Below, piece after piece: positions 1 to 64,000 of a stretch of 64,000 nt of DNA (the stretch's first letter is position 1; each line of letters opens with the position of its first letter). The translations under genes and the position numbers were made by a program. Source of the stretch: Eukaryota sp. GEM-RC1 (taxonomy: Eukaryota); contig JAUFOQ010000003.1 in assembly GCA_040285855.1 (NCBI GenBank), forward strand, positions 2,294,001 to 2,358,000. The letters are read 5' to 3'. The notes below the pieces were generated by a model. That model did not search any database. It was given only the letters and a program-made list of their open reading frames with translations, and was not told where the DNA came from.

Positions 1-234
1 TCTCGATCTTTAATTATGTCAAATGAATCTGAGTAATTCCGAACAAATCCAGTGTGAGGTGATGTTACTTCTGATTGGAAGACAGAATGACCCCCAGTGT
101 GACGTGATCCGAGGGAATCACGACTCCAATCAGAAAGACAATCAGACGCGACCGACTGTCGACGTGACAGCTGACTAATCAGATCATTTGCCTTATCTAA
201 TTGTTCCGTCAGTTGTTGATTGTGATGCAGAAGG

Positions 235-2306
235 TCAGAATAGTCTTTGTCTTTCGAACGACGGTGACGTGGCATCCAGACAACAAGGAGGAACCACGTC
301 ATCATGGGAAAGATCGTTTAGCATCATCGTTGGGGAACTACTGGCGTTGAGCGTTGTGAAAGGCGAGGTCGTACAAAGTAATCGTGAAGAAACAGAAGTT
401 CTAGCAACTCGCTGTTCTTGTGGAGTGACATTGAGAGGTTCTATAGGAGGAGAAGGAAATCTAGGGGAAGGAAATCTAGGGGACGGGGTGAATTCCCTAT
501 CTGTAGAGAAGTCTGATAGGTCATAACAATGGGGATCAAAGACTGGACTAATTGGGCAAGGAAGATCTTGAGTGGTTTCTAAAGGGGATTCATCAGAGGA
601 GGAATATGACTCTGTCACGTAATCTGATTGTTCTGCGGTAGAAACGACTTTGGTATCTGAATTATCAAGACTGAATTCCGACCCTGACACGTCATTTGAT
701 TGATCTTCAGCGGAAACTATTTTGGGATCAGTTTTCTCGACACAAAATTGCGACTGTGACACGTCATCTGATTGATCTTCAGCAGAAACCACATTAGAAT
801 CAACATTAACGACACTAAATTTCGACTCTGACACATCATGTGATTGATCTTCAGCAGAAACTATTTCGGAATCAACATTATCGACACTAAATTTCGACTC
901 TGTCACGTCATCTGATTGATCTTCAGCAGAAACTATTTCGGAATCAACATTATCGACACTAAATTTCGACTCTGTCACGTCATCTGATTGATCTTCAGCA
1001 GAAACTATTTCGGAATCAACATTATCGACACTAAATTTCGACTCTGTCACGTCATCTGATTGATCTTCAGCAGAAACTATTTCGGAATCAACATTATCGA
1101 CACCAAATTTCGACTCTGTCACGTCATCTGATTGCGGGAATACTGGCTGGCTAATTAACTGTTCAAGAAACTCAACACTAGAGCATCCCAAATCTTCAAA
1201 TGAGTCACTTTTCTTAACTGGTAGTACTTTTGATAAATGATTGTTCTGTATCAACTCGTCTTTTAGAGTTAAAACTTTTGTTGAATCGTCATCTTGATTG
1301 CTTTGGAAATTGGCAAGTCTTTTTGGACGAGTTCTTTTCCTAATTCGATTTTCAGAAACATTATTATTCATGAAATTTTTAATTATCATCGCTGCTTGTT
1401 CACTTTCTTCACATTCAAACGTCTTCTGTGCATATGCTACAGCTTTTTCTAGATACTTTTCCCCATCTTCTTTCATATCTTTTGAAGCTAGGTATACTGA
1501 GCGGTCATAAAGGACGTTAGCCAAATGGGCGTAGAACCAGGCATCAGATTGATCTGATTGAGATTGAGAGATGGTATCAAAAGCATCAGAGAAAGAGTCA
1601 GATTTAATCTGGAGCTTCAACCAGTGTGGCAGAGCAGCAGGATGGTGCTCAATGATGTGACTAAAAACATCTAATCCAGCCTTGTCCTTCATGTATTTAG
1701 AGAAATAGTCTGATAAATTGACAAAAACAGGATGGTTTGAGTTGATGGGAGAAATTGAGAGAAGTTGGGTGAGTGAAGATAGAAGGATTGGAATGGTTTC
1801 TTCTTCAAAGCTAGGCTCGTAATGAATAGTGACGTTAGAAGGCAAGACGTGCCGGCAAAAGAGGAGATCCTAGTCTCATTCCAGAGAGTCTCATCACACT
1901 TCTCTACTTCTTCATTTGAGTGGACGTCGATGAAGGAGATGGTAGGGGATCCTGTTTCGAGACTGTGCACACGGAGATCTGTTTGGGAGATAGGATTGTA
2001 AGAAGCAATTGTAGCAGAGATTACTTGCATATCCTTGTGGTGTGACTCGCTCTCTTTAAGTAAAGTATGGATGTGAAAGAAGATAGCTCCTTCGTCTATT
2101 TCAAACCCACTCAGAGTTTGCCAAAAGAGGACAACGGGGTGAGGACTATCGGACGATCTACTGAGTATGCTTTTTTTGGTATGTTGTTTTTCAATAATGG
2201 CTATGTCTTGGGTTCCAAGTCCACGAGAATCTACAAGTTGCTGGCTTCTGGATGAAAGAAACTCATGAAGACTACATGATTCTTGAATAGTAGAGTGTGA
2301 GATCAT
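235..2306 (-). CDS. Orphan protein with short TPR-like helical segment, 24-aa acidic tandem repeats and Pro/Ser-rich tail (two ORFs probably joined by a frameshift near 1850)
   Basis: ORFs 1689..2306 and 235..1845 overlap on the same strand; contains repeats QSDDVTESKFSVDNVDSEIVSAED; no recognisable family. Confidence 0.5.
600..1135. repeat. 72-bp coding tandem repeat (~7 units, several near-identical)
   Basis: Recurring unit gactctgtcacgtcatctgattgatcttcagcagaaactatttcggaatcaacattatcgacactaaatttc. Confidence 0.9.
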
Positions 2307-2579
2307 AGGGGAAACGATTGTTGTGTGTGGACCAATGACAAACGTCTAGGCTCCTTTTCACACAAATTTCCTTGTTGTGTAACACAAGATGATTTGCTAC
2401 AACTCTGCTGGTTTGCTACAACTCTGATCGTGTAATACACTGCTGTGTCTTCAGTCATTTTTGACTGCATTTTTCAATTCTATCAGATGCTATCTGGAAT
2501 GAGACTAAGGTCAACGACATCAAGTCCATGAAGCTTCATTCATCAGAAGACACAAAGACACCAAGTTATAACTACATGT

Positions 2580-2879
2580 ACAACATTTGTAATGACAACA
2601 TTTGGTGATACAACATTTGTAACTACAACATTTGTAACTACAACATTTGGTGATACAACATTTGGTGATACAACATTTGGTGATACAACATTTGTAACTA
2701 CAACATTTGGTGATACAACATTTGGTGATACAACATTTGTAACTACAACATTTGTAACTACAACATTTGGTGATACAACATTTGGTGATACAACATTTGT
2801 AACTACAACATTTGTAACTACAACATTTGGTGATACAACATTTGTAACTACAACATTTGTAACTACAACATTTGTAATG
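2580..2879. repeat. 15-bp minisatellite, 20 units, two main variants (ACAACATTTGGTGAT / ACAACATTTGTAACT)
   Basis: Read directly; open on both strands (TTFGD/TTFVT and NVVSP/NVVVT). Confidence 0.95.
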
Positions 2880-2964
2880 AAAGTGTCGTATGTGTAATGA
2901 ATTGTTGACCTAGACATTGATATTTTTTTTAAACACAACCAATAAAATATACAACCTCAGTTTA

Positions 2965-3381
2965 TCAAACTTTACTAACACTACTATATCCCCCCATCAC
3001 CCTCGCAAACATCACAGCCAACGAAAACGACTCCTTATATCCAATCCCACAACAATACTCACACATCACTTCACGAAATTCATCCAATATTCCCAAACAA
3101 TGTTCATCACACATCACTTCATCATTTAAATCTAATATCGACACAACAAAAGTATTGGTCAACGACAACACATTAAAGTACTTGTCCCTATCATTCAAAT
3201 GAAAACTCAAAATTTTGGCCATTATTAAATTTAAATCTTTTAACAACTGAAGTTTCAATTTCATATTTGGAAGACAATCTGATGTTGTATCATTTTGGTT
3301 CCAGTGCAGTGGTACAATATTGTGGACAATTGTGAGAACCTTTGTTTCTGTCTGCATTCCAATACTATGAGTATTGTTCAA
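2965..3381 (-). CDS. Hypothetical protein (orphan)
   Basis: 138-aa ORF directly downstream of and co-oriented with Pif1; no motifs recognised. Confidence 0.3.
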   Translation of the reverse strand: MNNTHSIGMQTETKVLTIVHNIVPLHWNQNDTTSDCLPNMKLKLQLLKDLNLIMAKILSFHLNDRDKYFNVLSLTNTFVVSILDLNDEVMCDEHCLGILDEFREVMCEYCCGIGYKESFSLAVMFARVMGGYSSVSKV

Positions 3382-3419
3382 GTTGTTTTCAAAGTCTGTC
3401 TGAAGACCAAGTGAATTTG

Positions 3420-5417
3420 TTATTCTGTTGATAGATTCAGTGTCCTCATGATCTGTAACCTTTTTGATAATTTCAAACTAGGTAAATTCGAATTTGGTTT
3501 GAGAGTATTTCGAGACAATAGATTTGGTCTCAATTTAGGCAAAGTAGTAACTGTTGTTTTTTTCAGTTTTGGCACAGGTTTGTGAAAAATTAAATCAGAA
3601 TTGATGGCACTTATACTTTGATTATTGAAACACTCATCGTCATCATTCACAACAAAATCATTCATACTAGACGACGCATCGTCATCATCATCAGTTTCAT
3701 CATCTCCACTATCACTTCCAGAGACAACAACTTCATTATCGAATAATTCTAAAACTGAATCAGAAGTGGTATTCAAATTTTGAATTTTTGGAACATCTTC
3801 CACCAAATCTTCCTCAATTTCTTCATTGACTGGATCAAGAACATCAACAGTTTCCATACTTTCACCAACAATAGAAATAATATTGGACGAAAATTCATCA
3901 AAAGTTTTCAACACAGAAGGCCAATTTCTAACAATTCTTTCATCTTCTAATGGCAAAGGATAAAGAGGTTTAGTAACTGGTCGACAGGGGTGAAAAGTGG
4001 AATAATACCACTGATAAAGATCAATTCTTGGTTTGGGAAATCTAGAAGAAATATCTAAAATTTTAATTGAGTTCCAGTTCTTCACCCTACTCAATGTAAC
4101 GTACAATTGGGCATATTCCCAAAAATTTAATGAAACTTCAATTCCTTCAATTGTTAGTCCCTGAGATCTATGGACTGTTATTGCCCAACAAGGACGAAGA
4201 GGATATTGCAATCGGGATGCTATAATTACAGGCTTTTTCTTCTCATTCAACACCTCAATTTCAAATTTAGTCGGAATAATTTTAATTGGTTCCTCGTCCC
4301 TCCCGAATCTTACATTAATGAAATGTGAAGTTTCTGAAAAATCAATAATTTTGCCTTTTGACCCATTTACTAGGCCCAGATCTGGTTTGTTTTGGGTAAA
4401 CATTACCAAACCCCCGACGACACAGTGAAATTTTTGTTCGGCAAAATCGTTTAGCCTACTTGATAATTTTTTTACATTTAAATTAACAGCCTTTTCCATT
4501 TGTTCCTCATTAGGCTTACCAAATGCCCAACTTTTAACAATTTCTGATTTAATTAAGTTTTCATTGAACTTATCGAGGGAATGAAATTCAACATTTTCAT
4601 TCCCTTGTTCACATAATAATTCAAATTGCTTTAAATTTTCGTCGGCGACATCCTTGTTTCTAGCAAATAATTTGGTTGGACTTTCAATATTTTTGGCTAA
4701 TGACTTATGTTTCAATAAAATATGTTTCATATAGTCATCAAAAAGTCCGAGACGTAGTTCATTCAAAAAATTATAAAAATTGACATCATTTTGTTGGCGG
4801 ATACTTCCAGATAATTCAATAAAATTTAAATTCAAGTCCTTCCAAGACTGTGATGAAAACGTAAAGTCTGAAAGTTGAACGACACTACGCGTGTTTGAGT
4901 CAGACTTTACAATTGGTGCAAGTTGCAAAAAATCACCAAAAATTACAACTTGAAGTCCACCAAATGGTAACTGAGACTTTAGTAAATCTTTAAATATATC
5001 AGATGCTCTGTTGAATAGTTCAGCAGTCAACATTGAAATTTCATCAATAACAAGCATTGAATTTCGGGCACTAATAGTTCGTAAAACAGACTTAACACTT
5101 GAAGGCATAGAGCGAATGACATCAGATATTGGTTTTTCATTACGGATAAAATTATAACCAAAGAGAGAGTGTAGGGTTTGACCACCAAAGACAGTGGAAG
5201 CAACACCAGTAGTAGCAGTAAAAAAGACATGGCCATTGGGTCTCATTAGCTTGGAACCCGCATTAGACCACCACTGTTTAAGACAGTACAGTAGGTAAGA
5301 CTTGCCCGATCCGGCACCACCAGTAATGAAGAAATTTCGACGCTTAGAAGGTCTTGCATGAGTAATAGCTTGGAACACTTGAGCCTGTTCGTCTGTAAGT
5401 GTGTTGATAATGGACAT
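3420..5417 (-). CDS. PIF1: Pif1-family SF1B 5'-3' DNA helicase with acidic/basic C-terminal tail
   Basis: ITGGAGSGKS (Walker A), TATTGVAS, GQTLHS, VIDEISM, PFGGLQVVIFGDFLQLAPI, LVNGSKG, QYPLRPCWAITVHRSQGLT, QLYVTLSRV. Confidence 0.93.
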   Translation of the reverse strand: MSIINTLTDEQAQVFQAITHARPSKRRNFFITGGAGSGKSYLLYCLKQWWSNAGSKLMRPNGHVFFTATTGVASTVFGGQTLHSLFGYNFIRNEKPISDVIRSMPSSVKSVLRTISARNSMLVIDEISMLTAELFNRASDIFKDLLKSQLPFGGLQVVIFGDFLQLAPIVKSDSNTRSVVQLSDFTFSSQSWKDLNLNFIELSGSIRQQNDVNFYNFLNELRLGLFDDYMKHILLKHKSLAKNIESPTKLFARNKDVADENLKQFELLCEQGNENVEFHSLDKFNENLIKSEIVKSWAFGKPNEEQMEKAVNLNVKKLSSRLNDFAEQKFHCVVGGLVMFTQNKPDLGLVNGSKGKIIDFSETSHFINVRFGRDEEPIKIIPTKFEIEVLNEKKKPVIIASRLQYPLRPCWAITVHRSQGLTIEGIEVSLNFWEYAQLYVTLSRVKNWNSIKILDISSRFPKPRIDLYQWYYSTFHPCRPVTKPLYPLPLEDERIVRNWPSVLKTFDEFSSNIISIVGESMETVDVLDPVNEEIEEDLVEDVPKIQNLNTTSDSVLELFDNEVVVSGSDSGDDETDDDDDASSSMNDFVVNDDDECFNNQSISAINSDLIFHKPVPKLKKTTVTTLPKLRPNLLSRNTLKPNSNLPSLKLSKRLQIMRTLNLSTE

Positions 5418-5871
5418 TGAGTGTGTGAAGTGGTGATGTTTAAGATGCAGATTGTGCAGGGAAACTTTCCTTTCACTATAATTTATATATCTACCTCCAC
5501 TTTATGGAAAATGCTGGTCGTGTATAATTCTTAGAAGCTTGTTCTATCATGATGAGCTTTCTATCGTCTCATATGTCAAATTATATGTCTATGTAAAACG
5601 TGATGTTGGTGCTGAGATTGAGCTTGATGACAAGCAATGTTTCTTGTCCTTGGACTACTTTCGAGCACTTCAATACATATCCGAGTCTTTTAAAGTCACG
5701 CCCTTGATCTTACAAATCAAACATGAGATCTCTCTCCTAGCCCTCGTTGATGCCATTCTATCTGAAGACAAGGTATCTTCTGCTTCTGTTTCACTAAATC
5801 CAAGGTAATTCCTCCTCCTCCCTACACAGCTGATGTTCCTCGTAGAAGTAGAACACCCCGATTTGTGTTCT

Positions 5872-6675
5872 CTATATGTCGAATGTAATCTCCTTATTGC
5901 TATTTGTTATAAAATACAACTGTTCTTTATACTTAAGCAATGAATCAATGAAACTCACAAACTCCTTGTCACAATCTGCATCACATTCACAAATCTCATT
6001 CACATCAAACAAGTTGAACAACGAAGACACCCTTCTAACAACAACGGACATTTCAATAAACTCCTCATCTTGACTGTTCTCACACATAAGTATTATATCT
6101 GTCAATGTTTCAGAACATCCTGTAAACTCTTGGAATACTTCAGTAAGTAACAATTCCCTACATTCATCACCATTCAAGGATAGTAGCAAAACTGTCAATA
6201 CTTTAACTAGACACTGTCGATCATTAATACTCCAAAGAAATTCGGAAATATCATTGAGAAACAATATTCTTTCACACTTTGTGATCAACAACGTGTTATA
6301 CATTGCTTGTAAAGAATTTGCAAGTACAAATAACAGGACAGAAAAACAATTTAGCATTCCCTCAACATCTACACTACTACAACAACAACAAACAATTTTG
6401 AATACCACGTTCCACAATGGAATCGACGGCATTGTCTTACATTTCGCTAGTATATGTGAGCAGATTGAAAGTAAAGGAGATAAAGAAGTTAAGTCATCTT
6501 CAGGATTTGGATGAAAGCTCATACGATGTATGTGAGACAAAAGTGATGTCAATTTGTCAAGAGAGTTAAGTTCTCCTATGGCCATGCATTTGATACACCC
6601 ACATGCTTGTATTTGTTGAATGAGATATGTTTCAAAGAATGTTGCCAAACAATCTTGTAAGATATTGTTGGTCAT
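5872..6675 (-). CDS. Hypothetical Cys/Leu-rich helical protein
   Basis: 267-aa ATG-initiated ORF; no family recognised. Confidence 0.45.
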   Translation of the reverse strand: MTNNILQDCLATFFETYLIQQIQACGCIKCMAIGELNSLDKLTSLLSHIHRMSFHPNPEDDLTSLSPLLSICSHILAKCKTMPSIPLWNVVFKIVCCCCSSVDVEGMLNCFSVLLFVLANSLQAMYNTLLITKCERILFLNDISEFLWSINDRQCLVKVLTVLLLSLNGDECRELLLTEVFQEFTGCSETLTDIILMCENSQDEEFIEMSVVVRRVSSLFNLFDVNEICECDADCDKEFVSFIDSLLKYKEQLYFITNSNKEITFDI

Positions 6676-6768
6676 TGAATTGATAGTGAAGGAAAATATT
6701 TTTCCGGCAAAAATCCAATGTCAGTTGTATGTCTTTATTCACTCTCATTTCAGTCTTCAGATCATGCA

Positions 6769-7987
6769 ACGTCTATGTCTGTCAATTATAACAAGAAACG
6801 ACGCTCTAACGCTTTCCGAAGAAAGAATATGAACAAGCACCAGGATGTCTATAACGTCTTTAGTTATACATCGACAAAGGTGGATGGTAAAAGTGTTCAG
6901 CTCGGTCCCAATGGGGATTATATTCTAATTTCACGACCTCGTGATAATTCAACCGATGGACTTTCTATAAGTACCAACAATGATGAATTCCTCTCAGACT
7001 TGGTACAGTCTAAGGAAGACTTTTTGAGAATATTGTTCACTTTATTAATTCTAGAACTCAATATTTAGCTTCCCAAGGCGCAAAAGTACCAGACATTTCT
7101 TCACGTTTTAAGAAAGTGTATGGTATAAATCCTGAAGAAAACGAAGATCTTACTGAGTTTTATTCAATTGCTCCTAATGTTATTCATGAAAGAACTCATA
7201 TTGTTAAGAAAAAGAATAAGTACCTTAAAGAAGCTAATGTTGTTAGCAAAGAAGCCACAACTCCAGAACCTCTCACAAAGTCCTCTCGTAACTCTCCCGT
7301 CGAATCCGCTCCTTCTACTCCTACTGAAAACAATGAAATTCAATCCTCCCTAGGATCACTTGTTTCCAAGACTTTGGGACATCAGTGTGGAAAGGAAAAG
7401 CCTATCTCAGGCAGCGATAAGAGAAAGAAGTTAGAGATAAAGAAGTTAAATGTAGGACCTGTTTTGCAGAAACAACTGGCAAGTAGAACAAAATAAAGAA
7501 GATGTTGTTTATTGAATGAGATAAGTGTGCATGGTCTAGTATAGGACTCGAAGATGTGAAGTGAAGTCTAAGGTCTAGGTTCACTTTTCTTTCATACATG
7601 AATCCACTGATCTAATTCTAGATAACTGAACCTCAACCTAAGAAGATTGTTGACGTTGACAGCGTTGTCAAGACTGGTCATGAGGCAGTGACTACTCTTT
7701 TAGCAAACTCTAAGCATTCACTTGACGAGAAGGAACTTGAACTCATCTTTAGTGCAGTTGCTTCCGCCCTTCGTGAACCCCAGTAATTGAAAGAGCTATT
7801 CGAATTGCTGGTGATACTACTCGTGATACTGCTAGCCTCATACACCATATGCGATTTAAAACTCATCTTTAGTGCAGTTGCTTCCGCCCTTCGTGAAACC
7901 ACCACCCCAGTAATTGAAAGAGCTATTCGAATTGCTGGTGATACTACTCGTGATACTGCTAGCCTCATACACCATATGCGATTTAAA
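6769..7987 (+). CDS. Probable multi-exon hypothetical gene, possibly the 5' part of the helicase-derived gene downstream
   Basis: Co-oriented ORF pieces (6718..7068, 7116..7496, ~7620-7987) separated by short GT..TAG intron-like segments; exon structure uncertain. Confidence 0.3.
7741..7987. repeat. ~120-bp direct tandem duplication
   Basis: actcatctttagtgcagttgcttccgcc...caccatatgcgatttaaa occurs at 7741-7860 and 7861-7987, differing by a small indel. Confidence 0.9.
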
Positions 7988-8025
7988 TTTGTTTTTATAG
8001 ATCATTATTGTAGTTTTTGATGCAG

Positions 8026-11000
8026 ATGACCTTCTCGACACTCATCATTGCTCCATTGCTTCTTTGGACCAGCGCTCTGGTCGTGCTGGAAGAAATTCTC
8101 CTGGACTTTCGTTACGTCTTGTGCAGACAAACTTATATCCGAATGGAACTTCGAGATTGCATTACGACGAACCAGAAATTCTAAATTGTTCGTTGATTGA
8201 GCCATTGTTAACAATCAAACAGATCGCTGAAAATCCTCAATTTTTAATCAGTAATCGTCCAAATCCCCCTGAATTTTTTTATCAGTCAACTGCCTGATGT
8301 TCCTTCTAGCGAGAACATCATGTCTTCGGTTGATGTTCTTTTCCGCACTAATGTTCTTTCAAAAAACCAACTAAATTCTCCCCTTACTTATCTCGGAAAG
8401 ATTTGCACCAATGCCAATATTTCATTCTACAACTTCAAGTTTTTATTTTTCTGTTTAACAAACAATTACCTGTGTCCTGGATTGATTCTTCTTGCGGGTA
8501 TCAATTCTATGTCGTTCATTCGTTGCTCTCGTACAACTTTTATGTCATTTTACGATTTGTATACCTTTTCACAATCGATTCCTTTACTCAAACAACTCTC
8601 TACTATTGAAGAATCTAAAGTTGTACGTTCAGACATGTTTTTCAAATTATCCTTGGTTCATTACATTTTATGTGGCGAATTTATTAAAAATCTGGATATT
8701 GTCCCAACACGTGATCAAACCCTTAATGATCAAGCCCTTAAGAATTTATCTAAATTAGTTTTTTTGAAAAAACTAGAGCGATATTTAAATGAACTAAGAT
8801 CTTTAGTTTCACGTTTCGTGGATATGGAAGATTCTAATACTCATCTCAAAAATCAATTAATATCATTGGAAGGCATTGCTCTAAAACTTGTCAATTTCAT
8901 ATCAAATCCTTCTGAAGTTACACTCAATAAGTTTCGAAATGAATCAACAATCTTCTCTTCTCTTTTGAATCTCCAAATTCAACGACGTCTCTCTTTCAAG
9001 CCATTGTGGCTTCTTATCCCAATAAGTCATTCCATTCAACTGTAGTAGACAATTCATTCTCAGTTAGGTTGAAGTTGGAAGGTTATGTCAATGGAAAAAA
9101 TTTAACAGCTTTATAAAGAAATTGTTTGATGAACAAAAAATTGTCAAATCTTCCAAATCTCTAAAAGTTAATGACAGTGATGATGACAGTACTCGTTCAG
9201 AGACATTATGTTCAAAAGTTAAAATTACTTCAGATCTAGCTCCAGGTGAAACCGAAAGCACTGTTGTTATGTTGCATTCAGAGAATACAACTGAAATTGA
9301 AAATCTACTGTTTGTCAACAAGTGCCGTGGAACTCTTGATTCATTAAAAAATTTTCTCTTACGTTCCATCTTGATTGGTATAGATTCATTATCAAATCAC
9401 GATTCAATTTATCAATGGCATTGAAAGTTGTCAATGACCCAGAATTTTGGAACATGTACAACCAATTGTTACAGTGGGGTAATATCGTACATTTGCATAT
9501 ACCAAGAAATTCTATTAAATTAACTTTCGACATTATGTCAAGTCCTTGTAGTGATTTGACTCAATACACTCGTATTGATAATGAGTGGTCCAAGGAAGTT
9601 AAATGTGCCAAATCACTGTTCCCTGTACCTACAGATCTAGGTTATCATAATGGTATTTCTGTTGGTGATAAGTTTCCACAATTCTTGTCTCATATTCCTT
9701 CTTCTTTTCAATACTTGTTCATCGTATGGCTCATGAACTTCAATATCAATTTGGTTTCGGAAATGGCAAAGCCATCTATCAAGGTTGGTACACCAATGCA
9801 TTGTCAAGATTCGAGGTTCAAACAATTAATTGCATACAGTAATGAGCTGGATATTCATGGATCTTTTGAGGTAAAACGTGTCTGGAATGTTTACTGGCCT
9901 TATCATGAGTTACCAATCGAATCCACCTTTGGATGTATCAATCGATTACGTATTTTGGTATATTTAACGGAACAAGGTGAGGTTCCCATAACTGTGTTGA
10001 AATCGTGGTATGACAACATTATTATTCTTGATTTCAACTTACTGAAAAGTAACAGTCCACCAGTTACCGTGGATTATGTGAATGGAAGGAAACATCATTT
10101 CCAGTTACTAAATTTCCAAGTCAATGATGAACAGGACCTGTTGATGTGCTTTGATCCTGCGTGTCCTTTATGTGCATCATCATGTACTACACTTAATGAA
10201 GTAGTAAATTCTGAAATTACCTTAGCCCAACACAAGGTTGAAGAACCTATGATCCCCGAAAACGCTGACCTTCCTGAACCCATGATTAGTGAAACTACTG
10301 CATTGCCCCAGTCACCAGTAGCTACAAGTACTTTGGATTTGTCATCTTGGACTAAGTCGTATTGTACTGCCTCTTCTCATACTGCTAAATATTTAGGACA
10401 AAATGTTCAAATCTTAAATTTTACACGTGAAGAAATGAGAACTTTCTATGTTGTTTTTTCATTTGAATCAAAAATTGCCATTGGAACGTTGAATATAGAC
10501 AACGACGTTGTCGAAACTCTCCATACAGAATTTTTTTCTGCTATTACTCCTACTCCTACTCCTACTCCTGTGTTGAATGTTACATTACGATTTGTAGTCT
10601 ACAACATTGATAAAGAACTCCGAAGGTTCAGTCGCAGTATTGATGATGATAGACCACAGTGTAAACCATTTGACAATCAATTGACTATGTTTGCACTTCA
10701 TCATCAATTGCTTTACCAGGCCATACTGATTGCTTTTGAAGGGCCCATATTTATGATTCAATACAAGCCAAAAACAGACAAACGAAAGACTATTCGACAA
10801 GTATTACCGTTGCCGTTGGCCAGAGACAGTTTTGATTCTCAATGTATTGACATGGCTGCTGCAAAAATTGTTTTGTTGTCGCAACGAAGACTCTGTTGTT
10901 GATCATTTTTGTGCAGGAAGATGAAAAAATTGTGTTAATTGTTCAGAATTATCAACATTAATGGATTTAAACATGTCTGAAATTGATCGTGACGAAGAAT

Positions 11001-12011
11001 TCAAAAGTTTGAAGTGCTATGACGATTTCGTTCTAGTTGTCGGCACTTGTTCCATCCGAAAGTTAGACTTGTATGAAAGGGAGCTGCTTGGTGAACAACC
11101 TGTATGGGAATTTTGCTCCTGTCACAAAGATGACAGAATTATAGATGCAGTGTATGTTAAGCATTATGACACAATAATGTACATCACGGAATTTGGGTTC
11201 TGTGTTGGTTTCGGTTTGAAACTACCAAAGAAACAGATTCAATTTATTATTGATTGTTCAAGTGGTGAGTTAACAGGTCAACTGTTAAAAATCGATTTTT
11301 GCAATGATTTAAATTCTTTCATTGTTCTGAAAAGGATGGAACACTGTTAATGCTTTCAGCATTATCTGTGATTGGTATTTCTGGTGTACCATTAGAAGTT
11401 CATGATGTTCGCTCTTGTGATTCAAAAAATATTTACGAACAACGAAGTCTTGAACTACATGCTTTAACTGTTCAATCGACTCAACAAGTTCAACAAGTTG
11501 AGATTCCTGTTGTTGAAGAAAGTGCTCATCCCATCGACATTGATACGACGAAAAGACTTCAGTTTCTTTCATCTAGATGGAGTGTTGATGAAAAAATCAA
11601 CAAGGTGAAGCATTTGTTGACTATATTTGAGTTACAAAAGTTGTAATTACAACTGATTCAGTTGAAAAAGTAAGGAAACTTTCAAGGCTTGTTTCTGAGG
11701 TTGCTTTTAAAGTTGTGACACTAGAGGGTGGAAAACCACGAAAGATTACATCAAGTCTGAAAATATTCGATGAACAGACTGATCCTGTTTTATTGATCAG
11801 TACTACTCAATTAGCGGTTAACCATTCTGTTCGGGCTGATCTTTGTATAATCTTTGATCTGCCAAATGATGCCAGACATGTTTACAATTTGTATGAACAT
11901 AATCAAAAAATCGTTGTCTTTTACGATTCTATCCGTGATAAGGACAAAAAGCAAAATTTGGAAAAACACTTCTTTAGACCCTCAGGATTGCAATCACTTG
12001 ATTTTATATAG
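8026..12011 (+). CDS. Large degenerate helicase-derived gene(s): DEAH-box motif VI + HA2-like region, unknown middle, beta-rich segment, degenerate DEAD-box C-terminal RecA2-like segment
   Basis: QRSGRAGRNSPGLSLRL...PEILNCSL (DEAH motif VI region); LTYLGKICTNANIS...CPGLILLAGI (HA2-like); VLLISTTQLA...DLCIIFDLP (DEAD HelicC-like, motif VI lost); consecutive + ORFs linked by short introns or frameshifts. Confidence 0.5.
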
Positions 12012-12476
12012 TCTTTCAATAATTCATTGATGTTTTTTTATTCTGTAGAACAATATAATAATTATAAGTCTTTATTACAATTTTTTCTTTATTTATCAAT
12101 CAACGAAGAAGTTGATTGATTGGGTTTATCTGGTCTAAATTTATAATTTATACCATGATTTTTCACATAAACTATGCTACCACATCTACACTGAATATGT
12201 AACAAATTGGTCTGTTTTTATATGTCACATTTTCTGACATACTAAATCTGTAACAAATTTCTGTCAGATTTCAGGTGGATGAAATTCACGGATTGTTCTG
12301 TGTGTAATAACTATGTAACAAAACATTGGTATTCAGACTACGTCTGACACATTTCATTGAACATTGTAATATTCTACAAATATTGTTTATTTGATGTGTT
12401 ATTCTTATATGTTATACAAAATTATAAATACATCTATATTGTACTATTTATTCTCTATCACTATCAATTCATTTTT

Positions 12477-13994
12477 TTAAAGTCTTTTTGATTCCAAAAG
12501 CACTTGCAGTGGTTTTAATTCTTCGTTTTCCTGTTTTTTCCCTAAAACGTCATTTTCGTCTTTTGTCTTTGACGATTTGTTTTCAAATTTTGTTGTTGAA
12601 ACATCAATTACATTTTGTTCTGTCATCAAATCAGGTTGTACACTCTGAAGTAGATCATACATAACAAGACATAGATTTTTTCTTGATCTGTTAGTGTATA
12701 ATTTTGTCTGATTTTGTTCCTGACGTGCATCAACCATTAATCCTTGTAAAATTAAAGTAACATTCAAACAGACAATCCATCCACATATAAGAGACGATGT
12801 TGACTGTGCAAAAGGTATATAGTAGTCCACCTTATACTCTGGTAATCTTGCAAACAGATTTGTTTCCCCACATCCATAAACAGTTCTAAAAGGATTAACG
12901 ATTAATTCAGTGGTTAATGAATAATCCAAAGAATCATAAATATTGAATAATAAAACATTTGCTTCATTTAGAAACAATTCAATAAGAATCCAATGACCAG
13001 ATCCTGCATCACCAGGAACATGTTCTTTCACCAAACATAATGGGGCAAGAATTCTTTTTCCTGATTTTAGTGTATCGACAATAGCCTTACCAGAATGTAA
13101 GGCATAGCATATTGGATCACCTACCAACTGTTGAGTTTCTTGAGATTGCAGGAACTTGTACCTACTTGATTTAAATTTTTGGAATGCAAGCATCACAATG
13201 AAATCAAGTTCAGAACTCAACAAGAGTTGTGTTTTGCCTTCTCTATCATCCTTTGTCAACATTTTTTCAATATCACAAAATCCAAATTTTAATTTTGAAT
13301 TTATGTAAAACTGATCACTGATTAAATCTACAGAAAGAATCAACGGGTTACGTTGTTTTTTGCGTTTCATAGGTTTAGATAAATTAGCATTATCAATGAC
13401 CGGAACAGGAACTATTTCAGATGGTTCAGAGAAAATAGAATGAATATGATTGATTGCGAAGTTATCAATACGACGTTTTGGTGAAGGAAAAACGACTTGA
13501 GATGGAGTATCGTCAATGCGAGTAATGTCACAATCATGTAAAAGATTAGGAGATTGAGGCTGAGGAGGAGGAGGAGAAAGAGCAATTGTAACTCGTTTAA
13601 CGTCTTTGAGTAGATCCTTAAGATGATTTAGAGTTGAAGTTGTTGAAGGAAGTGGAAGAGATATGTCACGCTTCTCATAAGAACCATCAAAAGGAAAGAG
13701 ATGAACAGTTTCTAGATCAACATCTAGCACAATGGCAACGGATGATTTGTAGTTGAGGCAAAAATCCATGGTACCCTTTTTAAGATCATCTGGTAAGTCA
13801 GGTGTTGACACTTCCGTTATGTGGATGGATTTAGTTCTCCATGAATTGTATGTTCCATAAGGAAGAAGAACAAGTGACAAATTAACTGCATGCTTATCAG
13901 CAAGCTTTACAACAAGTTTCATATATGTTTTGATGGTACGGGAACGACTTTCTTGTTCAGAAGTATTTCTGAGTTTGAAGATTGAGTAGGACAT
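12477..13994 (-). CDS. Ulp1/peptidase C48-like (SUMO/ubiquitin-like deconjugating) cysteine protease
   Basis: ILAPL...GSGHWILI (His), IYDSL (Asp), AQSTSSLICGWIVC (Gln, Cys) in the order of the C48 catalytic core. Confidence 0.75.
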   Translation of the reverse strand: MSYSIFKLRNTSEQESRSRTIKTYMKLVVKLADKHAVNLSLVLLPYGTYNSWRTKSIHITEVSTPDLPDDLKKGTMDFCLNYKSSVAIVLDVDLETVHLFPFDGSYEKRDISLPLPSTTSTLNHLKDLLKDVKRVTIALSPPPPQPQSPNLLHDCDITRIDDTPSQVVFPSPKRRIDNFAINHIHSIFSEPSEIVPVPVIDNANLSKPMKRKKQRNPLILSVDLISDQFYINSKLKFGFCDIEKMLTKDDREGKTQLLLSSELDFIVMLAFQKFKSSRYKFLQSQETQQLVGDPICYALHSGKAIVDTLKSGKRILAPLCLVKEHVPGDAGSGHWILIELFLNEANVLLFNIYDSLDYSLTTELIVNPFRTVYGCGETNLFARLPEYKVDYYIPFAQSTSSLICGWIVCLNVTLILQGLMVDARQEQNQTKLYTNRSRKNLCLVMYDLLQSVQPDLMTEQNVIDVSTTKFENKSSKTKDENDVLGKKQENEELKPLQVLLESKRL

Positions 13995-14103
13995 GGGAAA
14001 TTCTGATATAGACTTTATTACAGATTTCGTTTTTTAACACGTGAATTCACACACACATGTCCATTACAGTCTGTGTGGGATTTCATTTTCCTTCCTCCTA
14101 CAG

Positions 14104-14110
14104 TATAAAT
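14104..14110 (+). promoter_or_regulatory. TATA-like box upstream of the hairpin pair and the 2A-Ulp1-Fanzor ORF
   Basis: TATAAAT within the divergent intergenic region; weak evidence in AT-rich DNA. Confidence 0.25.
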
Positions 14111-14149
14111 GTCGTTTGTTCTGCATCCAAACAGATGTTGTCCGCCATC

Positions 14150-14350
14150 CTGTCCTTATCTGACTCAACTTGTGACTGTTTCCATTGCACGGTTTCGGGC
14201 TCAGTTGAGTTTAGATAAGGACAGTTCTTTCCCCTCCACTGCCTCCGCTTCTGTTGCTTCGATAATGCCGCCATTCTGTCCTTATCTGACTCAACTTGTG
14301 ACTGACTCCATTGCACGGTTTCGGGCTCAGTTGAGTTTAGAAAAGGACAG
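14150..14350 (+). repeat. Two tandem (126-bp period) 75-nt hairpins
   Basis: CTGTCCTTATCT-GACTCAACT pairs with AGTTGAGTT-T-AGATAAGGACAG at 14150-14224; near-identical copy at 14276-14350. Confidence 0.9.
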
Positions 14351-14387
14351 TTCATTCTGTGTTTTATCAACACATACATTTGTTGCC

Positions 14388-14480
14388 ATGAAGTACTCGT
14401 CTCCCCTGTTTATCCCTTCCCATCCTCCGTTCCCAAAAGACCTCACCGCTGATGGTGATATTGAATCCAATCCAGGACCC
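14388..14480 (+). other. 2A-like ribosome-skipping (StopGo) peptide
   Basis: MKYSSPLFIPSHPPFPKDLTADGDIESNPG|P matches the D(V/I)ExNPGP consensus with preceding G. Confidence 0.8.
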
Positions 14481-17400
14481 GTAACTCAAGAAGCCATAAA
14501 CTCAGTTTATCCTAATCAATGGCTTGATGACGAAGCGATAGTGGAGTACTGTAAAGTGATATTTCAAGAAGCAGAGTTAGACTTTGAAAGAATGTTTATC
14601 CATCCGACCACATTGCTTCAATATATTGTTTCACCAGATGCCCTTCTTCGGCTAGATCAATGGTTGTTGACGAAAATTCAGCAAAATCAAAGAACAAACT
14701 CCAAATACCTCTTTGTTCCCCTTAGTGATACCATGACTAGAAATGCTAATTATTCCAGAGAAGGTGTCACTGGTTCTCATTGGGGTTTAGCCATTATAGA
14801 CTGTTGTGAAAAGGAATGGATCTTCATTGATCCGATGTTAACTACCGTCGATATGAGTAAGTCTATGGTAAAATCAGCTGTAGACATATTATCCGAAGTA
14901 CTTGTGCCATGGGGGTATGTTTTCCGTTATGTGCCTGTGACTAAAACACAGTCTGCTAACGACTGTGGAGTTTATGTCATTGCGTATATTCAAAAATATG
15001 TTGAACTTTTTAGAAGCCTCATGTATGTTCCGTCTCTGATGTATATGGAGTCTGATTTGGTCCAAGTGAACAGTGAACTTCAAGCAGACATATTTCGTGA
15101 AGAAATTCTGGAGGTCTTGTCTCAACAAAGGACACTTTATCTACAACAACGTCAAACCACAGTAGCTCCTATTGTACCATCGTTACCCATTCAACCTCCT
15201 GCCGGTAAAGAACATCCAACCACTTCAATTCCTCTCACAGGTTCACGTCTTGCTAGCACTAAAACATCTACTGGTTTAAGCACTAAAAAAAGTAAAGCCA
15301 AAATTTCTGATATTCCATCACCACGAGGTTCACCTTTAATTCAACGAAATCAATTTAGAACTACCAGCTCCCTTGTTTCAACTGGTGACACTCCAATACG
15401 AAAGACTCACCGCCGTATGTCCACATTGGAATCATCGGAATTACCATCATCTGAACTATCATCACCATCTGAACTACCATCATTAACTGAACTACCACCA
15501 AAAACACAGGCCTCCATTATGTCGTATCCAACGCCAATTCAAGAAGAAATCCATAATATGGAAGTAAATCTACACACTGAGGTTATCGAACAAGAAATAC
15601 AAATTCAAGACTTTCTTAAATCCCCTCTACTTTGGAACAATCTGCCAACTTTTTGTTTAATTCATGTTCAAAGTGATTTTGCCAAAAAGAAAGAATTAAT
15701 GGCAGAAATGTTCAACTTGTTCAAGAAGATGATGATGACATTGAAACTGTTGAAGGTGAAGCTGAAGATCAATTAGAAGTTAAACGTGATTCTTCTGTTG
15801 ATCCGATTGTATCAATTTCCATCCAGATCATTGATCACAATGAGTTTAATGAAAAACATTTATTTTCTCATGGCAATTTTGATACTACAAACTTGGATTT
15901 GTGTACTTTACATATTTCAGATAGTGAATCCAGTATGCTTAAAAACTTCATTTCCTTCATTACTCAACATTGTCCACGATTGTTTGTGAGTTATGATTTT
16001 CATTTAGATACATTTCCCTTTCTTGTATCACGTTGTCAAGTCCTCAAAATCAATACAACGTTTACTTTTCCAGAATTTAAACCCTACATTCCCTTTTGGT
16101 TCAACAAATGGTGTAAGGAAACAACTTTTGGTCCGTTTTTTAGCCTCGATTTGAATGCTGTACTGAAGAATTTTTATGTCTTTACTGGTGGCCGTTTTTT
16201 GGAAAATGTTGTTCAAATTTTTCTTGAAATGAATAATTTTTCTAAAAATGAAACTGTCAAACGCTTGGAAGAACTTAAGCATGACTCTGATCCTGATGAA
16301 GTTCAATTAGTCAATAATGTCCAAAACTTGCATGGCATAATTGACAGTATTAATGTTTTAGTTCCAGACAATCCCAAAGTGAAGGTCGATAAGATTAAAA
16401 AGAAATTTGTAAGAAATTTGGAGAAAGTAAATGAACTTTGGGCCAAGGAATCGACAAGACCGCTATTGTTGATAAACTCAATTCAACAATTACCTCTGAT
16501 TGAGTACTTGTTGGCTGACCTATTGGATCCCAAAAAACAAACATTACGTTCAAAGTCACCAATGAAAGTGGTTAAGAAACGACTGGACAATGTTGTATCC
16601 AAAGCGAAGGTTAAATTTATTGAATCTCGTGTTAAGAGAGCTCATCAAGTAAGAGTACGTGGTTCTCTCTTTTTGAAACATTTTTTTGTTCATAATTTTC
16701 ATCATTCGGGTATTTTAGGTTACATTCAGAAGTTACTGCCTGCTACTGTTCCAAATGTAACTGTTAAGGAAGAAATGAATTCTGATACAAATGAGTCAAC
16801 TGATGAAGAAACAGATGTACATTCAGAGTCTATCCATGCTGCTACTCCTCCTATTAAATTAGAAAATATTGAAGATGTGAGTGGTGAACCTGAACTTGAC
16901 CTTTGGTCCAAAATTCAAACTAACAAATTTGAATTGCCAGACTGGAAGAATTTTTTTACGTTGAAATCAATGGAACAAGTGTTATCTATGATGACGATTA
17001 GGGACGAAAGACTTGTAAACAATCAGAATCATATTAGGACTGTAAAAGAGTCTTTAGAAAACATAATTTCTAAACCAAATGAGGCCTCAACTCAAAATCA
17101 GTTTGCTCAACACTTCTTGATGCATTACATTCCTCGTTTAGAACTAGCTGCTCGATCTGTTGGACTTGATAGGATTGTGTTTCCCAGTAGCCTCAATTTA
17201 TCTCCTATATTGCACTACATGGCTACTGAAATTATTACAAATTACAAGAATAACATGAGTGAACACTTTCACGAATATGTTTTTCAAGTATTTAATTTGG
17301 TTACCCTGAAAAAAGATAGACTTAACAAGCTTACTGATAAGAATCAACGACAAGAGTTGTGTACAAAGCTTAATGAAGTCAGACAGTTGATCATTAATGG

Positions 17401-19441
17401 GGAAATTTCAAAAATTAATTTTCAAGATGTTGAAGTGTTTCCTGATCCCAATTCTAGACTGAGTTTACTTTTTTTTAACTATTTGTTTACTTTTTTTGAA
17501 GGTAAAATGGAAAAAACAATCTATTATGCTGAAAAAGTAGATCCTTTGAAATTCTTAAGTCATGCAGTGTATTTGAAACGTCTTGTTGAAGACTCATGTA
17601 CTGGTGTTACTGCCAATAATCCTTTTCCTCTGACAAAATCATTGATTCCTAATCATATCAGATTGGACACTACATGGTTTAAAAAAGTTTATGCAAGGCA
17701 TATTTCAGGTAGCTATGATGACGTGCGAAAAGATATTTGGCACTCAGTTTTGAAACCAAAGTGTCTTCCAAAGTCATTGTCTCATGACTTCAAATACAGT
17801 TCTATTTCTACAGATGGAGTTAGCTGTAGTTTAATAATGATGCGGAAAGATCTGCTTGATGGGAGAGGAAATCCTCATAAGAAGGTGAAAGCAGTTGACT
17901 ACACAGCTACTGAAAGGTACATTGATTCTTTGAGTTCCACAGAAATTCAAAACTTAAATTTGAAATCGAAAAGAATTGTTGCTATTGATCCTAATCAGCA
18001 TGATTTGATGTACTGTGCTTCTTTAAAATCTAAGGAGGAAAAGGAAATCGAAGGTTTCGATACATCAGCCAAAATCAGAAGAAGAAAGATTTCTCCAAAA
18101 TCATCAAAGAAAAAAGGAAGCTTGAAAAAATTAAAAAAGGAATTGAAGGATTGGAAAGACGCACCCACTATTGACAAACCAACAACTGTCAAGTTGAAAA
18201 ATCGTGATGATTGGAAAGTATTCCGATACACTGCTGGGGAGCGCAAGGCAGATATGAACAAGTCTCCATGGAAAAGAAAAAAACAAGGAAGGAAAGAAAA
18301 AGAGCTAAGAGAAAGAAGAGGAAGCTGGAGAAGAAAATAAGACGATATAATCTCCATCGTTTATCTGAATCCGAACGGTTACAACAATATTCTACTCAAT
18401 ATATTCACAGTCCAAGTGGCAGACGCATTGACATAAATGGGCAGCAAATTTTAGATGGTTGGGGCTCTAACTCGCCAGGCAGTAAATCTTGTGAATTGTC
18501 TGAATTTTCTGCTTTTGTTCTTGGTAAAGAAATTGCCTGCTCTTTGCTACGATCACCCACTAACTACGATCAAAGAAATACTGAAGGAATTTACGAAGAA
18601 AAGTGGTTTAGACGGAATCGTCTCACACAGTATTCAAGAAAGGAACGAAGTGAAAAAACATGCTTCACAGATTTGCTCTCCAGTTTGGAAACCCAGATGA
18701 AGTCGTTGTTGGGTATGGAGACTGGAACGACACTGCTTTTCGTCGAAGAAGAGGTAAAGCATCTACTGTAAAAGGTGCTTCAATTCGGAAATTATTGAGA
18801 AAATTTGGATTTAAAGTGTTCCTAGTTGATGAATTTAAGACCAGCAAATGTTGCTCTGCATGTGTTTCCAGAAACGACGAAGGTATCTGTTCCAATCCTG
18901 AAAGGATAAAAGTCACTGATCCTCATTGGAAGAAGAAGTTACAGAAGGAAGAGAAAGAATTAAAAAGGAAATTTTGGAACACAATCAATTAGACAATATT
19001 GTGGAGCGTAACTTTGATGATGAATGGACCAAACAGTTGACATTATCGAAAGAAAGATTGAAGAGCAAAAAAGTCTCACCATGGGGCTTAGTTGAATGTG
19101 CTAAATGTCATGTCCTCTGGAATAGAGACTTCAATTCTGCTATCAATATTTACAATATTGTAAATGGAACCATTCAAGGTCAAGGTAGACCTGCCATCCT
19201 CGAGAGACCAAAATCTCAAACAACACCTGTCGTGGATGGCGGGAATACAGATCAGATTCCTAAGAAAAAGACTGTGAGTAAGGGTAAGGGTAAAGCAAAG
19301 CGTCCTCTAACAAAAGTCAGAGGTCCTAACAAGTGTGGTATATGTTTTCAACCTGGACATAACAGAGCAACTTGTCCAAATAAGCCTAAGAAAGATGTAC
19401 CCAAGGACTCACACGTAAACCAGAAAGATCAGGAATCTTGA
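14388..19441 (+). CDS. Reconstructed multidomain Fanzor: 2A peptide - NEDP1/Ulp1-like protease - S/T/P linker - inactive PolB-type 3'-5' exonuclease - Fanzor1 RNA-guided RuvC nuclease - CCHC knuckle (~1685 aa after four +1A corrections)
   Basis: Protease QWLDDEAI, GSHWGL, FIDPM, QSANDCGVYV; Fanzor STDGVSCSL, RuvC-I IVAIDPN (D 17987), VGYGDW, RuvC-II VDEFKTS (E 18831), CSAC/CAKC zinc ribbon, RuvC-III WNRDFNSAINI (D 19127); all four frame changes are -1 and fall at A runs (15684-88, 18277-83, 18653-58, 18962-66). Confidence 0.8.
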
Positions 19442-19640
19442 ATCTATGAAGTTAGCTCGTCTTAAAAGACTTTGCGAATGAGGATATTTGTCTAATAATT
19501 TAGACATTTGTTCAAACTGTGAGTTTTGCTCTATATGAGATCATGAAAATGTGAAGGGTTATGCCTTTTGCATTTGGAATGAAATTCACAGGATGTCAGA
19601 AAGAATCTCCATCTCACAACACTGTAGTGTTGTTGTCAAT
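19442..19640 (+). ncRNA. Candidate Fanzor omegaRNA scaffold (ends uncertain)
   Basis: Directly downstream of the Fanzor stop; nested stems with G-U pairs 19517-19527/19581-19591 and 19547-19558/19564-19575, plus hairpins near 19459-19470, 19489-19506 and 19616-19633. Confidence 0.55.
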
Positions 19641-19771
19641 AAAAATAAGGTTTTCAAAAAAAACTGTTATAGAATTATTAGATATAGTATGTACAATATA
19701 ACGCTAAAACGGACCTACTAGATGCTAGGACGATTGATTGGGAAATTTGTTTAGAACAAATTGTGTTGTTG

Positions 19772-19930
19772 TAGAGCTGTCAAACGGTTCGGCTCAAGCC
19801 GTAAACCGAACGACTTGTGCCAAGTCATATCGAAATTTGGCTTGGCTTACTCAAATGGCTCAAGCCAAAGCCGAACCAGTTTGGATTTCTCCAAGCCAAA
19901 CCATTCGGCTCAAGCCGCGGCTTGAACTTA
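19772..19930. mobile_element. Possible hAT-like element end / MITE remnant
   Basis: Begins TAGAGCTG like the TIR at 39606, followed by repeated GGCTCAAGCC / AACCGAAC subterminal motifs; no partner end found. Confidence 0.4.
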
Positions 19931-20167
19931 CTTCGAACAATATAAATAGTAAATGAACAAGTTGACCAAGTTCATTACATACATCGATTCATAAGACGCA
20001 CAAACAAATACAAAAAGTTATAGAAATACCGCTAGCGCACTCATAATTGTGGTCATTACTGATAAAATTGTTATCAGTATCAGTTGTGGTCATTTATTGA
20101 CGGACACAGTAAACCATTTTTTCAGGAGCCAATTTCTGTATTTTGGTTTCAGGTTGTAGGTTCCAAG

Positions 20168-20739
20168 CAATGTGCGCAAATCTTTGGTACGTACCGTACG
20201 TACCGATTTATTTTATCCGTACCGATGTCATTTGATTTTATTAAATGCCCTGTTTACGAATGGTCTAAATGTATTTACAAATACCATTTTTGTAGTGGAG
20301 ATTCATTGCCTGGTCAAACACTGTACTAATACAATTTGCTTCTGCATAAAAAAATACACTCTTTGGGTTTTAGGGCCCTTCATCCTTGTTATATATCGTA
20401 ACAGTCACTCATAACATGCGCTGTGAGTCGGAGACGCTACCATTGTTAATTTCTTGCGATTACTGAGATTTGTATATACCATTGTCATTTTGGGACAGTT
20501 GTGGTCAGCAAATGATGTAACCTAAATTTGAATAAGTGTGACAATCTTGATCTTAATATCATGAGCTTTGTTTAACGGCACAATGTATGACGATGGTAAC
20601 TCTTAAAATGTCACAGTGGATTATCATGTTCAAATTAGTATTAATAAATTTTTGTCGGCCAAAAGTACAGTACCATACGTCCGTACTTACGGTACGGTAC
20701 GCCTAAAATCGCTGCGGTACGGAACATTTGCGTTCCATG
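20168..20739. mobile_element. hAT-type MITE family A, copy 1
   Basis: Imperfect TIRs CAATGTGCGCAAAT / ATTTGCGTTCCATG; perfect 8-bp TSD GTTCCAAG (20160-67, 20740-47); GTACGTACC subterminal repeats. Confidence 0.9.
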
Positions 20740-20970
20740 GTTCCAAGTATCATTTTAAGTTCATTTGTACAACTAGAATGATTCATTACTGAATATTAAT
20801 TTACTTGATTACCTTCACTAGACAGTACTGGTGTTATGCAACAGGGAAATGAAAACAATGGAAGAGCAATTTAAGATCTCATGAGATACAAGGAAGAAAA
20901 CTGGGAATCTTAAAAACAAAGACTCCATCTAAACAAAGTCTTAATACTAAATTCACACGAAAAATCAAAA

Positions 20971-22106
20971 CTAACGAGCAACTAACGTGACAACATCCTC
21001 ATCTTCTAGAACATGACTCAGACCGACTCGTTGTCCTGTTTCATGTTTAGCAGAGGCACCATAGACTATGGCATACTTAAATCTAGCCTCCATTGTCGAG
21101 TGAATATACCTACACATATTCCTGATAGTTCCACCTTTTCTTAAAACTACGGGATCGGTAAAGTCAGGTGGCGATCCCTTTGGTTTAGTATAGACTCTTA
21201 CAATGTCAAGGTGTTCCCAGATTGTTTTTAACAGCATGTCCATGTTCAGATTGTGCAGGCAAGAAATAGGAACATAGTGTGGCAGTCTAGCTAGTCTATC
21301 AATTTCCTCCATAACAATGTTATCTATTTTGTTGTAAGCTACAACACACGGCATATAGACCCTGTTCTTTGACAGAACATCAATTAAAGCATCTACACCG
21401 AGATCTTCACGGTACAGGACTTCAGCATTGTTGATCTTGAAATCATGTAGGACTGTTGTAACTGTCTTGAGATCTATCTTTGAAAGAGTCAGTGAACTCG
21501 ACAACTTGATTCCTCCTGTTTTAGTAATACGAACGTTAACATCCGGTGGCCTTTGGTTTAGTCTAATACCAATATCGCTAACTTCTTTGGTCAGAAGACC
21601 AACTTCTAGTTCAGCTTTATCAGCATCCGCCATGATTAGACACAAGTCTGCACTTCTAATGACACTAAGAACTTCTCGACCTCGTCCTTTACCACTGGCT
21701 GCTCCTTCAATAATACCGGGAAGATCAAGAAGTTGAATCTGGACGTCGTTGTATCGAAGATTACCAGGAATACAATCAAGAGTACAGAAATCAATGGCAG
21801 ATACGTCAGATTTAGTATCTGTCAGAAGTCCGAGAAGTGATGATTTACCTGAGATAAGACTGTTAAGGAAGAGGAACTAACCAACAGAAGGAAAACCGAG
21901 GAGAGCTACACGAACATCTCCAGATTTTTCTACTGCAAACCCCGTACCAACCCCTTTAGCAGAAGACTTTGCATGATCTTCTATAAGTTGAGATCGAAGT
22001 TGAGCAAGACGAGCTTTTAGTCGACAGAGATGACTTTCAGTGGCTTTGTTTCGCTGTGTGCGAGACATCTCCTTTCGATTTCAGCAATACGTTCAGCAAT
22101 ACCCAT
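20971..22106 (-). CDS. DRG2: Developmentally regulated GTP-binding protein (DRG2/Rbg2-like, OBG family with TGS domain)
   Basis: [70 protein letters not shown]; intron 21849-21881; one frameshift near 22073. Confidence 0.9.
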
Positions 22107-22213
22107 GTAGAAAGAGGAGTAAAGTTAAGTTGTGAGGTTGATATAGTGACTAGGAAAATTGCCAGAACTTTGAAAGGACCACCTGGACTCAACAACACCA
22201 TCCACATCAACCA

Positions 22214-24535
22214 ATGTCCACCGCTATCTTGTCCATTTTTTGGAGTCTTGTTTCTAATGATGAACAGAAGCAATGCTCAGCTGCACTTGAATTAGTTTCT
22301 CTATTGCAAACTGAGAGATGTGACTTCTCTGCTGTTCCACCGTATCATGAATCTATGGATGCTTTACAATACCTAAATACTCATTTTGATTCTGACCTTA
22401 CATATTGTCTTAAACGAATTGTATGACATCCTAACATCTCACCCTAGCTACGTGGCATCTCGTGCACTTCCCAAGTTAAATCAGGCTTTCTCCTAGCTTT
22501 TATTGGCCTTCTTTCGTCATTCCCCATTCTTACACCTCGCTTCATTCTCTCTGTTTGTGATAGTCTTAATCGAGAAGCAGGAAACAGTCCTTCCTGCAGA
22601 GAATCCCTCTTATCTCGTCTGTTTGTTCTTGTTGCTGTCATACGGTCTGGTTCTTACCCTTCCTCGGACGTTCCTTTTCTGCTATCCTCTTTACAACATC
22701 TCTCTTCATCTAACCCTGCGTTAAAACAACCCGTCAACGAGGCAATCAATGAGCTTTTTCGAACTTCAAAGGCAGCTCTATCACTTTTGATTGAACCTAT
22801 ACGATCAGGTGACGTGTCGTCAGTCAATCCTGCTGTAGTAAAGCTCTTCAACACAACTGAGGCTTCTAAACTGTTGAACAACATCTACATTAGACTCTTG
22901 GGAGTGTTTAATAGAATTATGTCTTCTTGTATCGCAGTCAATGATTTCTCTCTTATTTTGGACTGTTTCAGTGTCTTGTTTCCCTCTTCTTTCCCCAAAT
23001 ACCTTCCTTCATCGAAGTCCTCTCTCAGTGATAACGTTCCATTGGTATCTGCATTGTTGATGTTGTTTTATTTGGAATTAGAAGCATTGTACAGCTCGAC
23101 TGTCAATGACGATTACTTCAATCAACCTCTTCTCGATGATTGTCGTGTGGCAGCCGGTTTGATTGTGGAAAGTACCGAGCCTGAGTCTATTTCTGAGGCT
23201 TGCTCTGTGATTTGTTCCTGTACGCTTCAGTTAGCCTCTTCTGGTGTTAAAGGTTTTGGAAAGTCTGTCATCATTTCCCTTTGGAAGATGTTATCAGAAG
23301 CAGGAATGATTTCTCAATCAATTATTGATGAAATTGTCGACGTGTTGATGAACTTTGTTGATTTTGGAACTGTAGAAGGTCCTCTTGAAGAAGAAGAAGA
23401 CGTTGAAGAGGAAGAAGAAGAGGATGAAGATAGTGAAGAAGAAAAGGAAATTGTTTATGTGGAGAGTGGATCTGAAGAAGAGGAAGGTAGTGATGTTTCT
23501 GATGATGATTTGATTGAGGATGTCGATCTATCACAATTGGCAGGTGATGAAGCTGATTGTCCCTCAGTCAATCAAGATGACGTCGCTGATGAAGAAGTCG
23601 ATGATGACGTTATGCTTGACGAAGCTTCTTCACAAGAGTTGGAAATGTATGATGTACACTTAGCCAGGATTTTCAAGGCTAAGAAGGAAGCACTGGACCA
23701 AGGAAACAACGAGAAAAAGAAGAGGAACGCGGAGTTGCAGTTTTTGATAATTGTCGTTGAATTAATTGAGACTGTTTGTGATTTGACTCAAATTTTCTTT
23801 GTTCTGCCATCACTTTTAAAATTACACATCAAAATATCCAAGAAACTCATCAGAAGAACACACGTGTTTGAAAAACAGCTGCTAACCGTACTTCAGAGAT
23901 GTATTGAACATTTCGGAGAAAAGCTGACTTCAAAGGAATTCTCAGGTGATGACGTGATTCCAATGAGTAAAGGATTACTCTCTTTAGTTTCCTCAATGTT
24001 TTCTTTAATCAGATCACCTTCTTCAGCTCAACTTGTACTTCTTTTAGCCAGTTATTTAATTAAGTCTCTCTCTAGAGTACAAGACAATCAGTATAACGAA
24101 TTCATTTTGGAAAAGATGTCTGATGCGATCTCAATGATTGTGTCCAAGACAAACTCTTTCTTCACATTCCCACCCCTTAAGAAATTAATGGAGAAGAATC
24201 CCGTGTTTGCTGGAGATATAGGAAACTTGTTTCTTACTCAGTTACTAGAAATCAAGAAACCTAGCCCTTATCTTTGTTCCTCCCTATTCTATGTTCTGAG
24301 ACAGAGCTGTTCCCATCCAGAGTATGGAGAAAGCAATGCACTGGTACTGAAGCCTAAAGTACTTGAATTTATCACTATTTTTGGTGATCACACAGCGCTG
24401 TTTGCATCACGTCATCAACATAGTATTGTTCGATTCGTGACACCGTTATTACAATCTGCTCACGTAACTGTGGAAGAAGTTGAGGCTATTGGTACTAGTG
24501 GTGCTTTGTTAGTGAAGAGTGGATTATCTTCGTAG
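22214..24535 (+). CDS. Pol5/MYBBP1A-like nucleolar protein
   Basis: YCLKRI|LRGI...SGF N-terminal motif across intron 22421-22447; acidic tract followed by MYDVHLARIFK; helical ARM-like body; frameshift before 22787. Confidence 0.55.
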
Positions 24536-24934
24536 TTTAGTCGCTTTAGTTTTAGTTTAGTCTCTGCTTTTTTTAAATACTATTTTATTATTATTGTTTT
24601 CGTTGCATAGTCTCTTTGAAAACGGTCAGTTTGATCTGGGACGACGTTTACGATAATTGCGACTTTTATAAGGAATCAACTATCGATATTATTCATGTAG
24701 AGATCACATGAATTTTACATGTAGCCTGACAATTTTTGTTCAACTTCAGACTGATCATATCGACTTGTTTCAAAAGACTTAAACGTCATTAGCAACAACA
24801 ACAAGAAGTGATGATTTCTATTCATTTAGAAACTATTTTTGTTCTGATAAGGATGGTGTACGATTTGATAGTGACGGGTGTTATTTTAATGATATCGGAT
24901 TTTAGTTGTTTGGTCTACTACTTGTAGTATTACA

Positions 24935-24990
24935 TTAAACGGATTTATGTGCGGAGAACAACACACAACAAGAAAACAACAGTATTATAT
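24935..24990. repeat. Short dispersed repeat (also at ~55845/56447-56475 and inverted at ~63530-63575)
   Basis: Shared GATTTATGTGCGGAGAA..ACAC.CAA.AAGAA.ACAACA motif. Confidence 0.5.
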
Positions 24991-25161
24991 TTATTAACGT
25001 TTATTAACCAGAACAACATTTGTTCTGGTTTTAAATATGAATAACAGATTGAAAAGTCTCGTGGTACATCGTGTGCGGTAAGCTCTCGCTAAACTATTCC
25101 AAGCCTAAAGTACATGAACTTTAACTGTTCCTCCTAAAATCCAGTTAAATTTCTGGTTCAA

Positions 25162-26033
25162 ATGAGCAATCTCATCCTCTTCTTCCTACTCGTCGCTCTT
25201 TGTTGGTGTAGCTCTATTTCATTCAGTCATCGCTATCTTGAAGTTGTTATTGAAGATCACAAACAACTCTCTTTCTTTGTTTCGGCTCCAAACTCTCCTG
25301 CGCATACACACTACTACTTAAATGCTCTCTATCTTACAGATTCACCATCCTCAATTAACGAATCCCTTGATCTAAGTACTTACGTATGGACCGCAACTCG
25401 CTTTAATCCTGATCCCATTGACGAAGTTACTTACAAATCCGTAGTTCATGGCAAAAGCTCATACATTAACTCCCCTGAACTTACATTCACAGTCTCTGCT
25501 CAGAATCTCCTTGCAAAACGATCAGTGCAAGTAGAAGGTACCTTTCACTTCCTGTATGTCACGTCATCCTTCCTAACTCAAGTTCTCCCCAGATTGACCT
25601 TGATCCTTACTTCGTCTTTGAACTAGTTGGTCACACTACTCACAAGAAGACTGGCAATCATATCAAATACAGAGAAGCTAAAAACGACCCCTCACAGAAG
25701 CTGGTTGACTTTGGTTATTCCAAGATTTCTTATTCAACTACAGGAACTAACGATATGGCTCTTACTATGAGCCAATCGAGGGAGAACCATTACATTTACT
25801 ATATGAAGTATATATTTACAATGAAGGACGAGCAGCCAAAAGTGGTTCAGAACTGGCATATCACTCCTGAAGTGATGACGTCACCAACTTACATGAAGAA
25901 TATTGTGATTATCGTTGGAATCGTCTTTGTTATTGGAGCGTTAGTTGCAGTAATTGTGGTAAACAAAATGACTCCTCCTGTGAGGAATCAGATTAGTTTA
26001 GATTTAGAGGAATTGGATGTTCCTTTAGTGTAA
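25162..26033 (+). CDS. Type I membrane protein (signal peptide, single C-terminal TM)
   Basis: MSNLILFFLLVALCWC signal peptide; intron 25554-25582 (GTATGT...CTAAC..AAG) joins the two ORFs in frame; TM IVIIVGIVFVIGALVAVIVV. Confidence 0.75.
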
Positions 26034-26235
26034 TAAAATTTGTATTTATTTCAGAAACTTCCAACTTATGAATGAAGTCAAGTTCAAAAACTGGATTATT
26101 AAACTAATTGAATGTAGTAATTAAATTTACACAAATACTAAACCTGGCACAGTCTTGTCAATTAACTTGACAATTAACAAAGAATATAATACAAGAAAGG
26201 AACAAAATGTGATGAAAAATTTAAAAAAATTAAAT

Positions 26236-27285
26236 TTAAATCTTTAAGTTTGAAGAATTATTGACTAAATCAATTAATTCTGATGAAACAACTCTACAAC
26301 AATTATGTACAAACAGTCTGGTAGACGAAGACGAAAATGGCTTCAAGAATTCCACTAATTGAACTGAAGTAATTAAATTTTTAGATAAATCTAAATAATT
26401 TAAAACTGAGTTGAAGAACTGAAATCCAAAAAATCCATCAACAGTAAATCTATTCTGACAGACAATCAATTCTTTGAGGCGTGGCTGTTTACCTGATTTA
26501 AATGAATCAATCAGAATTGCCACGCCATCGTCATCAAGTCCAATATTTGAAATATTTAAATGAGAAATTTTTGATTGAAAAATAGAGGGAAATAATATTG
26601 AAGCACAATCAGCAGATCCTAATGGATTTGATGAGATATCTAGAGAGGTCAGTCCAACAGCAAGGTTTCCAATGTGATCAAGAGATTTCTTAGTTAATCC
26701 GTTATCAGCTATAGACAAGTGTTTTACTTTGGAATCAATCAAAGCGGACGTGGCAAATGGCATCATATTATCACCAATAGAGTTGCCACATACATTGAGA
26801 TCAGTAACTGAAGAAGAAGAAAAGCAAAGAAAAGGAGAAAGTTCATGAGGAGACTTATAGTTTGGTTCCCCATCAAGTATTTGAGATTTGATGTTGTTGA
26901 GGGAAAGTAGGAGGATTGGTTGGAAGACTTGGTTTAGTTTGTTTCTTCCAATGTTTAACTTGGTCAAACGAGGGGCAGACTCTAGTAGAGAGGTTAGAGC
27001 CTTAAATCCGATAGATCCGAAACTGTTATCATAAAGATTCAAAGAGAAAAGATTAGGTGAATGTTTAAGAGCTTTGAGGATTGCAGATGTACTGGATGGT
27101 CCAAGGTGGAGGTTGCTAAGATCAATGTCTTGAGAGTCGGCATTTTTGATAAAACAAGAAACCGGTATAGTAGAATGGCATTCTTGTAGATACGAAGAAA
27201 GAACTTTGGAAGAATAAGGATGGGAACGGCCAGACTCACTGGTGTCAGAAGAGTCTTTGAGTTCGTTTAGTATTGAATCGATCAT
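26236..27285 (-). CDS. RNI-like leucine-rich repeat protein
   Basis: Repeated LxxLxLxxNxxG units (IDLSNLHLG, LNLYDNSFG, LNIGRNKL, LDISSNPLG). Confidence 0.85.
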   Translation of the reverse strand: MIDSILNELKDSSDTSESGRSHPYSSKVLSSYLQECHSTIPVSCFIKNADSQDIDLSNLHLGPSSTSAILKALKHSPNLFSLNLYDNSFGSIGFKALTSLLESAPRLTKLNIGRNKLNQVFQPILLLSLNNIKSQILDGEPNYKSPHELSPFLCFSSSSVTDLNVCGNSIGDNMMPFATSALIDSKVKHLSIADNGLTKKSLDHIGNLAVGLTSLDISSNPLGSADCASILFPSIFQSKISHLNISNIGLDDDGVAILIDSFKSGKQPRLKELIVCQNRFTVDGFFGFQFFNSVLNYLDLSKNLITSVQLVEFLKPFSSSSTRLFVHNCCRVVSSELIDLVNNSSNLKI

Positions 27286-27889
27286 GTGAACCGGAAATTT
27301 GACTTATCGATATTGTAGACTCTGGGTAAATGCACCTAGACCACATTATGCACCACATGTTCTATTTGCTTTGTAAAATGTACCACATTCAAAATGCACC
27401 ACATCAGTAAAACCACACCACACATCACCAGTACAACAATAGGCACCCTGATCAACACTTGTGTTGAACATTACACAATTGTGGATCACTTAAGATCCTT
27501 GGATGTTAATGTAATGTAATTTACAGATTTCTGGTTTATGTGCAATTTTACAAGACATGAGTAGTGACTTAGCATCTCAGGGTCTAGGAATTAGAACCAG
27601 TTATTTGTCATAGTCGTTATTTGCTACGTGAATTTGTAGCTTTCTGAATTCTCTGAATTCATATGATGGGTAAAGTGTTTTTGCTGTGTGGTCAATATTT
27701 TAACTGAATTTACAGCTACATGTAGACTACAGTACCTAGTAGCGGAAAGCACCTTACAACATTCTATCACAACGCAATACATTTTACCAACCAAAGCGAT
27801 ATTGAAAATGATGTACATTACATTGTTTTCGAAAATCGTTTTAGTGTTACTAAAAATAATAGTCCCGTTTTTGCTGCTTTTAATTCTAG

Positions 27890-28140
27890 TTGAGGCGACT
27901 TACATGGTCCTTTAATTGATTCCAGTCAAATTATCATTGATATTACAATAGTAGATTCATCTGCTCAAACTTATGTTAACAGCTTAACTTCAAAAGGTTT
28001 CAACCACCTAAAAACAGCTGAAAATCGTAACATTGATTTGTATTCCAAAGATGTTGCTAAATTCAATCAAAATTCGTCTTCGAAATGTGTATTTGTTTCA
28101 TTTGCTATATCTATTTTCGGTCGTATTAAAGTATTAAGTA
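27890..28140 (+). pseudogene. Non-LTR retrotransposon RLE-domain remnant
   Basis: Translates GDLHGPLIDSSQIIIDITIVDSS, similar to RGDLIAPFLDSSQIVVDFTTVDP at 57.8 kb. Confidence 0.55.
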
Positions 28141-28387
28141 TCAAGATAATATCTATGGAAAACAAGCAGAACTCACTCCTGAGGGGCTGAGAAAAGACGG
28201 TAACTATCACAGCGGGAAAAAAAATATTCTTGTAGTTTTGTATTACTCTAAAATATGAGTGTGTCTTAGAAAAACATAGTATCTTCAGATAATGCCGATT
28301 GATATGCTGATATAACCACACAGCAAGAAACAAAATACCATATGTATATCCATGAAAAGTATTAACTGTACTGTTGTGTATTAAAAT

Positions 28388-29064
28388 CATACCTGGAAAA
28401 TACAAGGGCTGAACAAAATACAAATACAAAAATACAGATACAGATTAAAATACAAAAATACAAATTCAATGATGTTGTATTATCTGTATTTTTACATGTA
28501 GTAGTGTACATTGACAACAATGATGTCAAATGATCGCCTACATGTACATGCATTTAGATTCGTGTCTATAATTGTTTCCTATATACTTCCTTCTTACTTA
28601 GGTTAAACTATAATTCGTTCAGTAAATAGAGACTGATCAATTGTCTCTCACTCCTCGTCAGACTCAATTCTGCTGTTCTTTCTTGTTGGTCAGGTCGTGG
28701 CACGTATTTTGTGTCCTGTTTTTGGAGAAACACAATCAAAGAGCAATTTGTCCTCGACCTAATCCAGGAGACTGTAATTTGTTCATCTGTCTTTTGTTTG
28801 GTTGCTGATAAACTACGACAACTACTTCGTCTTGTATCTTGATTTGTATCATGTTTTAATGTACTTCTGAGCATCACATGAAGAAAAATTGGAGATAAGA
28901 GAACTACATGTACATCCAAAATAGGTACTTTACAGTTAAGTATGCTCAGAATCCTATTCCTAAAAAAATACAGTATTTTATTACTGAAAAATATAAAATA
29001 CAAATACACAAATACATTAAATACAGAAATACAGAAAATACAGGAATAGTATTTTCCAGATATG
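28388..29064. mobile_element. hAT-type MITE family B
   Basis: TIR CATACCTGGAAAATAC / GTATTTTCCAGATATG (1 mismatch); TSD ATTAAAAT/ATTAAAAG; AAATAC subterminal repeats. Confidence 0.7.
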
Positions 29065-29870
29065 ATTAAAAGTTTTAACACAATTAAAACTAACTGGCTC
29101 CGAATGTAAACATATCGATTCGTCTGTGTTGCTGCTCTTTTTGACTGAAAGGAGCTGGCTATCGTTCTTTGGTAACTCTGAAGGTGATAGTCAAACAAAA
29201 TAAAACAAACAATTGTGGGTTTATTGTACTGAATTTGATTTTCAATGAGACGTCTTTTGTCTATTTGTTAAATATAAAAATCGGAAAATCAGATTAACTC
29301 TATTAATTTAGTGTTCCACATACATTTCCTTTAACTTTTTGCGGAATCTTTTTTTAATCAGTATTCAAGGAGCTCAGGAACTCATTGAGTTTCGGTTTTG
29401 GTTCATATCCTGATGTCTCTGTTCAATGAACTAAAAATTTGATTAAAAAACTGATGTCATGTTCCACGGTTGGTTTCGAACTTAACAATTTTGAAAAAAT
29501 TAATTGAGTTCAAAAAGCAGTACATTCCTGTTTCTGTATAAAGTAAATGTATAGAGCCGTTGATTTCACTTTGACCACACTTTATTTAGCAATTACTGGT
29601 CTAAATAGAAAAATTTAAATAAATTTAAATAAATAGAAAAATTCGTTGTAATTCCATAGTTTGGTCCAGACCTTTAGAAGTTGTAATCCACATAAACATA
29701 TTTTTTGCGGTAGATTTATAAATTGCAATATATACTATTAAATCATTAGTCAATACAATATTTAAACTGGTCAAAAGCGTACAAATTCATTGGAATTTTA
29801 TTACAGCGAGCTAATTAATTGACTCAAGCTGAAGACCAGCATATTACTAAAATAAGAAAAAACATACCAA

Positions 29871-31129
29871 TTACTCTAATTGCCCTATTAACTGCTCCAC
29901 CTCACTTTTAAACTTTTTACATTCTTCCTCAGTCTTAAACTTAAGAAGATAACTAACCAAAACCGTCTCTGACTCTTCGTTCTTCTCTGGAATCGTAAAT
30001 CTAATAGCTTTTGGCGTGGGACAATCAAGAACTAGCTTTTTAAACACGGCTACATTCAACATCAGCTTATAAGAAATTTTGTTACGCATTACAAATCTTC
30101 CTCCAGGTCTATCAGTGAACTTGTTAAGTTTCAATGGCCCAGCCCCCTAGAAACCCAGCTTAGCTTTCCTGTATCCTTTTGCTTCTCCGTATCTTTGTCC
30201 TCTCCCGCATCTTTTTCCTTCTTAAGCACAAACAATGCTGAAGCAGCCTCCATGATATTCTCTTCATCTTCTTCTCCTGTCACTTCAGATTTCTCTTCCA
30301 ACTCAACAACTGGACCTTTATACTCAGGTTCAGGCGCCTCCTCCATTTTATCATCATCTTCGTCTTGTTCCGCAGCATTGGAGGAGCTAGTGAGAAAAGG
30401 ATTAGTACCAGCGTTACCAGATGCAGGGAATGCAAATGTGGTGGCACTGAATGGGTTAGAGACGGAGCTTGAGGATTCAGCAAAAGGGTTGGGAAATGAG
30501 GGGAATGAGCTAGCAAAAGGGTTTGAAGGCTTCTTTTCGGAAACAACTTCAGCTTCTTTATCACTTTCAGAGTCAGAATCATCCTCTGCCTCCATCTGAG
30601 ACGATCGTAGCCCATCAAATGGATTGGATGATGACTCTTTTGGAACTCCAAAAGAGAATAAGGAAGCCAGGGGCTGTTCACTCTTCTTTTCGGATACTGT
30701 TATCGTTGGTTCTTCTTTTTCCATGTTATCCTGCGTATCTGGTAGAGGCTCCGATGTGGGTTCAGGTGTGGGTTTAGGTGTAGGCTTCTTTTGGTTGTTT
30801 TCTTCTTCAAGAACTTTTTTTGCGAGATACACAAACTCACCATAGAAGGTATTATTTACATCAAACATTTTGGAAGGTTTTCCCAAAGGAGGAGTAAATG
30901 TAACACCATCGATGGTGAGAGACATATCTGCAGCTGGAAGTTCTTTGGGAACGCTGACATGTGGTGGTGTAGGTTTAGATTGAGGGGGTTTTTTGAGGGT
31001 GCGAATGCGTCGATTACTCAATGCATCATCAGAGAGAGGCACAAATCCAGTTGCCATTTCTTCGTGATGTTCCCCTGTTGCTGATATAGTTTCTCTTGAA
31101 GGAAGCGTTGTTGATGATCGTTTAGGCAT
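29871..31129 (-). CDS. Nup50/Nup2-like RanBP1-domain protein
   Basis: N-terminal MPKR...RRIRTLKK, NPF/FG-like repeats, VTGEEDEE..., WVSRGLG, RFVMR...LMLN; frameshift near 30140. Confidence 0.75.
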
Positions 31130-31162
31130 TGGAAGAAAATCTGAATCAAAAAATTCTCACAC

Positions 31163-31537
31163 ATGTCTTTTTCAGCTGAACAATTGGCAGCCATTCAGTC
31201 TCAAACATCTGCCCCAGATCCACAAAATCAGCAAAAGCAAGAACAACAACATCAAGCTGAGGAACAACGTAGACAATTACTCTCCGCTATTTTGGAACCA
31301 GATGCACGTGAACGGTTAAACAGAATCGCACTTGTCAAGCCTGAAAAGGCCCAGCAGTTGGAGAACATGATCTTACATTTAACACAAACCAACAAACATG
31401 TAGGTTCTTTCCCAGACTCAAAACTTGTACAGTTACTTGAACAATTGGATACCAAGACTCAGACTTCCATTCGAGTTAAACGCCGCACAGCTTTTGATGA
31501 AGACGATGATCTAGGAGATTTAGATGAGTTGCTGTGA
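31163..31537 (+). CDS. PDCD5: Programmed cell death protein 5 / dsDNA-binding protein
   Basis: ILEPDARERLNRIALVKPEKAQQLEN...RRTAFDEDDD. Confidence 0.92.
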   Translation: MSFSAEQLAAIQSQTSAPDPQNQQKQEQQHQAEEQRRQLLSAILEPDARERLNRIALVKPEKAQQLENMILHLTQTNKHVGSFPDSKLVQLLEQLDTKTQTSIRVKRRTAFDEDDDLGDLDELL

Positions 31538-31632
31538 TTCAATATTTAATACACTTTATATATATTTATATCAATGACTGCAAAAAGGTTTTATAACTGA
31601 CAAATACAATAAATTGAAAATCAACTGTCTGT

Positions 31633-31959
31633 TTATCCCATGAAATTGAAAGCGACTAGGAAAAGGAGAAGATGAGCGACAACAAATCCGACAAAAGCGG
31701 ATCCTGGGGTAATGGAGGGAAAGTCAAGAGAAGTAGAAGGATGGGTCTGTAACCTTAAGTTGATGGTTAAAACAGCCGATCCAAGACATGTGAATACGGC
31801 GGAAATGAAAGAATTGAAAGGGAATGTTCCAGCAATGAAGCCGTACGAAAAGATGACAGCAAGCAAGACAATATGGAACAAAATAAACATATCGATCAAC
31901 ACCACGCGTTGATCGTTCGATTGTTTGTACGATCGGATGAAAGCAGATGCTAGGGACAT
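31633..31959 (-). CDS. DAD1: Oligosaccharyltransferase subunit DAD1/Ost2
   Basis: LIDMF...GTFPFNSFISAVFTCLGSAVLTINLRLQ...AFVGFV...FNFMG. Confidence 0.92.
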   Translation of the reverse strand: MSLASAFIRSYKQSNDQRVVLIDMFILFHIVLLAVIFSYGFIAGTFPFNSFISAVFTCLGSAVLTINLRLQTHPSTSLDFPSITPGSAFVGFVVAHLLLFLVAFNFMG

Positions 31960-32008
31960 GTTGTCTTTGCTTGAGAAATTTCCAAAACTCAATCTCAACT
32001 CATTCATC

Positions 32009-33244
32009 ATGGACGTTCGTCAACGAAAACCTCAGGACCAACCACCATCAGCACCATCTCAAACTTCTGCTCCACAACTCTTGAGAGATAATAAGAGCAA
32101 ATGGACGAACTGGTTCATCCGCACAAAATCTGCTATTGTACTTGTACTCATTGTGGGCTCTTCTGTTGCTGCAGGCCATTTTGGATTAATTGCTCTAAAC
32201 TCTCTTATACAGGGTATATCTCTATATTAGCTCATTCTAGTCCTTCTCTTCCACGAGCTTACCAGACTCAGCGGCCATGCCACTGACGACACCAGAGACG
32301 AGCAGAACATTCTGCCCTTTTCCCAACTCTACAAATGGAGTTGGTTTGTTCTGACCTGGTACGCAATCACTGGATTAGTCATTTTCACGCGATTCTCATT
32401 CGACCAACATGTGGGAACTATCTTTTCCCTTCTCGTTCAATACCACACATTTGTCTGCTTCCTTGCTGCTTGCTTCCTCTTTGTCTACTTCATTGCTACC
32501 TTAGAGCCCCCGTATTGGCCTAAAATGAAGTCCCTCTTCTGGATCTTCATCACGCTTCTCATCATCTTCACCACCACAGGACCCATTCTAAACCCTCTTT
32601 TGGAAGGTGTTTTCTGGTTCATTTTCCCTACTATTATTGTTGCTATCAATGATACAGCAGCGTATATTTCTGGGTTTTTCTTTGGTAAACACAAGTTGTG
32701 CAATATTTCCCCTAAGAAAACAATTGAAGGATTTGTTGGTGCTTTATTTGTCACTGTAATTGTTTCATACTTTTTGGCGGGTCTTTTGTCTAATTACCAC
32801 TTCATGGTATGTCCTAAAGATGTTCTTTCCCTGAATCCTCGAGTCACGTGTTCAGTCGATCCTTTGTTTCTGGAAAAAAGTTACTTTGTTCCTTTACTTA
32901 ATAAGGAGTTTGTCACTAAGCCAATTCAATTACACGCTTTGTTTTTTGGACTTTTTGCTTCATCAATCGCTCCTTTTGGAGGTCTTTTTGCTTCTGCAAC
33001 AAAGAGGGCTTTGAAAATTAAAGATTTTTCAAATTTGATTCCTGGACATGGAGGTGTGGCTGATAGAGTTGACTGTCAGATCTTTATGCTGTTGTTTTCC
33101 ACTATTTGGTTTAATACTTTTGTCCGACCTTTTACTGTATCGCATCTAATGTATTATTCACAGTATTTACCTTTTGATCAACAACTTGCTCTTTTCAATG
33201 TTTTGAAAAAGAAGTTGGTGTCTGCTGGAATACCTGTTAATTAA
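32009..33244 (+). CDS. CDS1: Phosphatidate cytidylyltransferase (CDP-DAG synthase)
   Basis: NDTAAY..GFFFGK, ISPKKTIEGFVG, APFGGLFAS..KRALKIKDF..LIPGHGGVADRVDCQ; intron 32214-32240; a frameshift before 32411. Confidence 0.92.
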
Positions 33245-33582
33245 TTTTTTAAAAATAATTGAATAATATGTTAACTATCAAAATAAATGATGTCTTTTTG
33301 TAGGTTGGTGTGTGTACTTTGTTGGGATCAAGCGTCCAAATCGTGTCGATCTCATGTTAGTGTCTTGAATAATTGAAATTTCAAATATTACAACCTTGTA
33401 TGAAACAGCTCAAATATGACAATATTGTCAATGCTAGACATGGAAACCATATTGAGGACAGTGTAAAGAACTATTTGAATCTGGTCCAAACACCACCTTC
33501 CAGTTCAATTTGAAAATTCCTGATAGTAGAATAAATTATTTATAAGTACTAGTACTATAAAAGACAATCGCAGAGAACAACT

Positions 33583-36500
33583 TTAGAAATTGTAGAAGTT
33601 GTACACTAACACTCGTTGCAACAATAAATCATGATCATTCCAATTAGTAAAAGGAGCTGTACAATAGATTAAACTTCCTCTGCCCCATTTCTTCTCTACT
33701 AAGAAAGGAATTCCATCTTGAGATAACATCAATACTGAAGATTGATTATCAACAACTTTAACTAAATAAGACAAAGCGCTGCTCCTTGGTGTACATTCAT
33801 GTTGTCTAGGGACATTTCTAGTCATGTAATGAGGAGTTGTTACAGAAAGAGGACTTGTAGCATGTCTCCACGAGTAAGTCTCCGCTCTTAAAAGATACTT
33901 TTGCATGTACTTAAGCCAAGAATATATATTAGAACCTCCAGTAATCAAGAAACGACCCCCAGAAGGGATCAGAGTTTGATTGATTGATTGGAAAAACTGA
34001 GGGTCAAGATAACCTCCATTGAAGTGAACAGCAACTGATTGATACCGTGATGGATCATATTGAACACGTGTAGGGTCAACAATCAAATCAAACAGAGGTT
34101 GCCCCCCTTGATTGAAAGGTCTGCCTCTCAAGGCGTATTGAACGTTGTCGAGTAAATCATTGAGAGCTGAAGGATCAAGAGTCCCTGCAAGAACTATATG
34201 GACCATGTGTTTACGATGTTCAGGAATACAGTGTTTAGCTTCGGTGATTTGGAAATTTTTAATAATTTGAGTCCAAAAATCGAAATCTACATCAGTAGCA
34301 TCAGAGAAACCGGAAGGCAGCGTAGTTGAAACTACCAAAACGCCATTGTTCCACTCCAGAATTAGCCTTACAGTAAATAGTTGGATAACCATCGGCATTA
34401 CGCTGACTAACAACAATATCATGACCACTAGGACGGATAGTGTAGGAGTAAGAATTTGACAAGGAGATGTTGAAGGGCAGGGCAGAGTTTAAGACATGAG
34501 AACCGAAATCTTCAAAAAGTAGTTACCCTTCTTAATCCACTTGTTCTGAGGAAGGATACTAGAAAGATACTTGTTAAAGTTATTTGTGAATGACTCTACA
34601 GCAGAGCCACCAGAAAAGAAAAATCTTTTTGTTTAAGCGAAGTAATTCAACTAAGGCCTCGGCATTATCTTTGGAGAATTCTCCTCCATTATAGAAGATG
34701 TAAACGTCATCATATGAGGAGAGATCAGAAGTGATCAACTTTGAATCAGCATAAAGGTCAAAAGGAATTCCCAGATTAATCAAAACTCTTTGAATTCCTC
34801 GGAATTCGTTTGAAGATGATTGATAACCTGATTGCACTGAGTAAACAACTGATGATTTACGTTTAAAATCACAGTCTTCTGGCTGCAACGTGATGATATT
34901 CTTGATTAATTGTTTAAAATAATGACCATCTGGAATTTCCCAACAGCCAGGAACTGCGTCAATAAACACAAACACTCCATCACCAAACCTCTTTGAACTA
35001 ACCAATGGGAAGCCATAACCGTCCTCCCTTCTAAGAGAAGCTCTTGCAGAAGTATCAGAGACATCGAAAATGGAAGAACTACAAGCATTGGCTTGTAAAA
35101 GATATGAGGAAGGTAAGTCTTTAACAAGTGGGTCAGATGAGTCAGTAACATTGAGGAAGCTTGAAGGTCTTTTGATCCAGGTTCTTCTACTATCTTTCAG
35201 TCTAAGCAATTTAGAAGAGAATGCCGAGATATAGGCATCAGATGCTATTCCTCCAAAGAAGAGAACTCTCTTACCAGAATCTAGCCATTGTCTAATAGTT
35301 TTGACATCATCAACAGTGGAGAAACCACCATTAAGACCAAGAACAATGGTTTTGTAGGGAGAAACGTCAATGTCAGAGTACCAAGAGGTGACTAAAACGT
35401 CAACTTTTAGTCCTTCTTCTCTAAGAACGTCTTCTAATGGAAAGCAGAAGTTAGGTTTAGAAGACCCTGTTTGGATGAACAACACGTCACCAGGAGTCAC
35501 TGCCACGTCAGACCTCTTCAATGACAAGACATTATCAACAAGGACCGAAACCTTCTTGCTATCGTCATCACTGAACTCTGATGGTGTTAACACGGTGTTA
35601 ACTACCAGGAATCCTTTTCCAATAGTTTTAGCCAATTGAGCTGCATATCCGTCAGCATTTCTAATAACTACTACAGCTTCGGGATCAACAGAATAAATAG
35701 AATAACGAAGAAGTTGAGGACTAGAAAAGCTCAAATCACTTGGTAAATTCTTGGCAAGTTTATGATTGGGACGGTCAATAATCAACTTGTTAGAGTCAGG
35801 AGTTTCCCAACTTCCTTTAGAATATGATAACAAAAGTTTAGAATCTCGTAGATAGTTTTGAACATTTGAAGAACCTCCAAACAATGAAAGTTTAAGCCCA
35901 CCTTCTACAGCTTTGTAAAGAGACTTGAAAGATGCCTGGGTATACCCCAGGCCATTCATGACGATGATGACGTGATTGTAGTAGTTAAATTCAATCTTGG
36001 TATAGTCATTTGTGAAAGTGACGTCATAGTCAGTCGTAAAATCACGAATAAAGGGCTCAAAGGACACCGCAGTTTCAGGATCACTGAGTGAGAAGACTAG
36101 GAGAGCATTTGAACGATCTTTCCATTCATAATCAGATGCTGTTCCATGTTGAACGTTGGAAATGAGATGATAGAGGAACTGTTGGGATTTCGAAGTGGAG
36201 TAGACGTTGTGAGGTGTGAGAGAAACAATGACGAAAGCTCCTTTGTGGTAGAAACGAGAACCTACGATTGGAGAACCGGCAGAGGATCGCACGCAGGATC
36301 TAAAGGATGGTTCAGAGATGACACCATAGGACTTTAGGCCAGTAACTCCAAGGTCAAGATAGGAATCGAGGAAGGTAACAATTCGACGGCATTCTGTATC
36401 AAAGATCTGAAGAGGTTCGTTGATGTTACGGAAATCAGTATCCTGATATCTGTAGACATCAGACAAGCCATTTTGGAAGGAAACAGATCTTGGATTACCC

Positions 36501-36792
36501 CAGATCATGACGTAACCTCCATTGGTGACAAAGGTCTTCAGTGCGACGGCATCAGCATTGGTATGACTTTGGCTATCTGAAAGAAGAATGACCAGATCAT
36601 AGTCATAGAATGCTACATCAGTAAAGTGGTCTGTCTAAGATGAATTTGAGGGGAATTACATACCTCTAGAACGTCGTAGCCTGCTATCATTGCCTTGGTG
36701 ATGTGAGAGTAATCATCGACACCAGACACTATTAGAAGAGTCTTTGACAGGCAAATAGTGACCAATAGCAAAAGCAGAAATAGAGATTGCAT
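33583..36792 (-). CDS. Large secreted protein with ~4-5 repeated class-I glutamine-amidotransferase-like/ThuA-like domains
   Basis: Signal peptide MQSLFLLLLLVTICLS; intron 36635-36663; repeated 'YDxvi...GG...l..gG.v.l.GG...hpL..dLPS...K..GxG.lv' units; frameshifts near 34610-34430. Confidence 0.55.
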
Positions 36793-36851
36793 GGGGAAGG
36801 GATGTGATTATATGATTCTGTTCAATATCAATCTTTGTCTGGTATAACAAG

Positions 36852-37600
36852 TAGGGCTGCTAATGGGAGATGGGAGTTTCTCCCACTCCCACTCCCACCT
36901 CCCCAGTTGTCATAGGTGAGACTCCCACTCCCACTCCCAACAAAATCTCCCAACTCCCACCCAACTCCCATTTTTGTTTCTTCTAGTACAATGACACTTT
37001 ACTTTATAAACATAACAAACACTAACTCTATCTCTGATTCATGAACAACTCTCTCATCTCCCGACATTTGAACCATTATTTCAATTAAAGGACTGCTTCA
37101 ATAGAATCACTACTCAAGGAAGCTCGTTACTTCGTAACAGCACACACCCTGCCTGAGAAAATAACTGTTCACTTGGAACTGATGAGGCTTGTGCTGTCAT
37201 CTAGTTCTTAGCACATGCCGATACTCGTGCATACCTGTTGAAACACAACATTTTGTATTTTAAACCAAATTCAGTAATAATTTCTTCCACAGCAGTGGCA
37301 ATGTTGATGGCAGTGTGGTTTTCTTTCAAGTTCTTAAAACCGAGGACGTAAGTGTTTAATTTCCAGTCCTCAATTCAGTGAACTATTACCCCAATAAAAT
37401 GTGTGTTTGTATTTGATATCCACTCATCAATCGTAATAGATACTTTAGAAGAATTACACACATTTTTGAATTTATCTATCAAGTATCCTTTAAATAACTC
37501 ATAAACATTCAACATATCATTTCTTATCGTGGTTCTTTTTGGAATTTTGAATCTGAAAGATAGGAACCAAATTCGATAAAATCACGGTGCTTACACAGAT
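36852..37600 (-). mobile_element. Internally deleted hAT (Ac-like) transposon remnant
   Basis: TAGGGCTG end with CTCCCA subterminal repeats; minus strand reads SITIDEWIS..HFIGVIVH*IEDWKL..VLGF...HTAINIA (first catalytic D region, with a stop) and AQASSVPSEQLF (hAT dimerisation domain). Confidence 0.8.
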
Positions 37601-38667
37601 CAGAGATTTCAGGATCTTCAGATAAATCAAGCGATGACATTGGTTGAAATTTACAGATGAACAACCACGCTTTTTATAAAACGAAAATAAATACAATGCA
37701 ATAAAACAAAGACAGTAAAATGTAATGCACCTAGTCCTATTAATATTCTAGAAAAATTGTACATGTACATATTTGTCTAGCTAGCTTGTTTCTGTTTTAA
37801 AATTTAAGTTATAGTTGTGTCTGCAAATCGGTTGGTGCTTTCCAGATGCATTCTTGCTCTTCTATCACCCTCTCCGTTAACACTAATTCTCTCCTTCTCT
37901 ATCTCAACCGAATTGCTCTTAAGACTTATTTTGTGGCTCAAACAAAAGTGACTGCAAGTAGAGGCGATCGCTTCTCCACTGTGAACAATGCTCTTTCACG
38001 TTAACATCCACATTACATCGTTCCAGTAGACGGAACATGTCCCGAAATATTGAATTAGGAATGAAAGTCTTAGTCTACAGTTGGTTGCATATTGTGTTCT
38101 CCAATAATAGATTCTAGCAGTAGTTGATCCTCCATTTCTAGTCCAATGTACTACTATGTAATAATCAACTTTAAATACAATAGCGGCGTGTTATATACTG
38201 TACTACATTTGTATTTGTGTATTCATAATTTCAACTGCAGAAACAGTAAAATACGAACAAAAACTAAACTCTTGTAACATTAGTAGCGAAATTACTTTTT
38301 GAAAGCTTGTTTAAGGGTTCATGTACGTATAAGTGGGAATCATCATCACCAATAAGTGCTACTTGTAAAGGATTACCAATCAAGAAGGTAGAATGATCAG
38401 TTACATTAATAACACCATTAACAAGACGGGTGTTGCTGTGAGTTCAGGTACCGTCTCCAAATATGAGTAAAAGATGATCATCAATAATTCTTTAGATGCT
38501 TTTCTGACTAATCCTTCAAATTATCAAGACATCTAGGCCAACAGTACGAACCTCGGTAGTGTAATGTGAGAAACTGTATTAGTATTTTCACTCCTAGAAC
38601 TTGATCTGTTAAAAAAAGCTTCTGTGGAATTGCTGATATTTATGAAACATTAGGTTTGTCTCTAAAC

Positions 38668-39184
38668 CATGGAACGCAAATGTTCCGTACCACAGCGATT
38701 TTAGGCGTACCGTACGTACGGTACATGTACCGGTACTGTACTTTTGACTAAAATATACTATTACTAATTTGAACATGATAATCCAATTTGAGATTTTAAG
38801 AGTTACCATCGTCATACATAGTGCCGTTAAACAAAGCTCATGATATCAAGATCACGATTGTCACACTTCTTCAAATTTAGGGTACATCATTTGCTGACCA
38901 CAACTGTCTCAAAATGACAATGGTATACAAATCTCAGTAATCGCATGAAATAAACAATGGTTGCGTCTCCGACTCACCGCGCATTTAATAAGTGACTGTT
39001 ACGAGATATAACAACGATGAAGGGCCCTAAAACTCAAAGAGTGTTTTTTTAAACGATTATAAGATTCCGAAGCAAATTGTAATAGTATAGTGTTTGACGA
39101 GGCAATGAACATCCACTCCAAAAATGGTATTTGTAAATACATTTAGACCATTCGGAAACACGGCATTAAAATTTGCGCACGTTG
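38668..39184. mobile_element. hAT-type MITE family A, copy 2 (inverted relative to copy 1, short internal deletion)
   Basis: CATGGAACGCAAAT...ATTTGCGCACGTTG; perfect TSD CTCTAAAC. Confidence 0.9.
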
Positions 39185-39192
39185 CTCTAAAC

Positions 39193-40290
39193 CCAGACAA
39201 ATGTTTGGTAGATCTACACAAGAATTATTTATTAATGCAGTTCAGATTCCATTTATTAATTATGTTGAAGAGGCTTTCCGTTTTCTAGGATGTTGGCTTG
39301 GGACTGTTTCTTAATTTTTTCAAAAATTAACTAATTGTTTGGAAAATACTGGTTCAGAACTCAACACAATTTCTTCATGACATTCAAAAACATATTAAGT
39401 TTTTTATTTTAAAAATCTGCTATTGCGGAAAAATCACACATCTGTTGAGAACTATGAACCACAGCTCTTTCGATCGCTCTGCATTTTTGTAGCTCTTTTT
39501 TCAACGAGTTGAGGATTCATTTTTTGCATACCAAATCGTCAGTACTTTGCAAATATGTTTTTTAAGGGGCGGAAAAAAGTATTAAAAACGAAGCGTTGAT
39601 CAAACTAGAGCTGGGCACAGACTGACTACCGACTAGACTACAGACTACACCATTAGACTACGGACTAGACTGAGACGATAGAAAGACACTAAATAGTAGA
39701 CTAAATAGTTTTGTCCAAACATCAATTAATAACAAAAAATTCTACTGAAACACTAGAAGTCAACTACATCGAAGGCACCATCAGCCCAAGATTTTAAACA
39801 AACAGGCGCTGGATGGTTTTACCATCCAGAGCACAAAAGAGGCAGTGCTACTGATGGCCACTTGCTGCTGGCTTATAGAACTAATGACCGTTCCATCTCT
39901 GTTTTGGAGACAATGGTTGTAGAGAAAGTCTGGGCAGTTTTTCAGGAGGTCAGACAATGTGTTAAAAATAGTAGACTAATGATTACACTTATTTGTTATG
40001 AACAGACTACAGACTAGACTAAGACTAAAGAAGTAGACTACGGACTAGACAACGGACTTAATGAACAGACTACGGGCCAGACTAAGACTAAGTGAGTAGA
40101 CTACGATTTAGACTAAAAGCTTGGTCTATTCCGTAGTCAGCAGACTAGTCTAGTCAAATGCCCAGCTCTAGATCAAACTACCTTTTGACGTTTGGTCTCA
40201 ATGTTTCCCAGAATTTGTGTCTGAAATACCTGAAAAAGTTTGATTAATCCTCAGTTTTGTCTGCAAAAATTACAACACATTGTTGGTTTT
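39193..40290 (+). pseudogene. Degenerate CRE-like retrotransposon fragment interrupted by a MITE
   Basis: FRFLGCWLG, KFFILKICYCGKITHLLR, matching the 42.0-42.2 kb region; resumes after 40178. Confidence 0.65.
39606..40170. mobile_element. hAT-type MITE family C
   Basis: TIR TAGAGCTGGGCA / TGCCCAGCTCTA; perfect TSD GATCAAAC; AGACTA subterminal repeats. Confidence 0.92.
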
Positions 40291-40415
40291 CCTCATAAGA
40301 AAGGTGAATTTATTTAGGTGTAAAGTTCTGATGAGTCATGACACTAACAAGAAACAAACAGTTTTTTTTTTGAAAGCTTGGATTATAATGTTTTTTTTTC
40401 GTTTCATGGCTTTTT

Positions 40416-43160
40416 ATGCCTTCTTCTTCCCTTTCAACTAAGCCTGCTAGAGGTCGCCCTAAAGACTCTACATCGACTTGTTCATTCTGTAAAGTCGCAG
40501 GGCATACTAAGACCACTTGTCCTAAGCGTAAAACCGCTCTCATGGATCCAACTGTTAAAGCTGCTTTTGCTGCAGTTTTTGATGTTCAACAAAATCTGCC
40601 CGTTGCTGCATCCCCTACTTGTGAAGATAACCCTCAGCCTTTGCCCCCCTGACGTTTTGTCTGGTGCTATGCAAAAAATCTGCAAACTTTGTAGTAATAC
40701 TTGTGTCTCGTGTCTGTCTGAAGGTACTACTTTTTTATGTCTTGAATGTGCATCGCTTGATCATCTTAGACCTCCTATCAAAATTGCAAATCAACTTAGT
40801 CCAAAAGCGTCTATTCCCTTTTCCGTTGCTTTCCGCTCCTTCACAATCTCTTTGGAAATCAGGGAAATGGGATATGATTCCTGTTTGGAAGTTTTTCTTT
40901 GACAAACAAGTACAGAAGAATCCAGCAAAAGTCCCCGAAATTTTGCACCCTTCTAAAATTTCCGTTGATAAGCATATTCGTCAGCAATTACTTCGTGGTC
41001 GTTATGGTTCTGCTAAAAATTCTCTTTTTTCGTCGAAACTAGCTTCTTTTAATGACGATACTGTTTCTCAATTACAATCTTTGCATCCCAAGGAAAATTT
41101 TCATACGGAAGCTCCACTTCCTCCAACATATTGGAGAAAAAATTCTATTTTGTTTGATCAGTTCTTAATTTTAATCTTAAAGTTGCCATCAGGGAAAGCT
41201 CCTGGACCTTCTGGTATTACTTTTGATATTTTAAAATCAGTCTGTATACAAAATTCTTTAATTGTTGATGACCTTTGTGATTTTTTCAATGACATTCTAT
41301 TGTTGAAAGTTGTTGCCCCAAAAGAACTTAGTGCCTCGCGTTTGGTTGATCTAGTGAAACCAAATAAAATAATTCGTCCAATTGCTGTCGGGGAATTGAT
41401 TTATAGACTTTTTTCATCTCTAGTGTTCTCTAGAATTTTGAACAAAGCTCAGAAATATTTTTCCCCTTTTCAATATGGAATTAAAACAATTGATGGTGTT
41501 TCAGTTGCAGCTTTGACATCTGACCTTTTTTTAAACACGAAAACTGACAATTTTGTTTTAAATCTTGACTTTAAAAACGCATTCAACTCAGTTAAACGTG
41601 CTGCTATTTTGCCACAATCACAGGAACATTTTCCTGAATTGGAATCTTTTTTTCATACTTTTTATGGTAATTCGTCTGATTTGGTCTACAACTCGACTAA
41701 TCTTTCATCACTAACCGGTGTTAAACAAGGCGATCCTCTTGGTCCTTTCTTCTTCTGCCTTGCTATTCACCCCATCCTGAACTACCTTAAATCCAAGTAT
41801 AAGGATTTAGAAATTGTGGCTAATATGGATGCCATTTCTTTTATTGCACCTTTTGAGACTATACAAGCAATTTCTGCAGAAGCTGCCACTTTGTATGAAA
41901 AGATTGGTTTAAATTTAAATATTCATAAATGTTTCGTTATAGGAAAAGAACCCAAGTTATTAACAATTCGTTCAATTGAAGTCCCTTTCATTAGTTATTC
42001 TGCTTCAAGTTTCAGATTTCTTGGTTGTTTTTTTTTGGTAAAAAGGAAGATATTGTCAAAAACCTTGATGATTATTTGAATTCGATTCAACAAGAGTTGG
42101 ATAAGATTAAATTTCTGGAAATTGAAAAACATTTAAAATTCTTCATGCTCAAAATTTGTTATTCTGGTAAAATTACTCATCTTTTAAGATCCCTTGCTCC
42201 TGAGTTATCGTATGATTTCTGTAGAGCTTTTAACAAAATTCGCACAGACTTTCTTTCATTTCTTCTTCAAGTCAACCCCAATATTTCCAATAACCACACA
42301 TTTTCCAGTCCATATCTTGGAGGTTTGGGATTTACATCTTCTAAATGGTGGACTAAAGCAGCTTTTATTGGTGGTGGAAAGACTTTTGTATTCGAGTTTT
42401 GCAATCGATATCCATCAAGAACTTCTCTTCTTGAAAGTACTAGCAGCTTTTATCTTAATCATCTCCGTGGTGAAATAGGAAATCTTTCTCCTGAGCTATG
42501 GTCAACTTGCTTTCCTGTTGATATCATTCCTGATGTTTGATCTATTACATGTATAATAAAAGAAAACACTTAAAAAATAGGATTATAATGTTCGACGTTT
42601 TGCCAAACTATTAATGGATGTTTCTGATAGCTCCGATTCATGTCTGATTACTCAACTCCCGCAAGTTTACGGTTTTTTTCTTGATGATAACTCTTGGTCA
42701 TTAAACATGCAGTCATTTATTTGGCCTGATAACCTTTCAATAATTTGAAATGCCAATGTGGGTAATCTGTAACACCTACGCATTTATTGTATTGTAACCG
42801 TTTTATTTCTTTTGGAAGTAAGGTTCATACTTCAGTAAGGGATCAATTATATTGTATGTGTAAATCTTATGGAATATCTCCTTTTAGAACCAGTCCTGAC
42901 CGGTATGTTTGGTGTTACGGATGTTGACAAATCGTTTGGAAATAACCGTTGCGATGTCATATTTCCTTGTCTCGATGGATCTTTCATTATTGCTGATTCT
43001 ATGTCTAATGATTCCAACAAGAAACTTACTAAATCTATTGCTATAAACCCTCTGTTGATTGATGAATAATTTTTTTATGAAGAAATGATGTGCTAAACTG
43101 AAGTTATTGAATGCGGTTTCACACTGGAATTACTTGTTGTACTATTTTGTATTTTATCTG
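40416..43160 (+). mobile_element. CRE-like (RLE-type) non-LTR retrotransposon, near full length but decayed
   Basis: N-terminal RGRP + CSFCKVAGHTKTTC knuckle; RT motifs KAPGPSG, RPIAVGE, QYGI, LDFKNAFNSV, GVKQGDPLGP, ANMDA (YxDD lost), GGLG; C-terminal CxC..H..C and RCDVIFP..D endonuclease; several frameshifts and stops. Confidence 0.85.
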
Positions 43161-43309
43161 AGAAATTTAAATCTGTTACGAATCTGCTGTGGTTCTTTAT
43201 TAAGAATTGTCATTTTTGGCAGCATTGTGGAAGTGAGACTCTCATTATGTTCTTGTCGTACATGTAATAGTACTTAGAATACAAAAATAATTTTTAAAAA
43301 TGAGAAACT

Positions 43310-44419
43310 CTACTCAATGTAATTCTTATGTACATACGAAGACGTAAAAGCTTTCAACATCACAGTATAATCAATTTTGAAGTTGAGCACTGAACCAATG
43401 GTCAAATCTTCCTCACAATCTGTCACATCAACAATTGTATGGTCCGAACTTCCACCTAACACGATTGCACCTTTGTTTAGTGGTTTCAGTCCTGATACAG
43501 TAATGTCCTGTTCACCTACCGCCAGTATGGCTCTTTTTCTGATTCCGCGATCCTTGAATACTGGCGTTCTGCCAAATGCATCCTTTCCGATTTCACCATA
43601 CGGCACTGATGGCTTTTCTTTCAGTTCCTTCGATTAGCATATAATTTGACATACTATTATCTCAGCAGAAAGTGTAAAAGCTCTTTGGTGCATTTCTGGG
43701 AGATCTTTATCATAGCAACACTCGCGGCCAAGAAACACAGCCTCACCTAGGCGCAAGTTGGTGATTCCAGATGGCATAGTTTGATCCAGGACAAGATGTA
43801 AGCTGCTGGTATTCCCACCAGAAACGATGGAAAGTTTTTTGCCAATGACATCTTCAATTTCTTTCGATAGTGATGCGAGGCGGCCAATGTTCACTGTGGA
43901 TGGATTAACACCGCCAAAGCAAGTTAGATTCACACCCAGCCCAGCGATGTGCACATTGGAGAACGTTGAAGCTTTTTTCACGATAGCTATTAGATCCTTG
44001 GGCAATATTCCTTCACGTAGATCCCCTAGGTCTGTCATTAACACGATGTTGACATTCTTTCTTTGTCGGATACACTCAGCGTTGAGGGCTTCAATACTGG
44101 TAAGTTCAGAAATTAGCACGTTATTAACCACCGAAACCACTTCACGCATTTCGGAGAGCATCGGAATTCTTAATAGAGTTAGCTGACACTGTTGTTGAAA
44201 AAACGATCTTAGTTTCTTGAGATTTGCCATTCTGCTGTCCGCAAAGGAAGACGCACCAGCAGATAGCAAAGTCTCACAAACACGTAGATCGGCACAAACC
44301 CCCTTGACAACAACATCGATGTTGATGCCAAGTCGTTTGTTGAGACGTTGAAGGTAGGCGACATTATGGCGGAGGCACGACAGGTTAACATTAACACATG
44401 GGTATTGAGGTTTAGACAT
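43310..44419 (-). CDS. Alanine/ornithine racemase-family PLP enzyme (Orr/YhfX-like)
   Basis: VVKGVCAD (PLP Lys), ADSRMANL, LLRIPMLSE, DLGDLREG, SGGNTSS, NLRLGE, GGSSDH; 27-nt intron 43628-43654 restores EII|ELKEKPSVPYG. Confidence 0.88.
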
Positions 44420-45336
44420 CTGCAGTCAAAAAAATGGTGTTCAGGATTTGCTTTTCTGTGATATGTCACACGTGTGTTAACACGTGAAACGAATTGTTAT
44501 CTGCAGCATCAACTCAACCTTCACCACCGATTAGACTACAGTAATATTCTACACATTAGACTATTACTTTACTACATTCCAAATCGACAAATCTAGTTCA
44601 ACTCTCCGAGTATTAGAGGAGTTTAGGTGATCGTCCTGATACTTCGGTTAGGTAACTACATGCCTACAGAGAAATTGGCGTTATGAATAGAAATACTAAC
44701 TGACCGACGACTCTGAGCTACAAGTAGAATCGTCATTTAATTGAGTTACAACTCGGTTTGATACTGATTTATGAGTGATATTATTTAATGGTTTGGTGTT
44801 TATGGACAATACTAAACATATGAAATACGAAATGAAACAATACTCAATATATCAACGACGACGTACTTCAACCTTTAACTATACTTACAATCAACAATGA
44901 CAAGAATTCTTAAATAAGGGAAAATGTAAAACAGATTAACTTTGATAGTCCACACATCAGTTGGAATAAAGACGCTTAGTCGTCCGTAAGAGATAGTGTC
45001 AATGATGTAATTGGTACAGAAAATGAATCTATGTGGTCAACTCTAGCCACGTTGCATGAAAACTTTGTGAGAAATTGAGTTATACTGATTTCTCAACATT
45101 TTTAAACAGCAATTAGTCAACAACTCATTTCAACAATCAGTTTAAAGCATCTTCAGTCATCGTTACTAAAAAGGAGGATGTTCTGAAAGACAAACTTGTT
45201 TCTAAAAAAGGAGGAGATCATCATATTATTGATTGACCTCAACATCCATGATTGAACAAATCTGAAAAAGAAAAGTAATTTGACAATGGTTCAACTGACC
45301 TACAGATTCAGTGCAATATCAAAAAGTTAGAAAATG

Positions 45337-45879
45337 TCAATTAGAAACTTCGTAAACCCACTCCTTGATTACAGTGTGAAAGATTACGTCAAAAGTATCC
45401 AGTTCAAGGTCAAAATTCAAAACAAAATCACCAAGATTTTCACAAACTCCATGTCTGATCATCTCAATCAAAACATAGTCAAGAAGATGATCCGCAACAT
45501 CGTCTACATCTTCATCCACAAGAGGTTTATGAGTAGTAGCTGTGGAAGGATTCAGAACATCTTCAATCAGAGATGGAAGGTAGTCCAGAACTAGGAAATC
45601 ATTAAGGAAACAATCAAGAACATGAAGACCGAATTCCCCATGAAGATGTTGTAATAGTCTCTGAGATTGTTTTCGTCTAAGAAACTTTCGAACAACTCTC
45701 TGGATTTTAACAGCAGCGACGTTTTGTTTGATTTTGGAAGGTCGTCGTGAAGATGATGGTACAGATTGACGAGATGATTCAGAGACAACAATGGGAACAT
45801 ATGATACTATACGATTTGAGATTTCCGGTTGTTCAGAGGATAAAGCATGTGGAGGTACTGCAGCATAATAGGGCTGCAT
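45337..45879 (-). CDS. IQ-motif protein
   Basis: AAVKIQRVVRKFLRRK; true start may lie further upstream. Confidence 0.6.
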   Translation of the reverse strand: MQPYYAAVPPHALSSEQPEISNRIVSYVPIVVSESSRQSVPSSSRRPSKIKQNVAAVKIQRVVRKFLRRKQSQRLLQHLHGEFGLHVLDCFLNDFLVLDYLPSLIEDVLNPSTATTHKPLVDEDVDDVADHLLDYVLIEMIRHGVCENLGDFVLNFDLELDTFDVIFHTVIKEWVYEVSN

Positions 45880-45985
45880 CGATTAAGGGTTTGTTTGTTA
45901 AATCTGAGAAGTTGGAACTAGAAGAGGTGTGTTCATCAAACAAATTTGCATCAACCATTACCAGTCTTAGACTTCTTAGTCAGAG

Positions 45986-48517
45986 ATGAGCACATCTTTC
46001 AACTCCGACTCTCGTCTTAAACGTGAATATGATGATCTACAACGAACTGCTTCCTTTGAAATCTCCCAACTTAAAGAAGAGCTTGACCGTTCCACATCAG
46101 AAAACAAAACTCTTTTACGCCAACTTGAACAATCACAGTCATCTAATGTTCAATCTCTTGAAGCTGAAATTCTTCGTCTCAAAAACAAAGTCAACAAACT
46201 CCACAGTGGCTGGACATCTTCTTCACGTAAGAGCAAGACCGATATAGAACAACTCTCTGCTCAATTAGCCCAGTCCAGATCCAGGTGCAGTAAACTCCAA
46301 AAGACTTTAAGTGAAGTCCAAGACTCTCAGTCTGAGCTAGAAGAAGAAAAGAATCTTCTTCAGTCTCAGAATTATGACCTCAAAGCACGTGAGCGGAATC
46401 TTGTTGATTCTCGAGATAGCATGAAGTCAAAATTAAAGGATCAGAGGAATCTTGAAGACCATCTACGTAATGACATTTCTTCCCAGGATGAGCAAATTCA
46501 AGATCTTTTGTCTACTCTTGAAAACTGTAAAGTTAACCTGGAAGGAATTGAAGGACTTTCTTTAGAATTGGAAGAAGCAAGAGTATTAATCAAACAACGT
46601 GACGATCGAATTACGTCACTTGAGAGTCAATTAGAAGCGCTCAAATGTGAATATGATGAAACTAGTCACGATCATTCCAACAGTAAGCAATTGATTGATG
46701 AATTGACAGTTAGAAATGAAAAGGCTCAGGAAGAGCTCAGAAATTGTGAATCTGAATTAGAACAGGTCAAAACTTCTCTAGAACAGCTCAAATCATCACG
46801 TGAGGAGTTGGAGGAAGTAAATTCTGGTTTATTGAATGAAATGTCTGGTGTTTGTCAGGAAAATGAAGAATTACACGAAAAAATCTCTGAAGTATTATCT
46901 TCTACTCAAAATAAGCAGCAAAATTTTGAACAGCAAAATAATTTAATTTTGTGTGAGAACAGACAATTAAAACAAGAAAATGCTCAGCTCAAGTCCATAA
47001 TGGAAAAATTTGAAAATTTGCCAACCCTTGTACAAGAAAAGGACAAACAAGTTCTGGATCTAACTCAAAAATTGGAATCTCAACTCAATTTTTCAAAAAA
47101 TGTAGAATCTTCCCTTTCTTCAAATGAAGAAGTTATCCAAAAACTAGAAGAACAAAACTCTGATCTATTAGCCAGATTTAATGCAACTCGTAAAGCTTTA
47201 CTTTCTAAGGAAACTGAGTTGGAAGCCTTAACCTCAGTACAGACCAGGGTTTTATCACGAATTGAGGAACAGTTAATCTCTAAACTGACTTCCGCTCCAG
47301 AAGAGATCAATCAAGAACTGATTGTTGACTCCAATTCCTCTGATGTGTCCATTCAAACTCAAGCCCCTGATGATCCTGCATCTCCCTCTGCTGACTTATT
47401 AGTCCTCCAGGATGTTGTTGCTCACTTGAAGTCAAAGTTAATCAGCCTGTCTCAAGAGAAAGCTCAATTGGAGTCTTTGAACAGAGTTCTTGAGAACCAA
47501 GGGAACGTTGCTTGTAAATTTCTTTTAGAAATTTGGGATGTCGATGCTAATAGGTATCTTGACCTTGAGAATCAACTTATAGTGGCCAAGGAGAATGGAA
47601 AGAAGCTCAAATCACGACTTAATTCTCTTGAGGAACAGAGACAACGGAAGGTGGAGGAATTAGAAGCTCAAATATCAAAAATCAGTAGCACAATATCTGG
47701 ATTTATGGCTGCTGATGATTTCGAAGCTGATTTCGATGCTTTAATCAATGAGACGATGCTGAGCTCTCCTCATAGACAACGAAAAACTCTTGATATTGCA
47801 GATTTAAATTCAGAACAAATTTCAAAGATTTCAGCAGAGTTATCTGCAGCAAATTCAAAAATTCAGTTACTGTTATGTGAAAATTCTGATCTAATTGATG
47901 ATAATTCTCAGTTACAGTCCAGGGTTAATGATCTTACCAATCAATTAAATTTGATTGAAGAATCACGTCAGTCACAGTCAGAATCTTACCTTCAAGATCA
48001 ATCATCATTCAGTCATCAATTAATCATGGCGAACAAAACCATTGAACTACTACAGGAAAAACTTAATAATTGTCACGCTGAGAAAGACGAACTCAAAGAC
48101 ACGTTACTTTCCAAAATCACAGAGGCAACAACAGTCTTGAGTGATATTTCGAATGGAAACAGAGACTCTCTTTCATCAGTGGTCACGATTCTGTCCAAAT
48201 TTGAACAGAAACTTGATATTGCTAGAAGAGGGCTATCCAAAGAGTTTTCACCTTCAATGACAAAGGCTTTAAGCTATGAACTTAGAGCTCAATCAGAAGC
48301 TCTGAGTTCAGTGCTCTCTGACACGTTATTAGTACTTGAAAACACGAGAAAATCCTCCTCTGAGGAAGTGGACTTTGTTAGAAAAGATTTGGAAGTAGTT
48401 TTGAAGGATTATTCGAATCTACCTGCACATTTGCCGAAAGTCAAAGAGTATAGGAAAAAGTTGAAGGATTTAAGGCGGCAGAAAATCTTGAAAAGTTCGA
48501 ACAAAAATTCAGTGTAA
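45986..48517 (+). CDS. Long coiled-coil protein
   Basis: 843-aa E/Q/K/L/S-rich heptad-type sequence. Confidence 0.8.
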   Translation: MSTSFNSDSRLKREYDDLQRTASFEISQLKEELDRSTSENKTLLRQLEQSQSSNVQSLEAEILRLKNKVNKLHSGWTSSSRKSKTDIEQLSAQLAQSRSRCSKLQKTLSEVQDSQSELEEEKNLLQSQNYDLKARERNLVDSRDSMKSKLKDQRNLEDHLRNDISSQDEQIQDLLSTLENCKVNLEGIEGLSLELEEARVLIKQRDDRITSLESQLEALKCEYDETSHDHSNSKQLIDELTVRNEKAQEELRNCESELEQVKTSLEQLKSSREELEEVNSGLLNEMSGVCQENEELHEKISEVLSSTQNKQQNFEQQNNLILCENRQLKQENAQLKSIMEKFENLPTLVQEKDKQVLDLTQKLESQLNFSKNVESSLSSNEEVIQKLEEQNSDLLARFNATRKALLSKETELEALTSVQTRVLSRIEEQLISKLTSAPEEINQELIVDSNSSDVSIQTQAPDDPASPSADLLVLQDVVAHLKSKLISLSQEKAQLESLNRVLENQGNVACKFLLEIWDVDANRYLDLENQLIVAKENGKKLKSRLNSLEEQRQRKVEELEAQISKISSTISGFMAADDFEADFDALINETMLSSPHRQRKTLDIADLNSEQISKISAELSAANSKIQLLLCENSDLIDDNSQLQSRVNDLTNQLNLIEESRQSQSESYLQDQSSFSHQLIMANKTIELLQEKLNNCHAEKDELKDTLLSKITEATTVLSDISNGNRDSLSSVVTILSKFEQKLDIARRGLSKEFSPSMTKALSYELRAQSEALSSVLSDTLLVLENTRKSSSEEVDFVRKDLEVVLKDYSNLPAHLPKVKEYRKKLKDLRRQKILKSSNKNSV

Positions 48518-49075
48518 CACATCTTTGCCTTTCTTGTATTTTAATCTGTATCTATAAACTTATTGTTCAGCTTTGAAGTAGGTTCATTTTTCGTTTTTTT
48601 CAGTACATGTACTACATTCAGTTTTCAAGGTCATAAAATCAAAGATAAATATTTGAATAACTAAATCCACAACATTATTACGAGATACACATTTCGATTG
48701 AGTCTAGCGATGGCATTTGAATGCGAATGATGTCTATTCTGAGTTTCAACTTGTTCCATCCTTTTGAATATTATTATCCAGTTATTCTTAATTCTACCAT
48801 AGTTTTGACTATTTTTGCTTCAATAGTTTCTAATTGAATAGTCGTCTTGTGTTTTCGAGTGGGTGTAGAAAGAATAGCCTCTTATACTAACTGAATTAAA
48901 CGTATTCAAATTGACCATAACTGTACTACTTGTCCTACTGTATACATTTTTGAAATGAATGCAAAGTTTGCATCGTAAAACAATATGAGAGTAATTATTC
49001 ATTCCAATCGAAAAATTTGTGGCGCCAACTTCTAACCCACCCAATCCTCAACATCTTCTAATCTATCTTTTTGCA

Positions 49076-50422
49076 ATGGACCAACTTGCCTCTCATGGAG
49101 GTATCAAGACAGTTGTTGTTGGAGAAATGTCTGTTGGAAAAACTTCTTTCATCTCCTCGCTTAGTAAGGGATCTTCTCGGAAATACAACAGTGGCTTTCA
49201 TCGCACTACAGTTAATTTATCAGAATTTGTACTAGATGTTTGGGACGCAGATAGTGATCTTCTTGAGGGAGGTCCCAGTGCAACTACCTTCTTTAACAAC
49301 ATTACTGTTGCAATTGTCTTATATGACTCGACTGATACTTTTACTCTAAACCAAGCTGCTAGCAAATGGATTCCCAAAGTTCGCCGAGCAGCTGCTGGTA
49401 TAATCATTCTTGTAGGTACTAAAAGCGATCTTCTTTCAGTTGAACGTCGAGAAGAAATCTCATCCAAAGCGGAAGAAATATCTTCATCTCTAGGAGTGTT
49501 CCAACTGCTGGTATCCCTTACATCACATGATACTTCTCCATTGTCAGTCTTCCTTCGAGTCCTATCACTTCGTTTACGATGTTTTGTGAGAGCTGCTAGT
49601 GATCTTTTGCCTGCAAGACCTCCAGCTAATCCCCCAGCATCGCCACCCACTATTCCACAGCTTCCCAGTCCAACCAACTCTCCTCCTACCCTTCCTTCTA
49701 GTTCTAGTTCTTCCATATCCCCTCTAAGTGTTGTTGATGAACCTCTTCATTCGCTATCTCATAGTTCAGTTGCCTACGAAGATCCTCCGCAACTCTCTCC
49801 TTCTCAACCTCAACCTCAGTCTCATTCATCTCCAACATCTTCCATCCCTAGCAAACGATCTCATTACATTCCAACCAGCACCCCCATATCCCCTGCATTT
49901 ACTTCCCCTAACTATCTTCTCACTAAACTACTAGAACCAGCTAAGAGAAGTGTGCTCCTGAATATCAAACTTTCTGACGGAAGAATTGGCCAGATTGAAG
50001 CTCACGACGGGGATTCTGCTCATCATTTGGCACAGCTGTTTGTTAAAGCCTTTAGATTATCTTCAAATCACGTCCCGAAAATTGCAAGAACTATTTCGAG
50101 GAAACTGTTCTCGTTGTCAAGGAAATCAAATGAAATCAATTATGATAGTGATTGTATGTCATCAACTGATAGACCAGCAACAACTGCTGTTCGGCCGTTT
50201 AAGTTTGCAACTGAGAAACTTGCCAAATCGAGAAGAGAACGTAGCCACTTACCGGGAGTCACTCTCAAGATTTTGATTGATAAAGCTAAAGTAGTCAATC
50301 TGACTGTCAAAGCTGGTGACGATCCGGATCTACTATCCCAGTCATTCGCCAAAACGTTTAATTTGGGCATTGAACAACGACTGGCGGTCAGAAATGCTAT
50401 AAGAGAAGCTCTGTATTGGTGA
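49076..50422 (+). CDS. Divergent Rab/Ras-like GTPase domain + Pro/Ser linker + two PFU-like C-terminal repeats
   Basis: VVGEMSVGKTS, DVWDA, LVGTKSDL; two 'i.v..GD....LA..F...F.L' repeats. Confidence 0.7.
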   Translation: MDQLASHGGIKTVVVGEMSVGKTSFISSLSKGSSRKYNSGFHRTTVNLSEFVLDVWDADSDLLEGGPSATTFFNNITVAIVLYDSTDTFTLNQAASKWIPKVRRAAAGIIILVGTKSDLLSVERREEISSKAEEISSSLGVFQLLVSLTSHDTSPLSVFLRVLSLRLRCFVRAASDLLPARPPANPPASPPTIPQLPSPTNSPPTLPSSSSSSISPLSVVDEPLHSLSHSSVAYEDPPQLSPSQPQPQSHSSPTSSIPSKRSHYIPTSTPISPAFTSPNYLLTKLLEPAKRSVLLNIKLSDGRIGQIEAHDGDSAHHLAQLFVKAFRLSSNHVPKIARTISRKLFSLSRKSNEINYDSDCMSSTDRPATTAVRPFKFATEKLAKSRRERSHLPGVTLKILIDKAKVVNLTVKAGDDPDLLSQSFAKTFNLGIEQRLAVRNAIREALYW

Positions 50423-50848
50423 TTGAAAAGATGTTAGAAAATGTTGATTTATTTAATTTTTGATTTTTGTATATCTGGTTTATGTATTTTAGATTATTGT
50501 AGGAATGAATGTAGTTATTCCAATGAGGGATTTTGGTGATGATGATCCCATGTATAAATACCTTGCTTCGGCTACCTTTGAATGAGTTTTGTGTTTAATG
50601 TAGATGCATACAGGTCAAGATGTTGAACTAGAAAACGGCGTTTATCATTAATCAGTGAATTAATTGCATTTGTTTGCAGAAAATACTAACTAACAGACAC
50701 TAACTAAAGTATCTAAACTATGATCCTTCTGTCCATCAGCGAACTTCTGACCTAAATTGAATTAAAATATCTGTGCATTGAACGAAACAACGCAAACGTT
50801 AACCTACTCAACCAAAAATTTGTTGATCTAGAAAACAAATTCACTTCA

Positions 50849-51907
50849 ATGTCTACTACACCTACACCTTCATCACGTCCGGGTTCACTACAGCGCTTTT
50901 CTCGTGAGACTCAGACTGTATCTACTCGTCAACATCATGTTCAAACAGAACAAGATTCTTTCACACAAACTCCATGTCCATCTCTCCCCGTCACTGATCC
51001 TCTAAACTATGTTAAAGTTGCTAAACCTTATGAACCTTCAGAAGCTTATTGTGAGAGACAAGAAGCTGCTGTCACAACTATTCAACGCTACTACCGAGGC
51101 TACCTCTCCCGGAAACTCTTCCGTGTGCTAAATGAGGTTGTCCGAAAGAGGCAAGAACGTATTGACTGTGATAAGAGGCTTCAGGACGATCTTTCCAAGA
51201 CCAAGCTGGAAAAAATTCTTAAAAGGAAACTCAATCCCAAAACTGCAAGTGATTTTGAACTTCTACGTGATGAGGTTAAAGATTGGTTGGAAAAGGAAAC
51301 TCAGTTAATTAAGAATAATGATAAACTGACAAACACTGAGAAAAAGACCAAGATAAAGCAGTTGTCAATGCAAGAAATTAAATTTTTCCAAAATATAGAA
51401 AAATTGAAGGTTAAAGCATTTAAAGAATGCGAACTTTCAAAAGTGGATAAAATTTTAAAAAAACTTACCTGTCCCCACTCTATGCCACTTTCTTCTGGTA
51501 ATAAGTTTGGACCATCAATAGAAGTAGTTACTCCACCAATTCAAAAGTCAATTGACCTATGTAATTGGTTTAAAAAGCTTTCTGACCGAGTGGAATCAGT
51601 AGATCAACGATTGGAACTACTTTTAGATGTTAAAACTTTGATTACAGACTTTCCCTGTAATTTGACCTATGAAATGTCAGAATTGATTGATCGTGAGGCT
51701 GATTTGTTAAATAGAGATCGTCCAGGTCGGTCACTTACCGGATTGAGAAGTAGAATTAGTGAACTTTTTCTTTTGCTAATTCAGATTCCCCAATTTAATC
51801 CAGTTGCTGGTTCATTAAATGGTGACGTGACGTTTGTCGTTGATGAGGAAGAACGTATTGAGTGTCAAAGTCGATGTTCAATAGGTTTGGAAGTTGATTT
51901 GATGTGA
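50849..51907 (+). CDS. IQUB: IQ and ubiquitin-like domain-containing protein homologue (axonemal radial spoke), short form
   Basis: RETQT, TIQRYYRGYLSRK, KLNPKTASDF, RLELLL, ELIDREADLLNR, GLRSRI..LF...PQFNP. Confidence 0.82.
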   Translation: MSTTPTPSSRPGSLQRFSRETQTVSTRQHHVQTEQDSFTQTPCPSLPVTDPLNYVKVAKPYEPSEAYCERQEAAVTTIQRYYRGYLSRKLFRVLNEVVRKRQERIDCDKRLQDDLSKTKLEKILKRKLNPKTASDFELLRDEVKDWLEKETQLIKNNDKLTNTEKKTKIKQLSMQEIKFFQNIEKLKVKAFKECELSKVDKILKKLTCPHSMPLSSGNKFGPSIEVVTPPIQKSIDLCNWFKKLSDRVESVDQRLELLLDVKTLITDFPCNLTYEMSELIDREADLLNRDRPGRSLTGLRSRISELFLLLIQIPQFNPVAGSLNGDVTFVVDEEERIECQSRCSIGLEVDLM

Positions 51908-52189
51908 TTGTTTTGATCTGTATTTTGTATTTTAGTTTTTTCTTCACTTTTATTAAAGTGAATCGAACTTTTGGGAGTGATTCCGATCAGTTTCGTGTAC
52001 TGGTAGAAGATCTTTACTGAACCAAAGAGTTTGGTGGTAATTTAAGAATGTATTATTTATAAATTTGATCGTATTGTTTGCAATGATTGTGGTATGCTTG
52101 CTTAGAACCAGACTTCTACAGTAGTAGAAACAGGAATTAATTACTACATGTAAACCGATCCAAATCATTTTTTTCAAGACTTTTTGTAA

Positions 52190-53826
52190 ATGAATGTCTC
52201 TTTCCTTTCACATCCTTTGCACCTGGACTGACAAGAGATACCGAGTTCTGGCCAAAAAGATGATCTACAACGCCTAAAAATATCCAAAATCCTTCGTCAG
52301 CTTCAGACTTCTATTGACCATCCAGTGTCCAAGTGTGATGTCTCTCTAGATGGTAAACCCATACTTCATTCTTCTACCGCTGCTGAGGCCAACCTTTATG
52401 ATGGGGCTCTTCTTAACTTGTCCCAGCAACCTCCCACACCTCCACCACCATCACCAGATCCTCCTATCAATACCCCCTCAACTGTCTCAAATACCACACT
52501 TATAGAACCTCCAGTACTTCCCTCCTCCACAGACCTATCTTCCCTTGTCCACGACTTCTTAAATCTCTCTCGTCTATGTTACTTCTGGGAACGACAAGCT
52601 CTCAGTCAAGTTGATGAAGAAAGCAACAGAGTGAATACAGAGGTACTTTTATCTCTACAACAAGAATTACACCAATTAAAATTAGAACAAGACCAACACT
52701 CAAAGTTTAGAAGTACCACTCACAACTCATCTTCTGGAGAGGTTTTCCTTCTTCGTCAGCAACTTTTGGACTACGAGCGAAGACTTGAACAAGAACAAAA
52801 TGAGAATTTCAAACTGCGGACGGAATTAGAAGATCTGAAAGGCAACATTAGAGTGATTGTTCGAATCAAACCCCCGACTGACAATCAGTCTTGCTTAGTC
52901 AGCACCAATGACGTCACCCTTTCAATCAAAGCTAAGAACGGTCTACGATCCTTCGACTTCTCCTCTGTCCTTCCCCCCACCTCCTCTCAACTCAATGTCT
53001 TCTCTACAGTCTCCGGGTTAGTTGGATCCTTTGTTGATGGGTATAATGTCTCAATGTTTGCATATGGAGCAACTGGAAGTGGTAAGACTTATACTATTGC
53101 TGGAGAATCTAATCAAAAGGAGTTGCACAGAGGTTTTTAGAGTCGTTGTTTCAGAAACTTCAGAAGAAACACCGGGCTTTTGCAAATGGAAAGATAACGT
53201 CATCATGGATAGTGATGATTGGTATCAGTGAGCTCTATAATGACGAGGTTTATGACCTATTTGATGGATCACGTTTAACTCTACGTCAGCGAAAGGATTT
53301 ATCGTATTTTGCTGCCGGTCAGAAATGGAAACATGTGCAATCAGCAGCTGAGGCAGTTACTCTTTTCGAACAAGCTCTATTAAGGAGAACTCAGGGGTCA
53401 ACGAGAGTCAACGAGAAAAGCTCACGGTCACACGTGTTTTTTACTGTTGATCTTAAACAATCGCTTCATCAATCAGACAACGTGATCACTTCAAAATTAG
53501 TCATTACTGATCTCGCAGGGTCAGAACGAATAGGAAAGAGTCGGACTGATTCTTCTAAGTCATTGCTAAAAGAAACTCAATCTATTAATTCCTCTCTTTG
53601 TGCTCTTGGTGATGTTGTCTCTTCATTAGCTCTAGAACGTCCACATATACCTTATAGGAATTCTAAACTTACTAGATTGTTGCAGGATGTTCTGGGGGGT
53701 AAGTCCAAGACTGTAATGTTTGCTAATGTTTCTGGAGATTGTCATGATGTTCAAGAGACTCTAGCTACTTTGGGATTTGCACATAGGATTAATACTGTTT
53801 GTACACAACGACAGATTGTAAAATAA
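52190..53826 (+). CDS. Kinesin-14 (C-terminal motor)
   Basis: Neck ELEDLKGNIRVIVR, AYGATGSGKTYT, NEKSSRSH, DLAGSER, HIPYRNSKLT; frameshifts near 52220 and 53135; start approximate. Confidence 0.88.
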
Positions 53827-54193
53827 TTTAAAAATTTTATTTATTGCTAATTTACTTGTATACTATTTGGGCGGCTTTTTTTGGAAATGTATTTCTTTAT
53901 GAACAAAATATATCTGTATCCATGTGTATTTGTTTTCAACTTTCACTGAGTAACTAAGTAGAATTCGAATTCGGCAACTTCACCTTGACTGATGTTAAGC
54001 CATATCGATAGATACCTTCATGCAATTGTAACTTCATTTTAACTAATATGAAGTTACTATCAAATAACATAGTACAGTAAGTGTATAATTAATAGAACAT
54101 CAATGTTTTCCAAAAACCGATAATAAATTAGATGTATCTAATGAAAAATTCAACAGAAATTCATATACAATAGAAACAATAAATTAGTACTAA

Positions 54194-55637
54194 TTACACT
54201 GACAAATCAGTAAAACTATCATCATCCAAAAGCGAACCTTCTGCTTTCACCTTCATCAAAACTGCAATCTCAGTAAAAGACTTTCCTCTAGTTTCTGGAA
54301 TTGAGCTCAGCACGAAAATAAAGCCTAAAACACAAATAATACAGAATATTAAAAACACAGGTTCAATATGATCATTAAACAATCTAACCAACGGCAGAAA
54401 CGAAAAAGAAACAACCAAATTACTGGTCCAATTAACCACCAATCCAACAGAAACTCCTGCAGCTCTATTATGATCAGGAAAGATCTCTGAAATCACAGTC
54501 CACATTACAGCCCCCGGACCAACAGCAAAGGGAAGCAATGTACACTGTCATACCAGCAACACAAACATAAAAGTATTCTGAAGATCCAACTGAGATAAAG
54601 AAAGGAGCGGCGAAGAGTAGGAAAAGGGAAACTATTTGTCCACCTAGTCCGAATAGCAGAAGAGTTTTTCTACCAAGATTGTCAACTAATTTGGCGGCGA
54701 ATAGCGTGGCGATGACGTTTACAGCCATGGTTAGTATAGTGGCTTTCTCTTCTGAGCCATGGAGTCCAGAATTTTTAAAAATTTGAGCTGAATAATAAAT
54801 TACTGCATTGATTCCGGATAATTGTTGAACCATATTAATAATGATTGCAATCATCAGAGGTTTCCGACAACTAGAAAATCGAAGTTTCCTTTTAACAACA
54901 CCTCCTTGACTTTGAGAGACTTCCTGAAGAATCTGTTTGACTTCATCCTCAACTTCTTCTCTTTTCTTTGACCTTAAAACAGCCAGAGAACGCGACATCT
55001 TGGCCTTACATTCTTCTTCGTCCTTCTTACCTAATACCATTGCATGCCACCTAGGAGATTCCACCAAAACCCATGAGAAGATGATCTGAACAAAGGCAGG
55101 GACAGCTAAGAAACCCACAGTGATCCTCCACCCTTGGTTAAGAGAGGCAGCAAAGTAACCAACAATGACTCCTGAAAGAATACCAAACACAACTCCCATT
55201 TGGGTAGATACTGAAGAGAAACCACGTAGAGAAGGAGGAGAGATCTCGGACATGAAGCAAGGAACGACGATGGATGAGATTCCGACAGCAGTGCCGGCAA
55301 CGAAGCGGCCAATGGTTAGGGTGAGAACGTCAGGGGAAAGGGCACAGATAACAGCACCAGCAATGAAGATTATGTTGGTGTAAAGCAGGGTTTTCCTGCG
55401 TCCGTACTTGTCTGCAAATCGAGAAGCAATCATTGAAGATAACATTGCTCCAACAACAGCTGAAGATGTTACAATGGACTTCCATGTGTCATCTTTGAGA
55501 TTTGGTAATTCATCACCAATGAAGCCAGGCTTACCATTATCTAAGAGAGGGATATTTAGTGATGAAAGGACATAACCAAACATAAGTGTTGACAAACATC
55601 CAAGGAAGATGTTAGAATACAAGCGTGCAGAAGCCAT
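54194..55637 (-). CDS. MFS sugar porter (GLUT/SP family)
   Basis: ADKYGRR, GRFVAG, EISP..LRG, VESPRW, QQLSGINAVIYY, DNLGRK, EIFP, PETRGK; frameshift near 54530. Confidence 0.92.
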
Positions 55638-55864
55638 TCGGGGAAGTACAAATCGAGAGAAAAGAAGAAGGAAAGAACTAGAAGTCCGGTAAGACATTAA
55701 TGTCCAAATTTCAGGTCGAAAAGCTAAACTGAGTTAAACTGATTTGTACGAACATCAACTGATCTGCTTTGTTAGATTAGGGAAACAGTAGGAAATATTC
55801 AGCCGTGTAAAACAAATATTAGTCTGGTCTACTACTAATAATGAAAGCGGACTTATGTGCAAAA

Positions 55865-56439
55865 CATGGAACGCAAATGTTCCGTACCGCGGCGATTTTA
55901 GGCGTACCGTACAGTACGTACGTACGGTACAAGTACCGGTACTGTTCGTTTGACCGACTAAAACACATTATTACTATTTTGAACATGATGATCCAATGTG
56001 AGATTTTCACAGTTACCATCGTCATAAATTCTACCGTTAAACATCGCTCAGGATATCAAAATCGTGATTGTCACACTTATTCACATTTAGGGTACGTCAT
56101 TTGCTGACCACCACTTCCCCAAAATGACATTATTTCGTAAGAAGCTCAGCAATCGCTAGAAATCACCAATAGTTGTAACGTCTTCGAATCACAATGTGTT
56201 TAACGAGTGACTATGACGGAATATAACAATGATAAAGTGTCCAAAAACCCACAGATTGGATTTCTAAACGATCAGTAGCAATTTGCACTATTACTGTGTA
56301 TGACTAGTGAATGAACCTCCACTCAAAAAATAGTATTTGTAAATTCATTTCGATCATTCAGAAATAGGCTTTTATTATAATCAAATGACACCGGTACGGA
56401 TAATATAAATCGGTACGTACCAGATATTTGCGCACAATG
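55865..56439. mobile_element. hAT-type MITE family A, copy 3
   Basis: CATGGAACGCAAAT...ATTTGCGCACAATG; perfect TSD GTGCAAAA. Confidence 0.9.
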
Positions 56440-57489
56440 GTGCAAAACACACAACAAGAAAACAACAAATACAGTAAATACAGATTATTAAAACAAATTA
56501 TCAAACGAACTACCGAATGCCGAAAAGTAGTTACCACCAAACAACTTGGACAAAATAAATCAACATATCTATAAAAAGACCTAAAAATCGAAAAGCAAAT
56601 TTACTGTTGTTAAACTGATTGCCAGATTCTGAACACAAGCTTTGAAATAAATTTATGAACACTACTTGGTAGAAGAACCGAAATGTCCGTGCAAAGAAAC
56701 TGCAAAAGGCTGGAGGATGATATTATTGTGTCTTCATGAATTCAGTGCAGCAACTTGATGTACGTACTTTGACACTTTAGCGGTCTCAGCGGCTTTCAGT
56801 GGATCATTTGAAGTATTTAAAATAGTGGCAATAGCTGAAGCTTTGCAAGGGTCAACAATCAACTATTCAGGTCCTTACTTATAAAATACTGAGTTTTTCA
56901 TATTCTTAATTTTTCTGGTATCGTGTCAGGCCCTCTCATAAGATAATTTAAAATAATTTGAACATCAAAAAGCGCTAAAAATAAATGTGAAATAAAAACA
57001 AAATATTTTATTAGTACAGTTTCTCTCAGTCACTATCGATGATTACATAATCCATTTGATCATCCCTTTCTTGTCGAAAGTGGTTAGTTGACTTTCTGCT
57101 TCGTAGAATTGCTCTGACTGTGTCGCCACCACCTGTGGGTCTTCAACATTGATTCAATATTAAGCATCGTGGACGACCATGAGAATCGTTCATTGATCAT
57201 ATGTACGGATATAGTCGTTGGATTGGCTTAGAACACAGGTAAAGGCACGTCTGTGTCGGTTAGGTTCGATATTGAAATGGCAAAGTTTGAGGGAAAATGA
57301 CTTGACTTTGATTCTGGGTTGAGCGTGAGTATTTCACACATCATGTTTCAAGTCAATCAACAACCTTGAGCACGAAATTAACCGATGCATTATATAGATC
57401 AATGAAGTTTACTTTCTGACATTTTATTTATATTTATTTATATTTTGTTTGTATTTAGTTTTTCACTCAACAACCTAGACCTTTTGGTT

Positions 57490-57959
57490 TACATTTCAAC
57501 AATGATGCTTGGAAGCAAAATATGCGTCTTCGATTAGGTTTATTCCCTAGTGGTTTGCTAAATAATTCAATCTGTGTTTGCGATAACCGATCTACAGCCA
57601 CATTTCGTCATGTTGTTAGTTGCAAGAAATTTTTGCAATTTCGACCTGTTCTACATAACGCTGTTCGTGACGTTACTTATGAAATGTTCAAATCCTACAA
57701 TTATAGTTGTAAAATTGAACCTCTTCTGAAACATTATAGTGACAATAACGTGTTTGATTCTCGGCGTGGTGACTTAATTGCTCCTTTCCTGGATTCATCT
57801 CAAATTGTGGTTGATTTTACAACAGTTGACCCGTTTGCAAAAGTCTACCAAGACTCCATATTGAATGATTCGAATGGTCATCTGGAAAAGGCTGAACAAC
57901 GAAAGTGTTCAAATTATGCGGATGCTTTGCAGAAGCTTAATGAAAATCTATATTCTTAA
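57490..57959 (+). pseudogene. 5'-truncated CRE-like retrotransposon (zinc finger + RLE endonuclease)
   Basis: MRLRLG..CVC..HVVSC..HNAVRD..IEP..RRGDL..VDFTTVDP..AEQRK..Y. Confidence 0.75.
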
Positions 57960-58316
57960 TACTTTTTTGATCTCTTCTTGTCCCCATAAACATATGTTCT
58001 TCTTCAGCATTAGAACCTTTTCCAATTTGCTACGTGAAATTGCGTATGGTCCTTCAAGAATCACTCTCGCCTCAATGAACAGCCGTTCAGATGAGATGGA
58101 ATGATAATAAAAAACTGAATGCAATATTTTGGAATAAATAAAATGTTTTTTTTCAAACCAATAAATATTGCTACAGTTTGTATGATCCCAATAAATATTT
58201 ATGAGCAATAAATATTGAAATATTTAAAAGAAATATACTCTTCCATCTTACTAGTACATGTATCAACAAAGGAACATTTTGATAAATATTACACAATTGC
58301 CTGAATCAGTGATGAG

Positions 58317-59905
58317 CTAATGGCGCTGAGACACAGACTGCAATTGGTGACTAAATCGAAATTCACTTTGAAGCTTTTCAATTTTAATAGAAGCAGTATT
58401 TGATTTGTCTTGAAGATCCTCAACATCAACATGCAATATTCCATTTGAATCAATGCTCATTGTGGTTGATACCTTGGCTTCTTCTGCTGGAAGGGGAGGT
58501 AGATTACTGATCTTAAAGCGTGCGAGAAAGGTATTTTGAGACACAATTGTGGATTCACCTTGATATACCGCAATAGAGGCTGTGGTTTGACTGTCAGCTG
58601 TAGTGACGAAAGTCTGAGTTAACTTGCAAGGAATTCTGGAATGCCTAGGAATGATGACAGCCATGGTGTCGACTTCTTTAGTTTCCGATTTAGACTTGAT
58701 ATCCGTGCCCAAACTATGAGGAGTAACATCATGTATAACATGTTCGAAATAGACAGATGCACCAGCGGCTACGCATTGGTCAGGGTTGAGAGTTTTTTTT
58801 ACTTTACCAGGAAACATAATCTTAAGCTTACCTTCAACACTTGCAATACGACATGATCCTCCGACAAGCTGAACGTGGTCTATGTCAGAAGATTGCAGGT
58901 GGAGAAACTGAAGAAGTCTCTCGACGATAGACAAGCATTTGGTAACAAACAGATCACAAATAGCATCAAAACGTTGTTTTGTGAGGACAAATTCGAGATC
59001 CTCTCCAGAAGCAAAATTGTCAACATCGATATCAGCCGTTTCACAAGTTGCCATTAATTTCTTTGCCTCTTCAACTGCAAAACGCAGTGCTACTTTCTTC
59101 TTTGTGTTTGGCATGGAGTTGTTTTTAGCAGCCCAATAATTCATAACATCTTCTACTATTGCTAGATTAATATTTGCCCCACCCAAGTTGGTAGAGCCAT
59201 CAGTCCCTATTACGGTAACATCATCACTGTTAATATCCACAATGGAAACATCAAAAGTACCACCACCGAAATCAAATACGAGAACTCGTTTGCCCAGTGT
59301 TGTAGGATCTTCTTGTTTTAGAGATAGAACAGCAGCAATTGGTTCGCTGACAAGTGTGATTTCATCAAAACCTGCTAGTTCAGCAGCACTCTTCGTTGCT
59401 TGACGCTGATGGTCACTGAAATAAGCCGGTACAGTGATGACAGCTTTGGTGATGTCTTCCACCCCCGTACACTGACAGCGTTAGTTCTGATATAAGACAA
59501 GACTTTGGCACTGATTTCTTCGGGTCTGTATGTTTGGTCATTCACTTTAATTCCAGTGCATCCTGCAGGATATATCAGTTCTACGATATTGAAAGGGTAT
59601 GTTTTCTTCATTTGTTGAACATGTTCATCATCAAAGCGACTTCCAATGAAACGTTTGACTTCAAAGACAGTGTTTTCTGGATATTTTTTCATCGAAGCCA
59701 GAGCAGGGATACCAACTACACATTTTGTTGAAGAGGTGAAGCAAACAACCGATGGAACTAAGAGGTCGATCGATGAGTTAAAGTCATATAGAACTTGAAT
59801 GTTGTGAGATGTGATGCTGCCGTTCGGGTTCCGTTTTTGGCGATAAACTGCAGCACAAGAGTTTGTTGTTCCAAGATCGATCCCAAGGACAATGGATGAA
59901 GACAT
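58317..59905 (-). CDS. Divergent Hsp70 (NBD + SBD-beta; no lid or EEVD)
   Basis: GIDLGTTNS, VKRFIG, AVITVPAYF, FDFGGGTFDVS, LVGGSCRI, NPDQCVAAGA, VYQGE; frameshift at the C run near 59464. Confidence 0.88.
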
Positions 59906-59927
59906 TTAAATTCAAAATCCCCTCATC

Positions 59928-61796
59928 ATGTACTCGGTTTCGATTGATCTGGGTTCTCATGGCATTGTACTCGCTGTCAGGAATAACTTAGACAACCAAG
60001 ATACATGCTTACAAACAAGTACTAATGCTATGTCCATTCCCAATACTGTTGTTAGTGTGTTGGGCACGGTTATTGCGGGTCAACAAGCTGAATCCAAGAT
60101 CAAGAAATGTGCTGGAAACTGCTTTGTTTCCGTTACACATCTCGTTCTTCCAATCAGCTCTGACAGTCATCAACTTCCTTTTACGTCTTTCCTTATGAAC
60201 AATATCCAACGAAACAATGCTAGTCTATTCTTCTCTGTTGACAACGAAGCTCACTTTCTCACACAAGAACAACTCATCTGTCCACTATTAGAACACATTA
60301 TATGTGAGTTGAAATATTGTCTCAGATCTTTGTTCCAGATATCATCTTTGGTACTTCCCCAAAGTCTACTTCTACAACCTCGAAATGTTCTTCCTGATAC
60401 ATTCCATAAACTTGGCTATCCTGATATCACTGTTGTCACTACTCTGGATGCTCTTGTAGCTTCTTATCTCTTTAAAGCCCCTGAACCCTCTCAACTTGAA
60501 ACCGTCGTCATTGTAGATGTTGGTCATTTACTTACCAAAGCTGTTGTCTTTCTCCATCAACCATCTGGCATTAATATCATTCATTCTGAAGAGTGGTGGA
60601 TGGGTGCTGATCAAGTTGACCAAGCTTTGTATGAGTACTGCTTAACTAAAATTGATGAAAAAATCCGTGTCACAATGAACGAAAAATCCAAGATGAAATT
60701 ACTGTTGGCATGTAATAAAGCTAAAACTAAAACTAGGATGTCGGTTTTGGTAGAAGACTTTTATCCGAATGGTGACTTTGAGGAAGATGTTCCACCCTCT
60801 GTACTTGACAGTTTCTTGAAAGATCTTTCTGGGAAATTGGAGGCATTTCGAGAGAACTTTGTTAAGCTGCTTGAGGAAAAAGCCCATTATGTACAGTCAC
60901 AATTTGTTACCAAAGTTGTTCCAGTTGGAAGGTTAGCAGGTCTTCATTCAGTTAGAGAAGTTATGGAAACTGTATTCAACGCTAGCTTGACTTTCATACT
61001 TGATCCTAATACTGATGTTGCCTTAGGAGGACTGCGAGTCAGAGATAATCCAAAGATTGTATATCCAAGTCAGCTTTTTAAAGCGGTTGGAGTTCAACCC
61101 TATGGAGCAGCACTTCACGATGAGTATATCAAAACACGACAACACCTCATATCTGGTAATATTGTAAGTGAAGATCGAACTTTATCTAATCCCCCATCAA
61201 GTGAAACTGGTGATAACGATTCACATTGTAATCAAAATCCGTTTACTAAAACCAATCCTACAATACCAACCGACGATTCACCTTTAGTTGAAAACAACAG
61301 AATTCTACATGAAATTTCTGAACAGGATGAAGTTCAAGACTCCAGAGAAACCAAAAGCCACCAGCATGTTGAAACCACACAAGAGGATGATGCCTTATAC
61401 GCTGAGAAAGAAAGCGTTGTACCCGTGGAAAATACGAAGAATTTAATTTACGAAGTTGCCGTCACCCCTTTGAATCATTTTGTTGACATGAGTAACCTGA
61501 GTATTGAGTGCACACTCACTCATCACAATCGTCAGTATCATCAGAAACTATCAGTTCCTCGTTTTTCCGCACCTGAATGTTTTTATTTTGGTCTATCTCA
61601 GGAACCAGGGAACTTTCCAACATTCTCTGTAAATGACACTTTAAGGGTCAAGTTTCAGGGGAAAAGCATTCCCAAAGCCAAGCCTTTTGACTTCTCTCTC
61701 GAAGTTGTTAATTCTGGCACAGTTATAACAGTAAAGAAACCAGCTACAGAAGTCGTCCATTTGTTTGGGACTTTCAAGAACGTTTCATCTGTATAA
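59928..61796 (+). CDS. Highly divergent Hsp70/Hsp110-like actin-fold protein with unique C-terminus
   Basis: SIDLGSH, IVDVGH, MGADQVDQAL, KLLLACNKAK, VPVGR, DPNTDVALGG. Confidence 0.7.
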   Translation: MYSVSIDLGSHGIVLAVRNNLDNQDTCLQTSTNAMSIPNTVVSVLGTVIAGQQAESKIKKCAGNCFVSVTHLVLPISSDSHQLPFTSFLMNNIQRNNASLFFSVDNEAHFLTQEQLICPLLEHIICELKYCLRSLFQISSLVLPQSLLLQPRNVLPDTFHKLGYPDITVVTTLDALVASYLFKAPEPSQLETVVIVDVGHLLTKAVVFLHQPSGINIIHSEEWWMGADQVDQALYEYCLTKIDEKIRVTMNEKSKMKLLLACNKAKTKTRMSVLVEDFYPNGDFEEDVPPSVLDSFLKDLSGKLEAFRENFVKLLEEKAHYVQSQFVTKVVPVGRLAGLHSVREVMETVFNASLTFILDPNTDVALGGLRVRDNPKIVYPSQLFKAVGVQPYGAALHDEYIKTRQHLISGNIVSEDRTLSNPPSSETGDNDSHCNQNPFTKTNPTIPTDDSPLVENNRILHEISEQDEVQDSRETKSHQHVETTQEDDALYAEKESVVPVENTKNLIYEVAVTPLNHFVDMSNLSIECTLTHHNRQYHQKLSVPRFSAPECFYFGLSQEPGNFPTFSVNDTLRVKFQGKSIPKAKPFDFSLEVVNSGTVITVKKPATEVVHLFGTFKNVSSV

Positions 61797-62379
61797 CAGG
61801 TTACAACTGAGTGTATCTATATGGTTTCTTCATTTTGTTCTACTTGATGTTGTCGCATGGCATTTCTTAAATGGGTGTTGTTTCCATTTATATGTACATG
61901 GTAGAAATGCAAGAAAATGTCAAACATACTAAACCAAAGCACAGATAAATTAAATTAATCTAATTTCCAGATAACAAAGCTATTAATGAACTCATTCTAA
62001 CAGAAACAGTGCCAGATATTTGTGGGTGCTCAGCATTTCAATAAAATCCGATGATTATGGTAAAGGTCAACAGCTATATACTACAAATATTGGTCTGCTG
62101 TGCTTCTGAGACCGTCATTGTAGAATAACAGTTTCGGAACTCAACCAAATTGTTCTTCAAGTGTTACTACCAACTACTAGTATGCATTCCAGTCTTAAAA
62201 TCTACGAAAAGAGTACATTGATGATATAAGCTACAAATCATAAAATTTAGTTCGTTTTATAATTTTTTTAGTGAATTTTTGTTTTATTGACAACATCACT
62301 ACAGTGTACATACTAGTACCTCTAATAATCAATATCCTCAAAGTCCAGATTGCCTATTTGGAAATTCTCAACTACCTTA

Positions 62380-63490
62380 TCCTCATAATGTCTGCCAAGA
62401 GATAACAAAGCGCTAGATACGGAAGTCACCATACCTTTACAGATATCAAACACGATTCGATTTTTCCTAAATCTAAGGTCAAAAATCCTAAATGATTTTT
62501 TCTTTTACAATCTTCACAAAGATTTCAAGTAATGATGTTGCAGATTCACCTAAAGAACCGTACAGTGAAAATACAAAAGGGTACAACAAGTAATTCGAGT
62601 ATGAAACGGAATTCGAAAAGCCAATGTGGGCAATCTGTAACACCTACACATTTATTGAATTGTAACCGTTTTATTTCTTTTTAGAAGTAAGGTTCATGAT
62701 TCAGTAAGGGATCAATTATACTGTATGTGTAAATCTTATGGAATAGTTTCCTTTTTAGAACCAGTTCTGGCTGGTTTGTTTGATGATACAGATGTTGACA
62801 AATCGTTTGGAAATAGCCGTGGTGATGTCATATTTCCTGGTCTTGATGGATCTTCATTATTGCTGATGTTATGTCTATCGAAGTTTGTAATGATTCCAAC
62901 GAGAAACTTGCTAAATCTAATGCTAAAAACTCTTTGTTGATTGGTAAAAAATTCAAAATGCATTAATATTGTGCTAAATTGAAATTATTGAATTATGTGG
63001 AAGGTTATCAGGCCAAATATATGACCGTAAACGCATGTTTAATGACCAAGAGTTATTATCAAGAAGAAGACCGTAAACTTGAGGGATTTGAGTAATCAGA
63101 CAAGAAGCAGAGCTATTAGAAACATCCATTAAGAAATTTGCAAAAGCGGGATTTTTTTCCTTGACCATGCCAAGTCGAACATTATAATCCAAGCTTTCAA
63201 AAATATTTGTGAGTTTCTGTTGTAATTTTTGCAGACAGAACTGAAGTTTAGTCAAAGATCTTTCAGGTATTTCAGACACAGATTCTGGGAAACACTGAGA
63301 CCAAACGTCAAATGGTAATTTGATCAACGATTCGTTTAAGTCAAATAAATGTTTACATGAAATGGGGTTAATATGGGAAATAGAATTAGGAAATCGATTA
63401 ACAAATTCAAAAATGAAATTTGATCCCGCCCTAAAAAAGCAGATTTGCAAAGAATTGACGATTTGGTAAAACTAATGCCACCAATATGAG
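62380..63490 (-). pseudogene. CRE-like retrotransposon 3' fragment with an internal inversion (~62617-62990)
   Basis: Homologous to 42.3-43.2 kb; flanking parts lie on the minus strand, the middle RLE part on the plus strand. Confidence 0.75.
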
Positions 63491-64000
63491 TAGAAGTAAA
63501 CTATAAAATTGTATTAATAGTTTTTATTAATTTGTTGTCTTCTTTTTGAGTGTTTTTCTCCGCACATAAATCTGCATTTTTAATCAGAATATAATGTACC
63601 CAACATTGAATACTAATGTGTAATACAGGTGTAAGAACTTTGTGGTGCGGTATGAGTATGCACAATCAGTCCACTCTTTGACGGAGCGAAATTCAGTTGC
63701 TTTTGACTATTGCAACAACACAAGAATTTACATCTTCCCGTGTTGTTTGTCTTCAAAAACGTACAACACCATCAGTAATATATTTATCTATTAATGTATT
63801 AAAGATTTGTGCTCTTGTGTCATCGCTATGTTATTTTACATTTCTTTGTACAATACATTTAGAACACTTGCCATCTGATTATGTCTATTTTAACATTTCA
63901 TTGTTCTCGACAGGTAACACAATACATGTTAAATAATTGTGGAATTTTGGTTGATCCGTTACACGCAAAAATCCGTTACCAATTTCAGTCTGAATGATGT

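Follow-up and report, generated by a model that had tools for sequence, protein, structure and literature searches.

Omega-RNA-guided, TAM-dependent cutting is established for Fanzor1. Described Fanzors are mostly nucleases of 600–700 aa carried by DNA transposons, and that length is given for most Fz1 proteins (PMC11423790). RNA-based spread has not yet been described for Fanzors. The Chlamydomonas elements CRe-1, CRe-2 and CRe-3 likewise carry Fanzor1 without a transposase of their own. They are often 5'-truncated with intact 3' ends, have variable target-site duplications (TSDs), bear introns and were classed as Helitron2, and the parts of their description covered report no extra domains. 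We note that the CRe pattern may fit retrotransposition as well. Among retroelements, SINE tails have a 3' end in common with an autonomous retrotransposon, and HAL1 elements have retained one protein gene and use reverse transcriptase (RT) in trans.

The gene studied here belongs to a free-living anaerobic protist (skoliomonad), Eukaryota sp. GEM-RC1, in which it is multi-copy. The window analyzed is a stretch of 64,000 nucleotides of contig JAUFOQ010000003.1. Compared with Fanzor1 proteins, the Fanzor part is larger (about 880 aa) and lies within a chain of 1473–1685 aa together with a 2A motif, an exonuclease, a protease and a zinc knuckle; compared with Fanzor1 carriers, no terminal inverted repeats (TIRs) or transposase were found. 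The N-terminal Ulp1-like protease recalls NeSL/Utopia elements and the N-terminal 2A recalls L1Tc, Ingi, CR1 and L2, but instead of an RT, APE or restriction-like endonuclease the ORF encodes a Fanzor. Like SINEs and HAL1, this copy has a 3' end in common with an autonomous retrotransposon; unlike them its cargo is a large nuclease polyprotein, and the likeness rests on the tail of one copy. In what we consider the best explanation, with chances that we put at about even, this is a multi-copy mobile gene of a 2A–exonuclease–Fanzor1 family, with a C48 protease and a knuckle added here, probably broken by sequencing errors and likely spread through RNA by the RT of the retrotransposon that shares its tail.

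Joined reading frame and its four breaks

Five plus-strand ORFs (14109/14388–15776, 15677–18340, 18211–18771, 18654–18992 and 18920–19441) give 1685 aa without a stop when joined with an X at four A runs, in agreement with the preliminary description, which had proposed a single frame continuous across four homopolymer breaks. The only in-frame stops are those caused by the four shifts. The breaks, each a likely assembly error, lie on the plus strand in an A5 run (15684–15688), an A7 run (18277–18283), an A6 run (18653–18658) and a second A5 run (18962–18966), and the register is kept across them in 11/12, 2/4, 5/5 and 11/13 near-identical copies, respectively; divergent subfamily C proteins also cross the A7 run. 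These counts come from 35 proteins at least 80% identical to the 1685-aa chain, out of 210 examined, and the copies used are labelled Eukaryota sp. GEM-RC1. The exceptions are P0208, broken at the same run as the first break, P0194 and P0203, which pass the second only via a nearby shift, and P0097 and P0195, broken at the fourth. Elsewhere, 10 of the 11 out-of-frame tails found in other copies begin no more than 6 nt from a run of at least five bases (background 12.6%), or 7 of 8 when distinct sites are counted; four copies have one break in common. Since the breaks of other copies fall at different homopolymer runs, the four breaks in this frame are probably long-read sequencing errors, as judged from these alignments. 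Homopolymer slippage also occurs in vivo, which counts against the error reading. The assembly of the named paralogues was made from MinION R9.4 reads with Canu (PMC11316075).

That the domains are truly fused into one frame we regard as very likely. The opposing view, that this copy is a decayed pseudogene or that protease and Fanzor are produced as separate halves, by programmed frameshift or from two genes, draws on the lack of a whole near-identical gene model and on certain runs that are broken in several copies alike. None of the 35 proteins spans all four breaks. No protein combined the protease with RuvC-III, and the chain of the protease-bearing subfamily was pieced together from gene models that overlap one another and from the window ORFs; no full-length relative of 1554–4435 aa was present among 4211 candidates, which is weak evidence. 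For every break, however, there are other copies that continue across it, all the catalytic motifs reported are intact with no in-frame stop beyond the four shifts, and the ORFs of a sister species are unbroken, so that we consider this view very unlikely.

Domains and relatives

The open frame begins upstream at ATG 14109 with an in-frame leader (14109–14387, plus strand) that spans two tandem hairpin repeats 126 bp apart (14142–14231 and 14268–14357; repeat D2). They are 94% identical to each other, with folding z-scores of −4.55 and −3.96, and 11 paralogous gene models have between zero and three repeat peptides in their leaders. A search of Rfam with positions 11000–21000 gave no match at E<=1, and the 5' hairpins therefore do not correspond to any known ribozyme. 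The 2A motif claimed for the start of the chain was located (14388–14480, plus strand); its DIESNPGP agrees with the 2A consensus, D[VI]ExNPGP, and predicted ribosome skipping would release a short leader. The motif is present in 11 GEM-RC1 and three TZLM3-RCL proteins (one a variant) among 330 examined, and is missing from all 120 retrieved RT proteins. As stated in one study, skipping activity depends on residues upstream of the motif, and a 2A near the N-terminus is also typical of many non-LTR retrotransposon ORFs (PMC3708506). With 31 stretches of viral contigs matching our patterns and no relative among them, the label "virus-like" for the polyprotein could not be upheld.

The C48 (Ulp1/SENP-like) cysteine protease (14481–15137, plus strand) matches Peptidase_C48 (PF02902) with an E-value of 8.6e-6 and 26.2 bits, above the cut-off of 20.7, and has an atlas score of 0.96 to C48 clusters; its PDB sequence matches are weak (E>=0.008). 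The triad H131/D148/C193 (codons at 14778, 14829 and 14964), with an oxyanion Gln beside it, is intact in 12 of 12 copies that span the protease, which bears out the proposed ubiquitin-like-type protease domain. In subfamily B, Ser replaces the catalytic Cys. A Ser/Pro/Thr-rich linker, likely disordered (15138–15632, plus strand, read from sequence), follows, and TZLM3-RCL proteins have a comparable linker after the 2A.

The family-B polymerase-type 3'-5' exonuclease domain (15654–16561, plus strand) matches DNA_pol_B_exo1 (PF03104) with an E-value of 4.7e-7, above the Pfam cut-off. The exonuclease part had low confidence in the long model and was therefore modelled on its own, with the sequence of a relative, P0162; this second model (mean pLDDT 58.7) matches Pol delta with an E-value of 4.8e-8; both domain match and fold identify a PolB-type exonuclease. 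The proofreading domain of DNA polymerase delta is its best match in sequence and in fold; unlike that enzyme, the chain has no polymerase domain. DEDDy exonucleases are defined by ExoI (D-x-E), ExoII (D) and ExoIII (Y..D). In the alignment these residues are intact in P0041, P0188 and P0190 of TZLM3-RCL and lost in this copy and the GEM-RC1 subfamilies aligned, where the domain is a pseudo-exonuclease. The term "dead exonuclease" therefore suits this copy, but not TZLM3-RCL. The exonuclease is also where near-identical copies differ least at the amino-acid level (2.5%), and in this subfamily it is likely only a nucleic-acid-binding module.

The Fanzor1 core (REC/WED, RuvC, TNB zinc finger; 16562–19200, plus strand) carries the complete RuvC triad of the preliminary description (RuvC-I D at 17987, RuvC-II E at 18831, RuvC-III D at 19127), and the STDGV, IDPN, GYGDW, DEFKTS and NRDFN motifs and both CxxC pairs were all located; the Pfam TNB match is below cut-off. 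The Fanzor1 signature, a conserved D followed by [TS][TS]xx, a C4 zinc finger and RD (PMC3627910), is present as D1201, TS, two CxxC and RD. The spacing from D to TS is 284 residues here, 281 in P0041 and 254 in P0025, against 125–275 in the 2013 motif (PMC3627910); the excess would fit RuvC insertions like those that one report gives for PpFz1 (PMC11423790). In Fanzor1 the RuvC-II glutamate precedes the zinc finger by six residues (PMC13565253), as it does here (DEFKTSKCCSAC). Fanzor1 identity had been proposed from motifs. The best PDB match of P0202, a 95% identical copy, is SpuFz1 (8.5e-15), and the model of a TZLM3-RCL relative, in which the RuvC/Fanzor1 fold was recovered, matches PpFz1 (E 2e-22) and SpuFz1 (E 2e-20; TM(target) 0.79). 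Foldseek E-values were 1e-16 to 1e-22 for Fz1 versus 0.033 for Fz2 and 0.099 for TnpB, and with the sequence matches they place the protein nearer Fanzor1 than Fanzor2, TnpB or Cas12. Fold, RuvC triad, glutamate before the zinc finger and GDW/TDG motifs are the same as in SpuFz1 (8gkh), PpFz1 (9cf0) and GtFz1 (9cer). By sequence and predicted fold the nuclease is thus a Fanzor1, a predicted RNA-guided DNA cutter. The C-terminal zinc knuckle was located as a CCHC motif in the basic tail (19334–19375, plus strand; Pfam zf-CCHC below cut-off); it occurs in GEM-RC1 subfamilies A and D and in a TZLM1-RC piece and is absent from the full-length TZLM3-RCL proteins.

In the sister species TZLM3-RCL, P0041 (1473 aa) and P0188 (1479 aa) are unbroken and contain 2A, exonuclease and a whole Fanzor1 but no protease. 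Another protein, P0025 (1182 aa), contains exonuclease and Fanzor. The search for paralogues of the same domain order thus recovered the exonuclease–Fanzor fusion intact, with the protease missing. Full-length TZLM3-RCL proteins without a protease and the Ser of subfamily B indicate that, as far as sequence tells, the protease is an addition at the subfamily level and not the key partner that had been suggested; the conserved partner across relatives is the exonuclease. In a quick tree search, the ten Fanzor cores from skoliomonads group together in a single clade, apart from 34 others (SH-aLRT 100). No exonuclease domain was present in 122 other Fanzor matches, and 25 loci from metagenomes contained neither an exonuclease nor a protease, 2A or RT; the two best of those read in detail, L002 and L003, each encode a stand-alone Fanzor1 of about 670 aa. 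The Fanzor1–exonuclease fusion is a natural one that extends across the lineage; it exists with an intact and with a dead active site, and a SUMO/NEDD8-type protease is an optional addition.

The 3' end and the mode of spread

Downstream of the frame lies a structured 3' non-coding region (19442–19633, plus strand; folding z −2.92 for 19440–19580), a candidate omega-RNA scaffold with several predicted stem-loops, the last at about 19616–19633. The preliminary description overlooked that the following tail (19619–19695, plus strand) is common to the 3' UTR of a non-LTR retrotransposon. The match (19619–19674) comprises 25 of 26 nt and then an A-rich tail, with AATAAA and an A8 run, in the DNA of this copy, the one compared; a second, weaker block (19675–19695, plus strand) resembles the retrotransposon's stop-codon region. 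Two instances of the 26-nt core are present in the window, against none in 100 shuffles. The tail has a local score of 52 versus a null maximum of 29, and the next-best window score among 628 tiles is 30; the second block scores 30. A general polyadenylation motif was rejected as the source of the match, the motif occurring only twice in the window and AATAAA lying within 120 nt of 2 of 13 other ORF ends. The partner sequence belongs to the 3' remnant of an RT/endonuclease non-LTR retrotransposon (62255–63471, minus strand), where the shared tail is 14 nt past the stop codon; tblastn with TZLM1-RC RT proteins, which match R2 and LINE-1 in the PDB, reached their last residues at 62328. We take this remnant to be CRE-like and propose its family as the trans partner of the Fanzor element.

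An A-rich 3' end common to an autonomous retrotransposon, as expected of a retroelement, is thus present in one copy, and from it we infer a likely spread through RNA; whether the element is retro-mobile we rate at roughly one chance in two. Also on the side of retro-mobility are the variable 5' tandem repeats between copies, the lack of TIRs and of a transposase, the neighbouring multicopy genes that show no linkage to Fanzor copies, and the 2A motifs and Ulp1 proteases known from non-LTR elements. Against it, the second block lies after the tail and not before it, and a 2026 review holds that retrotransposons gain no advantage by keeping a Fanzor. No clear TSD was found between the flanks of this copy, whose best shared words are 7–9 nt; an 11-mer pairs 12114 with 19732 at borderline significance. 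A possible but less probable reading is that the fusion is real but belongs to a DNA transposon that is not autonomous, either Helitron2-like or of an unclassified type without inverted repeats, the tail being a 5'-truncated retrotransposon fragment beside this copy or a common insertion target. Every Fanzor1 carrier described is a DNA transposon, and hairpin-ended Helitron2 and TIR-less unclassified families are among them; the locus has strong 5' hairpins and a small hairpin near its 3' end, the window contains several retrotransposon remnants, and a multicopy PIF1 helicase gene lies in it, with 2 of 14 copies within three tags of a Fanzor piece (P 0.07). The PIF1 ORF, however, has no Rep/HUH match, and the tail corresponds to the very end of the retrotransposon's 3' UTR; it lies 178 nt past the Fanzor stop in the sense orientation and overlaps the last stem-loop. 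The inverted repeats, fixed TSD and DDE transposase of TIR DNA transposons that carry Fanzor1, such as Mariner, hAT, MuDR, Sola and IS4, were not found: the best inverted repeat between the ends scored 19 (null mean 20), and the flanking ORFs scanned include no transposase. Helitron2 elements bear short asymmetric inverted repeats besides a hairpin at each end; here hairpins are present and no inverted repeat pair was found between the presumed ends.

The shared sequence might instead be a guide, with the element ending near 19618 and its omega-RNA aimed at the retrotransposon 3' UTR, so that the nuclease would either home into this resident family or suppress it. Fanzor guides are the 14–15 nt just past the element end, and the structured region stops about where the match starts. 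Yet the left flank is not retrotransposon sequence, unlike a clean insertion into that UTR, and the shared bases form part of the last hairpin's stem; we give this reading a slim chance.

Proposed mechanism and neighbouring genes

Under retro-mobility, transcription would start from the 5' repeat region of the element, and the 2A would drop the short leader and leave one protein of about 1650 aa. Fanzor1 would take up an omega-RNA derived from the folded 3' region and cut DNA at sites that have a TAM and a match to the guide. There the fused 3'-5' exonuclease, in the form seen in TZLM3-RCL, may trim 3' ends, and the protease, given its triad, may remove SUMO or NEDD8 from proteins of chromatin or of DNA repair. 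The resident RT/endonuclease retrotransposon would then copy the element in trans via the common tail, seen in one copy, as for SINEs. If the tail holds across copies, this would be the first Fanzor on a retroelement, against the current homing model. A bolder and unlikely version is a natural RNA-guided, target-primed retrohoming system. Fanzor, guided by the 3' end of its own transcript, would cut the target strand and leave a 3'-OH paired to the RNA, the R-loop polarity being that required by target-primed reverse transcription; the exonuclease would trim this end into register, and the partner RT, recruited by the tail, would copy the whole 5.5-kb RNA. If true, it would be a natural programmable gene-writing system. 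With intact and dead exonuclease versions side by side, the influence of an RNA-guided nuclease on the repair of its own cut is directly testable, and the unbroken TZLM3-RCL proteins are expressible as they are.

Neither the neighbouring divergent gene (12477–14033) nor PIF1 was retained as part of the element. They form families of 16 and 19 members, with 14 named tags each, of which 0/14 and 3/14 lie within 12 locus tags of a Fanzor, scored against at least 74 Fanzor tags. The neighbouring gene has no significant similarity to the fused protease. Local RT elements found no support as the source of the 2A or the exonuclease: none of the 120 RT proteins has the former, as noted above, or, judged from precomputed Pfam lists, the latter, so that a retrotransposon origin of the 5' parts is unsupported. 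One retrieved RT protein, P0242, contains a Ulp1-type protease, as NeSL/Utopia elements do. An Hsp70-type gene inside the window is, like the Fanzor frame, broken, at a G5 run.

Domain order of the Fanzor1 protein

The Fanzor1 assignment made in the preliminary description was borne out by P0202, a relative 95% identical to the window protein that matches SpuFz1 at 8.5e-15, and by the structure model of P0041, a protein of the sister species TZLM3-RCL, which matches PpFz1, SpuFz1 and GtFz1 (E 1e-16 to 1e-22), with Fanzor2, TnpB and Cas12 far behind. In a quick tree, ten skoliomonad Fanzor cores, including a piece labelled TZLM1-RC, form a single clade against 34 other Fanzor1 sequences (SH-aLRT 100). 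Fanzor1 systems are described in the available text of PMC13565253 as drawing the omega-RNA from their own 3' end and using an AT-rich TAM. Every catalytic motif named earlier was located in the sequence; Pfam places Peptidase_C48 and DNA_pol_B_exo1 above the cut-off and TNB and the zinc knuckle below it.

P0041 was retrieved by exhaustive search with the paralogue P0025, and P0188 was taken from its cluster. Both are unbroken (1473 and 1479 aa) and read 2A, Ser/Pro/Thr linker, PolB exonuclease (E 5e-13) and whole Fanzor1, with neither protease nor knuckle. Of the proposed protease-exonuclease-Fanzor fusion, the exonuclease part therefore stands, and the protease is not a constant partner. The description of the exonuclease as dead likewise holds for the window copy and not for the family: P0041 and P0188 retain D-x-E, D and Y..D in what we take to be ExoI, ExoII and ExoIII, most residues of which are lost in the aligned GEM-RC1 subfamilies, the window copy included. 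DNA polymerase delta is the top match of this domain by both sequence and fold. It also varies least when near-identical copies are compared (2.5% vs about 8% for the protease and REC regions), although uneven depth makes this a lead only. A search of 122 other Fanzor hits and 25 metagenome loci found no exonuclease. The protease triad is intact in all 12 subfamily A copies, and both subfamily B models have Ser at the catalytic Cys position. Because the unbroken TZLM3-RCL proteins are protease-free, the protease is variable and the exonuclease is retained, the family core is 2A-exonuclease-Fanzor1, with the protease a later module.

We regard this as real and as a new form of Fanzor1: skoliomonads have a family of Fanzors fused to an exonuclease, in which the protease is optional. 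The available portions of the literature (PMC3627910, PMC10530073, PMC10711439, PMC10432273, PMC11423790, PMC6338049, PMC3708506, PMC4640811, PMC13565253) report no exonuclease, C48 or 2A fusion. The word "exonuclease" is absent from the supplement text of PMC10530073 and PMC10432273; two image items, a domain figure (S1B) with PMC10530073 and a scanned PDF with PMC10432273, fall outside a text search and may bear on novelty. A literature search for Fanzor in metamonads found nothing.

Continuity of the reading frame

The five overlapping plus-strand ORFs lie exactly where they had been placed, and they do form one continuous frame (14388-19441; 1685 aa, zero stops) once X is inserted at the four A runs; the first frame extends upstream, open from the ATG at 14109. 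The element is multicopy: the gene models most closely related to it number in the dozens and carry the label Eukaryota sp. GEM-RC1. Two genes next to it in the window likewise fall into 90% clusters with proteins under this label, which makes that skoliomonad, or a very near relation, the host. For comparison, 35 proteins at least 80% identical, out of 210 examined, were used. Near-identical copies cross the breaks without gaps, 11 of 12 at break 1 (15684-88), 2 of 4, in register, at break 2 (18277-83), 5 of 5 at break 3 (18653-58) and 11 of 13 at break 4 (18962-66), which rules out invented introns as the cause of read-through.

These copies carry breaks of their own at other sites. Eleven out-of-frame tails were detected among 36 proteins, and ten begin no more than 6 nt from a homopolymer of at least five bases (7 of 8 distinct sites; background 12.6%). 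An Hsp70-type gene inside the window is likewise broken, at a G5 run. Short-read correction performs poorly within repeats. The available text of PMC11316075, which describes the GEM-RC1 skoliomonad as a free-living metamonad, gives MinION R9.4 reads with short-read correction for the assembly of the named paralogues. The four breaks are probably assembly errors, although slippage in vivo would yield a similar break pattern, and the fusion in one frame is very likely genuine, although no single protein among the relatives examined spans protease to RuvC-III. Real decay, or synthesis of the halves as separate proteins, is improbable.

Element ends, shared tail and possible mobility

The 5' leader contains two hairpin repeats (folding z -4.6 and -4.0), which match no Rfam family and differ in number between element copies. 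In the paralogues P0208 and P0209 another 5' repeat peptide occurs three times; the frame is unchanged and the start is similar, which suggests turnover of the leader repeats at a constant position. Upstream lie a divergent gene (12477-14033, minus strand), whose His-Trp / Asp / Gln..Cys pattern resembles that of a second CE-clan protease and which has no match in a Pfam scan and 16 copies at 90% identity, and a stand-alone PIF1 helicase (3420-5501, minus strand; E 1.9e-32; 19 copies). Since neither of these multicopy genes is linked to Fanzor copies, the left end probably falls between 14034 and 14109. Of 14 PIF1 copies, 2 have the divergent gene nearby (P 0.05); the two genes and the helicase fragments found around 8001-8297 and 11631-12011 may constitute a separate large mobile element. 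Neither inverted repeats nor a clear TSD was found at the element ends. A palindrome-rich stretch with repeated short motifs (19775-19920; folding z -5.1) is possibly a small non-autonomous element.

Self-comparison of the window paired 19619-19663 with 62307-62263 on the minus strand (score 52; null maximum 29; next-best tile 30). The second site lies in a retrotransposon remnant (62255-63471), 14 nt past its stop codon; the final residues of the remnant align with the C-terminal ends of full-length TZLM1-RC RT proteins. These are of non-LTR type from PDB matches, and the retrotransposon is presumably CRE-like. A 26-nt core, one base different between the sites, occurs at these two places only in the window and in 0 of 100 shuffles, with a search pattern derived from the match itself. 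At both places AATAAA and an A-rich run come next. After the tail, a weaker block (19675-19695; score 30) resembles the retrotransposon stop region. The other remnants tested, which end near 43 kb and near 58 kb, lack the tail.

The shared tail, seen in the one copy examined, is a credible sign of retrotransposon-style mobility, and published abstracts derive SINE tails from partner LINEs. The 2A motif would release the leader, the Fanzor would cut guide-matched sites, the exonuclease would trim 3' ends (a dead version would only bind them), the protease would strip SUMO or NEDD8 locally, and new copies would arise via a partner RT. In the accessible text, many non-LTR ORFs have a 2A near the N-terminus (PMC3708506) and NeSL/Utopia elements contain Ulp1 domains (PMC4640811). 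We consider the chances of movement by retrotransposition evenly balanced, the case being weakened because one copy was tested, no TSD was seen, 2A was found in 0 of 120 RT proteins, and the hairpin ends are also compatible with Helitron2, as the available part of PMC3627910 describes it. A DNA transposon with an incidental retrotransposon fragment is possible and less probable than retrotransposition. RNA-guided target-primed reverse transcription, put forward from R-loop polarity alone, is unlikely, and that the shared sequence is a guide is slightly less probable still.

Other features

RT/endonuclease non-LTR remnants also occur at 40470-43150, 39201-39582, 56686-56856 and 57459-57986; within the one at 62-63 kb, a stretch of about 380 bp is inverted. 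A non-coding repeat of about 610 bp is present in three copies, 78-88% alike (20133-20742, 38664-39170, 55862-56477), two adjoining retrotransposon remnants and one lying 470 nt past the Fanzor element. For P0242, a 2292-aa RT protein, the precomputed Pfam domains include RNase H, Peptidase_C48 and SET. Two back-to-back genes (58317-59905, minus, the one broken at the G5 run; 59910-61796, plus) we take to be Hsp70-like from their motifs. An ORF at 43634-44425 (minus) resembles a bacterial-type alanine/ornithine racemase in its motifs, a possible lateral transfer. The metagenome locus L002, on a giant-virus-like contig, encodes a stand-alone 675-aa Fanzor1 (5281-7308), with a duplicated piece of its C-terminus upstream of the gene (4908-5267).
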